In this document: positions 1 through 62,897 of the stretch, one piece after another | Layout: each line of letters begins with the position of its first letter | How positions within the stretch are numbered: position 1 is the stretch's first letter | From: an uncultured Clostridia bacterium | GTDB taxonomy: Bacteria > Bacillota > Clostridia > Christensenellales > UBA1242 | Direction of reading: 5' to 3' | NCBI GenBank assembly: GCA_949841045.1 | Contig: CATKXS010000006.1 | Coordinates: forward strand, 1 to 62,897 | Length of the DNA stretch: 62,897 nt | The notes under the pieces: generated by a model | Told to the model about the DNA's origin: nothing | The model's database searches: none | Seen by the model: only the letters and a program-made list of their open reading frames with translations | Program-made: the position numbers and the translations under genes

Positions 1-37
1 GGGTTAGTCAGCCGTTCGAGTCGGCTTGGGAACACCA
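1..37 (+). tRNA. 3' half of tRNA-Arg(CCT), cut by the window start
   Basis: Perfect T-arm agccg-TTCGAGT-cggct, acceptor strand tgggaac-a-CCA. Anticodon inferred from the homologous copies at 1828/8821 (loop ct-CCT-aa followed by gggtt). Confidence 0.75.
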
Positions 38-72
38 AAAAAAACGGTCAATAATTAACTGACCGATTTTTT
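38..72 (+). terminator. Intrinsic terminator after the tRNA
   Basis: cggtca...tgaccg hairpin flanked by A and T tracts. Confidence 0.7.
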
Positions 73-125
73 ATTAGTAAAATTAAAATATGTTTGCTTA
101 AAATAAAATGTTTTTAGTTAAATTA

Positions 126-587
126 TTATAAAAAATCTGTATTTGTCACATCTTTCCATAAATCTTTCAAAAGTATTCCATCTATATTTGCTTTTTCGGC
201 AAGATCATCAATTGATTGATATGATTGTTCTTCGTGAGTGTTTATATTCAATAACATATCACATTTTTTAAAATCATTATATAAAATGCCATATCTGTTG
301 TTACGATAAGTAAACTCAACTTCACCATAATGTTTATATGCTTGAATAAAATCATCAAAATTGGCTAATACAGCAGATTTGCCTTCTTTAAATTGTTTTT
401 GAGCATTGTTAAGTGAGGGGATATTTCTTATCCCTGCGATGTCAGGATGCTGAAACGATTCTTCTGATTGTCTCCATCCACAAGTAGGACATTCATCTCC
501 GTTTCCGAACTGGCAAATTAGTATTTTATTTCCACATACATCACATTTTGAAATTTTGTTTTTTAAACTTGGATACTTAACTATCAT
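126..587 (-). CDS. CPCC-type Cys-rich protein, putative immunity protein (paralog 2)
   Basis: CDVCG...CPTCGW...N.PSLNNA motif; C-terminal GEVEF...ANIDG..LKDLW shared with 611-1063. Confidence 0.65.
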   Translation of the reverse strand: MIVKYPSLKNKISKCDVCGNKILICQFGNGDECPTCGWRQSEESFQHPDIAGIRNIPSLNNAQKQFKEGKSAVLANFDDFIQAYKHYGEVEFTYRNNRYGILYNDFKKCDMLLNINTHEEQSYQSIDDLAEKANIDGILLKDLWKDVTNTDFL

Positions 588-610
588 TTTTTCTTCTTTT
601 AATTAAATTG

Positions 611-1063
611 TTACATATATTTTGGATTTTCAACTTTATCCCATATATCTCTTACATATTCATTTCCTATTTTAGCGTTTGCGATAAAATCTTTTTTATC
701 TGAAAAGTAATAAATATTTTCTGGTGACCAGCCAAACTTTATTCCGCCTTCATTGTTAGCCCTATCCAACCAACAATTTATATTTTTATACCAAAATTCC
801 ATTTCCCCATACATATTAAAGCCGTCAAGGAAATCAATTAGCTCGGGTCTAAATTCCTTTCCTTCTTCATATAGTTTTTTTGCTTTGTTTAGCGAAATCA
901 GGTTGGGAAAAATTACATCATTAGGATGTTCGCTGATAAGGTGGCTATTTTTCCATCCACAATAACTACATTTCCCTTGTTCATATATATCAGCCATATA
1001 ACTGTGTCCACATACTTCACATTTCTTTTCAAATATTTTATCATAGATATTTTCCTTTTTCAT
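611..1063 (-). CDS. CPCC-type Cys-rich protein, putative immunity protein (paralog 1)
   Basis: CEVCG...CSYCGW...PNLISLNKA; AAGGAG RBS; paralogous to 126-587. Confidence 0.65.
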   Translation of the reverse strand: MKKENIYDKIFEKKCEVCGHSYMADIYEQGKCSYCGWKNSHLISEHPNDVIFPNLISLNKAKKLYEEGKEFRPELIDFLDGFNMYGEMEFWYKNINCWLDRANNEGGIKFGWSPENIYYFSDKKDFIANAKIGNEYVRDIWDKVENPKYM

Positions 1064-1075
1064 TTTTTTCTCCTT

Positions 1076-1381
1076 TTAACAATAATCCGGATTGGTATCT
1101 TCACCGTCAGGGCCCTTATACTCGCATCGATCTGCTTTACCTTTAGAATAATTCCAAAAATGATCATGTGGGAATTTATGTTTGTGTTTATTCCCATGAT
1201 CCCAATCTCTATCTCAAACTGCTGCACCATCTGGTCCATACCATCTTTGCTGTAAGAGTTTTCCTGTATCTTCATCATAATAGTCAGTACGGGAATTTGG
1301 GGTATCTTCGAGAGTGTCTATGTTACCACGATAAGGTCCAAAAACTTTTTTTATTCCGCCACTTGGTTTACACATTCCCAT
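1076..1381 (-). pseudogene. Orphan polymorphic-toxin-like domain with in-frame TGA at codon 56 (absent from the ORF track)
   Basis: Manual translation MGMCKPSGG...LLQQRWYGPDGAAV*DRDWDHGNKHKHKFPHDHFW...DYC; GAGGTGG RBS; TGA at 1214-1216. Confidence 0.6.
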
Positions 1382-1539
1382 AATGCCACCTCACAAAAGA
1401 AGAGGACATTAATATACTAATCATAAACTTTTCCTCCTTTTAATTTATTTCAAACAAAAGGAGCTTAAGTCAGAGTTAAACATTATGGGGCAAGGGTAAT
1501 GTTAACTAATTCTTGGGTTATTCATGTTTTGTCTTTTTT

Positions 1540-1635
1540 AATTGTAAGTTATCCAAAGCTCTGGGCAAACAATTATTTATTTGTATTATATCATATATTT
1601 TAAAAAAAATAAAAGAAAGTGTGACAAATATTTAT
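1540..1635 (-). promoter_or_regulatory. Extended -10 promoter plus conserved leader element (copy A)
   Basis: TGATATAAT on the minus strand (1585-1593); element repeated at 14850-14940. Confidence 0.5.
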
Positions 1636-1737
1636 AGGGAGAGATAGATTTTAACAAATGATATTTATAAAAATACTGGTATAATTTTGGTATAATTCTT
1701 GAATAAAAGTTGTTTAAAAATATAAAATTATTGGATA

Positions 1738-1911
1738 ATACGCATAGAATATGCTTAAAATTGCGAAAATTAATGCAAAAAATGAAGAAATTGCATAGAA
1801 ATCTCTTGATTTAGCATTCAAATATAATTCCTAAGGGTTAGTCACAGGTTTGAGTTGGATTTGGAACACCATAAATAAAAAACGGTCTTAGTAAATTTGA
1901 CCGTTTTTTAT
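1738..1911 (+). repeat. ~170 bp direct repeat copy A, containing a decayed tRNA-Arg 3' half (1828-1871) and terminator; att-like
   Basis: Aligns with 8730-8907 and, in part, with 1-72. Confidence 0.85.
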
Positions 1912-2043
1912 TTCATGATATTTTTAATTTTTAAATGAGTTAAAAACTGTTCCATGAAAATTTCTTATTATAATTTAATCTTGATAATAAAATTTTTTGT
2001 TTGACTTATACAAATTATAAGTTATAATTAATTGGGGGGAATT

Positions 2044-2718
2044 ATGATAATAGGTATAGAGGGAATGGATGGAAGTGGAAAAAGTTCTGTTGCAAAAGCG
2101 CTCGCTTTAAAATTTGGATATGAATATAGGGATATGCCAAATAAACATTTTTTGGGAATGTCAGATGAGGGATTCCAAAAAGTTTGTGAAAAGATATATA
2201 AATTCCCTGACAATACTATAAAAGGTTGGTTTTTTGGGTTTGGGAATATACTTGCTACACAGAATGTTGAGAATGGTGTGATTATTGATAGACATTTACT
2301 TTCAAATTATTTTTGGAATGGTGATAAAAAAAATATTGGAATGTATGAAGAATTACTAACAATTACAGGCAAGCCAGATTTAACAATAGTTCTTTATGCT
2401 GGAATGAAGGAACGAATGAAAAGAATCCGCAAAAGAAGTTCAACTGATAGAGATTTAGATGATGATGAAAAAAAAGTGTTGGGATATGACAAAATGATTG
2501 CTTTTGCAAAGCATGTAGCTCTTCCTTATTTAGTAATAAATACTGAAAAATATAATTTGGACAAAACAATTAAAATTTGTGAATGCTTAATTAAAAAAAT
2601 TGAAACAATGGATAAGGCAGAGGTCGTTGAATTTGTTAATAAAGTGAATCAGAGATTATATAGAAACAAAAAACAGCCATATTCAGAACTTCTTAACGAT
2701 GAACTAGAAAACGATTAA
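2044..2718 (+). CDS. Thymidylate-kinase-like NMP/dNMP kinase
   Basis: P-loop IGIEGMDGSGKS, DRH..S motif, PDLTIVL; G-rich RBS before ATG 2044. Confidence 0.8.
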   Translation: MIIGIEGMDGSGKSSVAKALALKFGYEYRDMPNKHFLGMSDEGFQKVCEKIYKFPDNTIKGWFFGFGNILATQNVENGVIIDRHLLSNYFWNGDKKNIGMYEELLTITGKPDLTIVLYAGMKERMKRIRKRSSTDRDLDDDEKKVLGYDKMIAFAKHVALPYLVINTEKYNLDKTIKICECLIKKIETMDKAEVVEFVNKVNQRLYRNKKQPYSELLNDELEND

Positions 2719-2774
2719 TATTATTTGCAAAAGACATAAATTTTTGATATAATCCATATCAAAAGGGAGAGGAT

Positions 2775-3251
2775 ATGTTTTTAGATGAAGAGGGATTAGA
2801 GCAATTAGATGAACTGATAAAAAAAGAGACAAATAGATTAAAACAAGCTGTTTCGCAAAAAGCAAATGCTTATCAAAATGATACAAACACGTGGCATGAC
2901 AATTCTGATTTTGATAATGCTACAGAAAAAGAAAATGCAGCTATAAATGAAATAAATAAGTTGATTGATATAAAAATAAATGCCGAAATAATTAAAAAAC
3001 ATATGCAGGCAGATAAAATAGATGTTGGCGATGTAGTAACAGTGGAAATAGATGAAGATGTTTTTGATGTAATTCTAACTGGTAAATATATTACTAATGC
3101 AGGTAATGGAGAAATAACATTAAATAGCCCATTAGGCGAAAATATTTACAAGAAGAGCATAGGTGATATTATTAAATATAAACATTTAGGCAATTCTTTT
3201 GTTGTAAAAATAATTGATTTTAAAAGAAGGGAGAGAGGTGATGAAAATTGA
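2775..3251 (+). CDS. GreA/GreB-family factor (variant)
   Basis: N-terminal coiled coil; C-terminal VGDVVTV...ITLNSPLG...GD; tip reads NTWHDNSDF rather than GDLSENAEY. Confidence 0.75.
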   Translation: MFLDEEGLEQLDELIKKETNRLKQAVSQKANAYQNDTNTWHDNSDFDNATEKENAAINEINKLIDIKINAEIIKKHMQADKIDVGDVVTVEIDEDVFDVILTGKYITNAGNGEITLNSPLGENIYKKSIGDIIKYKHLGNSFVVKIIDFKRRERGDEN

Positions 3252-3774
3252 ATATGAAATTAGATTTTTAAACATTGATAAAGATAAAATAATTAAAAAA
3301 TTGCAAGAACTGAAAGCTGAAGATAATGGTGAAAAACTCCAAATTCGAAAAACCTATGATTTGATTCAGCCTCAGCCAAACAGCTGGATAAGGTTAAGAA
3401 CTAATGGTGAAAAAACAACTTTAACTATTAAAGAAATTAAAACTGATAAGGTTGATGGCACTAAAGAACTTGAAGTTGAAGTTAGTGATTTTTTTGAAAC
3501 AGACGCAATTTTAAATAAAATAGGGCTAAAATCAAGAAACTTTCAAGAAAATAAAAGACATCAATATCATTTGAATGGGGTTGAAATTGATGTCGATTCT
3601 TGGCCTCTAATTCCAACATATTTAGAAATAGAGGGCGATAGTGAAGAGAGTATAATGAAAACTTGCAAACTTCTTGATTTAGACTATAATGCGTCTACTT
3701 CGATGGATGTGACAGATATTTATAATAAAGTATATAATATAGATTTACTAAGTCTTAAAGAACTAAAGTTTTAA
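3241..3774 (+). CDS. CYTH (triphosphate tunnel metalloenzyme) domain protein
   Basis: N-terminal EYEIRF (ExExK-like), WIRLR, LTIK, ELEVEV, KR, YLEIEG motifs. Confidence 0.85.
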   Translation: MKIEYEIRFLNIDKDKIIKKLQELKAEDNGEKLQIRKTYDLIQPQPNSWIRLRTNGEKTTLTIKEIKTDKVDGTKELEVEVSDFFETDAILNKIGLKSRNFQENKRHQYHLNGVEIDVDSWPLIPTYLEIEGDSEESIMKTCKLLDLDYNASTSMDVTDIYNKVYNIDLLSLKELKF

Positions 3775-3778
3775 AATA

Positions 3779-3808
3779 ATAAAGGAGGGTAAAAGCTCTC
3801 CTTTTTTA
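3779..3808. terminator. Bidirectional terminator between convergent CYTH and LysR genes
   Basis: aaggag-ggtaaaagct-ctcctt hairpin plus T tract. Confidence 0.6.
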
Positions 3809-3819
3809 TTTAGTTTTTA

Positions 3820-4725
3820 TTAAAGTAATCCTTTTGTTTCGCTTAAATACTCAATGAATGACTTGACTTTTGAATTGTTATTTTCTTTTTTAGTAACTAG
3901 GCATAATGGAATTGAAGGAAGTGGGGTATTAATAGTTATTTTGTATAAAGTCTCATTATCCAGCAATTCTTTTACTGCGCTTTCAAATACATAACCAATT
4001 ACATTTCCTCCAAGTATTAAGTCTATTGTAACTTGAGTTGAATTGCTTTGATAAAATGGGGTAAAACTTAGATTCTCTTTATTTAATAAAATGTTTAATG
4101 AATTTCGTATGTTAGAATTTTCTCTTGGAAGGACTATATGAAATTTTGAAATTTCCTCAAGATTTTTTACATTAGAGAAAAGAGAATGATTTTCTTTTGC
4201 ATATACAAAACACATTTTTTCAAGTTTTATTGTTTCTAAATCATAGTCATTGCTGTTTATACTAATAGGGGCGGTATCTATAATAAAATCAATTTCTTTA
4301 TTTTCTAATTTGTTGATTAAAATGGCTGTTGAGTCATCATGAAAAATTAATTTAACATTTGGATTCTCTTTTATGAAAGATTTAATTTTGTTTTTAAAGA
4401 AAAGATAAATATGACTTTGCATACCAAATGCAATTTGTTCTGTTTCTTTTTTATTTTCCATGATTTGATGGCACTCGTTCATTGAACTAATGATTTCTTC
4501 GACTTTAGTAAAAAGAAGAGAACCCTTATTTGTCATTTTGATGCCATTTCTATTCCTAATTATAAGTTCTTCTCCAAAATGTTCCTCAAGTTGTTTTATA
4601 GCATAACTTATAGATGGTTGAGAAATACAAAAATATTCACTTGCCTTAGTAAAACTTCCCAGTTTGCAAACTTCATAAAAATATTTTAAATTGTTAAAGT
4701 TCAAATTATATAAATTTATATCCAT
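3820..4725 (-). CDS. LysR-family regulator
   Basis: LKYFYEV...GSFTKASE..CISQPSISYAIKQLE HTH; divergent from the U32 operon. Confidence 0.92.
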   Translation of the reverse strand: MDINLYNLNFNNLKYFYEVCKLGSFTKASEYFCISQPSISYAIKQLEEHFGEELIIRNRNGIKMTNKGSLLFTKVEEIISSMNECHQIMENKKETEQIAFGMQSHIYLFFKNKIKSFIKENPNVKLIFHDDSTAILINKLENKEIDFIIDTAPISINSNDYDLETIKLEKMCFVYAKENHSLFSNVKNLEEISKFHIVLPRENSNIRNSLNILLNKENLSFTPFYQSNSTQVTIDLILGGNVIGYVFESAVKELLDNETLYKITINTPLPSIPLCLVTKKENNNSKVKSFIEYLSETKGLL

Positions 4726-4859
4726 GCTTTTATAATATATATTTATACAAATCCTTGTCAAGAAAAATTACATAAAATGTATTTATGAATAAATAAATAT
4801 TTTATATTTGACTTTTATATTTATGTGTGTAAAAATAAACAAAATGAAATGGGGGGATA

Positions 4860-6935
4860 ATGGAAATTTTATATCCTGTAGGAAGCAATATATATATTGA
4901 AAATGCAATAAAAGCTGGTGCTGATGCAGTGTATGGTGGATTTCAACTTTTTAATGCAAGAAATAAGGCGAAAAATTTTACTGTTGATGAGCTTATTGCA
5001 GCGATTGATAAATGTCATGATAATAATTTAAAATTTTATTTAACTTTAAATACATTAATGTTAGATGAAGAGATAAAAGACGTAATTGAGACTTTAAAAA
5101 AATTTAAGATAAAGCCAGATGCTTTTATTTGTGCGGATATTGGTCTTTGTGAAAACTTAATGAAGGAATTTCCAGATGTTGAACTCCATGCATCAACTCA
5201 GTTTGGAGTGGCAAATCTTCAAGATGCACAGTTTGCTGAAAAAATTGGATTTAAAAGAGTTATACTTGCGCGTGAAATGACTGAAAGCGAAATTAATTAC
5301 ATAACTGAAAATTTAAATATAGATACAGAGGTCTTTGTTTGGGGCTCTCAATGTGTTAGTTTTTCGGGCTCTTGTTTTTTAGGCTCTTTAATGAATGGAG
5401 GAACTGCAAATAGAGGGAAATGTATAACGTTATGTAGAGATAAGTATCTTTTTAATCATGTAAGTGAGATGGGTAACTATTTGTATGTGCCCGATTTAAA
5501 TTGTATTAATATTGCTAAAAAGGGAAATGCAGTATCATTAAAAATTGAAGGAAGAAGAAGACCTGTCGAACAATTGAATAAAGTCGTAAAAGAAATCAAG
5601 GGAGAAATTGATTCACAAAAAGAAAATGGATTTTATTTAGGAGAGAACATAGAGAAAAATCATTTATATGAAAGAGTAAACAATCGACAAAAATTTCTCT
5701 TTAAACATGATAAAAACTTTCCTATAAAAGAAGAGGATGTTTGGATATTTAAGAAATATAATGAATTTTATTATCTACCTGAAAACATAAGTCCAAATAG
5801 TGAGAGCCTTTATTTATATTCAGAATGGAAACTTCCTTTTAAACCTAATTTAAAAAATCTGTCTATGGAAATCAATCAAAAAGGTGGAATAGTGCAGAGT
5901 GTAATGTTTTTAAATTACAAAGGTGAAGCAAGATATTTTTACCTTAAAAATAATGAGAGTAAATATATAAATATAGAATCAATAAAGGAATTATATAAAA
6001 TTTCAAATATAAATATTTATAGCATAAAATTTAAAAAAGAAAGTGAAAATCAAAATATTTTAATTTCTTATCAAATGGTTAAAGAAATAGAAGATTATGT
6101 ATTAAAGTTATCAGAAATAGAGAGAAATTTTTCTTATGATAGTTGCGGTCTTGATAAGGTATACATTGAAACTGAGAATCTCAATCTTGCTTATGAATTA
6201 GCAAAGGAGAATATTTTAACCATAGTGAATTTGGAATCTTTTGAAATGTTCGAGAAACTTGAAATTAGCAGATTTACTGATAAAGAAGCAACTATTTTTA
6301 AACTTCCATTTTTCAATTTTAAAAATAAAGATATGCAGTTTTTATTAAAGAAAATTGAGGGCTTTGGTGTAATGATAACTAAATTTTCACAAATTGAAGA
6401 CATTAAGAAGTTTAAGTTTAGCAAAATTTTTGCAGATTATCTTGTTCCAGTATGGAATCATAATTCAAGAGAATTTTTAGAAAAATGTGATGTAGAAAAC
6501 TTTTGTGCAAGTCCAGAACTTAGTTTTGAAGAAAATATGAAGATTTTTAATAATGTGAATGAGGTATGCCTGTTATTAGGTGGTAAACCGACGTGTGTTT
6601 ATTCTAGGCAGTGTTTTAAAAAGGCCATAGGCTGTTCAGTTTGTCGCCAATCTGAAAAAAGTTTAAAGAATGTTGATAGGGATGTTGACTTTGAATTAAA
6701 TTGTTATGCTGACCATAGAACTATGAATTATAAGAATAATATTTTGAATCCTTATAATTGTAAAAATAAAAATGTATCTTACAGATTTGTAGAAAGAGGC
6801 TTGAGTATCCAAGACATAAAAGAAATCTTAGACTGTGTGCATAAAGATGGATATTATGAAAAATTAAGAAAACATAAATTATTTAAAAATTCATTTTCAA
6901 ATATGTTAGAGGAGGATAAAAGAATTGAAAACTAA
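4860..6935 (+). CDS. U32-family (RlhA/TrhP/UbiU-like) Fe-S protein with long C-terminal extension
   Basis: GADAVY, FNAR, LHASTQ, RVILARE, EVFVWGSQC-x6-C-x15-C-x3-C, LKIEGR. Confidence 0.85.
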   Translation: MEILYPVGSNIYIENAIKAGADAVYGGFQLFNARNKAKNFTVDELIAAIDKCHDNNLKFYLTLNTLMLDEEIKDVIETLKKFKIKPDAFICADIGLCENLMKEFPDVELHASTQFGVANLQDAQFAEKIGFKRVILAREMTESEINYITENLNIDTEVFVWGSQCVSFSGSCFLGSLMNGGTANRGKCITLCRDKYLFNHVSEMGNYLYVPDLNCINIAKKGNAVSLKIEGRRRPVEQLNKVVKEIKGEIDSQKENGFYLGENIEKNHLYERVNNRQKFLFKHDKNFPIKEEDVWIFKKYNEFYYLPENISPNSESLYLYSEWKLPFKPNLKNLSMEINQKGGIVQSVMFLNYKGEARYFYLKNNESKYINIESIKELYKISNINIYSIKFKKESENQNILISYQMVKEIEDYVLKLSEIERNFSYDSCGLDKVYIETENLNLAYELAKENILTIVNLESFEMFEKLEISRFTDKEATIFKLPFFNFKNKDMQFLLKKIEGFGVMITKFSQIEDIKKFKFSKIFADYLVPVWNHNSREFLEKCDVENFCASPELSFEENMKIFNNVNEVCLLLGGKPTCVYSRQCFKKAIGCSVCRQSEKSLKNVDRDVDFELNCYADHRTMNYKNNILNPYNCKNKNVSYRFVERGLSIQDIKEILDCVHKDGYYEKLRKHKLFKNSFSNMLEEDKRIEN

Positions 6936-7635
6936 AAGTATTTGGGGGAATCCACCTAAAAGGTTGTATAAATTGTTAAATATTATAAAGTCTGAGAATA
7001 GAGAGAATCCCGAAGTTTGTATAGTAGGTTGCTCTGATGGGAAATTTTTAATGCCATTTGCTAGAGCTGAAATAAAAGTCACAGGTTATGATATTGATGA
7101 AATAGCGTTATATGGTGGTGAAAAACTTTTTCCAGTTAAAGAAGAAAATAAAATATATGCATATAATGCAAAATTCAAGAGTAAAGACTATCCTCTTGAA
7201 AAAAGAAGAGTTTATGGTGTTTGCGAACGATTGCAATTAGAAAATTTGGAAGCGTTTGCAAATGTAAAACTTTTAGATTTTTATAGAAACCCTCCAAATG
7301 ATAAGTTTGACCTTGTTTTTACAAGCTGTTCGTTGCATTATTCTAAAAATGCAGAATTTAGTTTGCTAGACAAAGTGCAAAAGCTTGGAAGTATAGTTAA
7401 AAAGGGTGGTTATCTTTATGTTGATTATATGATGGCTATAGATGAAGATGATTATGAAAATTATCCAGATAGCAAATTTTTTAGGAAAGGGCAAATAAAA
7501 AATATGCTTAGCGATTCTTTTGAAATAATTTCAATAAAAGAGAATTCTTATCCTAGTTTTGAAGGTGCTCATGTAGATTGTGTAAAAGACCATTTTCACA
7601 GATTTGGCTATATTTTTGCAAGGAGAATAAAATGA
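6925..7635 (+). CDS. Class I SAM-dependent methyltransferase
   Basis: VCIVGCSDGK motif I, VTGYDID, FDLVF...SLHY, KKGGYL. Confidence 0.75.
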   Translation: MKTKSIWGNPPKRLYKLLNIIKSENRENPEVCIVGCSDGKFLMPFARAEIKVTGYDIDEIALYGGEKLFPVKEENKIYAYNAKFKSKDYPLEKRRVYGVCERLQLENLEAFANVKLLDFYRNPPNDKFDLVFTSCSLHYSKNAEFSLLDKVQKLGSIVKKGGYLYVDYMMAIDEDDYENYPDSKFFRKGQIKNMLSDSFEIISIKENSYPSFEGAHVDCVKDHFHRFGYIFARRIK

Positions 7636-8387
7636 GTTTTGAACTTTGTTGGAATATTACAGCTAAGTGTAATCAAGGTTGTAAATATTGTCATAGATTT
7701 TTAGGCTTAGATAATCTTACTATGGAAGAGAATCTTAAGATTTTAAATAATATTATTGAAAGTGGATGTGATAATATTACCTATACTGGTGGAGAAGCTC
7801 TTTTAATAGATTATTTAGAAGAACTTTTATCGATTTCTCATTCACACAAAATAAAAAATAAACTTATTACAAATGGTATTATCTTGACTGAAGAAAGGTT
7901 TTCTGTGATTAAGGATAAGATTGATAAAATAAATCTATCTATTGATAGTTTGAATATGGATACAAATATCCTCTTAGGTAGAGGAGATAGGCATGTCGAA
8001 ATTATAAAAAGTAGAATAGAGATGATAGAGAATAGTAATGTGGAACTATCTATAAATTCTGTTATGACAAAGTTAAATATTTATGATTTATTTGAACTAG
8101 GCGAGTATATATCAGATAAGAATATAAAACAATGGAGAATTTTTAAGTTTATGCCATTAAGAGAGAAGGCAAAAGAGAATGAAGATGAATTTTCAATATC
8201 AAGAGAAATATTTGATGAAAATATAAGAAAACTAAAAGAGATGTTTCCTAAGTTAAATATAGTGACTAGAGATGTTAGTGAGTTTGAAAAACTTTACATA
8301 TTAATACTTGCCAATGGAGATATTTATCAAACTATAGAAGGAAAAGATATTAAAAAAGGAAATGCTCTTAAAGATAAAATTTTCTAA
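7632..8387 (+). CDS. Radical SAM enzyme, viperin-like
   Basis: CNQGCKYC, TGGE, ITNG, LSIDS..TN..LGRG, INSV..N, WRIF, F.IS...F, YILI..G; no SPASM cysteines; ATG overlaps the upstream stop. Confidence 0.8.
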   Translation: MSFELCWNITAKCNQGCKYCHRFLGLDNLTMEENLKILNNIIESGCDNITYTGGEALLIDYLEELLSISHSHKIKNKLITNGIILTEERFSVIKDKIDKINLSIDSLNMDTNILLGRGDRHVEIIKSRIEMIENSNVELSINSVMTKLNIYDLFELGEYISDKNIKQWRIFKFMPLREKAKENEDEFSISREIFDENIRKLKEMFPKLNIVTRDVSEFEKLYILILANGDIYQTIEGKDIKKGNALKDKIF

Positions 8388-8399
8388 AGAGATTATTAA

Positions 8400-8730
8400 A
8401 TGCTTTTGGAATTTAATGGGAGAAGAGTAATTGTTATGATAGGTAGTAATTGTCGTGTCAAATGCTGACACTGCTAAATTTCTTATAGGGGGGGGAGAGA
8501 ACTTTATGAGCTTATTTCAAATCTAAAGAACAAGTATAAGATGCTTATAAACGGAACTGAACCATTAATACATAAGAGTTTTGCCAAGTTATAAACTTGC
8601 GGGATATAAATCCCCAATTACTAATGGGTTGTTTTTTAAGGATAATCTAAATTATCTTGATGAATTGAAAGAAAATGGTGTTGACGAAATTAGAATTTTT
8701 AACCACTTTGATATGGAAAATATTGAATGA
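8400..8730 (+). pseudogene. Degraded second radical SAM gene
   Basis: MLLEFNGRRVIVMIGSNCRVKC*HC* (CxxxCxxC with stops); later INGTEPL and PITNG fragments; ends at the repeat. Confidence 0.6.
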
Positions 8731-8907
8731 TACGCACAAAATATGCTTAAAATTACGCAAATTAATGCAAAAAATGAAGAAATTGCATAAAAATCAACTT
8801 AATTTTGCATTCAAGTATAACTCCTAAGGGTTAGTCACAGGTTTGAGTCGGCTTGGGAACACTATAAATAAAGAAAGGTCATAGTAAATTATGATTTCTT
8901 TTTTTTA
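8730..8907 (+). repeat. ~170 bp direct repeat copy B with decayed tRNA-Arg 3' half (8821-8864)
   Basis: ctcctaagggttagtcacaggtttgagtcggcttgggaacacta; upstream ~90 bp matches 1738-1827. Confidence 0.85.
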
Positions 8908-9287
8908 TGTTGTAATATACAATAGGGTTAATGCTTTTTCTTGTATGGAAGGAATTAAGCGGCTGTGAAATTTAAGTGTAAATGTTCGGGCGCAATTCCT
9001 TTTATTTTCAAATTTAACGTCTTTTCAGCATAGTTTTGCAGTAATCGCGATTTTCAATTTAGTTATAGGTAAATGACAAGCTTTAAATTGAGTCTGAGTT
9101 TTGGGAATGGAGAGTTGACGAACTGCACAAAATATTGAGACAGTCTTGTTGAATATGGGTTGACAAATGTTTATCTATATATTAAAATTTAGTTGCATGA
9201 ATTTGCCTTTAAAAGTGAATATGGCGTTTGTGCAGTAAAAATCATATTTAATATAATAAAAGAAAATTTTGATTAAAGGAGTTTTGA

Positions 9288-12200
9288 ATGAAAAAGATAA
9301 ATAGTACAGCAAAATTTACCTTAATATTTTTAGTGGCTATGATGACTGTTTTTATGTTGGCTGGAATACTATTTAGTACAAATAGTTTTAGTTTTGCCAG
9401 TGAAAACAATTTAAAAGTTGCTGATGAAAATGAAGGGGATGTGGATATATTTCTTTCTGATTTGTCAAATAGTTATCTAACTGCAGGATATTTGCCTAGT
9501 GGTGTTGTTAAAGACCAAACTAATACTGGTGCAATACTTTCAGTAAAGATAGATGGAGCAGCAACCTATTTTAAAAAAGGCCTTTATACTCCAACAGAAA
9601 AAAGGTTTATCTACAATATAAGCAATTTAAATTATAAATACTTTTCTAGTTATATTGGCGTACAAAGCGGGACTTCTGCAACTGGGAAGGCTGTTTTTGG
9701 TATTGATTTATCGAACTCAGCAACAAGCGGTTGGGTCACAAAATATTCAAGTGAAGACATGACTTCAAATGATAGTGCAAAAAATATTCTCGTAAATATA
9801 GAAGGTTATTCTTATATGAGAATTAGAGCGGATTTCGCAAGTGGCACTAGAACAACAGCGCAAGCAGTATGGGCAGATGCTAAATTTACAGACAATGAAT
9901 CAAATGAGTTTAAACATTTGGTTAAATCTGTCGCTGAATATGATGAAATACTAAAAAATGATTTTCAGAATGCTGACTTGTCTAATAAAGATTATGAACT
10001 TGCACTACTTCAACGCAATTATGTAAGCAAGTTTGGAACAAATGGCTATGCCGCTTTGCATAATTACATTTTATCTAATGATAACAATGCTCAAGCATTT
10101 TATTGGCTTTTCAACGATGTAGATGTTCTTAGAATGTATACAACAGGTGGAGTGCCAGAAAATGTTGATATTTATAAGAAAAATAGTACATATAATTTAG
10201 CAAGTTGGTCAAATTCTTTAAGAGTATTGACAAGTCTATACACAGCTTATAAAGATGACCTTGCAGATGATAGTCTTTCAGAACTTGGAAATCGTAGAGG
10301 GGACATTTATCAAAAGATGATGATTTCTCTTTCACTCACACATTCAAAGAGGGTTCGTTTTTGGATTTATGACATGGGTCCAAACATGGAATTTAATAAT
10401 ACAAGCAATGATTCAAATGCGGTTGTAAGATATGCAGTTTTTAAAAAGATGTGGCTTGCTGGCAAACTAGACAACAAAGTGTTTGAGAATATCGAAGTTG
10501 AAGAAATGCGTTTAATTATGAACACTTTGCTTCCAGATAATGAAATAGAATGGCTTTTGGATTATTGGCAATGGAAGGGGACTAAAGGACCTTATTCACA
10601 TATGGCATATTTGCACGCTTGGGAATTTTGGTCAGGTGCTCCTCAATTTTATGACCCAGCAAAAAAAGATTATTATTATGAAAAATATAGATTAGATGGT
10701 TATGGAATTGAATATAAGAAATATATAACACATGGATGGATGATGTTTGAAACAGGTGGTGTTTGCTGGAACATGTCAAACATGGGTTCAAATATGACAG
10801 CTGTTTGGGGACACCCATCAACACCTCTTGGACAATCAGGTTATGTAGAACATGTGGCTTATGCAGATTATTATAAAAATGCAAATGGTGAAGGATATTG
10901 GGCATTGACAAATGATGTCTTTGGCTGGATAAACACAAACTTTAGAAACTTCAATAATCTTGGAAGCGCTGGCGGTTGGTATACCTCAAGAGCAATGCTT
11001 GACTGGGGAACAGGTTCTTACACAAGTTTTCAAAGCGGAACTTATTTGATTTTAGCTCAAGCAGCAATGAATGATTTCGCTAATTATGAAAAAGCAAAAG
11101 AATTAAATATACTAGCCGGAATTTATTCAGACGACCTTGTAAAACAAGAAGAAATTTATCGTCAAGCATTGAATGCTCAAAAGATAAATCTAGATTCTTG
11201 GTTTGGAATTATCAATAACTATGTAGCACAGCAGAAATCGGGTGAAGATTTTATAAATCTTGCAAGAGAACTTGCTGATGCTTTAAAATATTATCCTCTC
11301 CCTATGTATGATATGATGAGATTGATTGCTAGATATGCCTCTCAACCTGAATATTTGGCAGTTATTAATATGATTCAAGCGGAAAATTTGAAACTTGCAA
11401 GTAAAGCAATAGAATCGCAAGTTTTGCAATCAAACATTACAAGAATAATGGCAAATTATTTGCTTGGAAGAGTGGATACAGAAGTAGCTAAATTTGAGTT
11501 TGATGGTGATGGCGCTGGCACATTATCTCTTGGAAATATGTATGAAACCTCTCAGCCAACTTGGGAATATAGCTTAGATGGCGGAAATAATTGGATTATA
11601 ACCGATGAAAAAGTTCTTCAATTGACAAGTGAACAAGTTGAACTTATCAATACAGAGGACGATATTAAAGTGCATATTATTGGAACTGAAAGAACAGAAA
11701 AAAATACTTATGTTATTGATATAACAAAATCAAATGCTCCAACAGGTTTTTATGTAAATGACTGGGAAAACAAAGTTTTCGGACTTGACGAGGCTATGGA
11801 TTGGAGATTTAAGGGCGACCTCTCTTGGACTAGATATTCAAAACAGCAGCCAGATTTAACGGGTGATAAAATAATAGAAATCAGAAGACGAGCAACAGGT
11901 ACAGTGATGGCAAGTGACGAGGCAAGCTATACACTAACTTCTGCTGGTGAAGACGACTCTCTGAAAAAATATATTCCAATAAAACATTTATCTATATATG
12001 ATGTTTCATCTGAAGCTATAAAAAATCAGGGTGATGCAAAAAATATTATAGATGGAAATTATAATACAAGGTGGCACTCCGACTGGAACGGAAATGATAG
12101 AGAAAGATATATTATTATAGAATTTAGTCAAGCGTTTGCTCTCACCGGTATGGACTATATACCTGCTGGTGGTGGTAACGGGAAAATCCTTCAAGGCAAG

Positions 12201-14708
12201 ATTTATGGAAGTGGAACAGGCGAGGAGTGGACAGAGATTGCAAGTGTAGATTGGCAAAACAATGAAGATTTGAAATCTGTAGAATTTTTAAATAATGAAT
12301 TAAAATTGAAGTATATAAAAATTGTGGGCGAAAAATGCTCTGGAAGCAAAAGTTTTATAAGTGGAAGAATGTTTAATTTCTATCATAATGAAATTGCTTC
12401 TGCAAATGATAAGCCTACGGCAGCTTTGGAATATAGTACAAAAACGCTCACTAATGGTGATGTTACAGTAAATTTAGTAAACTCAAGTGCAAGTATTATT
12501 GTGACTAATAATAATGCGAGGACTTCTTATACATTTACAAAAAATGGAAGCTTTACTTTTGAATTTAAAGACGCAAATGGGCTAACTGGTTCTGCAACAG
12601 CTGTTGTAGACTGGATTGATAGAAAAGCGCCTACTGCTGAGGCAAGCTATAGTACAACTGACAAGACTAAAAATAATGTCGTTGTGACATTAACTTTCAG
12701 TGAAGATGTTGTAATAAACAATAATGGAGGCAGCAACACATACACATTTACATCAAATGGTGAGTTTACCTTCTACTTTACTGACAAAGCGGGAAATCAG
12801 GGCTCTTACACCGCGAAAGTGTCAAATATATATAACACTCGACCTAATATTATAAAAAAGGAATTCAACACGACTGAACCCACTAAAGATGATGTTATAG
12901 TTACATTCACTCTTGATAGAGCGGTTAGAGAATATTCTACTTTAACTTATAGCGAAACTTTTACTTATACATTTACAAGCAATACTTCACGAATCTTTAT
13001 TTTCTACGATGAACTTGGCAACAGTATTGCAAATCAAGTTAATGTAAGTTGGATAGATAGGACACCTCCAATTGGAAATATAGTTTATAGCACGCTTAAT
13101 CCAGCAAATAAAGTTACTGCATATATTGAATTTAATGAAGTGAATGTATCCATCATAAATAATGGAGGTCAAAATTCATATACTTTTACTGAAAATGATG
13201 AGTTTACTTTTGAATTTGTAGATAGAGCAGGCAACAAGAATACTGCAACGGCAAGAGTAAATTGGATTGACAAGACCGTTTATGCACCTGAAATTATTTA
13301 TAGTACTACAACTTTTACAAATAAAAATGTAACAGCTTCTCTTAGAGTTGATGGAAAAATAATTGATACTTTTGTCTTTGAAGAGAATGGAAAACATGTT
13401 TTCAATTATACTCAAAATGGAAATACTTATTCTGCAACAGCACTAGTAAGTTGGATTGATAAAACAGTGCCAACTGCAACAATCACTTATAGTACATTAA
13501 ATTGGTCTAGATTTGATATAACAGCTTCGGTGGCATTTGATGAAACAGATGTAGTAATAACTAATAATAGAGGCTTAAACACTTATACATTCAGTGAAAA
13601 TGGAACTTTTGAATTTTCATTTAGAGATAAGGCTGGAAATGTAGGTACAGCTTTGGCAAAAGTTACCTGGATTTATAAAAGTGTTCCTAAAGCAATTATT
13701 TCTTACAATATAACTCAAAAAACAAATAAAAATGTAATAGCAAGTGTTGTTGATTTTGAACGTCCTGAAAATGTTGAGGAAAATTCTTTCAATATTTACA
13801 AAAAGTCTATAACCATGACTAATAATTTTGGAAGCAAAAATCATACTTTCACTGACAATGGAACGTTCACATTTGAGTTTGTGGATGGAGCTGGAAATGA
13901 AGGTAGGGCAGTTGCCGCTGTTGATTGGATTGACAAAGTTGTTCCAACCGCAAAATTAGATTACAGTACTTATGACATTACTAGAGACCCTGTAAAAGTT
14001 GTCATAACTTTCGATAAAGAAAATGTGGAGATTTTAAACAATAACGGTTTAAATAGCATTACATTTGAGGATAATGGCACTTATACTTTTGAATTTGTAG
14101 ATGAACTTGGCAATTTAGGTTCTGCAGAAGCAGTTGTCAATTGGATAAACAAAAAGTTACCTGTGGTAAACATTGTTTATGATATAACTGAAAAAACAAA
14201 TAAAGATGTTGTTGCGACAATTTCTTTTGAAGAGAGTGATGATGTTGTCATTGTAAACAATGATGGAAACAACAGTTATACTTTTACTGAAAACGGTACA
14301 TTCACATTTGAGTACGTTTATGGAGATGGAAATTTTGCAAGTATAACTGCTGAAGTGACTTGGATTAAAAAGAACATTACTATTAAATATTATGAAAGCG
14401 ATAATTTAGTAAATGAAGATGTAATTTCTTTTGGTTCTGGTTATCAAATATTATTTAAAGCAAATGAATATAAAGATAAAGAATTTCTTTATTGGATAAG
14501 CGGAGAACAAATTTATCGCGAGGGTGATATTTTAAGTCTTGACGATGACCTAGTATTGAATGCTGTATATAAAAATATAAATGACAATACTGAAGGCGAT
14601 TCTGAAAAGACTAATATCGGTTTGATAGCAGGAATAACTGTTGGTGCAGTTGCTTTAGTAGGTGTTATAGTTATAGTAGCAATTGTAATAAAAAAGAAAC
14701 ATAAATAA
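9288..14708 (+). CDS. 1806-aa surface protein: signal peptide, NPCBM, putative Cys-His catalytic domain, F5/8C (CBM32), tandem Ig-like repeats, C-terminal TM anchor
   Basis: FLSDL...YIGV...AVWADAKF (NPCBM); GGVCW...EHVAY; IIDGNYNTRWHS (F5/8C); repeated YTFTENGTFTFEFVD.AGN...WIDK; TM followed by KKKHK. Confidence 0.8.
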   Translation: MKKINSTAKFTLIFLVAMMTVFMLAGILFSTNSFSFASENNLKVADENEGDVDIFLSDLSNSYLTAGYLPSGVVKDQTNTGAILSVKIDGAATYFKKGLYTPTEKRFIYNISNLNYKYFSSYIGVQSGTSATGKAVFGIDLSNSATSGWVTKYSSEDMTSNDSAKNILVNIEGYSYMRIRADFASGTRTTAQAVWADAKFTDNESNEFKHLVKSVAEYDEILKNDFQNADLSNKDYELALLQRNYVSKFGTNGYAALHNYILSNDNNAQAFYWLFNDVDVLRMYTTGGVPENVDIYKKNSTYNLASWSNSLRVLTSLYTAYKDDLADDSLSELGNRRGDIYQKMMISLSLTHSKRVRFWIYDMGPNMEFNNTSNDSNAVVRYAVFKKMWLAGKLDNKVFENIEVEEMRLIMNTLLPDNEIEWLLDYWQWKGTKGPYSHMAYLHAWEFWSGAPQFYDPAKKDYYYEKYRLDGYGIEYKKYITHGWMMFETGGVCWNMSNMGSNMTAVWGHPSTPLGQSGYVEHVAYADYYKNANGEGYWALTNDVFGWINTNFRNFNNLGSAGGWYTSRAMLDWGTGSYTSFQSGTYLILAQAAMNDFANYEKAKELNILAGIYSDDLVKQEEIYRQALNAQKINLDSWFGIINNYVAQQKSGEDFINLARELADALKYYPLPMYDMMRLIARYASQPEYLAVINMIQAENLKLASKAIESQVLQSNITRIMANYLLGRVDTEVAKFEFDGDGAGTLSLGNMYETSQPTWEYSLDGGNNWIITDEKVLQLTSEQVELINTEDDIKVHIIGTERTEKNTYVIDITKSNAPTGFYVNDWENKVFGLDEAMDWRFKGDLSWTRYSKQQPDLTGDKIIEIRRRATGTVMASDEASYTLTSAGEDDSLKKYIPIKHLSIYDVSSEAIKNQGDAKNIIDGNYNTRWHSDWNGNDRERYIIIEFSQAFALTGMDYIPAGGGNGKILQGKIYGSGTGEEWTEIASVDWQNNEDLKSVEFLNNELKLKYIKIVGEKCSGSKSFISGRMFNFYHNEIASANDKPTAALEYSTKTLTNGDVTVNLVNSSASIIVTNNNARTSYTFTKNGSFTFEFKDANGLTGSATAVVDWIDRKAPTAEASYSTTDKTKNNVVVTLTFSEDVVINNNGGSNTYTFTSNGEFTFYFTDKAGNQGSYTAKVSNIYNTRPNIIKKEFNTTEPTKDDVIVTFTLDRAVREYSTLTYSETFTYTFTSNTSRIFIFYDELGNSIANQVNVSWIDRTPPIGNIVYSTLNPANKVTAYIEFNEVNVSIINNGGQNSYTFTENDEFTFEFVDRAGNKNTATARVNWIDKTVYAPEIIYSTTTFTNKNVTASLRVDGKIIDTFVFEENGKHVFNYTQNGNTYSATALVSWIDKTVPTATITYSTLNWSRFDITASVAFDETDVVITNNRGLNTYTFSENGTFEFSFRDKAGNVGTALAKVTWIYKSVPKAIISYNITQKTNKNVIASVVDFERPENVEENSFNIYKKSITMTNNFGSKNHTFTDNGTFTFEFVDGAGNEGRAVAAVDWIDKVVPTAKLDYSTYDITRDPVKVVITFDKENVEILNNNGLNSITFEDNGTYTFEFVDELGNLGSAEAVVNWINKKLPVVNIVYDITEKTNKDVVATISFEESDDVVIVNNDGNNSYTFTENGTFTFEYVYGDGNFASITAEVTWIKKNITIKYYESDNLVNEDVISFGSGYQILFKANEYKDKEFLYWISGEQIYREGDILSLDDDLVLNAVYKNINDNTEGDSEKTNIGLIAGITVGAVALVGVIVIVAIVIKKKHK

Positions 14709-14802
14709 AATGTTTTGTTAAATAAAGAACGCTAGTTTAGTCAACATTTTTGAAATTTGCGAAAAAAAGTTTGATAAATCTCACGTTATTCTTACGTTCA
14801 TA

Positions 14803-14841
14803 AATAAAAAAGAACTCTTTAGCTAAAGAGTTCTTTTTTTT
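14803..14841. terminator. Bidirectional terminator
   Basis: aaaaaagaactctttagctaaagagttcttttttt perfect inverted repeat. Confidence 0.8.
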
Positions 14842-14849
14842 GTTTTTTA

Positions 14850-14940
14850 AATTGTAAGTTATCCTTTAATATGGCAAGCAATTATTTATCTTTATTTTAT
14901 CATATACTCTTTAAAAATGAAAAAATTAGTGACATAAATT
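14850..14940 (-). repeat. Copy B of the promoter/leader element seen at 1540-1635
   Basis: aattgtaagttatcc...ggcaa.caattatttat...tatcatata...gtgaca shared with copy A. Confidence 0.7.
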
Positions 14941-15115
14941 TAAAATTGGGCATGGAATTTTTGACATTGTAATTAAAATATATTATAATTCTTAGTATAA
15001 AAGTGGTTAGAAATAACAAAATTTATTATAACATAAATTTTGTAAGTCACTTTTTACAAATTGGCTTTAGAAATTTACTTTGATTATGTTGAAAAATTAT
15101 TAATAAGGAGAATTT

Positions 15116-18100
15116 ATGGTGGATAAAAAGCAAACTTCATCAAATAAAAGTCTATCAAAATCCAGTACAATTAAACCTACAACTGGGACTAAAACTAATT
15201 CTACAATTAAATCAAATGATAAAACGAGTGCGGCTTCAAATAGTTCGATTAACGTAAATAGTTTAAAAGTTCAAGCTAAATCAAAGCCTTCGGCTGATAC
15301 GGCGACCTCAATACATACTTCGACAAGCCAAACTTCTAGAGCAAATAATAAAAACAAAAAGAGCAATATCGCAATTTCGATAATTGCTTGTATATTGGTT
15401 GTAACCTTAATAATAGGTATGCCTATAGGTTTTAAATTTGGCAATAGGGGTGAAAAGGTTATCCGTCTTTTGCCATCACAAACCGTTTCAATCAATAAGC
15501 CAACATCAAAAGACAAAGTTGTGCTTGGGCAGGTAGAACCTGACGATTCTCTCCTTGAAAATGTTTTTAAGAATGAGTATGCGTCTACTACTGCAGTTGG
15601 TTATTATGGCAAAGTGACAAACAGCAATGTTGAAAGAGTTAAAGCTGACACGGTTAAACAAAGTGAAGGTCGTGCTTCAGTTTATCCAACTTTCGGAAGG
15701 AATTTGAGTGCAAGTGCTGAGGAGAAGAATGCAATTATTGGGGAATCTAGTTACTTAACTGCGACTGGTACTGCAAATGCTGGTGGCGGAAATTATCGAT
15801 GGATAAATGAAAGCGGTTATCTCTTTAATGGCACAACTTCTGCGCCAGAGGCTACTGGCAGACGCCTTTACAAGCACACAGCGTCAAACGGTCTTTATCA
15901 TGGAAATGTTTCTGATGATGAGTCAGGTGTTGAAAAGGTAGTCACTATAAAACCTCGTGGTTATAATGGTTATAGTGTTACAGGTATATACGCTCCAGCT
16001 GGTGAAGTTATAAAAATTCAATTAAGCGAAGCGGATATGAACGCCACAGGTGGAATTGTTGTGCATATTGGTCAGGCTCTTTACAATGGTCAGGCAAACA
16101 ATATTTGGGCAGGTAAGCCTATGCCACGTATGCCACACTTATTAAACACTTTGACTATAAGTAAGGATACCGCAACCTACGATGAAAACACTGGCTTATG
16201 GACTGGTTATGTTGGCTCTTTCCTTGGTGGACCGATATATATTAGAAACGAAAATGTTGCATATACTGCTACAATTTCAGGTGGTGTTGAGTATTTACAT
16301 TTCATTTTAGGTTATACCACTAAAGAAGAATTTAACAGAATAAAAGAAAACTGTTCTGCGCCATATTTTGATTTAGAGGTGTGGAATTATGGAGTGCTTC
16401 ACTCTGGTTCTAAAATTTATGCACAACGTTTCTCTTACGATGAGCTTTATAAAGCTGCAATTCTTTGGGAAAAAGTATCTTCTGTAACAACCACTGGTTC
16501 AAGTCAAGGAATTGTATTCCTTTATGAACCATTTGTTGCCGCAGGTGCAGCTGTTGCATTCCCAGGACGCAGGTCCGTTAACTGTCCAGAAGGGTGGATG
16601 AGTAATTCACTTAATTATAATGGTATAGTTACATCGGGTGCTTGGGGTAATTTCCATGAATATCATCATAATTTTCAAGGCTATGGTGTAGGAAATGGCG
16701 GTGAAGTTACAAATAATGCAATGACGCTTGTCTCTTATGCGTTATTTACTAAGATTTCTTCTAAAAGAGGTATTTCGAGTTTTGGTGCGCAAGGATTGGG
16801 AGGTTGGAACAACTATACGAGTGCAACCTGGGCGCTTGAGGAAACTTTAAAAATAGCACGTCCAAATGTGTCTCCAAGCAATGGAAATCAGGGCCTTGCA
16901 TTATATGCTACATTACTCCATAACTTCGGACCCGATGATTTTATTAAAGCAAAGGTTGCAGGTGGCGGACAATCTTACGCAGCATATATGAATGCTTGGC
17001 AGAAAGTAACGCATAACAACATGTATTACTATTTTAACAACATTCTTAAGGGAACGGGAATCTCCAATAATGCAGATTCATCTTACCCAATGTTTGTTCC
17101 TGTTTCATGTGTATATCAAACTGGCAGGAGTTATATGTATGATGGGCAGAAGAAATATATAAAAACAATGCAACCATATATGATTACTCATGATGAGCCA
17201 TTTAAAATTGACCTTAGTCGCTATAATGCACCAAACGGTCAGTATGCGAGTGGAAGTGTGGTTATCCCAGATGGTTTTAGTTATAGAATAAAGAGTGTGA
17301 CTAAGCCTGCACATGGTTCAATCAGTATTGATGGTAAATACAATCTCACCTATACACCTAACAATAATGATAAGAGTATTTATTCTGGTCAGATAGTTGT
17401 GACGCTTGAAATCACAAAGAATGATGGTGCGTTTAAAGTTGATGATGTCGATTTGATACTCGAATTTGAATTGTCACGTGAAATGAACAAGATGACTTTG
17501 GAAAGAACGACCTATACTTATTCTGTTGACAATATGTATACTGATGCGCAAACTGCATTTGAAAAGAATTTTAAAGGGTACGACACAGTAGACGAAAAAT
17601 ACAACCATTCTAACCCAACACAGAATTGCAACACTGATATTTGGTTCTATCCAGATACTGAGGAAAATAGAACTAAGTATCCTAATGCTCCAGAAAATTA
17701 TTTCATACACGATAACACTATTGAAGTTATAGACGGCAAACTTTATTTTGAAAATGAGGGTAAGTATAGAATTTATCTTCGTGGTCGAACGAATTGCGCG
17801 CTCTATTATTCAATAGACGGTGGGACAAATTATCAGCTTGGTGCCAAGATAAATGATACAACTGCACCAAATAAAAGTTATCTTTTCCGAGATGGTCACC
17901 CAGTGGCAAGTGTAAACGACAGCAATACTTATTTTGACTTAGAACTTGAAGCTAACAGCTGGGTTTATATTAAGGAAATACTTATTGTTCAAACTTCATC
18001 TTCAAGTTTTATAGGTGTAGGAATGAGACAGTGGACTCAAACTATGTTTACTATGGTTGAAACACATTATAATTCGTCAAACCAGGAAGTTGAAAGTGAA

Positions 18101-19237
18101 GAGAGTGAAGATTATCAATATACAGAAATAATTTATAATGACCTTAATGGACGTCCTGTTGCCGTTGAAGTAAACAGCAAAGATGGTTCGACTAGTTATT
18201 ATAAAATTGTCAATAATGTACGAGTTGAGTCAACTTCAGAAGAAGTATCAGAGCTGACCGAGTCAAAACTTATTGCTCCGACAGTTACAGAAAACAATCA
18301 GCCATATGTGAACGCGTATAGAACGACTTATATTCAAGAGGATAATAGTAATTTTGAAAGTGAATATTTCTATCAAAGGTCGTACAATTATAATTATGTT
18401 GGTGAGCCAGATGTCATAACTGACAACTTAACTCAAACCTATGTTGAAGAACAATCAAACTATGTTCCTTGGGAAAATACTTCTGAATTTGCAATCAACA
18501 ATTTGTTTGATGGTGATTCAAGTACCTATATCCACTCAGGAAAAGGTGAAGGCGTTTCAGCAAGCAACCCAGTCATAATCACTGTTGATTTGGGCGAAGC
18601 TGTTTCGGCAAATATTCTAAGATTATATCCAAGTAATTTCAGCGGAAATCATCGTAATGCATTCCCAAAAAATTTTAAAATAGAAGGAAGTCTTGACGGT
18701 GAAGAATATTTTGAAATGGGCAAATGGACTAATGCAAATGCACCAGCTGTGTATTCAGACTTACCATTTTACAATAGTTTTTCTTACACTTTCAGATACT
18801 ATAAAATAACTGTTACTGCAACCAATAGTGGTACTAGCAGGCTTGCTCTGGCAGAAATTAAATTATTAAATACTTTAATTTTGACAGGTAACGGCGGAAA
18901 TCATATTTTACCTTCTAATGAAAACTTGATTTATAACGGAGAGTGGGAATTAAAGCAAGCATATAGCAATTTTGGAAATGTATATGTCGGCAAACAAAAT
19001 GCAACACTTACTTTTGATATTATTGGTACGAGGGTTGGCTTCTTAACTTCGTCTGCATTTGAAAATAACTTTGAAGTCTATATTGACGGGAAAAAGGTTG
19101 ATTCGATTGAGCTAAAAGAAGATAATGGCCCTTATCCATTGACTTACTTATGTGATGCTTTGACGAATGGCAAGCATCGTGTAGTATTAAAGTGTACTGG
19201 AGAGGTGGCAATCGACTCGGTGATTATATATCAATAG
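15116..19237 (+). CDS. M60-family metallopeptidase (putative mucin O-glycopeptidase) with CBM32, N-terminal membrane anchor
   Basis: TGIYAPAGE; WGNFHEYHH...GEVTNN (HExxH...E); LFDGDSSTYIHS F5/8C domain; S/T/K-rich N-terminus followed by a TM segment. Confidence 0.85.
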   Translation: MVDKKQTSSNKSLSKSSTIKPTTGTKTNSTIKSNDKTSAASNSSINVNSLKVQAKSKPSADTATSIHTSTSQTSRANNKNKKSNIAISIIACILVVTLIIGMPIGFKFGNRGEKVIRLLPSQTVSINKPTSKDKVVLGQVEPDDSLLENVFKNEYASTTAVGYYGKVTNSNVERVKADTVKQSEGRASVYPTFGRNLSASAEEKNAIIGESSYLTATGTANAGGGNYRWINESGYLFNGTTSAPEATGRRLYKHTASNGLYHGNVSDDESGVEKVVTIKPRGYNGYSVTGIYAPAGEVIKIQLSEADMNATGGIVVHIGQALYNGQANNIWAGKPMPRMPHLLNTLTISKDTATYDENTGLWTGYVGSFLGGPIYIRNENVAYTATISGGVEYLHFILGYTTKEEFNRIKENCSAPYFDLEVWNYGVLHSGSKIYAQRFSYDELYKAAILWEKVSSVTTTGSSQGIVFLYEPFVAAGAAVAFPGRRSVNCPEGWMSNSLNYNGIVTSGAWGNFHEYHHNFQGYGVGNGGEVTNNAMTLVSYALFTKISSKRGISSFGAQGLGGWNNYTSATWALEETLKIARPNVSPSNGNQGLALYATLLHNFGPDDFIKAKVAGGGQSYAAYMNAWQKVTHNNMYYYFNNILKGTGISNNADSSYPMFVPVSCVYQTGRSYMYDGQKKYIKTMQPYMITHDEPFKIDLSRYNAPNGQYASGSVVIPDGFSYRIKSVTKPAHGSISIDGKYNLTYTPNNNDKSIYSGQIVVTLEITKNDGAFKVDDVDLILEFELSREMNKMTLERTTYTYSVDNMYTDAQTAFEKNFKGYDTVDEKYNHSNPTQNCNTDIWFYPDTEENRTKYPNAPENYFIHDNTIEVIDGKLYFENEGKYRIYLRGRTNCALYYSIDGGTNYQLGAKINDTTAPNKSYLFRDGHPVASVNDSNTYFDLELEANSWVYIKEILIVQTSSSSFIGVGMRQWTQTMFTMVETHYNSSNQEVESEESEDYQYTEIIYNDLNGRPVAVEVNSKDGSTSYYKIVNNVRVESTSEEVSELTESKLIAPTVTENNQPYVNAYRTTYIQEDNSNFESEYFYQRSYNYNYVGEPDVITDNLTQTYVEEQSNYVPWENTSEFAINNLFDGDSSTYIHSGKGEGVSASNPVIITVDLGEAVSANILRLYPSNFSGNHRNAFPKNFKIEGSLDGEEYFEMGKWTNANAPAVYSDLPFYNSFSYTFRYYKITVTATNSGTSRLALAEIKLLNTLILTGNGGNHILPSNENLIYNGEWELKQAYSNFGNVYVGKQNATLTFDIIGTRVGFLTSSAFENNFEVYIDGKKVDSIELKEDNGPYPLTYLCDALTNGKHRVVLKCTGEVAIDSVIIYQ

Positions 19238-19252
19238 TTCATTTTAAATAAT

Positions 19253-19290
19253 AAAAAACAGCGGTTATAGTTTTAACTGCTGTTTTTTTT
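19253..19290 (+). terminator. Intrinsic terminator
   Basis: aaaaaacagcggtt...aactgctgttttttt. Confidence 0.75.
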
Positions 19291-19478
19291 GGCATTATGC
19301 CCTTATTATCGTATATTTATTGAAAGTAAATACCTTAATTCGTTCCTGAGCATTATGCTCTCATTATCGTTGGATTTGATTGAAAGTAAACACCTTAATT
19401 CGTTCCTGAGCATTATGCCCTCATTATCGTTAAATATATTGAGGCAATAAAGTATTTTCGTTCCTGGGCATTATGTCC
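19291..19478. repeat. Intergenic tandem repeat, about 3.3 units of 58-60 bp
   Basis: cattatg at 19293, 19351, 19411, 19469; conserved ttcgttcctg.gcattatgc..tcattatcgt. Confidence 0.85.
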
Positions 19479-19487
19479 AAAATTCAT

Positions 19488-22238
19488 TTAACCTTTTAAT
19501 TTTTTTTCTTTATTCCTATGACCAAGTCTTAAGAAAAATTTGACAAGTTCAAAATAAGGAATAATGAGGAGAGCTGTCCCAAGTGCTAGTAGCCACTGCC
19601 ACCAATTAATTGTTGTTACGCCAAGAGCAGAGTCAAAAGCTCCTAGTGGAACAAGTACAATTATTATTGTAAGTAGCGCCGAGCCAAGAAATGCCCAGTT
19701 TAAATATTTGTTATCAAATGGATTTGCTTTAAATATTGATTTTGTTCTGTGTTTTAAATTGAATGCATGGAAAAGTTCAGTAAAGCACATATTTAAGAAG
19801 CAAATGGTAGTTACAACTTCACTTAACAGCCCCAGAACAAAGGTTGTTATGCAGTAAAGCGAAAGTGAAAGAGTTGTGACAAACAGGGCAGAACAGAATA
19901 TATTTATTCCAACTTCACCTTTAAAGAGGTTGCCCGAGTTCTTGACGGGTTTTCGTTTCATAATATTATCTTCTGCCTTTTCAAATCCTAGAGCCAAGCC
20001 AACAAAGGTGTCGGAGACAAAGTTTATCCAAAGTATAAGGGCAGGAGAGAAGAAATTATGGTCTCTGAAAATGAGAGTAATTGCTGTGAGAAGAATAAGT
20101 TCTGCGATTGATGTGCCAAGTAGGAACATGAGAATTTTGAGTATAGTATCATAAATTCTTCGTCCTTCTTTTACCGCACCAACTATGGTTGCAAAATTGT
20201 CATCGGTCAGAATCATATCTGACGCTTCCTTTGTTACGTCTGTCCCGGTTATGCCCATGCCAACGCCAATGTCTGCCGCCTTGATGGAAGGGGCGTCATT
20301 AACTCCGTCTCCAGTCATGGCAACAATTTTATTATTGGCTTTGAGTGCCTTTACAATTTTGACTTTATGTTCTGGACTAACTCTCGCGTAAACGCGATAA
20401 TTAAGCACCACTTTGGCAAATTCTTCATCAGGAATTTCATTAAGTTCTTTGCCAGTGATTACTGCTGAAAGGTCACTGCAAATGCCGAGTTCTTTGGCGA
20501 TTGCAAATGCGGTGTCTTTGTGGTCACCAGTAATCATAATTGTTGTAATTCCTGCCTGCTTACAGGTTTTGATTGCGTCTTTAACCTCTTCGCGTGGTGG
20601 GTCAATCATTCCAACAAGGCCCAAGAAACAAAGGTCGAATTCGGTATTTTCTGAGGTTGGTTTTGAAATCTTTTCGACATTTTTCATTGCAAAAGCGAGA
20701 TTTCTAAGGGCTCCGCCACCAAATTCTGCATTTATTTCCAAGATTTTTTCTTTATCAGCATTTGTTATCTTGCGGATTTTTCCATTGTCGAGTATCCGAT
20801 TGCAACGGGCAAGTATACTGTCTACGGCGCCTTTTGTATAAACTGTCGTATTTCCGTCAACCTCATGGAAAGTGGACATAAGTTTTCTATCGCTATCAAA
20901 AGGAATTTCTTTTATTCGCTCTAGCCCGCCTTCAAGTTTTTCTTTGTTAAAGCCAAGTTTATATCCATATTGAACAAGGGCAATTTCTGTTGGGTCGCCG
21001 ATAGATTCAAGCTTGCCATTTTCCTCTCTTACTTTTGTATCATTGCAAAGGAGCATACATCTTAAAAGTTCTAATATATTTCGGTTTTCTGAAAAGCCAT
21101 TCTCCTCATTTAACTTTTCAAGAGTAATGCCGCCACCTGAGGCGTCATCAAATTTCATATGGTTGAGTTCGTCACAGCCATGCCCCATAAAATATGCTTT
21201 TCTTACTGTCATTTTGTTGAGAGTGAGTGTTCCCGTTTTGTCTGAACATATGATTTCTGTGCTTCCAAGCGTTTCAACAGCAGGCAGTGTTTTGACAATA
21301 GCTTGATGTTCGCTCATTCGTTTAACGCCCATTGAAAGGGTGACGGTGTTACAAGCGGGCAGTCCTTCTGGAATTGCACAAACAGCGATTGCGATTGCCA
21401 TTGAGAAAGAGGCGAATAGACTTACGTCTGTGCAAACGCCAACTATAAAAACAACAATGCATACTACAAGCACAATGGCGGTTATAATTAGATTTGTAGA
21501 TTTAAGTCTTTTTGTAAGAGGTGTTGTTGTATTGTCAATTTCAGATAGCGCACTTGCAATCTTACCCATTTCTGTATTCATGGCTGTTGCAACGACAACC
21601 CCTTGACCTCTGCCATAAGTTACCACGCTGCCCATAAATGCCATATTTATTTGGTCGCCAAGTGCAGGTGTTTCATTAAAGACGGCTAAGGCATCTTTTT
21701 CTACTGGCAGACTTTCGCCAGTGAGGGCACTTTCTTCAATTTTGAGAGAATTACTTTCAATAAGCCTTAAATCGGCAGGGACGATGTCACCAGCTTCAAG
21801 GACTACAATATCACCAATTACAACATCTTCTGTTTTGATTTTGATAAGTCTGCCATTTCGCATTACTTTGCAGTAAGGCTTGGTCATGTTTTTAAGTGCT
21901 TCCATTGCCTTCTCGCTTTTCCGCTCTTGCAGAAATCCGATAGTGCAGTTTACAAAGACGACAATGAAAATTATGCCTGCATCAACAAATTCGCCCACTG
22001 ATTTTTCAATAGCACCAAGTACTATGCTGATGATTGCGCTTATAACTAATATAATGATTAAAATATCCTTAAATTGATTTAAAAATTTTATAAAGCCCGA
22101 TTTTTTCTTTTTGCTTTGCAAAGCATTTTTACCATTTTCGGCTAACCTTTTCTTTGCTTCTGCATAAGAAAGTCCAGCTTGCGAGGTTTGCAAACTTTCC
22201 ATGCAATTATTGGCATTTTGAGAGAAAAAGTTATTCAT
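19488..22238 (-). CDS. Ca2+-type (P2) cation-translocating P-type ATPase
   Basis: TGES, PEGL, DKTGTLT, KGA, DPPR, TGD, GDGVND motifs. Confidence 0.93.
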   Translation of the reverse strand: MNNFFSQNANNCMESLQTSQAGLSYAEAKKRLAENGKNALQSKKKKSGFIKFLNQFKDILIIILVISAIISIVLGAIEKSVGEFVDAGIIFIVVFVNCTIGFLQERKSEKAMEALKNMTKPYCKVMRNGRLIKIKTEDVVIGDIVVLEAGDIVPADLRLIESNSLKIEESALTGESLPVEKDALAVFNETPALGDQINMAFMGSVVTYGRGQGVVVATAMNTEMGKIASALSEIDNTTTPLTKRLKSTNLIITAIVLVVCIVVFIVGVCTDVSLFASFSMAIAIAVCAIPEGLPACNTVTLSMGVKRMSEHQAIVKTLPAVETLGSTEIICSDKTGTLTLNKMTVRKAYFMGHGCDELNHMKFDDASGGGITLEKLNEENGFSENRNILELLRCMLLCNDTKVREENGKLESIGDPTEIALVQYGYKLGFNKEKLEGGLERIKEIPFDSDRKLMSTFHEVDGNTTVYTKGAVDSILARCNRILDNGKIRKITNADKEKILEINAEFGGGALRNLAFAMKNVEKISKPTSENTEFDLCFLGLVGMIDPPREEVKDAIKTCKQAGITTIMITGDHKDTAFAIAKELGICSDLSAVITGKELNEIPDEEFAKVVLNYRVYARVSPEHKVKIVKALKANNKIVAMTGDGVNDAPSIKAADIGVGMGITGTDVTKEASDMILTDDNFATIVGAVKEGRRIYDTILKILMFLLGTSIAELILLTAITLIFRDHNFFSPALILWINFVSDTFVGLALGFEKAEDNIMKRKPVKNSGNLFKGEVGINIFCSALFVTTLSLSLYCITTFVLGLLSEVVTTICFLNMCFTELFHAFNLKHRTKSIFKANPFDNKYLNWAFLGSALLTIIIVLVPLGAFDSALGVTTINWWQWLLALGTALLIIPYFELVKFFLRLGHRNKEKKLKG

Positions 22239-22345
22239 CTAGTAATTAGTATATACAATTTCCCATTCATTTGCAAAAATTTTGACTTAGATTTTAAATT
22301 ATTTTGACAAATAAAATTTGCGGCGGCTATAAATTTGTTTTTGTC

Positions 22346-22374
22346 TTGACTTTTTAGGGCTCTTAATATAAAAT
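22346..22374 (+). promoter_or_regulatory. Sigma-A promoter giving a leaderless mRNA for the PurZ-like gene
   Basis: TTGACT-17bp-TAAAAT, ATG 6 nt later, no SD. Confidence 0.6.
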
Positions 22375-22380
22375 ATAAAT

Positions 22381-23703
22381 ATGAGTTATGTTGGTAAAAT
22401 ACATATAGTATATGACGGAATGTGGGGCTCTTGTGGAAAGGGTAAGTTTTGTGGTGAACTGGCTCTTGACAAAAGTCTAGATATTTCAGTTTGCGTAAAT
22501 AACAATGCGCCAAATGCTGGTCATTCTTTTGTATTTGAAGATGGACGCAAAGTTGTGACAAAACATATTCCAATCGGTTTTGTAAATAAAAATATTCCCT
22601 ATCTTGTACTAGGGGAAAGTTCGGTTATTGATTATGATAGGCTTGTTTATGAACTTGAAGAATATAAGGATTTACTTAACGGAAGAAAACTTTATATAGC
22701 AGATACTGCTGGCGTAATTTTGCCAGAGCATAGGAAAAGCGAACTTCAAAATCTTAAAACAGGAAGTACTTTCAGCGGTGCCGGCTCAGCGCTTGTTGAT
22801 AAAATTCAAAGGAAAAGCCCACTTGTAAGAGGGGACGAGCGGTTTAAGGAACTTGAAAGAAAAGGGCTTATTAAAATAGTGCCTTCAAAGACATTTTTTG
22901 CTATGATTTATAATGGATTGAGTGGTTTTAGCGGGAAAGAAAATATTTTGGTTGAACTTTCTCAGGGTGACGCGCTTAGTTTAAATAGTGATAACTATCC
23001 ACATACAACTTCTCGCGATTGCACACCAGCGCAAGCACTTAAAGATATTCATGCGACTGATTACATTCAAAATGTAAGAAAATATTGTGTTTTCAGACCT
23101 TATCCTATAAGAATAAATAATGAAAGCAAAGTTGGTCATATTTATACTGGTGATTTTGGTGGTGCTAAAGAAATCACTTGGGAAGAGGTTTGTGCTAGGT
23201 GCGGACTTGACAGCGAAGAAATAAAAAGAAATGAATTTACAACAAACACTAAAAGACTTAGAAGGGTGGCGGAACTTTCCATTAAACAATTTGGTGAGAT
23301 GCTTATGGATACAAAACCAGACGAATTGTTTTTGAATTTTGCCGAATATGTTGACGGTGGAATAAAAGATATGACACCAGAAAAAGCACAAAAAGTTCAA
23401 TATTATTTTGAAAACCCAGAAGATATGTCTGATGAAAATTTTGAAAAAGTTTGTGCGCTAAACTGGTCGCTTGAACATGTTCTTGGGTATATCCAAGATA
23501 TGGAAGAAAAATTTAAAAATATTTGCAAGGGCAAAGTAGAAGTAAATATAACTAAAATTGGAACTGGTGCAAAAGCGGGCGAAACTTTAAATAGAGAAGA
23601 TTTAAAACAAGCTTCATCTTCTAGACATGCAATAAAAGATATGAATCCTTATGATTATGCAGATAAGGACAATGTCCCAAACTTTGAAATGGGTTTAAAT
23701 TAA
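22381..23703 (+). CDS. purZ: Adenylosuccinate synthetase homolog with PurZ signatures
   Basis: DGMWGSCGKG (Ser for the PurA catalytic Asp), PNAGH, GST, QG..LSLN..YP.TTSRDCTP, PIR, TTNTKRLRR, PDELFLNFAEY (instead of TKLD). Confidence 0.72.
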   Translation: MSYVGKIHIVYDGMWGSCGKGKFCGELALDKSLDISVCVNNNAPNAGHSFVFEDGRKVVTKHIPIGFVNKNIPYLVLGESSVIDYDRLVYELEEYKDLLNGRKLYIADTAGVILPEHRKSELQNLKTGSTFSGAGSALVDKIQRKSPLVRGDERFKELERKGLIKIVPSKTFFAMIYNGLSGFSGKENILVELSQGDALSLNSDNYPHTTSRDCTPAQALKDIHATDYIQNVRKYCVFRPYPIRINNESKVGHIYTGDFGGAKEITWEEVCARCGLDSEEIKRNEFTTNTKRLRRVAELSIKQFGEMLMDTKPDELFLNFAEYVDGGIKDMTPEKAQKVQYYFENPEDMSDENFEKVCALNWSLEHVLGYIQDMEEKFKNICKGKVEVNITKIGTGAKAGETLNREDLKQASSSRHAIKDMNPYDYADKDNVPNFEMGLN

Positions 23704-23757
23704 TCTTCATATTGAATTTGTTTCAATTTAAGAAAATATGTTATTAAAGGAGGAGTT

Positions 23758-24006
23758 ATGAGTAAAGAAAATAAAACAAAAGCTGAAATAATTGGTGGTG
23801 CTTGTTGTGGAATACTTATGCTTGTTTGTGTCATTGTTTATCTCATTTTAGGTATGACATTAAACTTTTGGCATCCGGGCTGGCTTATTCCAGCTTGTGG
23901 GGGAATTTCTTGCGGAATAATCGGAATAGTAAGTGGTACAATTTCTGATTTGAAAAAACTTAAAAATAGCCATGACGATGAGAAAAAAGAAGAAGATGTT
24001 GATTAA
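23758..24006 (+). CDS. Small two-TM membrane protein
   Basis: AGGAGG RBS; VYLILG...WHPGWLI motif. Confidence 0.7.
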   Translation: MSKENKTKAEIIGGACCGILMLVCVIVYLILGMTLNFWHPGWLIPACGGISCGIIGIVSGTISDLKKLKNSHDDEKKEEDVD

Positions 24007-24084
24007 AAGAGATGCAAAAAAGCATCCTTTTTTTTATTTCAAATAAACTTGCTTTTTTTCAGTTTTTTTGTTAAACTTATGTGT

Positions 24085-25356
24085 ATGAAAATATCGGTCT
24101 TGACACTTGGTTGTAAAGTTAACAAATATGAAAGTGATTCGCTCGTTCGCAGTCTTAACGAGCGAGGCTTTGTTGCAGATGACAAACTTGAAGAGGCTGA
24201 TGTGTATGTAATCAATACTTGTGCTGTTACTAAGGAGGCTGAAAAAAAGTCTAGGCAGATGATTGCAAGATGTCGAAAGTTTAATAAAGGTGCAAAGATT
24301 TTTGTTTGCGGTTGTGCCTCTCAAAACAATAATATTCAGTTTTTGGATAAGAATGTTGAAGTGGTGCTTGGAACGAGCGGAAAGTTAAAAATTATTGAAT
24401 TTGTTGAAAATTTTGCAAAAAACAACGAAAATTATGTAAAAAACAGCCAATTTATCGAAGAATTACCACTTATTTATCAAGATGACATGATTGCCCAGCA
24501 GTCACGAACACGGGCTTATATCAAGATTCAAGACGGTTGCAATAACTTCTGCTCTTATTGTATTATTCCTTATCTTCGTGGACGAAGTAGGTCAAGAGAG
24601 CTTAATTCCATTCTTTCAGAAGTTAGCCTTCTAGGTGAGAATATAAAGGAAATAGTGCTTACTGGAATAAATGTGACCGACTATAAAATAAATGGTGAAA
24701 AGGGGCTTTTAACACTTCTTCAAGAACTTGATAAATTTGGAAAGCGAATAAGATTAAGTTCAATGGAGGACACACTTATAAGTGAAGGCTTTGTGAAAGG
24801 TCTTGCGGGCCTCAAAAACTTTTGTCCCCATTTTCATCTTTCACTTCAAAGTGGCTCTGATAGCGTGCTGAAAAGAATGAACAGGCATTATACTGCGGAG
24901 GAATTCGCAAGTTCTGTAAAACTTCTTAGAAAGTATTTTCCAAATGCTGGAATTACAACAGATGTCATAGTTGGCTTTTGTGACGAAAGTGATGAAGAAT
25001 TTGAGAGTACATATAGATTTATTGAAAATGTTAAATTTAGTCAGCTTCATATTTTTAAGTATTCGCCTCGCTCGGGAACGGTTGCCTATAAACTTTATAA
25101 GGATTTGCCGTTTGAGATTAAACAGGCAAGACTTGTTAGGCTTGAAAAGTTAAATGCTCTACTTAAAGAAGAATTTATAAAATCAAACGTAGAAGGCGAA
25201 GTCTTATTTGAAGAAAAGGTAGGCGACTACTTTGCAGGCTATACTAAAAACTATATTAGGTGTTATTGTCAAAGCGAAGAAGATTTAACAAACGAGATTC
25301 GTAAGGTGAGAATGCGTGGCGCGTTTAAAGACGGAGTTAAAGTCGAGATTATTTAA
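24085..25356 (+). CDS. mtaB: tRNA ms2t6A methylthiotransferase
   Basis: TLGCKVNKYES, NTCAVT, KIQDGCNNFCSYC; upstream of rpsU. Confidence 0.9.
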   Translation: MKISVLTLGCKVNKYESDSLVRSLNERGFVADDKLEEADVYVINTCAVTKEAEKKSRQMIARCRKFNKGAKIFVCGCASQNNNIQFLDKNVEVVLGTSGKLKIIEFVENFAKNNENYVKNSQFIEELPLIYQDDMIAQQSRTRAYIKIQDGCNNFCSYCIIPYLRGRSRSRELNSILSEVSLLGENIKEIVLTGINVTDYKINGEKGLLTLLQELDKFGKRIRLSSMEDTLISEGFVKGLAGLKNFCPHFHLSLQSGSDSVLKRMNRHYTAEEFASSVKLLRKYFPNAGITTDVIVGFCDESDEEFESTYRFIENVKFSQLHIFKYSPRSGTVAYKLYKDLPFEIKQARLVRLEKLNALLKEEFIKSNVEGEVLFEEKVGDYFAGYTKNYIRCYCQSEEDLTNEIRKVRMRGAFKDGVKVEII

Positions 25357-25470
25357 ATAAAAATTTCCTATTACATAAAAAAATAATAACAACTCGCAAA
25401 ATTCACTTGACAACGCTTATAATTTTCATTATAATTAAATAGATTTACAAATTAGAAGGTGGTGAGAAGA

Positions 25471-25653
25471 TTGACAACTGTTAAAGTGGGCGAAAACGAA
25501 ACTCTTGAAAGCGCTTTAAAAAGATTTAAAAGAAAGTGCCAAAAAGACGGAATTATCGGCGATATTAGAAGAAAAGAAGCCTATGATAAGCCTAGTGTAG
25601 CTAAGAAAAAGAAAAGAGAAGCTGCAAGAAAAAGAGCTAGAAAAAGAGGCTAA
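25471..25653 (+). CDS. rpsU: 30S ribosomal protein S21
   Basis: [13 protein letters not shown]...YDKPSV; probable TTG start. Confidence 0.95.
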
Positions 25654-25697
25654 TTAAAGATTGTTAATTTACTATACTTATTAAAAGGAGAAAAATA

Positions 25698-26048
25698 ATG
25701 GCTAACGTAATTGACCAAATCGAGAGAGAAAACATGAAAGAAACAATTGCTGAATTTAATATCGGTGACACTGTTAGAGTTGGCGTAAAAATTAAAGAAG
25801 GCGATAAAGAAAGAATACAAGCCTATGAAGGTGTTGTGATTGCTCGTAAAAACGGCGGAATTAGAGAAACTTTCACTGTTAGAAAAATCTCAAATGGTGT
25901 TGGTGTTGAAAGAACTTTCCCAATTCACTCTCCACTTATTGCAAGTGTTGAAGTTGTAAGAAAGGGTAAGCCAAGAAGAGCAAAACTTTACTATGTTCGT
26001 GCTCTTACTGGAAAAGCTGCTAAAATTAAATCAGCAGACAACAGATAA
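25698..26048 (+). CDS. rplS: 50S ribosomal protein L19
   Basis: GDTVRV...[11 protein letters not shown]...GVGVERTFP...RRAKLYY. Confidence 0.97.
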
Positions 26049-26055
26049 TGATAAT

Positions 26056-26083
26056 AAAAGTCGCAAATTAATGCGACTTTTTT
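26056..26083 (+). terminator. Intrinsic terminator
   Basis: aaaagtcgca-aattaa-tgcgacttttt. Confidence 0.75.
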
Positions 26084-26226
26084 GTTGTATGTTAAGCCTT
26101 ATAATGTCTTAATTTTACTTGTATTTTTAAACGGAATTTTGAAGCTAAATTTATTTTCGACAAATTTCGACCATGTTGTTGACAAATAATATAATTTAAG
26201 ATATATTAACTATTGTGAGGCAGACG

Positions 26227-26916
26227 ATGATTACAAACGAACAAATAAAAGAATTTATTAGAGAAAATGCAGATGAGGCAAAAGCTCATTTTGACGAGGG
26301 GCTTATTACAACAAGTTATGAAATAAAAGGTATAAGCACAAAAAAGATGGCTGAAATGGCAAAGGAGATTGCCAAAGATAAAGTTGACATAGAAAACATG
26401 CCACTTACTTGTCATGAAGAGATACTTCTTGCGGGCATGGCTCTAGGGCTTTCAAAGATGAGTGGGGAAGAAAAGATTGAAGGACTTAAAAAACTTCTTC
26501 CATACATTGACAACTGGGCAACATGTGATATGATAGTGGTTAGGCTTAAAGGGCTAGAAGCTTATCATGACTTTTTTGTAGAGCTTCTTCATAGTAATAG
26601 ACCTTTTTATATTCGTGTGGGCATTGTTTGGATAATGAAATTTGAACTTAAAAATGATATTAGGGCAACTGTAAATCTTTTGAATGACAATGTAAAAAAT
26701 TCAAACTATTATGTTGAAATGGCGCTTGCTTGGTGTTACGCTGAGGCGATGATTAAAGATTTTGATTACATGATTGATTTCATTTTAAAGATTGAGCGAT
26801 ATGTTATAAGAAATAGAACGCTTCAAAAAGCGTGTGAGTCATTTAGAATAAGCGCCGAGCAAAAGGTACAAGTTAAGAAACTTAGAAGTAAATTACTCGG
26901 CATGGAAATCAAATAG
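26227..26916 (+). CDS. AlkD-like DNA alkylation repair protein
   Basis: IDNWATCD, YYVEMALAW, KACESFRIS. Confidence 0.8.
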   Translation: MITNEQIKEFIRENADEAKAHFDEGLITTSYEIKGISTKKMAEMAKEIAKDKVDIENMPLTCHEEILLAGMALGLSKMSGEEKIEGLKKLLPYIDNWATCDMIVVRLKGLEAYHDFFVELLHSNRPFYIRVGIVWIMKFELKNDIRATVNLLNDNVKNSNYYVEMALAWCYAEAMIKDFDYMIDFILKIERYVIRNRTLQKACESFRISAEQKVQVKKLRSKLLGMEIK

Positions 26917-27219
26917 GCAAACTTAGTTTGCATCACTATCGTAAATTATATTTGATATTCTAGCGTATTTTGTTCCAGCAACAAAGTACAAGCCTTACGC
27001 TTGGCGATTGTCGTTAGTCATATTTAAATCAAACATTCTTTTGCTTTCCGATAAGCCTTATGCTTGCCGAGTGACTTAGTCACATTATATATTAATAAAG
27101 AGGGCATAATTCTATTGGAGATAGAAAAATCTAAACATTCAATTCGTTTGGATTTTTTTTTGTTTTGTGTTAAAATGTCCACTAGATAGTGCAAATTTTT
27201 ACAAAAGGAGAAAATTTTA

Positions 27220-28752
27220 ATGTACTCCAAAGTTTATAGTTATGGTCTTAAAGGTATTGATGGTTATCCGGTTGAAGTTGAAACAGATGTCAGCAATGGT
27301 CTCCCACATTTTGAAATAGTTGGTCTTGCTGATACTGCAATTAAAGAATCTAAAGAAAGAGTTAAAAATGCAATCAGAAATTCAGCTTTTACTTATCCTG
27401 TAAAAAAGATTACAATCAATCTTGCTCCGGCTGATGTTAAAAAAGAGGGCGCACTTTATGATTTGCCAATCGCGGTTGCTATTCTTTCTTGTGACGAAGA
27501 AAACGAAGTAAAGCATGAAAAAGATTATGTTTATGTTGGAGAATTATCCTTTGACGGAAGTGTCAAAAAAGTAAAGGGGATATTGCCACTTTTGATTTCT
27601 GCCAGAAAACTGGGTTATAAAAAATTTATTATTCCTTATGAAAATTTGCAGGAGGCGAGTTTTATTTCTGGAATTGAAGTGTATGGCGTAAAGTCGCTTA
27701 TTCAAACCATTGCCTTTTTGAGAGGAGATGAGGAGCTGATGCCAGTTGAGCCCTGTAAGTTTGAAGAGGTTAAAAAATTTGGACAAATGGGAATGGACTT
27801 TTGCAATGTTAAAGGTCAAAAAATGGCAAAACGTGCACTTGAAATTGCAGCTGCAGGCGGTCATAATCTTTTAATGATTGGACCACCAGGAAGTGGCAAG
27901 AGCATGCTTGCAAAATGTTTCCCTTCTATCTTGCCAGATTTAACTTTTGATGAAGCACTTGAAGTCACAAAAATTCATTCAATAGCTGGTGAACTTGACC
28001 AGAAACTTGGAATTGTTTCAACAAGGCCGTTTAGAAGTCCTCATCATACCGCATCGACTGTTTCTTTAACTGGAGGCGGGAGCAATAGCAAACCGGGTGA
28101 AATCTCGCTTGCAGACCATGGAGTTTTGTTTTTAGATGAATTTCCAGAGTATACAAGGCATTCGATTGAAACTTTGAGACAGCCTCTTGAAGATGGTGTA
28201 ATTACAGTGGCTCGTTCAAATGCCACAGTTGTATATCCAGCAAATTTCACTCTTATTGCCAGCATGAACCCATGTCCTTGCGGTAATTATGGCTCAAAAG
28301 ATAGAGAATGTAGGTGCTCTCCTACGCAGATTACAAAATATCTTGCAAAACTTTCTGGCCCTATTATGGACAGAATTGATATACATATTGAAGTGGAGAA
28401 TGTCACCTATGACCAGCTTAAGAGTGATACTTTAGAAGAAAGTTCGGCCGAGATTAAAAAGAGAGTTGACAGGGCAAGAGAAATCCAAATTGAACGTTTT
28501 AGCGGGGCAAATAACTTTTGCAATGCTAAGATGAATGCGTCTCAGACACGTAAGTTTTGTAAACTTGATAGAGCTGGCGAGGTGCTACTAAGACAGGCGT
28601 TTGATAGGCTTAAATTAAGTGCACGTGCGCATGACCGCATATTGAAAGTGGCCAGAACTATTGCCGACCTTGAAGGATGTGAGACAATCCAAATGAAGCA
28701 TTTGGGAGAAGCAATTTCATATAGAACTCTTGATAGAAAATATTGGCACTAA
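27220..28752 (+). CDS. comM: YifB/ComM Mg-chelatase-like AAA ATPase
   Basis: INLAPAD, GPPGSGKS, PFRSPHH, GVLFLDE, MNPCPCG; upstream of dprA. Confidence 0.9.
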   Translation: MYSKVYSYGLKGIDGYPVEVETDVSNGLPHFEIVGLADTAIKESKERVKNAIRNSAFTYPVKKITINLAPADVKKEGALYDLPIAVAILSCDEENEVKHEKDYVYVGELSFDGSVKKVKGILPLLISARKLGYKKFIIPYENLQEASFISGIEVYGVKSLIQTIAFLRGDEELMPVEPCKFEEVKKFGQMGMDFCNVKGQKMAKRALEIAAAGGHNLLMIGPPGSGKSMLAKCFPSILPDLTFDEALEVTKIHSIAGELDQKLGIVSTRPFRSPHHTASTVSLTGGGSNSKPGEISLADHGVLFLDEFPEYTRHSIETLRQPLEDGVITVARSNATVVYPANFTLIASMNPCPCGNYGSKDRECRCSPTQITKYLAKLSGPIMDRIDIHIEVENVTYDQLKSDTLEESSAEIKKRVDRAREIQIERFSGANNFCNAKMNASQTRKFCKLDRAGEVLLRQAFDRLKLSARAHDRILKVARTIADLEGCETIQMKHLGEAISYRTLDRKYWH

Positions 28753-28763
28753 AAGGAATTATT

Positions 28764-29870
28764 ATGAGTGAAAAGAAGTCTAAGAGAGATGATGAAAAAA
28801 GAGATTTGATAATATTTTTATCTCAATTTGATTTATCTTCATCTAAAATAGAACAAATACTTGATAAACTTGGTGAAAAAGCAACTATTGAAAAGTTTAA
28901 AAAATTTAACTTTGTTAAAGACAAAATTTTGACAAGTACTACATATTCAAAAATAATTGAAAACGCTGACGAGGTTGTTTTAAAAACTTATTTATCAAAT
29001 CTTGAAAATAGAGGTATTAAGATAGTAACAAAAGCAGACGAAAATTATCCAAAAAAACTGCTTGAGCTCCCTGATTCACCATACATTCTTTATTACATGG
29101 GAGACTTAAGTCTTGCAGACGAACCATCTCTTGCAGTTGTAGGAACAAGAAAACCTACAAATTATGGAAAACTTAATACAGAAAAAATTGTGCGTGAGGT
29201 GGCGGGTGCTGGAGTGGTTATTGTAAGCGGTCTAGCTTATGGTGTGGATTCGATTGGACATAGGGCATGCCTAGAGGCAGGCGGAAAGACAATTGCTGTT
29301 CTTGGCTGTGGTTTTGATAATATTTATCCAGCAGAGCATACCTCTCTTGCTAAAGAGATTGCCCAGAAAGGTTTGCTTATTTCTGAATATCGTCCTAAGA
29401 TGAAAGCAACCAAATACACCTTTCCAACGAGAAACCGTATTATTGCTGGGCTAAGTGATGGCGTGTTTATCTCAGAAGCGGGATTTAAAAGTGGCACCAT
29501 TCATACAAAAGACTTTGCACTAGACTATGGCAGAAACATCTATTCTTTGCCTGGAAACGTTGACAGCATAGCTTCAGAACTTACAAACGATATTATAAAG
29601 CGTGGTCATGCGTCTATGGTTACTCGCAGTAGTGACATTCTTGAGGATTATCATCTTGAAGAAGGGGTAGAACAAACCAAAATGGCAATAGACGGGCTTT
29701 CTGAGGACGAGGAGAAAATTGTCGAATATTTAAAAAGCGGGGCGAAAACAATTGACCAATTGACAGAAAATTTGGAAATTAGTATAAATAATTTCAATAC
29801 TTGTTTGACAACTCTTGAAATTCGTGGAATAATAAGAAGAATGTCAGGCGGATATATTTCGCTAAACTAA
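28764..29870 (+). CDS. dprA: DNA-processing protein DprA
   Basis: VVGTRKPT.YG, VSGLAYGVD, FPTRNRIIAGLS. Confidence 0.92.
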   Translation: MSEKKSKRDDEKRDLIIFLSQFDLSSSKIEQILDKLGEKATIEKFKKFNFVKDKILTSTTYSKIIENADEVVLKTYLSNLENRGIKIVTKADENYPKKLLELPDSPYILYYMGDLSLADEPSLAVVGTRKPTNYGKLNTEKIVREVAGAGVVIVSGLAYGVDSIGHRACLEAGGKTIAVLGCGFDNIYPAEHTSLAKEIAQKGLLISEYRPKMKATKYTFPTRNRIIAGLSDGVFISEAGFKSGTIHTKDFALDYGRNIYSLPGNVDSIASELTNDIIKRGHASMVTRSSDILEDYHLEEGVEQTKMAIDGLSEDEEKIVEYLKSGAKTIDQLTENLEISINNFNTCLTTLEIRGIIRRMSGGYISLN

Positions 29871-29882
29871 GGGGAGGAAATT

Positions 29883-31946
29883 TTGAAACTCGTAATAATT
29901 GAATCACCATTTAAAAGAGAGGCACTTAAGAAATATCTTGGACAGGGATATGAGGTTTTTGCAACCAAAGGTCACATACGTGATTTGCCTCAAAAGAATT
30001 TTGGTATAGACCTTAAAAACAACTTTGAACCTAAGTATGAAGTTGTTCCAGATAAAAAAGAGCTTATAAAAGAATTAAAATCACGTGCCGAAAAGGCTGA
30101 TGAAGTCTTGATTGCAACCGACCCTGATAGAGAGGGTGAAGCTATTTCTTGGCATGTTGCAAATATACTTGGCTTTGATAATGACAAGGAATGCCGTATT
30201 CAGTTTAATGAAATTTCAAAGAAAGCTGTCACCAAAGCTCTTGAAAAACCTAGAAAAATTGACTTAAAACTTGTCGATGCTCAACAGGCAAGACGCGTTC
30301 TTGATAGACTTGTGGGTTATAAAGTATCTCCAATTCTTTGTAAGAAGATTGCTCCAAAACTTAGTGCTGGGCGAGTTCAATCAGTCGCATTAAAACTTGT
30401 TGTAGAACGCGAAATTGAAATTGAAAAATTTGTTCCAGAAGAGTACTGGACGGTAAATGCACTTCTTAAAAAAGGTGCAAGTCAGATAAAAGCTGCTCTT
30501 GCCACTTTCAAAGGTAAGAAGTTTGTTCCTAAGAACAAGGAAGAGGTTGATGAACTTTTAAAGGTTTGTCAAGGCAAAGAGTTTTTAGTAAAAGATGTTA
30601 AAAAAGCGAAAACCAAATCTCATGCTCCAGCACCATTTACAACGAGTACAATGCAACAAGATGCTCTTAATAAACTTGGCATGAGCCTTGCAAGGACAAC
30701 TTCTTCAGCACAACAATTGTACGAAGGTGTTGATATTAAAGGTGAGGGCAAAATAGCTCTTATTACCTATATCCGTACCGACTCAGTTCGTATTTCAGCT
30801 GATGCACAAAATGCTTGTCGCGAGTTTATTAAAAACAAATATGGCGATGATTTTGTCCCAGCAAAACCAAATATTTATCATACAAAGGAGTCAGCTCAAG
30901 ACGCACACGAAGCCATTAGGCCTATTACAATGGATATTACACCAGAAATGGCTAAGGAAACATTATCGAGCGACAACTATAAATTATATAAGCTTATTTA
31001 TGAGCGTTTCCTTGCTTCTCAAATGTCAGAAGCTGAATATTCTTCAGTGACAATCAATTTTGATTGTGAGGACTATGGCTTTAAAGTAAGCGGTAAGACT
31101 ATGGAATTTCCTGGTTATACAAGCGTGTATAAAGAATTTGTTGAAGAGGAAAATAAAGAGGGAATGGCAGGCAAACTTCCTAAGATAGAGAAAGATGAAC
31201 TCCTTCCTTGCGAAAAGATAATTCCAGAGCAAAAGTTTACAAAACCTCCAACTAGATATACAGAAGCCAGTCTTGTTAAAGCTATGGAAGAAAAAGGAAT
31301 TGGCAGACCTGCAACGTACGCAGCGACAATTACAATTCTTCAGTCTAGAAAATACACCTTAAAAGAAGGAAAATATCTCCTTCCAACTGAACTTGGAAGA
31401 AAAATAACAGCTTATCTTGACCAATTTTTTAGCAGTGTCATAAATGTTAAGTTTACAGCTTATATGGAAGGCAGGCTTGACGACATTGCAGAGAAAGAGG
31501 AAGATTGGCGAAGCGTTGTATCAAATTTCTGGAATGGCTTTGAGCACCTCCTTGCAAGAGCTGACGCAAGTTCGGTAACAATGAAAGAGCCTCCAAAGGA
31601 AACTGACATTGTATGTGAAAAATGTGGAAGTAAAATGCTGATAAGGTCAGGTCGCTTTGGTGAATTCCTTGCATGCTCAAATTTCCCAAAATGTAAAAAT
31701 ACAAGACCTCTCGATAGTTCAAAGAAAGTCGCCGGCGTTTGCCCTGAATGTGGCGGTGAAATGGTTGAGAGAAAGAGTAAAAAGGGTAAAGTTTACTATT
31801 CATGCGATAATTATCCAGAATGTAAATTTATGAGCTGGGATATTACCACAGGCAAAAAATGCCCAAAATGTGGCAATCCTATTATCCAAAAAGGAAAGAC
31901 AACTAAATGTAGCAATAATGATTGCGACTATAAAGAAGAAAATTAA
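29883..31946 (+). CDS. topA: DNA topoisomerase I
   Basis: IIESP, ATDPDREGE, SAGRVQS, ITYIRTDS, C-terminal Zn ribbons. Confidence 0.96.
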   Translation: MKLVIIESPFKREALKKYLGQGYEVFATKGHIRDLPQKNFGIDLKNNFEPKYEVVPDKKELIKELKSRAEKADEVLIATDPDREGEAISWHVANILGFDNDKECRIQFNEISKKAVTKALEKPRKIDLKLVDAQQARRVLDRLVGYKVSPILCKKIAPKLSAGRVQSVALKLVVEREIEIEKFVPEEYWTVNALLKKGASQIKAALATFKGKKFVPKNKEEVDELLKVCQGKEFLVKDVKKAKTKSHAPAPFTTSTMQQDALNKLGMSLARTTSSAQQLYEGVDIKGEGKIALITYIRTDSVRISADAQNACREFIKNKYGDDFVPAKPNIYHTKESAQDAHEAIRPITMDITPEMAKETLSSDNYKLYKLIYERFLASQMSEAEYSSVTINFDCEDYGFKVSGKTMEFPGYTSVYKEFVEEENKEGMAGKLPKIEKDELLPCEKIIPEQKFTKPPTRYTEASLVKAMEEKGIGRPATYAATITILQSRKYTLKEGKYLLPTELGRKITAYLDQFFSSVINVKFTAYMEGRLDDIAEKEEDWRSVVSNFWNGFEHLLARADASSVTMKEPPKETDIVCEKCGSKMLIRSGRFGEFLACSNFPKCKNTRPLDSSKKVAGVCPECGGEMVERKSKKGKVYYSCDNYPECKFMSWDITTGKKCPKCGNPIIQKGKTTKCSNNDCDYKEEN

Positions 31947-31955
31947 GGAGAAAAT

Positions 31956-32495
31956 ATGGAAAGTATGTTTAGAGGCACAACTATTTGTGGCGTAAAAAGA
32001 GATGGCAAGATTGCCATTGCAGGTGACGGACAGGTGACATTATCAGAAAGTGTTATATTTAAGTCAAATGCACACAAGGTTAGAAGAATTTATGATGATA
32101 AAGTTGTAATCGGCTTTGCTGGCTCTGTTGCTGACGCGTTTTCGCTTTGTGAGAGATTTGAAAATATGCTTAATAAGTTCTCTGGAAATCTTATGAGAAG
32201 TGCAGTTGAACTTGCTGGAACTTGGCGTGAAGATAAGGCGTCAAGACAACTCAATGCCATGATGATTGTTGCTGACAGGGAAAGACTTTTGATTGTCAGC
32301 GGAACTGGTGAAGTTATTGAACCGGATGATGATGTTTGTGCAATTGGGTCTGGTGGCAATTATGCACTCGCTGCTGCAAAGGCGCTCAAACAAAATACAG
32401 ATTTACCAGCAAATGAAATTGCAAAAAAAGCACTTGAAATTGCAGGTCAAATTTGCGTATTCACAAATGACCATATAACAGTTGAGGAGGTTTAA
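31956..32495 (+). CDS. hslV: ATP-dependent protease subunit HslV
   Basis: TTI...AGDGQVT...GFAGS...AIGSGG. Confidence 0.95.
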
Positions 32496-32496
32496 T

Positions 32497-33792
32497 ATGA
32501 ATTTAACACCAAAACAAATTGTTGAAGAACTTGACAAATATATTGTTGGTCAGCCAAAAGCGAAAAGGGCTGTTGCAATTGCTCTTCGAAATAGATATAG
32601 AAGAAGCAGTCTGCCAAAAGAACTACGTGATGAAATCACTCCAAAAAATATCATTATGAAAGGTCCAACGGGTGTTGGTAAAACTGAAATTGCAAGACGC
32701 CTTGCAAAACTTGTTGGTGCACCTTTTATTAAAATCGAAGCTACAAAATATACCGAAGTTGGTTATGTTGGTCGTGACGTTGAAAGCATGATTCGTGACC
32801 TTGTCGAAGTGGCTGTCCGAATTGTAAAAGATGAAAAAAATCATGAAATGGAAGCAAAGGTTAAGCCTGTTGTAGATAAAAAACTTGTAAATGCCATTTG
32901 CGACTCAAGACGTGCTCAAGATATTGCTGTGGACCGCACTGATGTTGAAAAGGCTCTTGAAAAGGGCGAACTTGAAAATGAACAAATTGAAATAGAAGTT
33001 AAAGAAAGTGCAAAACCTGCTATGGCTTTTGGAATTTCTGAAATCAATATTGGAAGCATGTTTGACGGCATTTTACCTGCAACTCGTCATAAGAGAAGAC
33101 TTTCTGTCGCTCGCGCTCGTGAAGTGCTTACTGGCGAGGAATGTGAAAGGGTTGTTGACAAAGAAAGCGTTTATGCGGAGGCAATTCGCAGAACAGAAGA
33201 AGAGGGAATTATCTTCATTGATGAAATTGATAAAATCATCGGAAAGGCTGGCGGGTCAAACAATCAAGATGTATCTCGTGAAGGCGTTCAACGTGATATT
33301 CTTCCAATTGTAGAAGGTAGCACTGTTGCAACAAAGTATGGTAATGTTAAAACTGACTTTATTCTCTTTATAGCGTCAGGCGCCTTCCATGTTTCAAATA
33401 TTGGAGATATGATTCCAGAACTTCAGGGACGTTTCCCAATCAGAGTTGAACTTGACAACCTTACAAAGGACGACTTTAAGAAGATTTTGACTGAGCCAAA
33501 GAACTCAGTAACACTTCAATATACAAGCATTTTAAAAGTTGACAATATTGACCTTAAATTCACAGACGAAGCCATTGATGAGATTGCTGAAATGGCAGCG
33601 GCTGAAAATGAAACAAGTGAGAATATAGGAGCAAGAAGACTCCATACAATCATGGAACTTCTTCTTGAAGATATATCTTTCAATGCAAATGGAAATCATC
33701 CAATGCTTGAAGTTGCAATTGATAGAAACTATGTTCAAAATGCATTTAAAGAAACAAAACGTAAATTTGATTTAAGCAAATATATTCTTTAA
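32497..33792 (+). CDS. hslU: ATPase subunit HslU
   Basis: GPTGVGKTEIARR, GYVG, DEIDK, PELQGRFP. Confidence 0.95.
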   Translation: MNLTPKQIVEELDKYIVGQPKAKRAVAIALRNRYRRSSLPKELRDEITPKNIIMKGPTGVGKTEIARRLAKLVGAPFIKIEATKYTEVGYVGRDVESMIRDLVEVAVRIVKDEKNHEMEAKVKPVVDKKLVNAICDSRRAQDIAVDRTDVEKALEKGELENEQIEIEVKESAKPAMAFGISEINIGSMFDGILPATRHKRRLSVARAREVLTGEECERVVDKESVYAEAIRRTEEEGIIFIDEIDKIIGKAGGSNNQDVSREGVQRDILPIVEGSTVATKYGNVKTDFILFIASGAFHVSNIGDMIPELQGRFPIRVELDNLTKDDFKKILTEPKNSVTLQYTSILKVDNIDLKFTDEAIDEIAEMAAAENETSENIGARRLHTIMELLLEDISFNANGNHPMLEVAIDRNYVQNAFKETKRKFDLSKYIL

Positions 33793-33909
33793 GTTTGATG
33801 AAAATTTAATAAAAACTCACATAAATTAAGCAAATTTTACAATTTTTAACTAATTTTTGAAGTTAAAACCGCAATTTTGCTTATAAACTTCAATTTTTTG
33901 CTTTAGAGG

Positions 33910-34593
33910 TTGAAAATGGATAAATCTAGAACTGAGCTCTTAATAGGAGAAAACGGCATAGAAAAGTTGGCATCTAAGCATGTCACTATAGTTGGCGTAG
34001 GCGGTGTTGGCGGTTATGCAGGAGTTATGCTGGCAAGAGCTGGTATAGAAAAATTTACGCTTATCGATTTCGATAAAGTATCTTCTTCAAATGTGAATAG
34101 GCAAATAATTGCTTACAGCGATAATGTCGGCTGTTATAAAGTTGACGAAATGAAAGATATGTTTCTTAGAATAAACGACAAAATTGAAGTTAAAACTTTT
34201 GCCCAAAGGCTTACAAAAGAGAATATATCGAGTCTTATTGGGAAAACTGATATTGTCATTGATGCAATAGACTCGACGGCTGACAAGATTGAACTAATTG
34301 CATATTGCAAACAAAATGATATTAATATCATTTCGGCCATGGGGGCTGGAAACAGATATGATTTGCCACAGTTTAAACTTACCGACATATTTAAAACCAG
34401 TGATGACGGGCTCGCAAAAGTTGTGAGAAAGGGACTTCGAGAAAGAGGAATAGCCTCACTTGAAGTGGTGACAAGTTTATCAAAGACAGTTCGAAAGGGC
34501 GGAACAATTGGAAGCATAAGTTATTATCCAGCCATGCTTGGCTCATATATTTCGGCGGTGGTAGTGAACAAAATAATTAAGGGGGAATTATGA
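33910..34593 (+). CDS. tcdA: tRNA t6A dehydratase (ThiF-like)
   Basis: GVGGVGG, SNVNRQ, DAID, SAMGAG. Confidence 0.85.
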   Translation: MKMDKSRTELLIGENGIEKLASKHVTIVGVGGVGGYAGVMLARAGIEKFTLIDFDKVSSSNVNRQIIAYSDNVGCYKVDEMKDMFLRINDKIEVKTFAQRLTKENISSLIGKTDIVIDAIDSTADKIELIAYCKQNDINIISAMGAGNRYDLPQFKLTDIFKTSDDGLAKVVRKGLRERGIASLEVVTSLSKTVRKGGTIGSISYYPAMLGSYISAVVVNKIIKGEL

Positions 34594-34895
34594 AAGTAAT
34601 TGAAGAAAAAGATTTTGATAGTGAAATAAAAGAGGGACTTGTTCTTGTTGACTTCTTTGCCACTTGGTGTGGACCATGCCGAATGATGGCGCGTGTGCTT
34701 GAAGAAATAGATGGAAAAGTAGACGGCTTAAAAATTATTAAAGTTGACACTGATGAAAGTGAAAACTTGGCAAAGAGATTTGGAATTATGTCAATTCCAA
34801 CCTTAATGATTTTCAAAAGCGGTGAACTTATGGAAAAACACATTGGGTTATGGCAAAAAGAAGATTGTCTTGACGCAATCAAAAAATACTTATAA
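34590..34895 (+). CDS. trxA: Thioredoxin
   Basis: WCGPC active site. Confidence 0.93.
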   Translation: MKVIEEKDFDSEIKEGLVLVDFFATWCGPCRMMARVLEEIDGKVDGLKIIKVDTDESENLAKRFGIMSIPTLMIFKSGELMEKHIGLWQKEDCLDAIKKYL

Positions 34896-35023
34896 TTAGG
34901 CAAATTAAACAAATTAATTAAAAAAGGTTAGAAAAAATGCTAACTTTTTTTATTTAACATGTTTTAACTATTGACTTTAATGGGTTAAGGTGATAAAATA
35001 TGTCTTGTGTAAAGGGGTGCAAA

Positions 35024-36199
35024 ATGGCAAAAAAAGTTTATTTAGATTATGCTTCGACAACCTATGTTTCAAGCGAAGTTTTAAATGAAATGCTTCCTTG
35101 CTTTAATGCTATCTATGGCAATGCAAACTCTCTTCATTCTTTTGGAAGAGAAGCTTCAAGTATTGTAGACAGAGCCAGAGACCGCATTAGAAACGCTATC
35201 GGAGCTGCAAAATCAAACGAAATATATTTCACTTCAGGTGGTACTGAAGCAAACAACTGGGCACTGAGAGGACTTGCTCATGCTTATTCTGAAAAGGGTA
35301 AACACATAATTGTAAGTAGTATTGAGCACAAATCTGTTCTTGACGCTTGCGCTTGTCTTGAAGAAGAGGGATTTGAAGTATCTTATCTTTCAGTTGACAA
35401 AAATGGTCTTGTTAATTTAGGCGAACTTATTCACCTTATTAGAAAAGACACTATTCTTATTTCTATTATGGCTGTTAATAACGAAATTGGAACTATCCAA
35501 AACGTTAAGGCTATTGCAAAGATTGCTCATGATTATGGCGTAATCTTCCACACTGACGCATGTCAAGCTGTTGGCGCAATTAAACTCAATGTTCAAGATA
35601 TGGAAATTGACGCTATGTCAATCTCTGGTCACAAGGTTTATGGTCCAAAAGGTGTAGGCGCTCTTTATGTTAAAGAGGGTATTAGAATTGAAAACCTTAT
35701 CTATGGTGGAAGCCAAGAACGTGGCAAGAGAGGTGGTACTGTCAATGTTGCCGAAGTTGCTGGTTTTGGTAAGGCGGTTGAAATTGCAAACCGTGATATT
35801 GTAATCAACCAACAAAAACTTAGAAGCGTACGCGAATATTTCCTTAACGCTGTTAAAGAAAGAATCGAGTATGTTGAAGTTAATGGTCACCAAATGCAAA
35901 AGGTTAACGGAATTTTAAACTTATTTATTGAAATGGTAGACAAAGAATCACTTCTTATGCTCCTTGACCTTGAAGGCGTAGCCGTATCTGCTGGTTCTGC
36001 TTGCACTTCAAATTCAATTGAGCAATCTCACGTTCTTAAAGCTATCGGCTGTGATGACGAGAGAGCAAACAGCTCTTTAAGATTCTCCTTTGGTAAAAAT
36101 ACAACAAAACAAGACCTTGACTTTGCTGTTGATGCTCTTGTTAAATCAGTTGAAAAATTAAGGTCAATTTCAGCATTGACTAAAGCAGGGAGGAGATAA
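35024..36199 (+). CDS. iscS: Cysteine desulfurase
   Basis: YLDYASTT, SGGTE, SGHKVYGPKG, SAGSAC. Confidence 0.9.
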   Translation: MAKKVYLDYASTTYVSSEVLNEMLPCFNAIYGNANSLHSFGREASSIVDRARDRIRNAIGAAKSNEIYFTSGGTEANNWALRGLAHAYSEKGKHIIVSSIEHKSVLDACACLEEEGFEVSYLSVDKNGLVNLGELIHLIRKDTILISIMAVNNEIGTIQNVKAIAKIAHDYGVIFHTDACQAVGAIKLNVQDMEIDAMSISGHKVYGPKGVGALYVKEGIRIENLIYGGSQERGKRGGTVNVAEVAGFGKAVEIANRDIVINQQKLRSVREYFLNAVKERIEYVEVNGHQMQKVNGILNLFIEMVDKESLLMLLDLEGVAVSAGSACTSNSIEQSHVLKAIGCDDERANSSLRFSFGKNTTKQDLDFAVDALVKSVEKLRSISALTKAGRR

Positions 36200-36201
36200 T
36201 T

Positions 36202-36588
36202 ATGTTTAATGAAAGAATTATGCAAAGATTTGTAAACCCAAAATATGCTGGCGGTCTTAGAGGTGCCAATGGTACTGGAAGATGCGGAAACAGTGAATGC
36301 GGAGACCTTATTAAACTTTACATTTCTGTAAATGATGACAATGTTATCACTGATGCAAAATTTAAGGCTTATGGCGGTGTTTGCACAATTGTTGCTTGTG
36401 ATGTTGCATGTGGACTTATTGAAGGACGCTCACTCGAAGCTGCTCTTAGAACAAACTACTACCAAATTCTTGAAGAAATGGGCGCTGTTCCAGAAAATAG
36501 AGAATATACAGCTTCACTTGCAGAAGAAGCAATCAAAAATGCAATTGAAGACTATTATAAGAAAAAAGAAAAGGAATTAAAAAGATAG
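36202..36588 (+). CDS. iscU: IscU/NifU-like scaffold protein (atypical Cys pattern)
   Basis: F.NPKYAG, GNSECGD, ITDAKFKAYG; downstream of iscS. Confidence 0.75.
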   Translation: MFNERIMQRFVNPKYAGGLRGANGTGRCGNSECGDLIKLYISVNDDNVITDAKFKAYGGVCTIVACDVACGLIEGRSLEAALRTNYYQILEEMGAVPENREYTASLAEEAIKNAIEDYYKKKEKELKR

Positions 36589-36735
36589 ATATTATTCTAT
36601 CTTTTTTTTGGTTTAGCAATTTTTTAGTCTACGAGTTTTAAGTTTGCAAACAATTCTCTATATTATAAGGCTAGTAAATGACAAACATGAATAATATCAC
36701 AAATTATGCGCAAAATAATGATAAGGAGGCGCACG

Positions 36736-36909
36736 ATGAAAGATGTTATGATGTTATTAGGCTTCAGTATGGGGCTTGTGACTGGTGCATTACTCTATAA
36801 ATATTCTCAATGCACAAAACAGGCTGTTGACAAAGGCGAAAAAGCAGTCATGAAAGAAGTCAATAAGCTTGAACAAAAAGCAAAGAAAATGCAAGAACAA
36901 AAAAATTAA
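36736..36909 (+). CDS. Small single-TM protein
   Basis: AAGGAGG RBS; G-rich TM segment and charged tail; terminator follows. Confidence 0.6.
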   Translation: MKDVMMLLGFSMGLVTGALLYKYSQCTKQAVDKGEKAVMKEVNKLEQKAKKMQEQKN

Positions 36910-37075
36910 AAGATAGGCAAGGTTTGCCTACCTTTTTTGTTTATTAAGTGAGTGGCTGTTTTTTAGTACATGAGGGTGAGGGGGAATATTTATTCTTTAA
37001 ATTTTTTCAACTTTTTTTTAGCTTGCCTATGGACATTTAATCGGGGGGGGGTATAATAGAGTTAGAGGTGTTTAA

Positions 37076-37663
37076 ATGAGTAAATTTAAAGGTATATTAA
37101 AAAGAACAAGTGGTGGACTTAAGAAGGCTGCTTCTGTTGCTCCGTTAGTAGTAGCTATAGGTGGTTTTTTATTAATGGTGCCATCATCTATTAGTGCAAT
37201 TGTTTTTTCAGTACAAAAAGGAAATTATATGGACGAGGTAAAAGCTACTGACAATTATGTGTCTGCCTATGTTGAAGATAATAAAAAAAATGAAGAAGAT
37301 TATTTAAATAAGAATATAACTCCAGCTGAATATAAAGCAAGAAGAGAATATTTTGATTCAGAAGAATACTTTGCTTCTGTTGTTGCAGATGACAAAGAAA
37401 TATCTGACAAATATAACGCTCTTTTAAAGTCGCAATATACTTCTTGTTACTGTTTAGCAAGTGGAGAAGGATTGTTTTTCCTTGGGCTTCTGGGTACTTA
37501 TGTTTGGGATAAAACTGGATTGGATAATAATTTAAATTTATCTGCAGCTCGTGACTTATATGAAGCAAATTGTATCTTTAAAGAAGAAAAGAAAAAGAAA
37601 TTGCAGGAAAAAGGTTTGCCTTTTGAAGAGGAAGAAGTAAGAGGCGGAGATATTGAATGGTAA
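37076..37663 (+). CDS. Hypothetical two-TM protein
   Basis: Own promoter (TGGACA...TATAAT), GAGGTG RBS, terminator at 37665-37695. Confidence 0.65.
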   Translation: MSKFKGILKRTSGGLKKAASVAPLVVAIGGFLLMVPSSISAIVFSVQKGNYMDEVKATDNYVSAYVEDNKKNEEDYLNKNITPAEYKARREYFDSEEYFASVVADDKEISDKYNALLKSQYTSCYCLASGEGLFFLGLLGTYVWDKTGLDNNLNLSAARDLYEANCIFKEEKKKKLQEKGLPFEEEEVRGGDIEW

Positions 37664-37821
37664 AAAGAGACCACCTATTGAAGGTGGTTTTTTTATGCAT
37701 GCAAGAATAATATGAGATTTATCGAGTGTTTTCTCATGTTAATTTTTAAGTTGAAATAAGTAAAAATAGCGTTAAATAATTTAATAAAAAAAGCAGTCCT
37801 AGGACTGCTTGAATAGGCGAA

Positions 37822-38090
37822 AGCCGAGCATCTTGGTCTGATATAATTTCACCAACTGCCGCCTAAATGCCAAGCTCCACCAAAGCTACCTTATGGCACA
37901 CCGAAGTGTCCTCTTAGTGATGCTTCCGTCAGGACCTGACACGATTCGGGGATTCCGATTGCATAAGACCTTGATTTCAACGCCTGGCAAATAAACACAT
38001 ATTTGACAAAATTAAACCTCGCCAAGCATTCAATCCCACTATAGCGGATTGTGGGTCACAGAGCACCGCTAACTCTCCATCTAGCTCGAC
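37822..38090 (-). ncRNA. ffs: Large (Bacillota-type) SRP RNA
   Basis: Minus strand: 5' Alu-like gtcgagctagatggagagttagcggtgctctgt..caatccgctatag; helix 8 gtcaggtcctgacggaagca; TTGACT/TATAAT promoter; terminator at 37785-37810. Confidence 0.9.
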
Positions 38091-38294
38091 ATAATTATTA
38101 TATACTAAAATTCTAAAAAAAGTCAAGAATATTTAATAAAAACTTGTCCGTTTAAAAAGAAGGAGGTGAGTTTTTGTCAAATAAGTGTAGGCTAAATAAT
38201 TTTTAGGGATATGGAAATTATCTTTTTTGAAAAAGTTATGATATGAGTTTGCATTTTTGTGCTTTTTTGCTACAATAAATAATAGGAGAGGAAT

Positions 38295-39020
38295 ATGAGT
38301 GAAGGAAAAAGCAACGCAAAACGTTTTTTGGATGCTTATAATAATATAGATTATGCTTTAAAAACTAGATATGGCTTAAATAGAGCGATGGGCTTTTCTG
38401 ACCTTATTAGAAAGGCGGTTGTAATCAATTATGTGGTGAGAAAATATGAAGATGACCTCATTGATTATGGCAGGCTTAGAAATGCAATTATTCATAACAA
38501 TAATGAAGATTTTGTCATTGCCGAACCACACATTAATGTTGTAGAAAAAATAGAGCATATTGAGAAACTTCTCACAACGCCTCCGCTTGCGATTGATACA
38601 GTTGCAAGAAAGAATGTTATAGTAACTTATGCTGAAAAGAGTATGAGAGAGGTTGTCGAGCTTATCGCTTCGACTGAATATAGCAATATTCCAGTTTATA
38701 AGGACAATAAACTTGTTGGTGTGGCAAATGGACAAAAGATATTGCAGTCGCTTGGAAATTATTTGCTTGCTGGAGGGAATGAAAGCACCTTCTTAGACCA
38801 TATACAAATTGAAGATATGCTTTCTTCTCTTAAAAATAGTATTTATTATGTTGTAAAGAAAGTAGATTGTACCGTTGAAGAAGCAGTCAGTGAATTTAAT
38901 AATAATCACAAACTTCTTGCAATACTGTTTACCAAAAATGGTCAGCAAACAGAACTTCCTCTTGGCATTATGACAGGTGCAAATGTTGCACAAGCTCAAA
39001 ATATACTTGAAGATTATTGA
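38295..39020 (+). CDS. CBS-domain protein with N-terminal HEPN-like domain
   Basis: RNAIIH (RxxxxH) in a helical N-terminus; YSNIPVY...VGV and PLGIMT CBS motifs. Confidence 0.7.
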   Translation: MSEGKSNAKRFLDAYNNIDYALKTRYGLNRAMGFSDLIRKAVVINYVVRKYEDDLIDYGRLRNAIIHNNNEDFVIAEPHINVVEKIEHIEKLLTTPPLAIDTVARKNVIVTYAEKSMREVVELIASTEYSNIPVYKDNKLVGVANGQKILQSLGNYLLAGGNESTFLDHIQIEDMLSSLKNSIYYVVKKVDCTVEEAVSEFNNNHKLLAILFTKNGQQTELPLGIMTGANVAQAQNILEDY

Positions 39021-39097
39021 CAAATATTTTTAGAAATGATAAAATACTCTTGTTTGAATGAGAATTTAAAATCAATTTCAAGAAAACTAAATAATAA

Positions 39098-39326
39098 AGG
39101 CGTTGATGAAAGACAACACCGAGATTTAAACTCTTTTAGAGAGTCGCCGGGCGGTGAAAGGCGATAAGAGAAAATCTATGGTTATCACTTTCGTAGCTGC
39201 AATTACGAACGGCTATCTAAGTAGTTATTGTCGGGACTTCCCGTTATAGAAGGAGTGGGTGATTGCCCGCATTAGAAACAAGTGGTTATGTCCTCATTAG
39301 GCATCTTGTGTCTAATGAGTTTTTTT
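39098..39326 (+). promoter_or_regulatory. Ile T-box leader
   Basis: GA motif, AGAGAG box, GGTGAAAG, ATC specifier (gaaaATCt), ccgtta F-box, UGGU bulge, terminator 39293-39326; upstream of ileS. Confidence 0.85.
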
Positions 39327-39391
39327 AAATTTAAATAAAACCGCATTAATTTAATAAAATAAGGCGCGATTTTAAGCAAAAAGGAGAAAAA

Positions 39392-42300
39392 ATGTACAAT
39401 AAAGTTGAAACTAAACTTGATTTTTTAAAAAACGAAGAAAAAATTCTTAAATTTTGGGAAGAGCATGACATTGTCAATAAAACCCTAAAACTCAATGAGG
39501 GCAGTGACAAAAGCTATACTCTTTTTGACGGACCTCCGACAGCAAATGGCAAGCCTCACATCGGGCACCTTCTTACAAGAGCGATGAAGGATATTATCCC
39601 TCGCTTTAAGACAATGAAAGGATATTATGTTTATCGTAAGGCTGGTTGGGACACTCACGGTCTTCCTGTTGAAGTTGAGATTGAAAAGAAACTTGGTCTT
39701 AATGGCAAGCAGGACATTGAAAAATATGGCGTGGACAAGTTTATTGAACTTTGCCGCCATTCTGTTTGGGAATATAAAGAGCAGTGGGAAAAGTTTACTA
39801 AGAGAATAGGTTATATAGTTGATATGGACAATCCATATATCACTTATGACAATGGCTATATTGAAAGTATCTTCTGGGCACTTAAAGAAATGGATAAAAA
39901 GGGGCTTGTTTATAAGGGATATAAAATTATGCCTTATTGCCCTCGTTGCGGAACTACGCTTTCTAAAATGGAAGTTGAGAATGGTGACAACTATAAACTT
40001 TTAAAAGAAAACTCTGTTTTTGTTAAGTTTAAGAGTTTAGAAGAAGACAACACATACTTTATTGTTTGGACTACTACACCTTGGACTCTTCCTTCAAACG
40101 TTGCACTTTGTATGAATCCAAATGAAGTTTATTGCAAACTTTCTCACGATGGCAAGAACTATATCATGCTTGAAAAACTAGTTCCTACGCTCTTTGAAGA
40201 GGGAAGTTATGATATTGTTTACCGCAAACAAGGTAAGGAATTTGAGTATCATAAATATCAGCCACTTTTTGACTATGCTAAGGATAAAGTTAAAAAGGGA
40301 TATTTTGTAATCGTTGACGACTATGTAACAACCGAAGATGGAACAGGTATTGTTCATATTGCACCAGCTTTTGGTGAAGACGACTATAACGCATGCAGAA
40401 AGTATGATATAGACTTTGTTCAACTTGTTGACGAAAGCGGAAAAATGAGTGATAAAACTGAGTTTGGCGGTCTTTTTGTTAAAGATGCCGACAAATTTAT
40501 CATTGAAAAACTTAAAAAAGAGGATAAAATGTTCAAAATTTTGCCTTTTGAACATAATTATCCACATTGCTGGCGTTGCAAGTCACCACTTCTTTATTAT
40601 GCAAAAGACACTTGGTTTATTAAAACAACTGCTTACAAAGACAAAATGGTTGAGAATAATAATTCAGTTTACTGGTGTCCAGAACATATTAAAGCAGGTA
40701 GAATGGGCAATTTCCTTGCAAACAATATTGACTGGGGTATTTCAAGAAATCGTTATTGGGGTACACCTCTTCCATTCTGGGTTTGCAAAAATAATCATAT
40801 TCACGTTGTTGGAAGTGTGGACGAAATTGAGAAGCTTTCTGGGCAAAGACCTTCAGACCTTCACAAACCTAGTCTAGATAAAATTACCTTCCCTTGTCCT
40901 GAATGTGGGGAGATTATGCATCGCACACCTGAGGTTATGGACTGCTGGTTCGATAGTGGGGCAATGCCATTCGCTCAATATCATTATCCATTTGAAAACA
41001 AAGAGAAATTTGAGAAGTCTTTCCCTGCTGATTATATCAGTGAGGCTATTGACCAAACTCGTGGTTGGTTCTATACAATGCAGGCTGTAAATACACCACT
41101 TTTCGGACAATCTCCATATAAGGCTTGCAATCTTTTAGGACTTGTGCTTGATAAACATGGACTAAAAATGTCGAAATCGCTTGGAAATGGAATTGACCCA
41201 TGGAGTGTACTTGACAAAGAGGGTGCTGACGCGCTTAGATGGTATTTCTATAACAACTGCCTTCCAGGACAGGGAATTTCATTTAATGAAGACAATCTAG
41301 TAGACCTTCAGCGTAAATTTATGGGAACACTTTGGAATGTCTATGCTTTCTATGTGCTTTACGCCGAAATAGACAAAATTGACCCAACAAAATATGATTT
41401 CAAGGATTGCAAATTATCTTTCCTTGACAGATGGCTTTTATCTGAATATAACGCACTGGTGAAATTCGTCAATGAAAGTCTTGAAAAACTTGATATGCTT
41501 TCTTCTTCAAGAAAGATAACTGAATTTGTTGATATGTTGTCGAACTGGTATGTCCGCCGTTCACGTGAAAGGTTCTGGGGAAGTGAGGAGAGCGAGGATA
41601 AACGCTCAGCATACAAGACACTTTATGAAGTTCTTGTTGGACTTTCAAAACTTATTGCTCCATTTGTGCCATTTATAGCAGAAGAAATTTATCAAAACTT
41701 GGTGAGAAATCTTGATAAAAATGCACCAGAAAGTGTACATTTCGCATCTTTCCCAGAAGCTGATTTGAATTTGATTGATAGCAAGCTTAACGAAGGTATG
41801 GAAGAAGTACTTGGAATAGTGCTTTTAGGAAGGACTTGCAGAGCTGCAAGTGGCGTTAAAAATCGTCAACCTCTTTCAAAGGTTATGATTTGCGCTAAGG
41901 GAGAATTAAAACTTGATAATGAACTTATCGGACTTATCAAAGATGAACTAAATGTTTTGAATGTTGAACTTCTTAAAGAGGCAGATGAATATGTTTCATT
42001 TGAACTTAAACCACAACTTAAAACTCTTGGTCCAAAATATGGCAAAAACTTAGGATTTATCCGTGAATTTTTAACAAAATGCAATGCAACTGAAATTGTA
42101 AGCAAAGTTAGAAGTGGCGAGGTCGTTTCTCTTACTGCTCCTGATGGCAGTTTGATTGAACTTGGTGAAAGTGACCTACTTATTAGCCTTAAAAATAAAG
42201 AGGGCTATTCGTCAGACTCAAACGGCGAAATGACAGTAGTGCTTGATACTGCTATTGATGATGAACTTTTAAAACTCGGTCTTATTGCTGAATTTGTAAG

Positions 42301-42523
42301 CAAGGTTCAAACTCTTAGAAAGGATAGCGGTCTTGAAGTTGTCAACCATATTGCAATTGAAATTTGTGGTGATGAAGATATTTGCAAAAATTTACTTGAA
42401 AATTCAAATAGTTTTGTAAAAACACTTCTTGCTGATAGTTTCAAAAAGGGTGATAAAGGCGACTTTTCAACAAGTCTGACTTTTGAAGGTAAGGAACTTA
42501 GCATTTACATTACAAAAATTTAA
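39392..42523 (+). CDS. ileS: Isoleucine-tRNA ligase (type 2, long C-terminus)
   Basis: DGPPTANG.PHIGH, WTTTPWT, DWGISR, KMSKS; 1043 aa. Confidence 0.96.
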   Translation: MYNKVETKLDFLKNEEKILKFWEEHDIVNKTLKLNEGSDKSYTLFDGPPTANGKPHIGHLLTRAMKDIIPRFKTMKGYYVYRKAGWDTHGLPVEVEIEKKLGLNGKQDIEKYGVDKFIELCRHSVWEYKEQWEKFTKRIGYIVDMDNPYITYDNGYIESIFWALKEMDKKGLVYKGYKIMPYCPRCGTTLSKMEVENGDNYKLLKENSVFVKFKSLEEDNTYFIVWTTTPWTLPSNVALCMNPNEVYCKLSHDGKNYIMLEKLVPTLFEEGSYDIVYRKQGKEFEYHKYQPLFDYAKDKVKKGYFVIVDDYVTTEDGTGIVHIAPAFGEDDYNACRKYDIDFVQLVDESGKMSDKTEFGGLFVKDADKFIIEKLKKEDKMFKILPFEHNYPHCWRCKSPLLYYAKDTWFIKTTAYKDKMVENNNSVYWCPEHIKAGRMGNFLANNIDWGISRNRYWGTPLPFWVCKNNHIHVVGSVDEIEKLSGQRPSDLHKPSLDKITFPCPECGEIMHRTPEVMDCWFDSGAMPFAQYHYPFENKEKFEKSFPADYISEAIDQTRGWFYTMQAVNTPLFGQSPYKACNLLGLVLDKHGLKMSKSLGNGIDPWSVLDKEGADALRWYFYNNCLPGQGISFNEDNLVDLQRKFMGTLWNVYAFYVLYAEIDKIDPTKYDFKDCKLSFLDRWLLSEYNALVKFVNESLEKLDMLSSSRKITEFVDMLSNWYVRRSRERFWGSEESEDKRSAYKTLYEVLVGLSKLIAPFVPFIAEEIYQNLVRNLDKNAPESVHFASFPEADLNLIDSKLNEGMEEVLGIVLLGRTCRAASGVKNRQPLSKVMICAKGELKLDNELIGLIKDELNVLNVELLKEADEYVSFELKPQLKTLGPKYGKNLGFIREFLTKCNATEIVSKVRSGEVVSLTAPDGSLIELGESDLLISLKNKEGYSSDSNGEMTVVLDTAIDDELLKLGLIAEFVSKVQTLRKDSGLEVVNHIAIEICGDEDICKNLLENSNSFVKTLLADSFKKGDKGDFSTSLTFEGKELSIYITKI

Positions 42524-42671
42524 ATTAAAGCGGAGTTAACTCCGCTTTTTTATAACAAATAAAAAAGGGCTATAAGTAAAATAAAATGTCAGCTAAATAA
42601 GTGTTTTGTATTAAATTAAGTTGATTAATTATCAAATTTTTGTTACAATATGAAATATTACGAGGTGAAAA

Positions 42672-43523
42672 TTGAAAACCGCAAATTCATGGAAAGATTA
42701 CGAAGTTTTGGCGACTGGTGACGGCGAAAAACTTGAACGTTGGGGAAAATATACTCTTTTAAGACCTGACCCACAAGTTATATGGCACTCAAAAACAGAA
42801 CTTAGCAAATATAACGGCTTATCGGGCCATTATTTAAGGTCAAAAAGCGGAGGCGGAAGCTGGGATTTTAAGACCCGCATTCCAGACAACTGGCAAATCG
42901 AATGGAAAGGAATAAAGTTTATAATTAAGCCTATGGGCTTTAAGCATACCGGACTTTTCCCTGAGCAAGCCGTCAACTGGCAGGACATGACCGATTTAAT
43001 CACAAAGGCAAATAGACCTATTAAGGTGTTAAACCTTTTTGCTTATACGGGTGGAGCAAGTGTGGTTTGTGCCAAAGCTGGTGCACAAGTTACACACGTT
43101 GATGCAAGCAAAGGTATGGTTGAGCGTGCAAAAGAGAACGCAGGAATAAATGGAATAAGCACTATTCGCTACATCATTGACGATTGTGAGAAGTTTATAA
43201 ATAGAGAAATTAGACGCGGGAATTTTTACGACGCTATAATTATGGACCCGCCAAGTTATGGACGTGGTGCAAATGGTGAAATGTGGAAGCTTGAAGATAA
43301 TCTCTTTGACTTCGTTGAGCTTACTAAAAAAGTGCTTTCAGATAAACCTCTTTTTGTGCTTATTTCTTCATATACAACAGGACTTCAAGCAAGTGTTTTA
43401 TCAAACATTTTAAGTCTTGTGTTTGGCGAGGGTAATATTGACTCCGATGAAATTGGACTACCAACAAAAGAAAATATTGTTTTGCCTTGCGGGGCTAGAG
43501 GATTGAAAATATGGAAAAACTAA
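42672..43523 (+). CDS. Class I SAM methyltransferase (RlmI/K-like C-terminal domain)
   Basis: HTGLFPEQ, LNLFAYTG, DPPSY. Confidence 0.85.
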   Translation: MKTANSWKDYEVLATGDGEKLERWGKYTLLRPDPQVIWHSKTELSKYNGLSGHYLRSKSGGGSWDFKTRIPDNWQIEWKGIKFIIKPMGFKHTGLFPEQAVNWQDMTDLITKANRPIKVLNLFAYTGGASVVCAKAGAQVTHVDASKGMVERAKENAGINGISTIRYIIDDCEKFINREIRRGNFYDAIIMDPPSYGRGANGEMWKLEDNLFDFVELTKKVLSDKPLFVLISSYTTGLQASVLSNILSLVFGEGNIDSDEIGLPTKENIVLPCGARGLKIWKN

Positions 43524-44203
43524 TGGTATTATATGAAGATAATCAGGTTGTTGTGGTAGTTAAGCCACACAACGTGCCAACTCAGGCGGACGCGTCTGGT
43601 GACGAAGATATGCTGAGCATGGTTAAAAAATATATCAAAGAAAAATATAATAAAGAGGGCGATGCTTTTATTGGGCTTGTTCATCGTCTTGACCGTCCTA
43701 CGGGTGGTATTATGGTGTTCGCAAGAAATTCAAAGTCAGCTAGCCGACTCACAAGTCAGTTTGCTTCTCGTGATGTTGAAAAAACATACTATGCAGTGAC
43801 AAGCAAAGTACCAAAAGATAAAACTGGACATCTCACTCATTATTTAAAGAAAGATGAAAAGGAAAACATTGTTAAAATTATTCCGCTTGGTGAAGAAGGC
43901 GCAAAAAAGGCAGAACTTGATTATAAAGTTCTTGAGACTAAGGACGACATTGCACTTGTCGAAGTAAAACCAAAGACAGGCAGAGGACATCAGATTAGAG
44001 TTCAACTTGCAGGCATCAATTGTCCACTTGTTGGCGATAATAAATATGGTCGCGACAAGACTAAAGCGTCTACTTGTCTTGGGCTTTGGGCTGGAAAACT
44101 TGAGTTTACTCATCCAACAACAAAACAGCGTTTAATATTTAAAGCTGTCCCAGATAAAAAACCATTCACAGATTTTTATGTTGAAAAATATATTTTGAAA
44201 TAG
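43511..44203 (+). CDS. RluA-family pseudouridine synthase
   Basis: VHRLDRPTGG, TGRGHQIRVQL, GDNKYG. Confidence 0.92.
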   Translation: MEKLMVLYEDNQVVVVVKPHNVPTQADASGDEDMLSMVKKYIKEKYNKEGDAFIGLVHRLDRPTGGIMVFARNSKSASRLTSQFASRDVEKTYYAVTSKVPKDKTGHLTHYLKKDEKENIVKIIPLGEEGAKKAELDYKVLETKDDIALVEVKPKTGRGHQIRVQLAGINCPLVGDNKYGRDKTKASTCLGLWAGKLEFTHPTTKQRLIFKAVPDKKPFTDFYVEKYILK

Positions 44204-44211
44204 GGGGCAAA

Positions 44212-45990
44212 ATGTCAGAGGTTAATAGAAGTCAGATTGAAGAAAAGTATAAGTGGGATTTATCTTCTCTTTGCACCAGTGATGAAGATTTTTACGATAA
44301 ACTTGAGAAATCTAAAACTTTTTTACCTAAATTAAAGACTTTTGAGGGTAAATTAAACAATAAAGAGGCTATTTATGACTATTTAATGCTTGAAGAGGAA
44401 CTAGACAAAATCATAGAGCCAGCTCATCAATACTGCTTTTTAAAGTCAAGCGAAGACCTTTCAGAAGAAAAATATAATGAGATGTCAGAGAAGTTAAGTA
44501 CGTTTGGAAGTCAACTCGCATATGAGACCTCATTTGCTATTTCAGAAATTTATGAACTAGATGACAAGCTTCTTGACGATATAATTAAAGATGAAAAATT
44601 TAAGGATTATGACCGCTTTTTTGAGCATGTAAAGAGGGATAAGAAACACATTCTTTCAAAGGCGGAAGAAAAACTTATTGCAGGCATGGATTTTCTTGGA
44701 AGTCAAGATGAGGTCATGTCAAAACTTTCGGACGTCGATTTTGATTTTGGCGAAATTGAGGACTCTAGTGGCAAAAAATATCACCTTTCACAATCAAATT
44801 ATGGTAAATTTATGCGTCATGAAGATAGAAAGTTGAGAGAGGGGGCTTTTAAAGGTATAAATGGAAAGTTTGGCCAGTATATAAATGGGCTTTCAGCAAA
44901 CTATATCAGTCATATTAAAGAAGATTGTTATTTTGCAAAAGTTAGAAATTATAAAAATGCACTTTCTTCAGCTCTTGAAGGCGAGGAAATTGAGCCTAAA
45001 ATTTACGATAAATTGATAGAAATGGTGAATAAAAATTTGCCATTACTCTTCGACTATTTTTCCATTAAACAAAAAGAACTAAATCTCAAAGATTTCTATA
45101 TCTATGATGCAATGGCTTCAACTGAAAAGGGAGATGCAAAAAGTTATACTTTTGAAGAGGCTATGGAGATTATTAAGAAAGCACTTTCACCACTTGGCGA
45201 TGAATATCTTAAGCTATTAGATAAGGCTGTGGCTGAACGCTGGATTGATGTTTTCCCAAACAAAAACAAACATTCGGGCGCATATCAAAGTGGGATATAT
45301 GGTTATAACCCCTTTGTTCTCACCAACTTTGAAGGCGACCTTGATGGAGTGTTTACTCTTGCTCATGAGCTTGGGCATGCAATGCATAGCGTTTATTCAA
45401 ACGAAAAACAACCTCGTCAAAAAGCGTCACACCCAATATTTTTAGCTGAAATTGCAAGCATTACAAATGAAATACTTCTTTTAAATTATCTTCTTGCAAA
45501 TGCAAAGTCATCTGACGAAAAGAAAAATCTTTATAATAAATTCTTTGACGAAGTTAAGAGTACAATTTTTAGACAAACTATGTTTGCAGAGTTTGAAGAA
45601 AAAGTCCATGCTCTTCATGAGGCTGGTGAAGGGCTTACCAAAGAGAAGCTTTGTAACACATATTATAATCTTAATGAAAAATACTTTGGCTATGTTAAAC
45701 TTACGCCAGAGACTGCCTATGAATGGGCGAGAATTCCTCACTTTTTTGAAAGTTTTTATGTCTATAAATATGCGACAGGCATGATTGCTTCAATATGCTT
45801 TGCAAATAGAATTTTGTCAAATAAGGCTGACGCACTTGAAGGATACTTCAAATTTTTATCTGCAGGCTGCAGTGAAAAGCCTATATCTTTGTTGAAAAAA
45901 TGTGGTTGCAATTTTGAAGATGGAAGTGCATTCGATGACTGCTTTGAATACCTCGAAAATATGCTTAATGAGTGGAAAAAATTAATTTAA
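44212..45990 (+). CDS. pepF: Oligoendopeptidase F (M3B)
   Basis: KYKWDLS, HELGH, AEIAS, IPHF...FYVYKYA. Confidence 0.92.
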   Translation: MSEVNRSQIEEKYKWDLSSLCTSDEDFYDKLEKSKTFLPKLKTFEGKLNNKEAIYDYLMLEEELDKIIEPAHQYCFLKSSEDLSEEKYNEMSEKLSTFGSQLAYETSFAISEIYELDDKLLDDIIKDEKFKDYDRFFEHVKRDKKHILSKAEEKLIAGMDFLGSQDEVMSKLSDVDFDFGEIEDSSGKKYHLSQSNYGKFMRHEDRKLREGAFKGINGKFGQYINGLSANYISHIKEDCYFAKVRNYKNALSSALEGEEIEPKIYDKLIEMVNKNLPLLFDYFSIKQKELNLKDFYIYDAMASTEKGDAKSYTFEEAMEIIKKALSPLGDEYLKLLDKAVAERWIDVFPNKNKHSGAYQSGIYGYNPFVLTNFEGDLDGVFTLAHELGHAMHSVYSNEKQPRQKASHPIFLAEIASITNEILLLNYLLANAKSSDEKKNLYNKFFDEVKSTIFRQTMFAEFEEKVHALHEAGEGLTKEKLCNTYYNLNEKYFGYVKLTPETAYEWARIPHFFESFYVYKYATGMIASICFANRILSNKADALEGYFKFLSAGCSEKPISLLKKCGCNFEDGSAFDDCFEYLENMLNEWKKLI

Positions 45991-46069
45991 AGAAATCGGC
46001 TAAAGTCGATTTCTTTTTTTTCTTTCAGATTTGACAAATTATTTTATTTATATTATAATATTTATATAT

Positions 46070-48391
46070 ATGAAAACATATTTTGCTAGGCATAAAAGAA
46101 TAACCACTTTAATTGTTGTGTTTTTGATGATAATTTGCTCATCAATATTTTTGTTTGCATGTGAAAAGAAAGAGACAGACCAATATAATATAACTGCATC
46201 AAGTAATGGCAGTATACAAAAAGTCAAAATAGATAATGAGGTTTATTATAATGCGATGCCTTCTGACTGGTATACTTTTGACGGTTGGTATGATGGAGTA
46301 AAACTTTATAGTAACAATCCATCGTTAAAGATAACTAAAAATACTCCAAAAAATCTTGTTGCACATTTTGCAACGACTGGGGTTTTGACTTTTGACAGGA
46401 TTTTAAATAGTTTTTACAATACTTATAAAACTGGGCTTGCAGAAGATGGTGAATATTTTAATTTTTATAGCAGAGGAGAGTTTATAAAAGACAGCGAAGT
46501 CAACAGGATGGCTTTAGGTGGATTTTTAAACTTTGAAAATGGAACATCACAAATTCATTTGCTTAGCGAAGGAGATAGCAATTTATCGTTTATTTATGAT
46601 GGAAAAACAAATGATGAACGTCTTTTATTTGGAGTAGGTGAAAAAAAGATTGCCTATTCAAATGCTGGGATTTTAACAAATTTCATAAGCTCGCTTCCAA
46701 GTGCTGGAAGTGAGGCGTGGAACACAGAAAAAATTATTGGTGAAGGATATTACCAGTTTAATCAATATTTTGGCATAAATAACATATCAGGTTTTGTCGA
46801 AAAGGTTGAAAATTCGGGCAACAAATCTGTTTTAACTTTAAATTTACAAAGAATTTTTAATATGCTTAAAAATCTTCGACCTTCATTAAAGGAAGGCACT
46901 GCGCTCAAATTTCTTGCCGATATATTAGTATCCGAATACGAAGAAGCGCAAATTCCAAGAATGTCTGTTGAAATTAATGTAGATTATGCAGGCGAACAAA
47001 TTGAAGAGATAGAAAAAATTTCCTTTGTTTTTTCTCTTTCAAATGATTATTCTTTGAATTTTGGTGGAAATAAAGTTGTTATTCCAAAGTCAAATTTTTC
47101 ATTAGTGTTTGATAACCTTAAGTGTGGTTATGCCTCTTCTTCAAACTCAATAGGTGAAGACGAACTCAATTCATATCCAGTAAGCAAATATAACATGTTA
47201 AATTCTAGAATACTTGGGAATATGTCATTTCTTAACGGAGATGATTTTGAGGTAGATGATTATAACATTGAAATAAACGCTGATATAAATCCTCTTGCAC
47301 TAATTTCATATAAAAGAAAGGGTGAAGGTTTTGACAAGATTGATTGGGATAAATTTGGATTTTTGAGTTTAAGAATTAATCTTGTTCCCGCAACAACAAC
47401 AGATGGACTTAAAGAGCAAAAAGAACGCCATAATGGAGGAAGTGAATATTTGAATTTTCTTATTGATACAGAAAATAAGGGCGCAAAACTATTTGTTTAT
47501 AGTGAGCTTTATAATCCAAATTCATTTTTCTCAACCAACTATTTTTTAAATACTGCTTATGATATTCCATCACTTTTGGAATATGTCTATAGTAATAAAA
47601 ATGAATCTTCAATGGCAAATAATGATAACAGCGAATATAATTTGGTGGCTTCAATTTTTAAGCAACTTCTTGAAATTTGCATAAATTTTGATAAAAATGA
47701 TGCAAATCAAGCGATTTTTGATTTAATTTTGGACATTTTTGATGAAAATGACATGATAAGAAACAATTTAAAGTTGTCAAGCGATGGTATTATTTTGGAA
47801 CTTACTGAAATAAGAGAATACTTAAGAGAGCTTGAGGTGAAAAATGGTTTAGTTCTAACAATTTTTGACACTAAAACTCCTATAAAATTTGACAGGCATG
47901 CTTTTGGTGACGACAAATATAACATTACTAAACTTAAATTTAATTTTTCAAGTGTAGGTTATGGCGAGGTTAAAAAGAATGAAGAAGGCTTTTATTTAAA
48001 TAGTGAAAATCAGCCTATTGTAAATCAGAAGGCCAAAAGCGTGTCACTTATTGGCATAAATGAAATTGACATTTTAAAAGATAGTGAGTTTACGCTAGAG
48101 GAATTATATGCACTCGTTGGAACAATTGTAAATGCAAGCGGTGAGTTTATTGACGGAAGCGTAAGTGATGAATTTATAAATAATAAAAATGAAAAAGTTG
48201 TTATTGAACTTGATATTCTTGATATAAAAATTCTTAAAGAGGATAATGGCAAGGCGGACATAAAAGTTTATTTGCAAATTCATGATTCACAGAACCCTAA
48301 TGTTGACGAAACTTTAGGCAGTATCTTTAAAAATTATTTAGGAATTCCTTATGGTCTTTTTGTATATGAAACTTCAGTCGCTATAGCTTAA
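46070..48391 (+). CDS. Large hypothetical lipoprotein
   Basis: Lipobox LFA-C; YTFDGWY (InlB B-repeat-like); TTGACA-17-TATAAT directly upstream. Confidence 0.7.
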   Translation: MKTYFARHKRITTLIVVFLMIICSSIFLFACEKKETDQYNITASSNGSIQKVKIDNEVYYNAMPSDWYTFDGWYDGVKLYSNNPSLKITKNTPKNLVAHFATTGVLTFDRILNSFYNTYKTGLAEDGEYFNFYSRGEFIKDSEVNRMALGGFLNFENGTSQIHLLSEGDSNLSFIYDGKTNDERLLFGVGEKKIAYSNAGILTNFISSLPSAGSEAWNTEKIIGEGYYQFNQYFGINNISGFVEKVENSGNKSVLTLNLQRIFNMLKNLRPSLKEGTALKFLADILVSEYEEAQIPRMSVEINVDYAGEQIEEIEKISFVFSLSNDYSLNFGGNKVVIPKSNFSLVFDNLKCGYASSSNSIGEDELNSYPVSKYNMLNSRILGNMSFLNGDDFEVDDYNIEINADINPLALISYKRKGEGFDKIDWDKFGFLSLRINLVPATTTDGLKEQKERHNGGSEYLNFLIDTENKGAKLFVYSELYNPNSFFSTNYFLNTAYDIPSLLEYVYSNKNESSMANNDNSEYNLVASIFKQLLEICINFDKNDANQAIFDLILDIFDENDMIRNNLKLSSDGIILELTEIREYLRELEVKNGLVLTIFDTKTPIKFDRHAFGDDKYNITKLKFNFSSVGYGEVKKNEEGFYLNSENQPIVNQKAKSVSLIGINEIDILKDSEFTLEELYALVGTIVNASGEFIDGSVSDEFINNKNEKVVIELDILDIKILKEDNGKADIKVYLQIHDSQNPNVDETLGSIFKNYLGIPYGLFVYETSVAIA

Positions 48392-48446
48392 CAGATTTTT
48401 AAATATAAAGATTGATAATAAAAAACATGGATTACTTCCATGTTTT

Positions 48447-49157
48447 TTAATTTAACTCTACTATATCGCCTTGACTAGGGGTGTGAATTCCCAATTCTTT
48501 TAATTTTTCAACTGAGTAAATTGACATATGCACTGGATAAATTTTGCAATTAGTAAATTCTTCTTTAAGTGATACAATCTCCTCAACGCATAAATGTTTA
48601 TTGTTTTTCTCAATATTTGATGCATCTACAAAAGCTATTTTACTTTTTGAAATTATTTTTCTTACATTATTGCACATAGCTGTATCGCCACTGAAGCCGG
48701 CTATCAAACCATTCTGCTCAATTTTAAAACCAAAACTTTCAACGCTTCCATGTAGCATTTTATAGCATTTTATTTTATATTGTCCAAGTTTTATAATCTT
48801 GTTATTTTCACACTCAACAATTTCGTACATATCTTTTAAAGCTTCTTCAAGATAGGATACTTCAACTATCTTAAATAGAGATATTAGCCTTTCTTTACAA
48901 CCTTTTGGTGCAATTATTATAATTTTTTTACCCTTGCAATGGTGATAAATATAATCCATTACAAGGTGAATATCTGTAAAGTGGTCACTATGAAAATGTG
49001 ATAAAATAATATAGTTAATTTTTGTTAAGTCATAGTCGGCAAAGAGAGTTTTAAAAGTGCCTTGAGGGGCGTCAAACAAAATTTCATCATTTATTATATA
49101 GCTAGTTGATAAAAGTTTTGTCCAAGTGCACATACATCCAACAACGTCAATTTTCAT
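48447..49157 (-). CDS. MBL-fold hydrolase (RNase Z-like)
   Basis: SHFHSDH, H..SFG, SGDT, H, VH motifs. Confidence 0.85.
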   Translation of the reverse strand: MKIDVVGCMCTWTKLLSTSYIINDEILFDAPQGTFKTLFADYDLTKINYIILSHFHSDHFTDIHLVMDYIYHHCKGKKIIIIAPKGCKERLISLFKIVEVSYLEEALKDMYEIVECENNKIIKLGQYKIKCYKMLHGSVESFGFKIEQNGLIAGFSGDTAMCNNVRKIISKSKIAFVDASNIEKNNKHLCVEEIVSLKEEFTNCKIYPVHMSIYSVEKLKELGIHTPSQGDIVELN

Positions 49158-49855
49158 TTTTTACATTCCTTTTGTTTTAACATGTTAAATTTATAGGCTT
49201 TATTTACTTTGAGCACATGAAAGATTTTTCCAAATTTATATTTATTGCTAAAGAACATATATGCCGAAATGCAGATTGTTAAAAACCCAACAATTGTACC
49301 AGTAATTGTGTTGTAAATTACTGATTTTTCTGAGTAATTTACTGAAAGAAGGGCAATTTGAGTAAGTACAATTGATGACATAGCACTGCAAAGATTTATA
49401 AATTTGAGTCCCGTCAGAAGCAAATCGTTGGATTTTTTTGATTTTATAAGTCCCCATATTGAGAAAAATAATTCGCAGAAAGCGACTGCGGCAATTCCTA
49501 TTGATATGATTGGGTCATAATTGTTTTGTTGAGGGTGGAAAAATATTCCTAGAAAATAGAGGGTATATAAAAAACCAGCAAAGGTGAGTGAAGCAGATAT
49601 TCGATTATAGTAAATATGTTCTTCATATCGTTTTTTGCAGTGACGGCGTCCGTCAAAGTAAGAAGCTTTGGCAAAGGCTATGAAAATTGTATAAAGTCCG
49701 CTTAAAGAAATAAAAATAGACCTAATAAAAAAGGCAAGAATCAGTTTTAATATTGCCCATATTAAATTCGATACCATTGTTATTTTATTAATCATGCTTG
49801 TTTTTTCATCGTAAGGTAAATTTCGCCATGATTTAATTAAATCAAACTTTGCCAT
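49154..49855 (-). CDS. Multi-pass membrane protein
   Basis: About 6 hydrophobic segments; ATG at 49855 after TTGACA-17-TATACT. Confidence 0.7.
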   Translation of the reverse strand: MAKFDLIKSWRNLPYDEKTSMINKITMVSNLIWAILKLILAFFIRSIFISLSGLYTIFIAFAKASYFDGRRHCKKRYEEHIYYNRISASLTFAGFLYTLYFLGIFFHPQQNNYDPIISIGIAAVAFCELFFSIWGLIKSKKSNDLLLTGLKFINLCSAMSSIVLTQIALLSVNYSEKSVIYNTITGTIVGFLTICISAYMFFSNKYKFGKIFHVLKVNKAYKFNMLKQKECKK

Positions 49856-50004
49856 ATTAATAAAAAGTATAATATATGGCGATTCTTTTGTCAATCATGG
49901 CGGAGAAAACAATTATAAAAAATATTTACATTTTTTTCGTTTTAGTCTTGAATTTTTTTTAAAGTATGTTACAATTAAATTAGATAAATTTGCGAGGTAC
50001 AATT

Positions 50005-51369
50005 ATGGCTGAAAACAATAATAAGGGACTTGAAAAAAGGGCGATGAGAAGAATCAACGATTATCTTAATGGCAATCGTGATGATGTCGTGCTTGACATG
50101 GCTTTTCAACTTAACGAAAAGCATATGGAAAAAATTGTACCGCATTTAAAAAAAGAAATTTATGAATATGTAAAGTTTAATCATGAGGACTTTGATGGGA
50201 AAGTTTGCATGAAAGATAGCGCTTATAAAATTATGGAAAATTTTGATACAAATGTATTCAAAATGAGAAATTGGAAACATAAGCCATTTTACTTAAAGAA
50301 AACAGATTTTGACGTTTTGCAGGGTTGTGTCAAAAATATGGTTGATGTGAAGCGTTACAAGACCGACAAGCCAATTTATCAATTTGGCAACACCTTTGTT
50401 TTCCCTGATAATAGAAAGCATGGTGAAAAAAAAGGTGAACATTATAAATCTGACATGCAATTTTATATTTCTCAAAATGAGGATATGTTGTTTGGTAAAT
50501 TTGTAAGTTTAAAATTTAAACCGAAAGAATTAGCTAGTATTAAAAATTTGATTGCTAAAAGTGAAAATAAAAAAGATATTGTTTATAATAGGTATCTTTA
50601 TGACCGCTCTTTAACTATCACGCATTATGTTTTCCTTGATGGCGACCCAAACAAGGCAATGCCGTATATGCGTTATGATAATGACTTATACATTCATACA
50701 AACGTTTTTATTGGCAAAGACAAAAGAAAAAGATATTTTGGAGAATCTGCTGATTGTCCTCATTTCCATTTCCAAAATGAAGATGATGCACTTCTTTGTC
50801 TGCGTAAATTTAGGTCAGGCAAGGATGGAAAGATTAAATATCGCACTGGACGATGCAATGCCATTGATTGTAGGCACTTAAAAGAATATTTGCATCAACT
50901 TGATATGCAATTCCCTGAATATCTTAAAGAACATTCTGATGAATGGGATTTTGGTATGCCTTTCTTAAACTTGAAAGTTGCAGGCAAAAAGATTGATATA
51001 AATGTTGAAAATATTTTTAATAATTACTTGAAATTGAATGGGGGGGGGACCAAGAAGCTTTATGAGGTTAGTCAGTGGCTTGAAGAAACGGCCTCACGCT
51101 CAGAATATAAACAATTTAGTTATAAATATAAAAATTCTACAAATCATTCAAATTTTACAGGTCTTATTAGGGCGTTAGATTTCATTGATTACATAACAAC
51201 TTTAATGAAAGTTAAAATGGACGTTAACACTATCAAAATGCTGTCTGACATTGAAGTAGAAATTGCCAACAGCATAATGAGCGCAATAAACTTAAATAGT
51301 TCAACAAAGACAATGAAAGACGGCAAGCCTAAGTATGTAATTGATATGGATTTTGATGAAAAATCTTAG
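50005..51369 (+). CDS. Hypothetical protein with RYDN..H...PHFH motif
   Basis: GAGGT RBS; long ORF; no confident family. Confidence 0.65.
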   Translation: MAENNNKGLEKRAMRRINDYLNGNRDDVVLDMAFQLNEKHMEKIVPHLKKEIYEYVKFNHEDFDGKVCMKDSAYKIMENFDTNVFKMRNWKHKPFYLKKTDFDVLQGCVKNMVDVKRYKTDKPIYQFGNTFVFPDNRKHGEKKGEHYKSDMQFYISQNEDMLFGKFVSLKFKPKELASIKNLIAKSENKKDIVYNRYLYDRSLTITHYVFLDGDPNKAMPYMRYDNDLYIHTNVFIGKDKRKRYFGESADCPHFHFQNEDDALLCLRKFRSGKDGKIKYRTGRCNAIDCRHLKEYLHQLDMQFPEYLKEHSDEWDFGMPFLNLKVAGKKIDINVENIFNNYLKLNGGGTKKLYEVSQWLEETASRSEYKQFSYKYKNSTNHSNFTGLIRALDFIDYITTLMKVKMDVNTIKMLSDIEVEIANSIMSAINLNSSTKTMKDGKPKYVIDMDFDEKS

Positions 51370-51454
51370 AAAAGTGGCTTAGCCACTAAATATTAAATAA
51401 ATAAAAAAAAGTGGATTTAATGTCCACTTTTTTTACACCAAATTTTAGGAAAAC

Positions 51455-52750
51455 TTATTTTTCAATCTCGATTATAAAACTTTCGATTTTTTTCGCCCAT
51501 TTTTCAGCCATCTTTTTGGACTTATGTTCGCACATAATCCTGACTTTGCTTTCTGTTCCGCTTGCGCGTACAAGGACACGACCGTCACTTCCAAAGAGGC
51601 GTTGGGCTTCGAGAATGGTAGAGGAGAGTCCATCAGAATTTAGAATTCGATACTTATCTATAACCTCTACATTAATAATATATTGCGGATAGTGTTTGAA
51701 TGTTACAAGTTTTGATAAACTTATATTATTCTTTTTGACAATTTCGGCAATGGTGAGGGCAGTGAGTACGCCATCGCCAGTTGTTGAATAGTTGAAGTTG
51801 ATAATATGCCCAGAAGGCTCACCACCGATTATGGCGTTTTTGCTTTTCATAAGTTCAACCACATATTTGTCGCCAACGTCAGCTCGCAGTAAGTTTAGCC
51901 CTTGCTTGTTTAAACTGACCTCAAGTCCTTTGTTTGTCATGCTCGTGCCAACTATGCTTTCGCCACGCTCAAGGTCTTTAGAGAGGATAAATAAAATGTC
52001 ATCACCATCAAGAATTTCACCTTTTTCATTGCATGCAATAATTCTGTCTGCGTCTCCATCAAAAGCAAAGCCCATGTCAGCACCATTTTTGATAACCGCT
52101 TTTGAGATTTCTTCTGGATAGAGTGCGCCACATTTGTAATTTATCTTTTTGCCATTTTTACCATTATTTAAAACAATAACTTTTGCGTTAAGCGAAGAAA
52201 ATATCTCTTTGGCAATGCTGAAAGATGCGCCATTTGCAAGGTCTAATACAATTTTTAACCCGCTTAAATCTATTCGATTTTTTAAAATGTTATTTTTATA
52301 TTTTCGTGCTAAGCGAGGACGATTGTAATATCTTCCAACTTTGTCAGCGCTAAGTTCGTTTGTTATTAAAAGTTTTCTCTCAATGATAGATTCAAGTTCT
52401 TCACTTATTTTAAAACCTTCATTATTAAAGATTTTAATTCCGTTGTAGTTGCGAGGGTTGTGACTTGCGCTTATAACTATTCCATAGTCAAGTTTTAACT
52501 CTTTTGTTAGATAGGCGATGACTGGTGTAGGAGCTATGCCAATATCTATGACGTCTACGCCATGACTCATAATTCCACTTGCGACAGAAAGGGTTAAAAG
52601 AGAACCGCTTCTTCTTGTATCTCTTCCAATTAAAACTTTTTTCTTATTACATTGACTGCCTAAGCTGTTTCCAACTTTATAGGCTATGCTAGGGGAGATG
52701 ACTTCTCCGTAAATGCCTCGAAAGCCATCTGTTCCAAAATATACTCCCAT
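51455..52750 (-). CDS. glmM: Phosphoglucosamine mutase
   Basis: YFGTDG.RG, SASHNP, FDGDADR, GGEPSGH, VRASGTE; true ATG at 52750 overlaps the upstream stop. Confidence 0.93.
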   Translation of the reverse strand: MGVYFGTDGFRGIYGEVISPSIAYKVGNSLGSQCNKKKVLIGRDTRRSGSLLTLSVASGIMSHGVDVIDIGIAPTPVIAYLTKELKLDYGIVISASHNPRNYNGIKIFNNEGFKISEELESIIERKLLITNELSADKVGRYYNRPRLARKYKNNILKNRIDLSGLKIVLDLANGASFSIAKEIFSSLNAKVIVLNNGKNGKKINYKCGALYPEEISKAVIKNGADMGFAFDGDADRIIACNEKGEILDGDDILFILSKDLERGESIVGTSMTNKGLEVSLNKQGLNLLRADVGDKYVVELMKSKNAIIGGEPSGHIINFNYSTTGDGVLTALTIAEIVKKNNISLSKLVTFKHYPQYIINVEVIDKYRILNSDGLSSTILEAQRLFGSDGRVLVRASGTESKVRIMCEHKSKKMAEKWAKKIESFIIEIEK

Positions 52751-53373
52751 TATTTCTCCTTTTTCCAATATTTTTTTGCTCTGCCAGGTTTGCTTTCTTG
52801 TCTGACTCTTCCTATGACAAAGTCTTCGACATTGACATTTTCTGTAACTGTTGTACCTGCACATATGTAACTATCGTTTTCAATCTTGACTGGTGCAATT
52901 AGGTTTGAGTTTGAACCTATAAAAACGTGGTCGCCAACAGTTGTTTGTGATTTGTTTTTGCCGTCATAGTTGGCAAAAATCACGCCACAACCAATATTAC
53001 AATCCTCACCAATTATGGCGTCACCAACATAGGCGAGGTGACTTATTTTTGTTCCATTGCCAATAGCACTATTTTTTATTTCAACAAAATTGCCAATTTT
53101 GCAATTGTTTTTAATAATTGAATGAGGTCTTAACCTTGCATAAGGCCCAACTTTTGAGTTGTTGCCAATCTCACAATCTTCAACAACGCTCGTATGAAGA
53201 GTGCAGTTTTCTCCAATCTTGCTATTTGAAATAAAGTTGTTGGGAAGGAGAGTTGTGTTGTCTCCAATTTCACATTCGCCTTCAATGTGGTTGTTTTCAT
53301 AAATCGTTACATTTTTGCCGAATTTAACATTTTTGCCAATAAAACAGCTATTTTTGTTTAAAAATTTTGTCAT
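52750..53373 (-). CDS. glmU: GlmU acetyltransferase (left-handed beta-helix) domain only
   Basis: VGPYARLRP, GNFVEIK, SHLAYVGDA, NYDGKNK; AGGAG RBS; no uridyltransferase domain. Confidence 0.8.
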   Translation of the reverse strand: MTKFLNKNSCFIGKNVKFGKNVTIYENNHIEGECEIGDNTTLLPNNFISNSKIGENCTLHTSVVEDCEIGNNSKVGPYARLRPHSIIKNNCKIGNFVEIKNSAIGNGTKISHLAYVGDAIIGEDCNIGCGVIFANYDGKNKSQTTVGDHVFIGSNSNLIAPVKIENDSYICAGTTVTENVNVEDFVIGRVRQESKPGRAKKYWKKEK

Positions 53374-53496
53374 ATTTTCTCCTGTTATAATTTTAAGTTC
53401 AGTATCATATATGGATATATATTAATAAGTTTGAGAAAATGTCAAAAAAACGTTTGAAAAAGACTGGTTATTGTGATAAAATAATAAAGAAGTTAT

Positions 53497-53570
53497 GCAG
53501 GTATAATTTAGCGGTAAAATGTACGCTTCCCAAGCGTGATTCACGGGTTCGACCCCCGTTACCTGCTCCA
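53497..53570 (+). tRNA. tRNA-Gly(CCC)
   Basis: gcaggta/tacctgc acceptor stem, tacgc-ttCCCaa-gcgtg anticodon arm, GGTTCGAC T-loop, encoded CCA. Confidence 0.95.
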
Positions 53571-53878
53571 CATTAACTAAGTGAAAAGTCTTCTTTCTGA
53601 GAATGCTGTTTATTTAACAAAATACGCAGCATACAGCGGTAATTAGTGTAGTTTAGACACAAAATGCGGGAATTTTGCTTTTTGCATGGCTTTTTGAAAA
53701 ATAAAAAATGTCTTCATTTTGAAATGAAAAGTGTTTTTGAATTTTGATTTTTATTAAAAATTGGTAGTTTTGGAGAGAAATCAAAAAAAATCAAAATTTT
53801 TTGAAAAATCAAAATAAATCAAAAAAATCAAAACAGATTTGAGGAATGTGTGATATAATAATCAAAAGGAGTTGTGAA

Positions 53879-54517
53879 ATGAAACTATTTGGGAGATTGA
53901 GATCAAAGAAGACGAATAAATGGTATAAGGAAAATGAAAATTATGAGGTATGGTGGTTAGACAACCCAGATCAAATAGGAGAATATGTGTTTAGTTTTGA
54001 TAAGAAAACAAAGTTTAATCTATTTGCGGATTATCCACATAAACTAACACCGAAACAAAAAGAGATTTTTGATAAAGAAAATCCATATTGGAAAGACTTT
54101 TTCAAAGATAGATGCAAAGAAGAGCAGACATTAAAAAATGATTCCAATTCTGTTTGGGAAAAACACAATAAATTAATGAATTTATTGAATAAGTTGGAAA
54201 CTGAAAAACTATACACATCAACAGAAAGTGACAGCCTTTTTTCGGGGCATTATGATTATAATCCTGTAATATGGGATGTTTTCGATGAAGTTGGCGTAAA
54301 TGACCCTAAGTATAAATCTTATGACAATTATCTTGCTAAAAAAGACATACATAAACTGTCATCGCGAGAAATTGTTGAACAGTTTTTATTTTGGAAAAGA
54401 GGTGAAAGGTTTTGTGAGGGTACGATTGCAGGAGCAATTGACAAAGGGGACTTTGTGAATCTTTTTAAAAAATTTATTGCATACAATAATCCTCGAAATA
54501 ATGAATGGGTTGATTAA
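53879..54517 (+). CDS. Two-domain hypothetical protein (C-terminal DUF6508-like)
   Basis: N-terminal FSFDKK.FNLF.DYP...ENPYW; C-terminal RGERFCEG.IA.AI..G; AAGGAG RBS. Confidence 0.6.
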   Translation: MKLFGRLRSKKTNKWYKENENYEVWWLDNPDQIGEYVFSFDKKTKFNLFADYPHKLTPKQKEIFDKENPYWKDFFKDRCKEEQTLKNDSNSVWEKHNKLMNLLNKLETEKLYTSTESDSLFSGHYDYNPVIWDVFDEVGVNDPKYKSYDNYLAKKDIHKLSSREIVEQFLFWKRGERFCEGTIAGAIDKGDFVNLFKKFIAYNNPRNNEWVD

Positions 54518-54539
54518 AAAATTAAGAAGGGAAATAAAT

Positions 54540-55343
54540 ATGTTAGGAGCGATTGTAGGAGACATTGTAGGCTCAATTTATGAATTTAACAATATCAGAA
54601 GAAAAAATTTTCGATTGTTTAACCCTTATTGCCATTTTACTGATGATAGCGTGATGACTTTTGCTGTTGCTGAAGCTTTGAGAAAAACCAAAAATAAAAA
54701 CTTTAAGAATCTTGGCAAGCAGGCAATAAAGGAAATGCAGAAATTTGGCAAGTTATATCCTTATGCAGGCTATGGAAATACTTTTAGAAACTGGCTGAAA
54801 GATAAGAATCCACAACCTTATGGTTCTTATGGAAATGGTTCGGCGATGAGGGTGAGTCCAGTGGCTTATTGTGCCAAATCTTTAGAAGAAGTTAAATCTC
54901 TTTCAAAAGCCGTGACTATTGTCTCACACAATCATACCGAAGGAATTAAAGGTGCAGAAGCAACCGCTATTGCAATCTGGATGGCACTAAATAAACATAG
55001 CAAAGAAGAAATGAGAAAATATATAGAAAAGAATTATTATAAACTCACCTTTGATTATGAAGAATTGAAACAAAAATATTATTTCAATGAAACTTGCCAA
55101 AATACAGTTCCACAAGCAATATATTGTTTTTTGATTAGCAATGATTTTGAAGATTGTTTAAGAACAAGTGTTTCTATTGGTGGCGATACGGACACTTTGT
55201 GTGCTATTTCTTGCGCAATAGCCGAAGCTTATTATGGAATTCCAGAGAGAATTCATAATTCTGCGGTGGGATATTTGGACAAGAAATTAACAAAAATTTA
55301 CAATAAGTATTATAAGTCAAGCACTAATCGAACTGATTTTTGA
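54540..55343 (+). CDS. ADP-ribosylglycohydrolase
   Basis: MLGAIVGDIVGS.YE, FTDDS, GNGSAMR, GGDTDT. Confidence 0.92.
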   Translation: MLGAIVGDIVGSIYEFNNIRRKNFRLFNPYCHFTDDSVMTFAVAEALRKTKNKNFKNLGKQAIKEMQKFGKLYPYAGYGNTFRNWLKDKNPQPYGSYGNGSAMRVSPVAYCAKSLEEVKSLSKAVTIVSHNHTEGIKGAEATAIAIWMALNKHSKEEMRKYIEKNYYKLTFDYEELKQKYYFNETCQNTVPQAIYCFLISNDFEDCLRTSVSIGGDTDTLCAISCAIAEAYYGIPERIHNSAVGYLDKKLTKIYNKYYKSSTNRTDF

Positions 55344-55428
55344 TTTTCGCAAAATCAAACGGAAAAAATCAAAACCGCAAAATCTAATGTGGAAATCAAA
55401 AACAGACATTATGGAGTGCAAGCCCAAA
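55339..55428 (+). repeat. Cassette-end repeat copy 1 (palindrome + AAAATCAAAA boxes + 26 bp core)
   Basis: tttgattttCGCaaaatcaaa at 55339-55359; cagacattatggagtgcaagcccaaa at 55403-55428. Confidence 0.8.
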
Positions 55429-55655
55429 AAAATACACCAAATATAGTGGTGTATTTATATTATAAAATACGTTATATTTTGTAATTTATTTAGGAACATT
55501 TTAGGAACAAAAAGTATTAATTTTTGTATTTAAAAGGTCTATAGAAAATATTGCTACTTTGAAATTTACTATAATTTCAATTCTATAAATCAATGCAAAT
55601 ATAAAGATAATGATAAAAAATGGATTTGTTATGAAATGAAATTTGGAGTAAAATT

Positions 55656-56249
55656 ATGAGTAGATTTAATGATTATATTTTAAAATCTTATGAAGAGTAC
55701 ATTAGTTTTAATAAAGATATATTAAATTTAATTTTGTCTGAGCTCGAATGTAAGCACATTCTATGTAAAAATTTTGATAATAAAATTTTCGTAGATTTGG
55801 CTTTAAAGGTAGATTATAAATGGGTTGTTTTTGGCTCACATAGAAATTTAAAAGAAGAAGATAGGATTCCGTTTGAAATTAATAGAATTAAAGATATGTC
55901 AAAATCTACAATCAGCAGAGCGGTAAGAATAGTTAAGACAAGTAATGGTAAATATTTTGCAGATAATACTCATTGGGTTTTAGCATATTTGAAAAGGTTT
56001 GGAGAGAACACGAAATTAAAAGATATACCTTTTTATTTGGTGGATTTTAGTCATAAAGTACCACTGATAGTAGATGTCAACAATTCTGTTATAAAGAAAG
56101 ATGAGGATATGAGAAATGCAGTCAATGCAGCAGGAGATGTGGAAGAGCGTATAGAAAAAGGTTGGCGACCAAATAACGTGGTGTATGTAATTAAACAATT
56201 TGAATGTGAAATCAAAAGATTTGAAGAAAATTGTTTAGAAAAAGAATAG
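55656..56249 (+). CDS. Hypothetical protein
   Basis: GGAG RBS, 197-aa ORF lying between the two repeat copies. Confidence 0.6.
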   Translation: MSRFNDYILKSYEEYISFNKDILNLILSELECKHILCKNFDNKIFVDLALKVDYKWVVFGSHRNLKEEDRIPFEINRIKDMSKSTISRAVRIVKTSNGKYFADNTHWVLAYLKRFGENTKLKDIPFYLVDFSHKVPLIVDVNNSVIKKDEDMRNAVNAAGDVEERIEKGWRPNNVVYVIKQFECEIKRFEENCLEKE

Positions 56250-56253
56250 TAAT

Positions 56254-56394
56254 TTTTGATTTTCGCAAAATCAAAAGGGCTGTCGCATTATCAAACAGAA
56301 AAAATCAAAATCGCAAAATAAGCTCTTTGGGCTTGGCGTTCGCCGACAAGTCGGCTCGGCTACAAAAGCAGACATTATGGAGTGCAAGCCCAAA
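56254..56394 (+). repeat. Cassette-end repeat copy 2
   Basis: ttttgattttCGCaaaatcaaaa at 56254-56276; identical 26 bp core at 56369-56394. Confidence 0.8.
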
Positions 56395-56445
56395 TAAAAA
56401 ACCCACCAAGAAAGGTGGGCTTTTTCATAGATGTTTTTATATTGG

Positions 56446-57858
<1,413 letters not shown>

Positions 57859-57980
57859 ACGTTGTTTCCTTTTAGGTAGAAAAATTGTTCCTTTTAGGTA
57901 GAAAAAATTCTACCTATAACATACTATTCATAGTATAAAATAATTGTTTGTAAAAAAAGTTAAAAAAATTTAAAATTTTA

Positions 57981-58036
57981 TTGACAATTGAACGGTTGTT
58001 CAACTATAATGTTAATAGTTGAATGATTTTTCAACT
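57981..58036 (+). promoter_or_regulatory. cad promoter with two ArsR/SmtB operator palindromes
   Basis: TTGACA at 57981, TATAAT at 58005; ttgaac-ggtt-gttcaa and agttgaa...ttcaact inverted repeats. Confidence 0.75.
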
Positions 58037-58048
58037 AACGGAGAGGTT

Positions 58049-58426
58049 ATGGGAAAAAATGAATTTGAATGTGACTGTGATGTTATCCATGAAGATAGGG
58101 TAAAACTCGCAAAGAAAAATATGATTGAAGAAGAGACATTACTTTTAATGGCTGATTTATATAAAGCTCTTTCTGATAGTACACGTATTAAGATTGTTGC
58201 CATTTTAGGGGAACAGGAGATGTGTGTTTGTGATATTGCGGTATTACTTAATATGACAAAGTCGGCAGTCTCGCATCAACTTAAAAATTTGAGGGAAATG
58301 GAGCTCGTTAAATGTCGAAAAGAGGGTAAAGTGGTGTTTTATTCACTTGCAGACGAGCATGTTAAACAGATTTTTAATATAAGTTATAGTCATGTAATGG
58401 AGGAGAAAATTGAAGGTAAAAATTGA
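58049..58426 (+). CDS. cadC: ArsR/SmtB metalloregulator
   Basis: CDC..IH, KALSDSTR, EMCVCDIA, SAVSHQL, VFYSLADEHV. Confidence 0.85.
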   Translation: MGKNEFECDCDVIHEDRVKLAKKNMIEEETLLLMADLYKALSDSTRIKIVAILGEQEMCVCDIAVLLNMTKSAVSHQLKNLREMELVKCRKEGKVVFYSLADEHVKQIFNISYSHVMEEKIEGKN

Positions 58427-60485
58427 GGGCCTTGACTGTCCAAACTGTGCGAAAACGCTTGAGAGGCATATAAATAACTTAGGGAGCGTTAAAAGCGCGA
58501 ATATAAACTTTTTAAAATCTTATATTGAATTTGAAAGTGAAAACGAGAATCAGGCTATTAATGATATAATCTCGCTTACTGCAAAAATTGAACCAGACGC
58601 AAAAATCATTTATAGCAATTCTAAAGGTAAGCGAAAATGGAGTTTACTAATAGATTTCTTGGTTTTGCTATTTGGTATAGGAATTGGTCTTTTTGCATTA
58701 TATTTTAAACCCTTGCCTGTTTGGGCGTTCTGGACAATGTATGTTGTGAGCGCGCTTGTTATCGGATATAAAACCTATTATAAAGCACTCAGGCTTCTAT
58801 TAAAAGGCACTATAAATGAAAACATGTTGATAACATTGTCAGTAATCGGTGCGGCAGCGGTTGGCGAACGTTTTGATGGACTTATGGTTGTGTCATTATA
58901 CACTATAGGAAAGATTCTTGAAGGGCTTGCTATAAATAAATCTAAAAAATCAATCGAAGAGTTGACAAACTTCAAGCCTGAGTATGCAATGCTTATCACT
59001 AAAGAGGGAGAAAAGAGAGTTTTGCCTTCCCAATTAAAAATAGGTGATGAGATTATGGTAAGGCCAGGCGAAAAAGTGCCGGTTGACGGAATTATTATTG
59101 AGGGCAACGCCTCACTTGATATGCAAAGTTTGACTGGCGAGAGCTTGCCTTCGCATGCAGGCGAAAATAATGAAATTTTATCTGGTTCTATAGTTTTAGA
59201 TGGCACGCTCAAAATAAGAGTGGCAAAAGAATATAGAGAAAGTACTGTCAATAAAATTATTGATTTAATTGAAAACGCGACCGAAAAGAAGTCGAAGGCG
59301 GAGACTGTAATATCGAAGATTACAAGGTGGTACACACTGGGTGTAATTATATGTGCTGTGCTTGTTTGGGGAATTGTTTGGGCTGTGACTGCTAATTTTT
59401 CAACAGCCATTTATAGAGGTCTTATATTCTTAGTTGTTTCTTGTCCATGTGCGTTTGCTATATCTGTTCCGCTTGCATACTTTTCGGGGCTTGGAAATGC
59501 TTCAAAACAGGGAATTCTTATCAAAGGTTCAAACTTTTTAGATAGTTGCGCAAAGCTTAATATGATTGCGTTTGATAAGACGGGGACGCTGACTACTGGT
59601 ACATTTGAAATAAAAGAAATCCTTTCTTGTGATGAAAAATTAACAAAAGAAGATATTCTTTATCTTGCTAGTCTTGGCGAGCAATATTCCTTGCATCCAC
59701 TAGCTAAATCAATTGTAAATGCTTGCCAAAGAGAATTAATTCCGCTTGACAATGTAAAAGAAATTGCTGGCGAGGGTGTTCAATTTACCTTTGAAAATAA
59801 GAATTACTTCGTTGGTCGCAGAGCAAAGGATTTAAGCGGAACGGTGGTTGAGGTTTACGAAGAAGATAGAAAACTAGGGCAAATTGTTCTGGCTGATAAG
59901 ATTAAACCAAATTCAAAATATGCGTGCGAACTTCTTAAAAGTTTAAACGTCAAAACAATAATGCTTTCAGGTGATAACAATTCGGTTGCCCAAAATGTTG
60001 CAAAAGAGATTGGGCTTGACGAATATTATGGACAGCTTTTGCCACAAGATAAATTTAACTATATTGAAAAAGCAAAAGGGGACGCAAAAAATAAAATCGG
60101 TTATGTTGGTGACGGACTTAATGACGCGCCTTCATTGACACTTGCTGATGTTGGGTTTAGCATGGGAATAAAAGGCAACTCTGCAAGTATTGAGGCCTCA
60201 GATGTAGTGATTGCGACTGATAATATTGAAAAGGTCGCCCAGTCTATTAAAATATCAAAATATACAAGAGCGATAGTTTGGCAAAATATAATTTTGTCAG
60301 CGCTTATTAAAGTTGTGTTTTTAACTCTTGGTGCTTGTGGCGTCACAGGTATGCTTGAGGCTGTAATAGCTGATGTGGGAGTTACCCTTGTTGCTATATT
60401 GAATAGTTTAAGAGCGCTTCATTATAAACCATATAAAAAAGAAAAAGTTAAGGAATGCGATAAATCAATTTGTGAAAGCATTTAA
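58410..60485 (+). CDS. cadA: Heavy-metal (Cd/Zn) P1B ATPase
   Basis: GLDCPNC, TGES, SCPC, DKTGTLT, HP, GDGLND. Confidence 0.9.
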   Translation: MKVKIEGLDCPNCAKTLERHINNLGSVKSANINFLKSYIEFESENENQAINDIISLTAKIEPDAKIIYSNSKGKRKWSLLIDFLVLLFGIGIGLFALYFKPLPVWAFWTMYVVSALVIGYKTYYKALRLLLKGTINENMLITLSVIGAAAVGERFDGLMVVSLYTIGKILEGLAINKSKKSIEELTNFKPEYAMLITKEGEKRVLPSQLKIGDEIMVRPGEKVPVDGIIIEGNASLDMQSLTGESLPSHAGENNEILSGSIVLDGTLKIRVAKEYRESTVNKIIDLIENATEKKSKAETVISKITRWYTLGVIICAVLVWGIVWAVTANFSTAIYRGLIFLVVSCPCAFAISVPLAYFSGLGNASKQGILIKGSNFLDSCAKLNMIAFDKTGTLTTGTFEIKEILSCDEKLTKEDILYLASLGEQYSLHPLAKSIVNACQRELIPLDNVKEIAGEGVQFTFENKNYFVGRRAKDLSGTVVEVYEEDRKLGQIVLADKIKPNSKYACELLKSLNVKTIMLSGDNNSVAQNVAKEIGLDEYYGQLLPQDKFNYIEKAKGDAKNKIGYVGDGLNDAPSLTLADVGFSMGIKGNSASIEASDVVIATDNIEKVAQSIKISKYTRAIVWQNIILSALIKVVFLTLGACGVTGMLEAVIADVGVTLVAILNSLRALHYKPYKKEKVKECDKSICESI

Positions 60486-60552
60486 ACTAAAAACCTGCCA
60501 TTTAATGGTAGGTTTTTGTTTTCCTATGTGTTATACTACTTAAAAGGGGATT

Positions 60553-61500
60553 TTGAAGAAAAGATTGAAAGGAAGCCATTTTGAAGTAAATTATCAAATT
60601 TCAAAGTTTTTTAAAAGCAAGCTTGACGGAATCAATTTAAAGAAGCTCTCAAGCCAAAGAGTTCAAAAAATATTGGATTTACTTAAACAATATCCTTTTA
60701 TTTTGCAAGAACTGGAAGGAAGAAGTGAAGGCTTTGGAGTTGGGCTTGATGAATTTCTATATTTGACTTCTTATGAAGTTGAAAAATTAGAAGAGGAAAA
60801 ATGTTCTGATATTTTGGCGGTGAATGGTGATAAAAGATTCATTATCCACAACGAAGATGGAAGGGATGAAGTTGAATTTTTTATTTGTGAGTATGAGGAC
60901 AAAAATGTGTTAGATTTGGCTTGTTATGAAACATTGCACGGCTCAACATTTTCGGCTACAAAAGATATTATTTTTTCAATCAATTTTATTTACAACATGA
61001 GATATAATCTCGACAATGATTTGCCAACTTGGATTTTTACACGAATATTACTTTCCTGCGATGATATTGACAAGGTCATGGAAGTTTTAAATAAATATTC
61101 AATTTGGGGCTCTGTTTCAATAAATCTTCTAGACGTAAAAGAAAATAAATTATATTCCATTGAAAAAAGCCTAAAAGAATTTAGTATAATAGAGATTGAA
61201 AGCGTTTACTTTCATACAAATACGCTTATTCATGATGAAATGCAAAAGTATAATTTTTTGCCAGATAACATAAATACTTCTCATGCGAGATATGACAAAA
61301 TTAAAGAACTGTTAGCATTGAAGAAATTTTCCTATGAGGAGATAATGCTTTATAATAATGGAAATGATTATGATAGCGTTAGAATGCTAGGCGAGAATAA
61401 AAATCATAGTAAAACTCAGGCTACTATTCGATTTGATAACAAAAAGATTGAGGTGCTCGGAAATAGAAAGGAAACAATTTTTATAAAAAATTTATTATGA
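60553..61500 (+). CDS. C45-family Ntn hydrolase/acyltransferase
   Basis: EKCSD (autoproteolytic Cys), HNED, HTN motifs. Confidence 0.7.
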   Translation: MKKRLKGSHFEVNYQISKFFKSKLDGINLKKLSSQRVQKILDLLKQYPFILQELEGRSEGFGVGLDEFLYLTSYEVEKLEEEKCSDILAVNGDKRFIIHNEDGRDEVEFFICEYEDKNVLDLACYETLHGSTFSATKDIIFSINFIYNMRYNLDNDLPTWIFTRILLSCDDIDKVMEVLNKYSIWGSVSINLLDVKENKLYSIEKSLKEFSIIEIESVYFHTNTLIHDEMQKYNFLPDNINTSHARYDKIKELLALKKFSYEEIMLYNNGNDYDSVRMLGENKNHSKTQATIRFDNKKIEVLGNRKETIFIKNLL

Positions 61501-61633
61501 AATATTCAAAGTTAAAAATTTTTGCATTATTTTTGTGAGATAAAAACAGACGATGATTTTGTCTGTTTTTTTATTTTTGTTGTCTTATTAATAATATTTA
61601 ATCAATGTTGTTGATTTTTTCATAAAAACTATT

Positions 61634-62515
61634 ATGAAAAATATTAGAATATGTGATACGCACAATGATTTTCTGACCGAACTCAAAGTGTGTGAAATAG
61701 AGGATTATATTAATAGATGTGAAGAGTGTGGGGTGGAGATTATATCCGCATCATACTGGAGTAGCGAAAGAGATGAAGCTAAAATTGAAGAGGAGCTTAC
61801 AAATAGAAGCAACGCTTTGCGACTTGCAAGCAAAAATTATCTTTTGCACATTGAGGATTTATGGTGGGTCAAGAATAAAGAGAAATTAAAATTTTTATTA
61901 GACCTCAAACCTTTTTCATGTTCTCTTACATGGAATTTTGACAATGCGCTTGCTGGCGGAAGCAAGGAGTCGGGTGGACTTACAATGTGGGGCGAAAGGT
62001 GTTTGAAAGAACTAATTGAGAGCGATATTGTAGTTGATTTGGCACATTTAAATCGAAAAAGTTTTTATCAAGTCGCTAGGTTATTGAAAAACAAATTATA
62101 CTGCTCTCATACAGGCTTTTATGGTGTGAAAAGACATAAGCGGAATTTGACAGATAAGCAAATTGATATGATTGTTAAGAGCGGTGGTTTTATAGGATTA
62201 TTTTTCTATGATAAGTGTTTGCAAGCAAATGACAAAGTTGAAAGTCTTAACAAAATGAATAGAGCCAGCTTAAAGCTAGGTGGCGGGCAGTTTAATATAG
62301 ATGATATAGTTAAAAGTCTTAACTATTTTACTTTGCGATGGGGATTTGACAATATTGGCATTGGAAGCGATTTTTATGGAATTGAGAATTATCCGAAGGG
62401 GCTTGAAAACTATGAGGACTTTCCTAATTTATTGAATGCTTTAGTAAAAGAAGGTTATAATTTAAACCAAATTGACAAAATTTTTTATACAAATTTTAAA
62501 AATATAATGCTTTAA
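61634..62515 (+). CDS. Membrane dipeptidase (M19)
   Basis: DTHND, LHIE, SLTWN, VDLAH, SH, RNL, GIGSDF.G. Confidence 0.85.
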   Translation: MKNIRICDTHNDFLTELKVCEIEDYINRCEECGVEIISASYWSSERDEAKIEEELTNRSNALRLASKNYLLHIEDLWWVKNKEKLKFLLDLKPFSCSLTWNFDNALAGGSKESGGLTMWGERCLKELIESDIVVDLAHLNRKSFYQVARLLKNKLYCSHTGFYGVKRHKRNLTDKQIDMIVKSGGFIGLFFYDKCLQANDKVESLNKMNRASLKLGGGQFNIDDIVKSLNYFTLRWGFDNIGIGSDFYGIENYPKGLENYEDFPNLLNALVKEGYNLNQIDKIFYTNFKNIML

Positions 62516-62520
62516 AGATA

Positions 62521-62856
62521 AAAAAATATTTAGATAGAAGTTTAAATGTAGGATTTTCAGGGGGAGAAAAAAAGAAGAATGAAATTTTGCAAATGCTTAT
62601 ACTTAATCCGAGACTTGCAATATTAGATGAAACAGATTCTGGGCTAGATGTTGATGCTATAAAAACTGTATCTAAAGGGATACAGATGTTTAAAAATGAT
62701 GAAAATGCAGTTTTGATAATTACACATAATACAAAAATATTGCATAGTTTAAAAGTTGATTATGTGCATATTTTGGTTGATGGGAAAATAGTGAAAACTG
62801 GCGGACAAGATTTAGCTAAGGAAATTGAGGAAAATGGATATGCACAGTATAAATAA
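62521..62856 (+). pseudogene. sufC: 5'-truncated SufC ABC ATPase (C-terminal part only)
   Basis: KYLDRSLNVGFSGGEKKKNEILQM...LDETDSGLDVD...IITH; no Walker A; in-frame stop just upstream. Confidence 0.85.
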
Positions 62857-62873
62857 TGAAAGGATTATAAATA

Positions 62874-62897
62874 ATGGCAAAAACTAATATTGATGAA
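62874..62897 (+). CDS. Start of the next gene, probably sufB (truncated by the window end)
   Basis: AAGGA RBS, MAKTNIDE; position after sufC. Confidence 0.45.

Follow-up and report, generated by a model that had tools for sequence, protein, structure and literature searches.

Introduction

Among the described systems closest to the locus reported here are the viperins (pVip and RSAD2) and the U32 proteins. Mouse viperin binds the triphosphate and base of its substrate through H79, K120, K220, R245 and K247, and the C-terminal clamp of viperins has been reported as essential, at least in the available portion of one account (10.64898/2026.09.10.750538). For U32 proteins a prephenate-dependent hydroxylation has been proposed, and their known substrates, as far as the source cited covers them, are RNA and quinones rather than free nucleotides (PMC10990095), which counts against the reading favoured below.

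The locus joins a viperin-like radical SAM enzyme and a U32 protein to a nucleotide kinase, a methyltransferase, a CYTH protein, a Gre-like factor and a LysR-type regulator. The first-pass annotation knew of no described system with this full combination, and the literature searched likewise held no description of it; as a gene combination the pathway is thus, in the sense that we found no paper on it, not previously described.

The locus and its borders

Within the window (the whole stretch of DNA analysed, 62,897 nucleotides), seven intact genes and a broken second radical SAM gene are bracketed by degenerate tRNA-Arg(CCT) 3'-half copies. All the genes of the first-pass annotation were recovered in place from the open reading frame list and Pfam.

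1..44, plus strand: tRNA-Arg(CCT) 3' end, taken as reference for the repeated tRNA half
1725..1897, plus strand: direct repeat copy 1, left border, from repeat comparison of the sequence
2044..2718, plus strand: TMK-like (dTMP kinase or CMPK2-type) nucleotide kinase (PF02223, 44.5 bits, cut-off 27)
2775..3251, plus strand: Gre-like RNA polymerase secondary-channel factor (PF01272, 36.9 bits, cut-off 26.9)
3241..3774, plus strand: CYTH protein (triphosphate tunnel metalloenzyme), short form (PF01928, 39.2 bits, cut-off 23.2)
3781..3804, plus strand: candidate terminator-like hairpin in the gap where the CYTH and LysR genes converge
3820..4725, minus strand: LysR-type regulator, transcribed away from the U32 operon (HTH_1 and LysR_substrate, 62.8 and 69.6 bits)
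4860..6935, plus strand: U32-family Fe-S protein, 691 aa (PF01136, 149 bits, cut-off 22.4)
6925..7635, plus strand: class I SAM-dependent methyltransferase, from profile and homologue comparison
7632..8387, plus strand: viperin-like radical SAM enzyme of 251 aa that lacks the C-terminal clamp of viperins (PF04055, 64.6 bits)
8400..8730, plus strand: second radical SAM remnant, the first third of a gene, with stops and a frameshift and cut off at the repeat
8717..8890, plus strand: direct repeat copy 2, right border, containing a degenerate tRNA-Arg 3' half (8828-8871)

The tRNA-derived direct repeats proposed around the cluster are indeed degenerate tRNA-Arg(CCT) 3'-half copies, one at each border. 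A 44-nt unit occurs three times, at 1-44, 1835-1878 (80%) and 8828-8871 (84%), and the longer direct repeats at 1725-1897 and 8717-8890 share 88-90% identity, copy 1 consisting of approximately 100 nt of non-tRNA sequence, the degenerate half (1835-1878) and a terminator-like tail. The intact tRNA-Arg(CCT) starts on a second contig (C20), the last 120 nt of which are identical to window positions 1-120, and its 3' end corresponds to positions 1-37. An Rfam scan of positions 1-12000 at E<=1 returned two chance-level matches only, and the repeats fit no RNA family. Promoter-like and terminator-like sites are no commoner than in shuffled sequence, and so are candidates only.

The coordinates agree with the overlapping start and stop codons claimed for the second operon, by 11 nt between the U32 and methyltransferase genes and by 4 nt (ATGA) between the methyltransferase and radical SAM genes; the Gre-like and CYTH genes also overlap by 11 nt. 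The kinase reading frame opens with TTG at 2032, and the ATG at 2044 is preceded by a GGGGGG ribosome-binding site. The second radical SAM gene is broken as described, by two in-frame stops within its CxxxCxxC motif and a frameshift. Read with X at the stops, this remnant had no Pfam match; by blastx it corresponds to residues 1-109 of a radical SAM protein of ~300 aa, intact in two related loci (L029, E 4e-15; L055, E 2e-13), in both of which the intact gene comes after the viperin-like gene.

The viperin-like gene is present in three of 41 related genomes, the window's own counted, and one further species of the genus has, at this tRNA, another island, which includes an integrase. The cluster is island-borne and mobile; a search of IMG/VR viral contigs with the radical SAM alignment found no relative, which speaks against the reading favoured below. 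Sequencing runs with a share of at least 0.3 are DNA metagenomes, some labelled mouse gut, and none of the runs listed is an RNA sequencing run containing the locus.

The radical SAM enzyme

The description of this enzyme as viperin-like holds for its fold and best profile matches, and fails for membership of the viperin clade proper. The motifs by which it had been recognised (SIDS..TN..GRG, INSV..N, WRIF and Y.LI..G) are in the sequence, most of them kept in relatives, and Pfam finds no SPASM domain. The predicted model (pLDDT 91.7) has the viperins 5vsl and 6q2p as its best Foldseek matches (TM 0.86-0.87, E 3e-15), a PDB sequence search likewise ranks viperins first (E 4e-13, against 6.5e-7 for MoaA), and the PADLOC pVip models match at E 1.1e-41.

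Against the viperin_w_prok model NF038283, however, the enzyme scores 125.6 bits where the cut-off is 180, a value reached by only two of its 126 nearest cluster representatives. True pVips score 244-320 bits on the full PADLOC profile, whereas the window's family scores 124-168, its alignment ending before the profile does. In two trees the named pVips, a sample of 21 sequences from one search, are monophyletic and the window's family falls in a separate group (support 99, and 100 in what was a quick mixture-model tree). Comparison by profile and tree, the check put forward in the first-pass annotation, thus places the enzyme outside the pVip clade, in the strict sense one of the outcomes which that annotation had named as speaking against it.

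The difference extends to the substrate-binding residues. The family is gapped where pVips have Y..F..R.G.Y, and is therefore without the RxxxY clamp, while H22, K65, R184, the DPxGRF arginine and the RxGxY tail, invariant or nearly so in the 21 pVips, are missing. Of the five mouse residues only K247 has a conserved equivalent (R169); the K220 position is basic in ~60% of the family, and those of H79, K120 and R245 are replaced. Since the enzyme lies outside the viperin clade and lacks the clamp and most phosphate-binding residues, ddhNTP cannot be assumed as its product, and for want of the same features an NTP substrate is not assured.

Ordinary pVip defence, in which the enzyme would make ddhCTP, ddhUTP or ddhGTP from kinase-supplied NTP with the remaining genes as passengers or minor helpers, is accordingly improbable. 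The PADLOC match and predicted fold would suit it, as would the kinase's match to a viperin-associated kinase (below) and sister loci where the radical SAM gene, near MazF and recombinase genes, has only LysR and a CYTH-like/AbiQ gene beside it. The sub-threshold scores, the tree position and the loss of residues that include a clamp reported as essential argue against it, and the linkage of the U32, methyltransferase, Gre-like and CYTH genes is too tight for passengers. With relatives in 298 clusters at 50% identity (E<=1e-30), the family is, judged by sequence, a large unnamed sister radiation of viperins with LysR and CYTH as core partners.

The accompanying proteins

The P-loop, DRH motif and LID arginines of the kinase are kept in 19 homologues. 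Its resemblance to viperin-associated kinases shows in a match to PADLOC VakA (E 1.4e-9), and it scores 44.7 bits against the dTMP kinase equivalog TIGR00041, below the cut-off of 83.25. The methyltransferase falls only in generic or TehB-like methyltransferase clusters of the ESM Atlas, and a PDB sequence search with the methyltransferase, kinase and U32 protein gave no match.

The U32 protein belongs to an uncharacterised subfamily. Its CX6CX15CX3C motif (C165, C172, C188, C192) is conserved in 20 sequences, and a second group of four cysteines lies towards the C-terminus (C585, C592, C595, C615). The best NCBIfam match, the TrhP model NF011996, reaches 146.1 bits against a cut-off of 534 and covers the N-terminal 208 residues only. 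In five of the 19 loci with the full core (see below) the U32 gene is followed by a true DAHP synthase gene (NF006421, 360 bits, cut-off 335), an arrangement that fits the prephenate-dependent hydroxylation proposed for the family in the available text of PMC10990095. Searches of the window's genome (95% complete) found no chorismate synthase, chorismate mutase (CM_2) or NDK; this leaves the supply of prephenate to the U32 protein there unaccounted for and counts against the reading favoured below.

Could the cluster act on RNA? The U32 protein and methyltransferase would then convert a pyrimidine of tRNA, rRNA or mRNA to its 5-hydroxy or 5-methoxy form, with CYTH in the part of an RNA 5'-triphosphatase; RNA ends would be the target of the kinase and a HAD protein, and nascent RNA that of the Gre-like factor. 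The TrhP match is in keeping with this, and the characterised members RlhA and TrhP do act on RNA according to the available parts of three reports (PMC10990095; PMC6599085; PMC5727448). The genome, however, already has two U32 genes far nearer to TrhP (353.7 and 201.6 bits, against 146), and the patchy, island-borne distribution, the LysR control, and kinases of NMP-kinase and PfkB types, some of them fused to the radical SAM enzyme, leave RNA modification or repair with little probability.

The CYTH protein has conserved tunnel residues (E4, E6, R51, R53, K64, E76, E78, E129, E131), and among NCBIfam models the one for class IV adenylate cyclase, TIGR00318, fits it best, at 39.2 bits against a cut-off of 57.95. 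In related loci the radical SAM gene has as neighbours genes in which an AbiQ toxin domain is joined to a CYTH-like domain (hhalign of the latter against CYTH: probability 85%, E 6e-6). A ToxN neighbour as a property of the whole neighbouring family, F3, was considered and rejected, as F3 mixes AbiQ-only, CYTH-like-only and fused proteins. The PADLOC library had no match to the U32, CYTH, Gre-like or LysR proteins, a result that weighs against the favoured reading.

The fusions bear on a signalling system, in which the radical SAM and CYTH proteins would make a nucleotide-derived messenger, sensed by LysR or CYTH-like domains and degraded by an MBL phosphodiesterase. Radical SAM-LysR and radical SAM-receiver fusions, the AbiQ fusions, an Apyc1-like MBL gene in 12 of 80 loci and the cyclase match all point this way. 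The cyclase assignment, however, is below its cut-off, the window's cluster has neither an effector nor an MBL gene, and the U32, methyltransferase and kinase module looks biosynthetic, so that signalling seems a rather unlikely function.

The Gre-like protein has a predicted full Gre fold (TM 0.65-0.72 to GreA, GreB and Gfh1), with an invariant WHDN motif (W40-N43) at the coiled-coil tip in the predicted structure and in relatives. It scores 53.7 bits against the GreA family TIGR01462, below the cut-off of 139, and lacks the acidic DxxE tip; a separate housekeeping GreA is encoded in the genome. Genes of this WHDN type stand without the cluster in 39 of 46 metagenome loci of at least 8 kb, so the link of Gre to the cluster is not exclusive. 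They also occur in a second nucleotide-type cluster, with a phosphoribosyltransferase, a guanylate kinase and a TMK-methyltransferase fusion.

Conservation of the gene set

Co-occurrence in other genomes, a further check suggested in the first-pass annotation, came out in favour of the cluster. The kinase, U32, methyltransferase and radical SAM genes are found together in 19 of 80 genome loci, 18 of these with CYTH, 17 with the Gre-like gene and 14 with LysR, and the record labels of these loci range over Bacilli, Clostridia, Bacteroidia and Alphaproteobacteria. The same set, in the same order, is present in six of the 46 metagenome contigs (>=8 kb) retrieved through the Gre-like gene. As it recurs in many unrelated contigs, the set is beyond chance. 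In comparison with one related locus (L006), dN/dS is 0.08-0.16 across all seven genes, a sequence-based sign that all are under purifying selection. Together, the data support a genuine conserved unit that has spread horizontally.

Fusions tie the radical SAM enzyme to its neighbours: with the methyltransferase in L055 (509 aa), with PfkB kinases (P0121; L031), with LysR (P0166, P0180, P0204, P0229, P0233) and with receiver domains. A CMP-kinase fusion is found in sister loci (L077). Fuller versions of the cluster include a HAD phosphatase, a second methyltransferase and an MBL phosphodiesterase-like gene; that the window's version has lost the second radical SAM enzyme and is without the HAD phosphatase and second methyltransferase counts against the favoured reading. 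LysR control and LysR-enzyme fusion, likewise, characterise metabolic operons more than they do known defence systems.

With LysR in 63 of the 80 loci and hosts of reduced genome size (1.16 Mb), a LysR-induced catabolic, salvage or cofactor pathway for a nucleoside-like or aromatic gut compound comes into consideration, and U32 proteins do feature in quinone biosynthesis, as the available text of PMC10990095 has it. The cluster in the window, however, contains no transporter, glycosidase or phosphorylase gene, the Gre-like gene is steady (17 of 19 loci), and the cluster is rare, viperin_w_prok giving no match at E<=1e-25 in 400 other genomes sampled from the phylum. Such a pathway is therefore an explanation of low probability.

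A proposed pathway

From the genes, their conservation and linkage, and the predicted folds of the radical SAM and Gre-like proteins, we infer a substrate, a series of reactions, a target and a role in conflict with phages or competitors. Our tentative preference, at a little short of even confidence, is for a LysR-controlled pathway whose product, a pyrimidine nucleotide modified on the base and possibly also on the sugar, would be directed against RNA polymerase. The TMK/CMPK2-like kinase would provide the phosphorylated substrate, on which the viperin-like enzyme would carry out radical chemistry, perhaps of viperin type on the ribose; with the triphosphate clamp absent, the substrate must be held differently from that of viperin. 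The U32 protein may add a hydroxyl group to a ring carbon in an O2-independent reaction, after which the translationally coupled methyltransferase may methylate the hydroxylated position. CYTH would work on the triphosphate end. The Gre-like factor, reaching into the RNA polymerase secondary channel with its WHDN tip, would either remove or exclude the analogue, as self-protection, or act jointly with it. The first-pass annotation is thus borne out in part; its hydroxylated, methylated and dehydrated nucleotide, and self-protection through Gre and CYTH, are likewise conjectural.

A more specific form of this pathway, a producer-plus-immunity pair directed at RNA polymerase, is unlikely, if worth stating: the radical SAM enzyme, U32 protein and methyltransferase would make a base- and sugar-modified pyrimidine nucleotide that blocks transcription, and the WHDN-tip Gre paralogues would excise or exclude it in the producer. 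If so, the second WHDN cluster would suggest that nucleotide-analogue systems guarded by Gre factors are a general class among gut bacteria. Should the broader pathway favoured above prove right, viperin chemistry would not be confined to ddhNTPs but would reach a sister family that grips its substrate differently, and free nucleotides would have their first link to a U32 anaerobic hydroxylase. It would also give a function to a family of Gre paralogues, and gut anaerobes would yield, in the product, a candidate for a natural inhibitor of transcription. Whatever becomes of the details, the conserved set of seven to twelve genes is a well-defined, testable pathway.

Comparison with known systems

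In common with the viperins (NF038283, PADLOC pVip), the radical SAM enzyme has a partial-barrel radical SAM fold, the motifs CxxxCxxC, GGE, NG, SxDS, N..GRG, INxV..N and W(K/R)xF, and a TMK/CMPK2-type kinase as neighbour. It differs in its sub-threshold family score, in its place outside the named-pVip clade, in having no RxxxY clamp, and in belonging to a family in which the NTP-holding histidine and most of the lysine and arginine residues are replaced, with a CWNIT..CHRF signature of its own and a constant association with LysR and CYTH.

The U32 protein shares PF01136 and the four-cysteine Fe-S motif with the O2-independent hydroxylases TrhP, RlhA and UbiU/UbiV; the methyltransferase gene directly downstream is a further likeness to this group, and the DAHP synthase gene beside the U32 gene in five loci would suit a use of prephenate. 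Unlike them, it has a long unique C-terminal half carrying the second four-cysteine group, and its genomic partners are nucleotide kinases and a radical SAM enzyme, not RNA or quinone genes. The CYTH protein resembles the CYTH/TTM enzymes (e.g. Saci_0718, PDB 7ns8) in passing the PF01928 cut-off and in its acidic and basic tunnel residues, but is below the cyaB equivalog cut-off, and in its relatives a long insertion brings the total to ~265 aa.

The Gre-like protein matches GreA, GreB and Gfh1 in fold over its whole length, with the PF01272 C-terminal domain, but its tip reads G(D/N)xWHDN instead of GDLSENSEYD, with the acidic residues spaced differently. It is, unlike the housekeeping GreA, a paralogue that exists beside it.

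Gene content and organisation

The genome that carries the cluster is 1.16 Mb in 34 contigs (completeness estimate 95%), the window being its contig C6, and the G+C content of the cluster region is 0.22–0.31. ORF listing, Pfam searches and repeat analysis confirmed the gene cluster that the first-pass annotation had described, as follows:

126–587 and 611–1063, − strand: two paralogous Cys-rich CPCC proteins, segment 1 (PF14206, 32.6 and 25.6 bits)
2044–2718, + strand: TMK-like kinase, operon 1 (PF02223, 44.5 bits)
2775–3251, + strand: Gre-like protein, operon 1 (PF01272, 36.9 bits)
3241–3774, + strand: CYTH protein, operon 1 (PF01928, 39.2 bits)
3781–3804: candidate terminator-like hairpin, 3′ of the CYTH gene
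3820–4725, − strand: LysR regulator, divergent from operon 2
4860–6935, + strand: U32 protein, operon 2 (PF01136, 149 bits)
6925–7635, + strand: class I methyltransferase, operon 2
7632–8387, + strand: radical SAM enzyme (rSAM), operon 2 (PF04055, 64.6 bits; no SPASM match)
8400–8730: dead second rSAM gene, with a TGA within CxxxCxxC, a TAA right behind it, then a frameshift

The ORF coordinates give overlaps of 11 nt between the Gre-like and CYTH genes, 11 nt between the U32 and methyltransferase genes, and 4 nt between the methyltransferase and rSAM genes; translational coupling links the methyltransferase with the genes on either side, and in locus L055 methyltransferase and rSAM form a single fusion protein. 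By blastx, the 8400–8730 remnant covers the N-terminal ~109 residues of another rSAM of ~300 aa, a generic rSAM by NCBIfam, whose intact form lies directly downstream of the viperin-like gene in loci L029 and L055. The window holds a reduced version of the cluster, having lost the second rSAM and being without a HAD phosphatase and a second methyltransferase. All seven genes are under purifying selection, with dN/dS of 0.08–0.16 against locus L006 (protein identity 77–88%). Homology to L006 stops ~45 nt past the end of the rSAM gene, which makes both the remnant and the right-hand repeat window-specific.

A tRNA-associated island

ARAGORN found no tRNA in the island part of the window. Positions 1–120, however, are identical to the last 120 nt of another contig of the same genome, C20 (19851–19970), and the two contigs are therefore probably adjacent, with a tRNA-Arg gene spanning the join; C20 contains the intact tRNA-Arg(CCT), of which window positions 1–37 are the 3′ end. 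Degenerate copies of the tRNA 3′ half occur at 1835–1878 (80%) and 8828–8871 (84%), both enclosed by longer direct repeats (1725–1897 and 8717–8890, 88–90% identical), which defines two segments in tandem behind the tRNA: the first, with the CPCC pair occupying the stretch from the tRNA to the first repeat, and the second, with the cluster. The ORF listing contains no remaining integrase-sized ORF in either segment. Another species of the genus, G084, has a different element of ~6.8 kb behind the same tRNA-Arg (L112, G084:C5:66500-76500), which encodes a tyrosine integrase along with HTH, SHOCT and Rep proteins and ends in a tRNA 3′ half of 96% identity. The rSAM was found in 3 of 41 related genomes, including the window's own; of the other two carriers, one has a 92%-identical fragment at the end of a contig, the second a 36%-identical homologue. 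The tRNA-half repeats, the other element at the same tRNA and this sparse distribution together support the earlier description of the cluster as island-borne. Beyond the island lie two very large ORFs, 9288–14708 (1806 aa), with a signal-like N-terminal and a membrane-anchor-like C-terminal segment, and 15116–19237 (1373 aa).

Relationship of the radical SAM enzyme to viperins

The top profile matches of the rSAM are PADLOC prokaryotic viperin (pVip; E 1.1e-41, 141 bits) and NCBIfam viperin_w_prok (125.6 bits, below that model's cut-off of 180 bits). Viperins are also its best relatives among PDB sequences (E 4e-13, versus 6.5e-7 for MoaA), and its AlphaFold model (14 sequences; pLDDT 91.7) has a TM score of 0.86–0.87 to mouse viperin. 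A profile of the family searched against 1.84 billion representatives returned 298 clusters at E≤1e-30; of the 126 full-length clusters tested, only 2 exceed the cut-off of the viperin model, at 280.7 and 259 bits, the others that match the viperin model at E≤1e-25 scoring 93–171 bits. NCBI-named pVips score 244–320 bits over the full PADLOC profiles, versus 124–168 bits for the window's family, the alignments of which end 14–35 positions before the profile end.

In a maximum-likelihood tree of 155 sequences rooted on six MoaA proteins, 21 pVips form one clade (support 99, stem length 0.66) within an 86-sequence group, and the window's family falls in a separate 41-sequence group (support 90). 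A quick search under a C20 mixture model with 60 sequences likewise recovered monophyletic pVips (100) with the family outside. A joint alignment of the 21 pVips and 37 family members shows that the latter retain CxxxCxxC, GGE, NG, SxDS, N..GRG, INxV..N, W(K/R)xF and Y.L..G. Missing are residues invariant or near-invariant in the pVips, namely H22 (the base-side His), E228, N230, the DPxGRF Arg and Y256, together with pVip K65 (mouse K120), R184 (mouse R245) and the entire C-terminal Y..F..R.G.Y tail. This tail is the RxxxY clamp, reported in a 2026 preprint as conserved and required for activity, with Lys119, Lys219 and Arg244 (human numbering) as other phosphate ligands (10.64898/2026.09.10.750538), and Shomar et al. 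describe a C-terminal extension in all viperins (10.1101/2023.09.13.557418). The family has invariants of its own: C6, W7, H21, R22, F23, K77, H121, R177, R213 and D239.

Profile score, tree position and the replacement of pVip residues by these invariants show that the family is not canonical viperin but a distinct sister radiation, which probably uses a different substrate or a different substrate grip. The proposal of a unit built around a viperin-like centre thus stands, but not if it is read as built around a viperin, and a ddh product is hypothetical. Plain pVip defence, to which the leading profile match and the fold would point, is accordingly an improbable account of the cluster, given the same scores, tree and residues.

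Conservation and linkage of the gene set

A pattern scan with the rSAM alignment across 185,579 species genomes yielded 107 confirmed loci, and genes were counted by tblastn and ORF clustering over the best 80 of these. LysR is present in 63 of the 80, a CYTH gene (ORF cluster F4) in 30, and a member of F3, a mixture of AbiQ-only, CYTH-like-only and AbiQ–CYTH-like fusion proteins, in 36, with one or other of F4 and F3 in 61. Both U32 and a TMK-like kinase are encoded in 19 of the 80 loci, the same 19 for each, which also contain CYTH (18), Gre-like (17) and LysR (14) genes, a second methyltransferase (11), a Cof-type HAD phosphatase (10), an MBL hydrolase (7), DAHP synthase (5) and an APH-type kinase (5); the sole Gre-like gene elsewhere among the 80 belongs to the truncated contig L072. 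Going by record titles, these 19 loci comprise Bacilli (8), Clostridia (3), Bacteroidia (3), Alphaproteobacteria (3) and unclassified (2), these being MAG bins with labels as good as their records. An independent, Gre-anchored metagenome scan found the order LysR-HAD-kinase-MBL-Gre-U32-(DAHP synthase)-MT-rSAM-MT2-CYTH in 6 of 46 loci of at least 8 kb.

As U32-linked rSAMs are not monophyletic in the rSAM tree, from which the ORF filter left out several U32 loci, the U32/methyltransferase/kinase/Gre module would be either ancestral or transferred between lineages. Many Clostridia loci encode an rSAM with a C-terminal receiver domain, accompanied by LysR, a Spo0A-like regulator, MazF, a serine recombinase, and an AbiQ/ToxN-type domain (PADLOC AbiQ, E 4e-45) that is joined to, or encoded beside, a divergent CYTH-like domain (85% probability against CYTH, E 6e-6, hhalign). 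In Clostridia MAGs this pair lies directly upstream of LysR and the rSAM-receiver gene (L007, 7702–8856, and relatives; L043, 7639–8241 and 8363–8938). Fusions of rSAM to LysR also exist. A role in nucleotide signalling, which such fusions would suit, is unlikely, if slightly less so than plain defence.

The Gre-like protein

The match of the Gre-like protein to GreA is full-length (TIGR01462 positions 14–148) but scores just 53.7 bits, and its model (pLDDT 85) has TM scores of 0.65–0.72 to GreA, GreB and Gfh1; the genome has a separate, normal GreA with the tip GDLSENSEYD. In all 22 cluster-associated Gre-like proteins WHDN is invariant, inside G(D/N)xWHDN, and is predicted to lie in the tip loop (residues 35–43) joining the two coiled-coil helices. 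Several loci have two WHDN paralogues. The family extends beyond the cluster, since 39 of 46 metagenome loci of at least 8 kb with a Gre-like gene are without it. Four contexts recur among these 39: downstream of pheS/pheT; next to an ABC transporter; next to genes for a hybrid histidine kinase and an AMP-binding enzyme; and a tandem WHDN pair followed by a WYL regulator, a Vut_1 transporter, a phosphoribosyltransferase, guanylate kinase, a FemAB-like protein and a TMK-methyltransferase fusion. The last is a separate conserved cluster (metagenome contigs L166, L168, L171, L172, L174, L177, L182 and L191, ~8000–14000). Being again nucleotide-centred, it is suggestive of WHDN Gre-like factors accompanying unusual nucleotides, and keeps that idea alive, although the link is not exclusive.

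Clues to the pathway

Of the accessory enzymes that accompany the rSAM, kinases recur most constantly. The TMK/CMPK2-type kinase matches PADLOC VakA, and PfkB kinases adjoin the rSAM or are fused to it (L031, P0121). A further locus type, CYTH-rSAM-LysR-(CMK fusion)-MBL-CYTH-like, includes in L077 (11784–13274) a 496-aa fusion of CMP kinase to an Fe-S/rSAM-like domain, with genes for an MBL hydrolase and a CYTH-like protein after it. Together, the kinases, HAD phosphatase, CYTH and MBL phosphodiesterase-like genes indicate a nucleoside in phosphorylated form, with a pyrimidine as the likeliest kind. A catabolic, salvage or cofactor pathway is an unlikely alternative.

In the U32 protein the four-Cys Fe-S motif is retained, and the C-terminal half contains another group of Cys residues. 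U32 proteins, most subfamilies of which are described as uncharacterised, have been proposed to hydroxylate aromatic or pyrimidine rings in a prephenate-dependent, O2-independent manner (PMC10990095). A true DAHP synthase immediately 3′ of U32 in five of the best 80 of 107 loci is consistent with prephenate dependence. The genome, 95% complete, yielded no chorismate synthase, CM_2 chorismate mutase or NDK, yet has three U32 genes, for whose products prephenate is the presumed oxygen donor. Against TrhP, the island U32 is the most distant of the three (146 bits, versus 353.7 and 201.6), and the closest Atlas clusters of the methyltransferase are generic or TehB-like. RNA modification, in which these two enzymes would act on RNA, is an unlikely alternative as well.

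Proposed function and comparison with known systems

On the best-supported reading, held tentatively and at somewhat under an even chance, LysR controls a pathway whose product would be a modified pyrimidine nucleotide acting on transcription. Searches of full-text literature turned up no paper on this gene combination; the supplementary viperin lists and fusions of 10.1101/2023.09.13.557418 may already include members of the family. The CYTH protein retains the tunnel residues, its best PDB relative being an archaeal triphosphatase. In four eukaryotic viperins a fusion with a triphosphatase or cyclase domain has been reported (10.1101/2023.09.13.557418), an independent parallel to the pairing of rSAM and CYTH in the cluster.

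Follow-up and report, generated by a model that had tools for sequence, protein, structure and literature searches.

The open reading frame at positions 22381 to 23703 on the forward strand of the window (the whole 62,897-nucleotide stretch of DNA that was analyzed) begins with ATG and encodes a 440-amino-acid homolog of PurZ-type (2-amino)deoxyadenylosuccinate synthetases. Judged by sequence, modeled fold, tree position, and specificity residues, the protein is confirmed as PurZ type rather than PurA or PurZ0; it belongs to a cellular clade of 440-aa proteins, and dN/dS ratios indicate purifying selection across that clade. We lean, at slightly better than an even chance, toward reading the gene as one that encodes an active PurZ-type ligase and has turned into an ordinary chromosomal gene in a lineage of small-genome gut Clostridia. 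A PurZ-type chemistry of the enzyme is likely.

Family assignment and modeled fold

The adenylosuccinate synthetase (AdSS) fold was recognized in the protein by Pfam PF00709 (E = 2.8e-20). Among NCBIfam models, PurZ (NF038379) ranked at the top with 174 bits, followed by archaeal-type PurA (NF003295) with 105.1 and purA (TIGR00184) with 78.5. All of these scores lie under the curated cut-offs (300, 368, and 395.55, respectively), and the shortfall of NF038379 counts against the PurZ reading. The PurZ family PHROG 1211 matched the protein with an E value of 3.9e-51, and the best matches among PDB sequences were phiVC8 PurZ (2.2e-38) and S-2L PurZ (4.9e-38), compared to 7e-17 for P. horikoshii PurA and 2e-06 for E. 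coli PurA. Every motif quoted in the original prediction was located in the reading frame: GSCGKG at residues 16 to 21, NNNAPNAGHSF at 40 to 50, DGRK at 54 to 57, ELSQG at 192 to 196, YPHTTSRDCTP at 206 to 216, TTNTKRLRR at 287 to 295, PDELFLNF at 313 to 320, and LNFAEY at 318 to 323. Public records label some relatives "adenylosuccinate synthetase," and such labels would lead to false calls of AMP synthesis in metabolic models of uncultured gut bacteria.

The AF2 model of the protein (pLDDT 91.8) had phiVC8 PurZ with AMPPcP, dGMP, and aspartate as its top Foldseek match (TM 0.87 on the target), and a VIA comparison with 6FKO superposed 335 of 343 residues (Z 40.7, rmsd 2.2). About 335 residues superpose on PurZ chains across the model range of 4 to 409, while the sequence alignment with phiVC8 ends at residue 325. 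The fold alone, however, ties PurZ (Z 40.7), PurZ0 (40.6), and archaeal PurA (39.3), which also counts against the PurZ reading. Altogether, the NCBIfam ranking, PDB sequences, and fold, together with the residues and trees described below, uphold the original claim that the protein is PurZ-like and not PurA.

Specificity residues

Cellular, phage PurZ, PurZ0, and PurA sequences were aligned with MAFFT, with S-2L PurZ and E. coli PurA as numbering references. In the P-loop GSCGKG (22426 to 22443, forward strand), Ser17 aligns with the Asp13 that is catalytic in E. coli PurA and is equivalent to S23 of S-2L PurZ. Every one of the 47 ungapped cellular rows has Ser here, as does every phage PurZ and PurZ0 row; the PurA rows shown all have Asp. 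Section 24 of PMC12884076 gives Ser at this position in 100% of 147 phage sequences and Asp13 as 99% conserved in PurA. The predicted phosphate-donor base site, LNFAEY (23332 to 23349, forward strand), replaces the guanine motif T-K-x-D of PurA; N319, F320, and E322 correspond to N305, F306, and Q308 of S-2L and thus follow the PurZ donor site (N305, F306, and Q308/N297) rather than T-K-x-D. Cellular rows carry N at the first of these sites in 48 of 49 cases and F at the second in 49 of 49; the third is mostly Q, with E in 6 of 49, and PurA and PurZ0 carry D there. The query therefore has neither the catalytic Asp13 nor the guanine-binding (N/T)KxD of PurA (Ser17, and N-F-A-E for T-K-L-D). The donor site of PurZ0, S/T-M-x-D, is likewise replaced by N-F-x-E, and the PurZ0 clade excludes the query with a support of 100.

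The aspartate-loop motif TTNTKRLRR (23239 to 23265, forward strand) aligns T287-T288-N289-T290 and R294 with T273 to T276 and R280 of S-2L PurZ; the roles of the S-2L aspartate-loop and donor-site residues are taken from section 7 of PMC8342488. TTVT was present in 9 of the 13 rows of the 440-aa clade, and the change of V to N is limited to the small subclade of the query (3 of 13). This Asn at the tip of TTVT and the Glu for Gln at the adenine site were both counted against the main reading. TTNT and ELSQG had already been listed as deviations from PurZ, and both are indeed present. The further proposal that Leu replaces the 2'-OH-binding Arg of PurA turned out to depend on the alignment, as MAFFT pairs E. 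coli R303 with R292 and the next Arg with L293. The query has S129 where PurA has T129, the PurZ counterpart being Ser131. R244-I245 aligns with R240-V241 of S-2L PurZ, and the insertion that follows is longer in the alignment than that of phiVC8; sections 7 and 8 of PMC8342488 describe an insertion after V241 of PurZ that presses V241 against C2', with a preference for deoxyribose.

From the conserved residues and the fold, we infer that ATP, not GTP, would be the phosphate donor for O6 of a guanine nucleotide, dGMP being the likeliest, and that L-aspartate would then be joined to C6 to give N6-succino-2-amino-2'-deoxyadenylate (dSMP). An Arg of the dimer partner (R144) would bind the 5'-phosphate. 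A different substrate is implied if the gene is a xenologous replacement of PurA, in which activity on IMP was regained or kept and, with the purB of this genome, AMP would be made from salvaged hypoxanthine. Such a replacement would fit the Trp that precedes Gly-Ser in the query, as in E. coli PurA, and the equal closeness of the archaeal-type PurA fold (Z 39.3 versus 40.7), but not the invariant Ser for Asp13 or the PurZ-type donor site; the gene content discussed below bears on it further.

Insert and C-terminal tail

A clade-specific insert at residues ~326 to 385 (23356 to 23535, forward strand) was modeled as two helices, 333 to 344 and 351 to 381 (pLDDT 91 to 98); neither phage PurZ nor the ~360-aa cellular forms have it. 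Downstream, IGTGA (residues 393 to 397; 23557 to 23571, forward strand) forms the strand and loop that are conserved at the C terminus of the AdSS fold, equivalent to G335/P336 of S-2L, and is predicted to close the donor-base site; G394 and G396 were invariant and T395 nearly so in two alignments. The protein ends in a conserved tail (residues 405 to 440; 23593 to 23700, forward strand) with the motif SRHAIKD.NP.DYADK.N.PNF, which lies outside every PDB match and was modeled mostly without regular secondary structure (pLDDT 79 to 97). The ~40-aa C-terminal tail of the original prediction is thus present, at ~36 residues, but it is not the sole extra segment, given the ~60-aa helical insert. 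Mean column conservation in the 440-aa clade was 0.64 for the insert, 0.69 for the tail, and 0.85 for the core. Segment 326 to 440 had no Pfam match, and its atlas feature matches (0.83 to 0.85) fell below the level at which they would be more than leads. The insert and the tail are perhaps regulatory.

Promoter and genomic context

A predicted sigma-70/SigA-type promoter (22346 to 22374, forward strand) precedes the gene, with a −35 element, TTGACT, at 22346 to 22351, a 17-nt spacer, and a −10 element, TAAAAT, at 22369 to 22374. By pattern matching, no other site in the region comes closer to the consensus (10 of 12 positions), and no Shine-Dalgarno sequence was found ahead of the ATG at 22381. 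Because the −10 element ends 6 nt before this ATG, the transcript is probably leaderless. Of the 18 ortholog loci shown, 12 share this layout of −35, TGnTATAAT, 6 nt, and ATG. The pattern match and its recurrence support the prediction that the gene would be transcribed from a leaderless SigA-type promoter of its own.

Upstream lies a P-type cation ATPase gene on the reverse strand (19488 to 22238), and downstream lie a MiaB/MtaB-like radical-SAM gene (24049 to 25356) and rpsU (S21), an in-frame reading between 25356 and 25698; these are the Ca-ATPase and mtaB-rpsU neighbors that had been named. Beyond rpsU we found rplS, a DNA-alkylation-repair gene, comM, dprA, and topA, and the genes within about −13 kb to +9.5 kb also include a glycan-binding giant protein and an M60 peptidase. 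The GC content of the 22- to 24-kb bin (0.331) is close to that of the adjoining bins. A prophage origin of the locus was rejected on the basis of the housekeeping neighbors here and the ordinary flanks in 10 other carrier genomes; no phage genes occur in the flanks, and the check for prophage remnants in the flanks of other genomes was negative, as expected of a gene said to lie outside any prophage. Conserved synteny was rejected as well, since the MtaB neighbor is shared with genome G138 alone and the context is otherwise not conserved between species. Only G029 has an SDF symporter gene upstream, and this gene was rejected as an obligate partner.

An 82-aa hydrophobic reading frame (23758 to 24006, forward strand) follows the PurZ-like gene and is itself followed by a terminator-like hairpin with a T-run (24011 to 24036); the two may be cotranscribed. 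This reading frame had only a sub-threshold NCBIfam match, and beside the orthologs the best tblastn hit had an E value of 0.91, that is, it is not conserved there. Its membership in the transcription unit of the PurZ-like gene is doubtful.

Distribution, phylogeny, and selection

The cellular PurZ clade was found in ~80 species-level metagenome-assembled genomes, mostly of gut Clostridia and Bacilli, in three forms: a stand-alone protein of ~440 aa, to which the query belongs, a protein of ~360 aa whose gene adjoins a NUDIX gene, and NUDIX-PurZ fusions. Carrier genomes in the species set number ~84. Within the genus of the query, 11 of 151 genomes carry the gene, and ~130 of 151 have no AdSS gene of any kind. 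Quick IQ-TREE trees with SH-aLRT support were built twice, the second time without PurA_L010 (a miscalled reading frame with a branch length of 10) and 29 near-duplicate or redundant rows. PurZ and PurZ0 were split from PurA with an SH-aLRT support of 99, and PurZ0 formed a separate clade (100). The query fell among the 440-aa proteins in a clade of 13 rows (100), which lies inside a 55-row clade (99) that comprises all cellular rows except L115 (49 rows) and a few viral rows. Thus, in both trees the query branches with PurZ, not with PurZ0 or PurA. The free tree places the cellular clade among viral lineages, but the AU test does not reject the alternative of a separate, sister clade for viral PurZ (P = 0.375); domestication of cellular PurZ from phage is plausible, with the direction left undecided by this test.

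Purifying selection was evident among 19 sequences, with dN/dS values of 0.07 to 0.17 in most pairs and 0.22 to 0.23 in the two most divergent pairs. It is very unlikely that the gene is a decaying phage or mobile-element remnant without present function. Such decay would agree with the patchy spread (11 of 151 genomes), the differing context between species, the identical proteins in three species representatives (dS 0 to 0.004), and broken copies at six loci (a TAG in G029; split genes in L051, L085, L109, L105, and L107), the last of which imply that the gene is dispensable. On the other hand, dN/dS is ~0.1 across the clade, also for pairs with dS of 0.3 to 1, no catalytic residue has been lost, the promoter keeps its architecture, phage genes are absent from the flanks, and none of the 80 IMG/VR relatives kept has a member of the 440-aa clade as its best match.

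Purine genes in the query genome and other carriers

The query genome is small and 95% complete, and the query is its only PF00709 gene; it lacks purA. No tblastn match to DatZ or MazZ was obtained at E ≤ 1, nor any match to a MazG family; the description of the gene as standing alone, with no datZ or mazZ nearby, therefore extends to homologs in the whole genome. Of the genes that the original prediction proposed to search for, purB was found (on contig C21, with a 491-aa product; 604 bits versus a cut-off of 446), but purA, datZ, and mazZ were not. In this genome, searches for purC, IMPDH, GMP synthase, apt, and a pathway of de novo purine synthesis were negative, and the lack of purC, IMPDH, and GMP synthase leaves purB without a de novo function. 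The genome also encodes NrdD and an MTH1/NUDT1-type NUDIX protein (E = 1.4e-31) with 50% identity to the NUDIX domain of PurZ-like fusions elsewhere.

Other carriers differ. With NF006764, TIGR00928, and PF00206 as markers, purB was not found in any of the 10 other same-genus carriers, in a search without an internal positive control; a search for the Lyase_1 superfamily found no member in the 5 most complete same-genus carriers, with controls detected in 14 of 14 genomes. PF10397 had been tried as a purB marker (0 of 151) and was replaced because it is blind to E. coli-type PurB. In a wider sample of 26 carriers, purB was missing from 21 and both purB and purA from 19. Among 8 viral records of related phages, 7 had no Lyase_1 match (six of them 92 to 100% complete), and one incomplete record had a 36.9-bit fragment. 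Conversely, G168 (97% complete) has purB without a PurA or PurZ-like gene; purB is thus decoupled from AdSS genes in the genus, and its presence in the query genome may be coincidental.

In the query genome alone, the lack of purA and presence of purB would allow either Z-nucleotide synthesis or PurA replacement. The latter draws support from the query being the sole PF00709 gene of a 95%-complete genome, from (amino)adenylosuccinate cleavage being the only known use of a purB without purC, and from the failure to find apt. Nonetheless, most other carriers have no purB, G064 retains a canonical PurA together with the PurZ-like gene, ~130 of 151 genus members are AdSS-less, and 30 of 31 panel genomes, with or without the gene, are apt-less. 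AMP supply in this lineage is thus independent of AdSS, and we regard PurA replacement as unlikely. As a discriminator between PurA-like and PurZ-like roles, apt was uninformative (present in 1 of 31 panel genomes).

As for Z-nucleotide synthesis, purB of the query genome could cleave dSMP to dZMP, which would enter the dNTP pool. By extension, this organism, with its PurZ-type enzyme, purB, NrdD, and MTH1-like NUDIX protein and without purA, might constitutively produce dZMP and dZTP and have 2-aminoadenine in some of its chromosomal DNA, and, more widely, the clade might use a non-Lyase_1 succino-nucleotide lyase, such that ~80 gut species make Z nucleotides; we consider this a long shot. 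Were it true that the DNA of the query genome carries 2-aminoadenine, natural Z-DNA would for the first time be seen in a cellular organism. For the clade, the failure to find purB in most carriers means that its shared function cannot be the classical route of a synthetase plus PurB, and we know of no use for dSMP without a lyase. As the clade function, full Z-DNA synthesis is therefore less likely than a role in which the (d)G nucleotide pool is edited or sequestered. The original prediction, a domesticated PurZ that makes Z nucleotides or replaces purA, accordingly stands as to a PurZ-type, chromosomal, and stand-alone gene but not as to either function, since both need an adenylosuccinate lyase that is missing from most carriers.

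NUDIX and other partners

A NUDIX gene adjoins the PurZ-like gene in 25 of 80 loci, and the fusions combine PF00709 with PF00293, the NUDIX domain being N-terminal and MTH1/NUDT1-like over its full length. In these sister forms, the PurZ-type enzyme would act on a dNMP freed by the fused or adjacent NUDIX hydrolase. In the 440-aa clade, a NUDIX ortholog was found in 3 of 11 carriers, including the query genome, and in 1 of 20 noncarriers, and an obligate NUDIX partner was rejected there for this reason. DUF1848 was likewise rejected as an obligate partner (6 of 11 carriers versus 5 of 20 noncarriers).

The NUDIX association bears on a role in pool sanitation or antiphage depletion, in which a NUDIX enzyme would convert (damaged) purine dNTPs to dNMPs and the PurZ-like enzyme would succinylate these to a dead end, so that mutagenic nucleotides are removed or dGTP is drained during infection, with no lyase required. 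This would account for carriers without any Lyase_1 enzyme and for the adjacent and N-terminally fused MTH1/NUDT1-like NUDIX partners. ORF6N/Rha-type genes beside the NUDIX module in 6 loci and a match of the c1 NUDIX protein to the PADLOC candidate family PDC-S07 (E = 2.3e-10) also agree with it. However, no NUDIX gene is linked in the 440-aa clade, PADLOC-DB 2.0 has no family for the PurZ-like enzyme at E ≤ 0.01, no conserved sensor or regulator lies nearby, and the strong promoter, constitutive in appearance, sits oddly with a defense that drains the pool. To our knowledge, no succinylation sink of this kind is known. This role seems improbable to us, and we retain the broader reading of an active PurZ-type ligase in an ordinary chromosomal gene.

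Comparison with known systems

PMC13128860 states that reports of natural dZ-DNAs come from the genomes of phages only, and section 24 of PMC12884076 describes a PurZ group of 147 phage and 4 archaeal sequences. The cellular clade is new here, natural Z-DNA and PurZ having so far been treated as phage only; no description of a cellular bacterial PurZ clade was found in the literature searched, most subscription papers and key supplements lying outside that search. A selected and usually lyase-less PurZ clade in many gut Firmicutes chromosomes leaves room for Z or succino-Z nucleotides that serve the cells themselves, for a lyase yet to be discovered, or for a new recruitment of the enzyme, such as for sanitation or defense. 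For synthetic Z-DNA work, members of the clade are also a natural source of PurZ variants, both stand-alone and fused to NUDIX.

With phage PurZ (phiVC8 6FM1/6TNH, S-2L 7ODX, and NF038379), the query shares its fold (TM 0.85 to 0.87, Z about 40) at 27 to 33% identity, the Ser for Asp13, Ser131, the TT(V)T loop, R280, the insertion after R240-V241, the N-F-x-Q/N adenine site, and its side of the tree, away from PurZ0. It differs in its setting: the gene lies in a bacterial chromosome, its flanks are free of phage genes, and the genome yielded no DatZ or MazZ homolog. It also has ~95 extra residues (the helical insert and conserved tail). The query and cellular rows have Cys for Thr in GS(T/C)GKG, Ile for V241, and T/V for C204, and the query itself replaces V275 with N and Q308 with E. 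Moreover, most host genomes of the cellular clade have no purB, on which phage PurZ relies.

Phage PurZ0 (7VF6 of Gordonia phage Archimedes, and Arthrobacter and Microbacterium phages) has in common with the query the fold (Z 40.6), the Ser for Asp13, and the TTVT loop, whereas its S/T-M-x-D donor site and GSxA P-loop contrast with N-F-x-E and GSCG, it forms a separate clade (100), and tblastn gave E values of only ~1e-12 to 1e-17. The literature consulted is inconsistent on its phosphate donor: the transition to ATP/dATP is placed in PurZ, and ATP is also given to PurZ0 (PMC12884076). PurA (TIGR00184; NF003295, with P. horikoshii 5K7X) shares the superfamily, the NTP-dependent condensation of aspartate onto C6 of a 6-oxopurine nucleotide, and, in its archaeal type, an equally close fold (Z 39.3), but the query has Ser for Asp13, a replaced T-K-x-D, Ser for T129, low scores, and a position apart in both trees (SH-aLRT 99).

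Phage PurZ is encoded beside enzymes of the dATP/dGTP pool (DatZ and MazZ/DUF550) and often DpoZ. In phage Z clusters, pyrophosphohydrolases (MazZ, DUF550, and DutZ) accompany PurZ, and MazZ supplies dGMP from dGTP (PMC8342488 and PMC12884076). The sister cellular forms resemble these clusters in pairing a NUDIX protein with a PurZ-like enzyme; they differ in that the cellular partner is of the NUDIX family, MTH1/NUDT1-like in the fusions and unlinked in the 440-aa clade.

Sequence and structural relationships of the PurZ-like gene

The gene at 22381-23703 (+) is a real open reading frame (ORF) with a product of 440 residues, and its translation contains all the motifs quoted in the original prediction, each where it had been placed. 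Pfam detected an adenylosuccinate-synthetase domain (E = 2.8e-20). Among NCBIfam models, PurZ, the phage synthase that makes dSMP from dGMP, scored best (174 bits), followed by archaeal-type PurA (adenylosuccinate synthetase; 105 bits) and bacterial purA (78 bits), with the query under the curated cut-off for all three. The PurZ PHROG matched at E = 3.9e-51, and a sequence search of solved proteins ranked phiVC8 and S-2L PurZ (E about 2e-38) ahead of P. horikoshii PurA (7e-17), PurZ0, a related phage group (5e-14), and E. coli PurA (2e-06).

Specificity determinants from the S-2L structure paper (PMC8342488) were mapped onto a 94-sequence alignment. S-2L S23 (E. coli Asp13) corresponds to query S17 and is Ser in PurZ0 and in 47/47 ungapped cellular relatives; S131 corresponds to S129 and is Ser in PurZ0 and in 49/49 cellular sequences. 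R240-V241 aligns with R244-I245 (cellular Arg 49/49, Ile 48/49; Arg-Val in PurA and PurZ0), and R280 with R294, an Arg in PurA, PurZ0, and 49/49 cellular sequences. T273-T276 reads TTNT in the query, mostly TTVT in cellular relatives, and TTVT in PurZ0; PurA differs. N305/F306/Q308 becomes N319/F320/E322, with N/F and Q or E in cellular relatives. The query thus differs from PurA, which has Asp for S17, Thr for S129, and T/K/D for N/F/E, and from PurZ0, whose donor site reads S or T/M/D. By this alignment the query matches PurZ wherever the groups can be told apart, except that V275 is N and Q308 is E, changes private to it, and it shows catalytic and substrate-contact residues of the PurZ type.

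Two quick IQ-TREE runs (LG+C20, SH-aLRT support) gave concordant results. PurZ plus PurZ0 split from PurA (support 99), with PurZ0 as its own clade (100). The query fell within a clade of ~440-aa cellular proteins that share its insert and conserved tail (100), itself nested in a 55-row clade (99) composed of all cellular sequences except L115 (49 rows) and seven IMG/VR sequences. The best NCBIfam model, the PDB matches, the discriminating residues, and the trees all fall on the PurZ side, bearing out the view of a PurZ-like rather than PurA-like protein, and membership in PurZ is solid. The proposed phage origin fared less well: the free tree nested the 55-row clade among viral PurZ lineages, but a constraint tree keeping the other 25 viral rows together was only 4.7 log-likelihood units worse and was not rejected (p-AU 0.375), so the phage-to-cell direction is not solid.

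An AlphaFold2 model built from a 49-sequence alignment was confident throughout (pLDDT 91.8, pTM 0.91). Its top Foldseek matches were phiVC8 PurZ in complex with AMPPcP, dGMP, and Asp (target-normalized TM 0.87) and S-2L PurZ (0.85), whereas E. coli PurA reached 0.60. VIA-align gave a tie among PurZ (Z 40.7), PurZ0 (40.6), and P. horikoshii PurA (39.3), with bacterial and eukaryotic PurA behind (Z 28-34). The fold thus puts the query among the short archaeal and viral forms but cannot by itself single out PurZ.

Genomic context and predicted promoter

As originally described, the gene lies outside any recognizable prophage: no phage gene is near the locus, the flanks are housekeeping-type genes, and GC is unremarkable. 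One neighbor is a divergently transcribed P-type cation ATPase; further neighbors are an MtaB/MiaB-like radical-SAM gene, rpsU, rplS, an alkylation-repair gene, comM, dprA, and topA. The window also encodes a large SRP RNA and tRNA-Gly. An 82-aa hydrophobic ORF (23758-24006) separates the PurZ-like gene from a terminator-like hairpin; its match to a pilin-like conjugal transfer protein of the Mbov_0395 family is sub-threshold (E = 3.8e-06; 26.5 bits versus a cut-off of 40), and it is not kept beside orthologs. Upstream, 9288-19237 encodes two very large secreted-type proteins, of 1806 aa (NPCBM and F5/8 type C) and 1373 aa (Peptidase_M60 and F5/8 type C), which fit gut life foraging mucin or glycans.

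The top promoter match of the intergenic region, TTGACT-17 nt-TAAAAT, ends 6 nt before the ATG, which lacks a preceding Shine-Dalgarno sequence. Among 18 ortholog loci listed, 12 share the layout -35/TGnTATAAT/6 nt/ATG. Because of this conserved layout and the single consensus match at the query, we predict that the gene has its own leaderless promoter, in agreement with the original prediction.

Distribution and forms of cellular relatives

Across 185,579 species-representative genomes, a pattern scan turned up 84 relatives. We kept 80; most belong to MAGs titled Clostridia, Eubacteriales, Christensenella, Bacilli, or "Tenericutes," and candidate-phylum and Bacteroidota bins gave single matches. 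Three forms were found: the stand-alone ~440-aa form of the query's clade; a ~360-aa form with a 143-aa NUDIX gene directly beside it (25 loci); and NUDIX-PurZ fusions of 510-540 aa (loci L061-L063, L065-L071, L074, L076, L083, and L108). Pfam found PF00709 plus PF00293 in 11 clusters of fusion length, and the N-terminal NUDIX was sequence-confirmed in L062. The genes are chromosomal; many lie on contigs of 100-700 kb, and flanking genes include germination protease, ribosome-associated GTPase, and mini-RNase III. The NUDIX plus PurZ-like module, fused or adjacent, recurs in gut Firmicutes MAG chromosomes.

Among 2.9 million IMG/VR contigs there were 297 relatives, the best 36% identical to the query, and none of the 80 kept had a 440-aa-clade protein as best match. 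Nine (L124-L130, L145, and L166) were 51-57% identical to NUDIX-linked cellular forms; L124 is surrounded by phage replication genes.

Several outlying loci were also observed. L115, from an Ilumatobacteraceae MAG (Actinomycetota), is a PurZ/PurZ0-like gene (577-aa ORF) that branches near the base of PurZ and PurZ0; it has Ser for Asp13, but its aspartate loop reads G-S-V-S and the dimer Arg is replaced by N. L116-L120 (genomes G179, G182, G185, and G186) are extra PF00709 paralogs (140-268 bits, 407-538 aa) that retain the catalytic Asp but read Q-A-S-H in place of N-A-G-H and carry H at the V241 position; these uncharacterized AdSS-like families form very long branches between PurA and PurZ and coexist with PurA, PurB, and a PurZ-like gene.

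That the gene is a decaying remnant is an unlikely rival reading. Broken copies at six loci indicate that it can be lost; on the other side, dN/dS within the 440-aa clade was 0.07-0.17 in most pairs (0.22-0.23 in the two most divergent), and the clade-specific C-terminal parts are conserved (tail motif SRHAIKD.NP.DYADK.N.PNF). Separately, L051 (G069/G199), the query's closest species-level relative (83% identity), has a broken copy, now two ORFs (318 and 148 aa), together with a canonical PurA in the same genome, which may represent a replacement in progress. L052, a 55%-identical ortholog, has TGA at the conserved Cys codon of GSCGKG (W-G-S-*-G-K-G-K), just upstream of the called start; this TGA may mark a pseudogene, reflect an error of assembly, or encode selenocysteine. 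Three species-representative MAGs (L043, L044, and L045) have identical PurZ-like proteins (dS 0-0.004, compared with 0.3-1 in other clade pairs) and identical upstream DNA, pointing either to a recent transfer or to genomes that are very close relatives.

Adenylosuccinate lyase and the purine pathway

The host assembly (1.16 Mb, 34 contigs, an estimated 95% complete) has the PurZ-like gene as its sole PF00709 match. Searches of it found no S-2L DatZ or MazZ homolog (E <= 1) and no purC, IMPDH, GMP synthase, or MazG. Its ribonucleotide reductase is of class III, and it also encodes an aspartate ammonia-lyase. Contig C21 carries pyrG and, in tandem with it, a true purB of the E. coli type (adenylosuccinate lyase; 604 bits versus a cut-off of 446); contig C11 carries a 162-aa NUDIX that is MTH1/NUDT1-like across its full length (E = 1.4e-31). 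apt was missing from 30 of the 31 panel genomes, with or without the PurZ-like gene.

Both functions originally proposed, Z (2-aminoadenine) nucleotide synthesis and replacement of PurA, require adenylosuccinate lyase. The host's purB makes them possible in this genome, but in most other carriers no lyase was found. With the host PurB as query, 0/10 other same-genus carriers matched, in a search lacking an internal positive control; the broad Lyase_1 family had no match in the five most complete carriers (97-99%), with controls positive in 14/14 genomes. Of 26 carriers sampled over the wider clade, five had purB, beside purA in three, and all five were among the seven with canonical PurA; 19 had neither gene. 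Within the genus, a sample of 151 genomes included 11 with the query's form, 8 with canonical PurA, one (G064) with both, and about 130 with neither. A Lyase_1 gene was absent from 4/5 canonical-PurA carriers tested there, and G168 (97% complete) has purB without any AdSS gene. Genus-wide (G001, G018, G064, G127, and G168), the two IMP-to-AMP steps are distributed independently in reduced genomes, so that there is either a lyase still to be discovered or a pathway in decay. Since purB is decoupled from AdSS genes in the genus, its presence in the host may be coincidental. The classical synthetase-plus-PurB route cannot be the clade's common function. As candidate obligate partners, the NUDIX ortholog and DUF1848 were rejected, being only weakly enriched with the PurZ-like gene.

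Proposed reaction and comparison with known systems

We infer that the enzyme would carry out PurZ-type chemistry, in which ATP activates a guanine nucleotide (probably dGMP) at O6 and condensation with aspartate yields dSMP. In the host, PurB could cleave this to dZMP; in other carriers the route would stop at dSMP or pass it on to an enzyme not yet known. Judged through its 50%-identical host homolog, the fused NUDIX is probably MTH1/NUDT1-like and may therefore help to remove abnormal purine dNTPs. Less likely readings are replacement of PurA and a sanitation or defence sink.

PurZ is treated as a phage enzyme in PMC12884076, PMC13128860, and PMC8342488. The first, sampling at most two prokaryotic sequences per phylum, defines a PurZ group whose members are 147 sequences from phages and 4 from archaea; the second gives natural dZ-DNA as known from phages only; and the third describes Z-cluster expression as toxic in E. 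coli, with 3.9-12.1% substitution. In the mostly open-access literature searched, neither a PurZ clade in bacterial chromosomes nor a PurZ-NUDIX module is described. The novelty is that a PurZ-clade enzyme occurs in cells, where its architecture is new and the known pathway partner is missing. NUDIX genes fused or adjacent to PurZ-like genes suggest that dSMP synthesis would start from a dNMP released from a dNTP, the logic of phage MazZ, which supplies dGMP from dGTP (PMC8342488).
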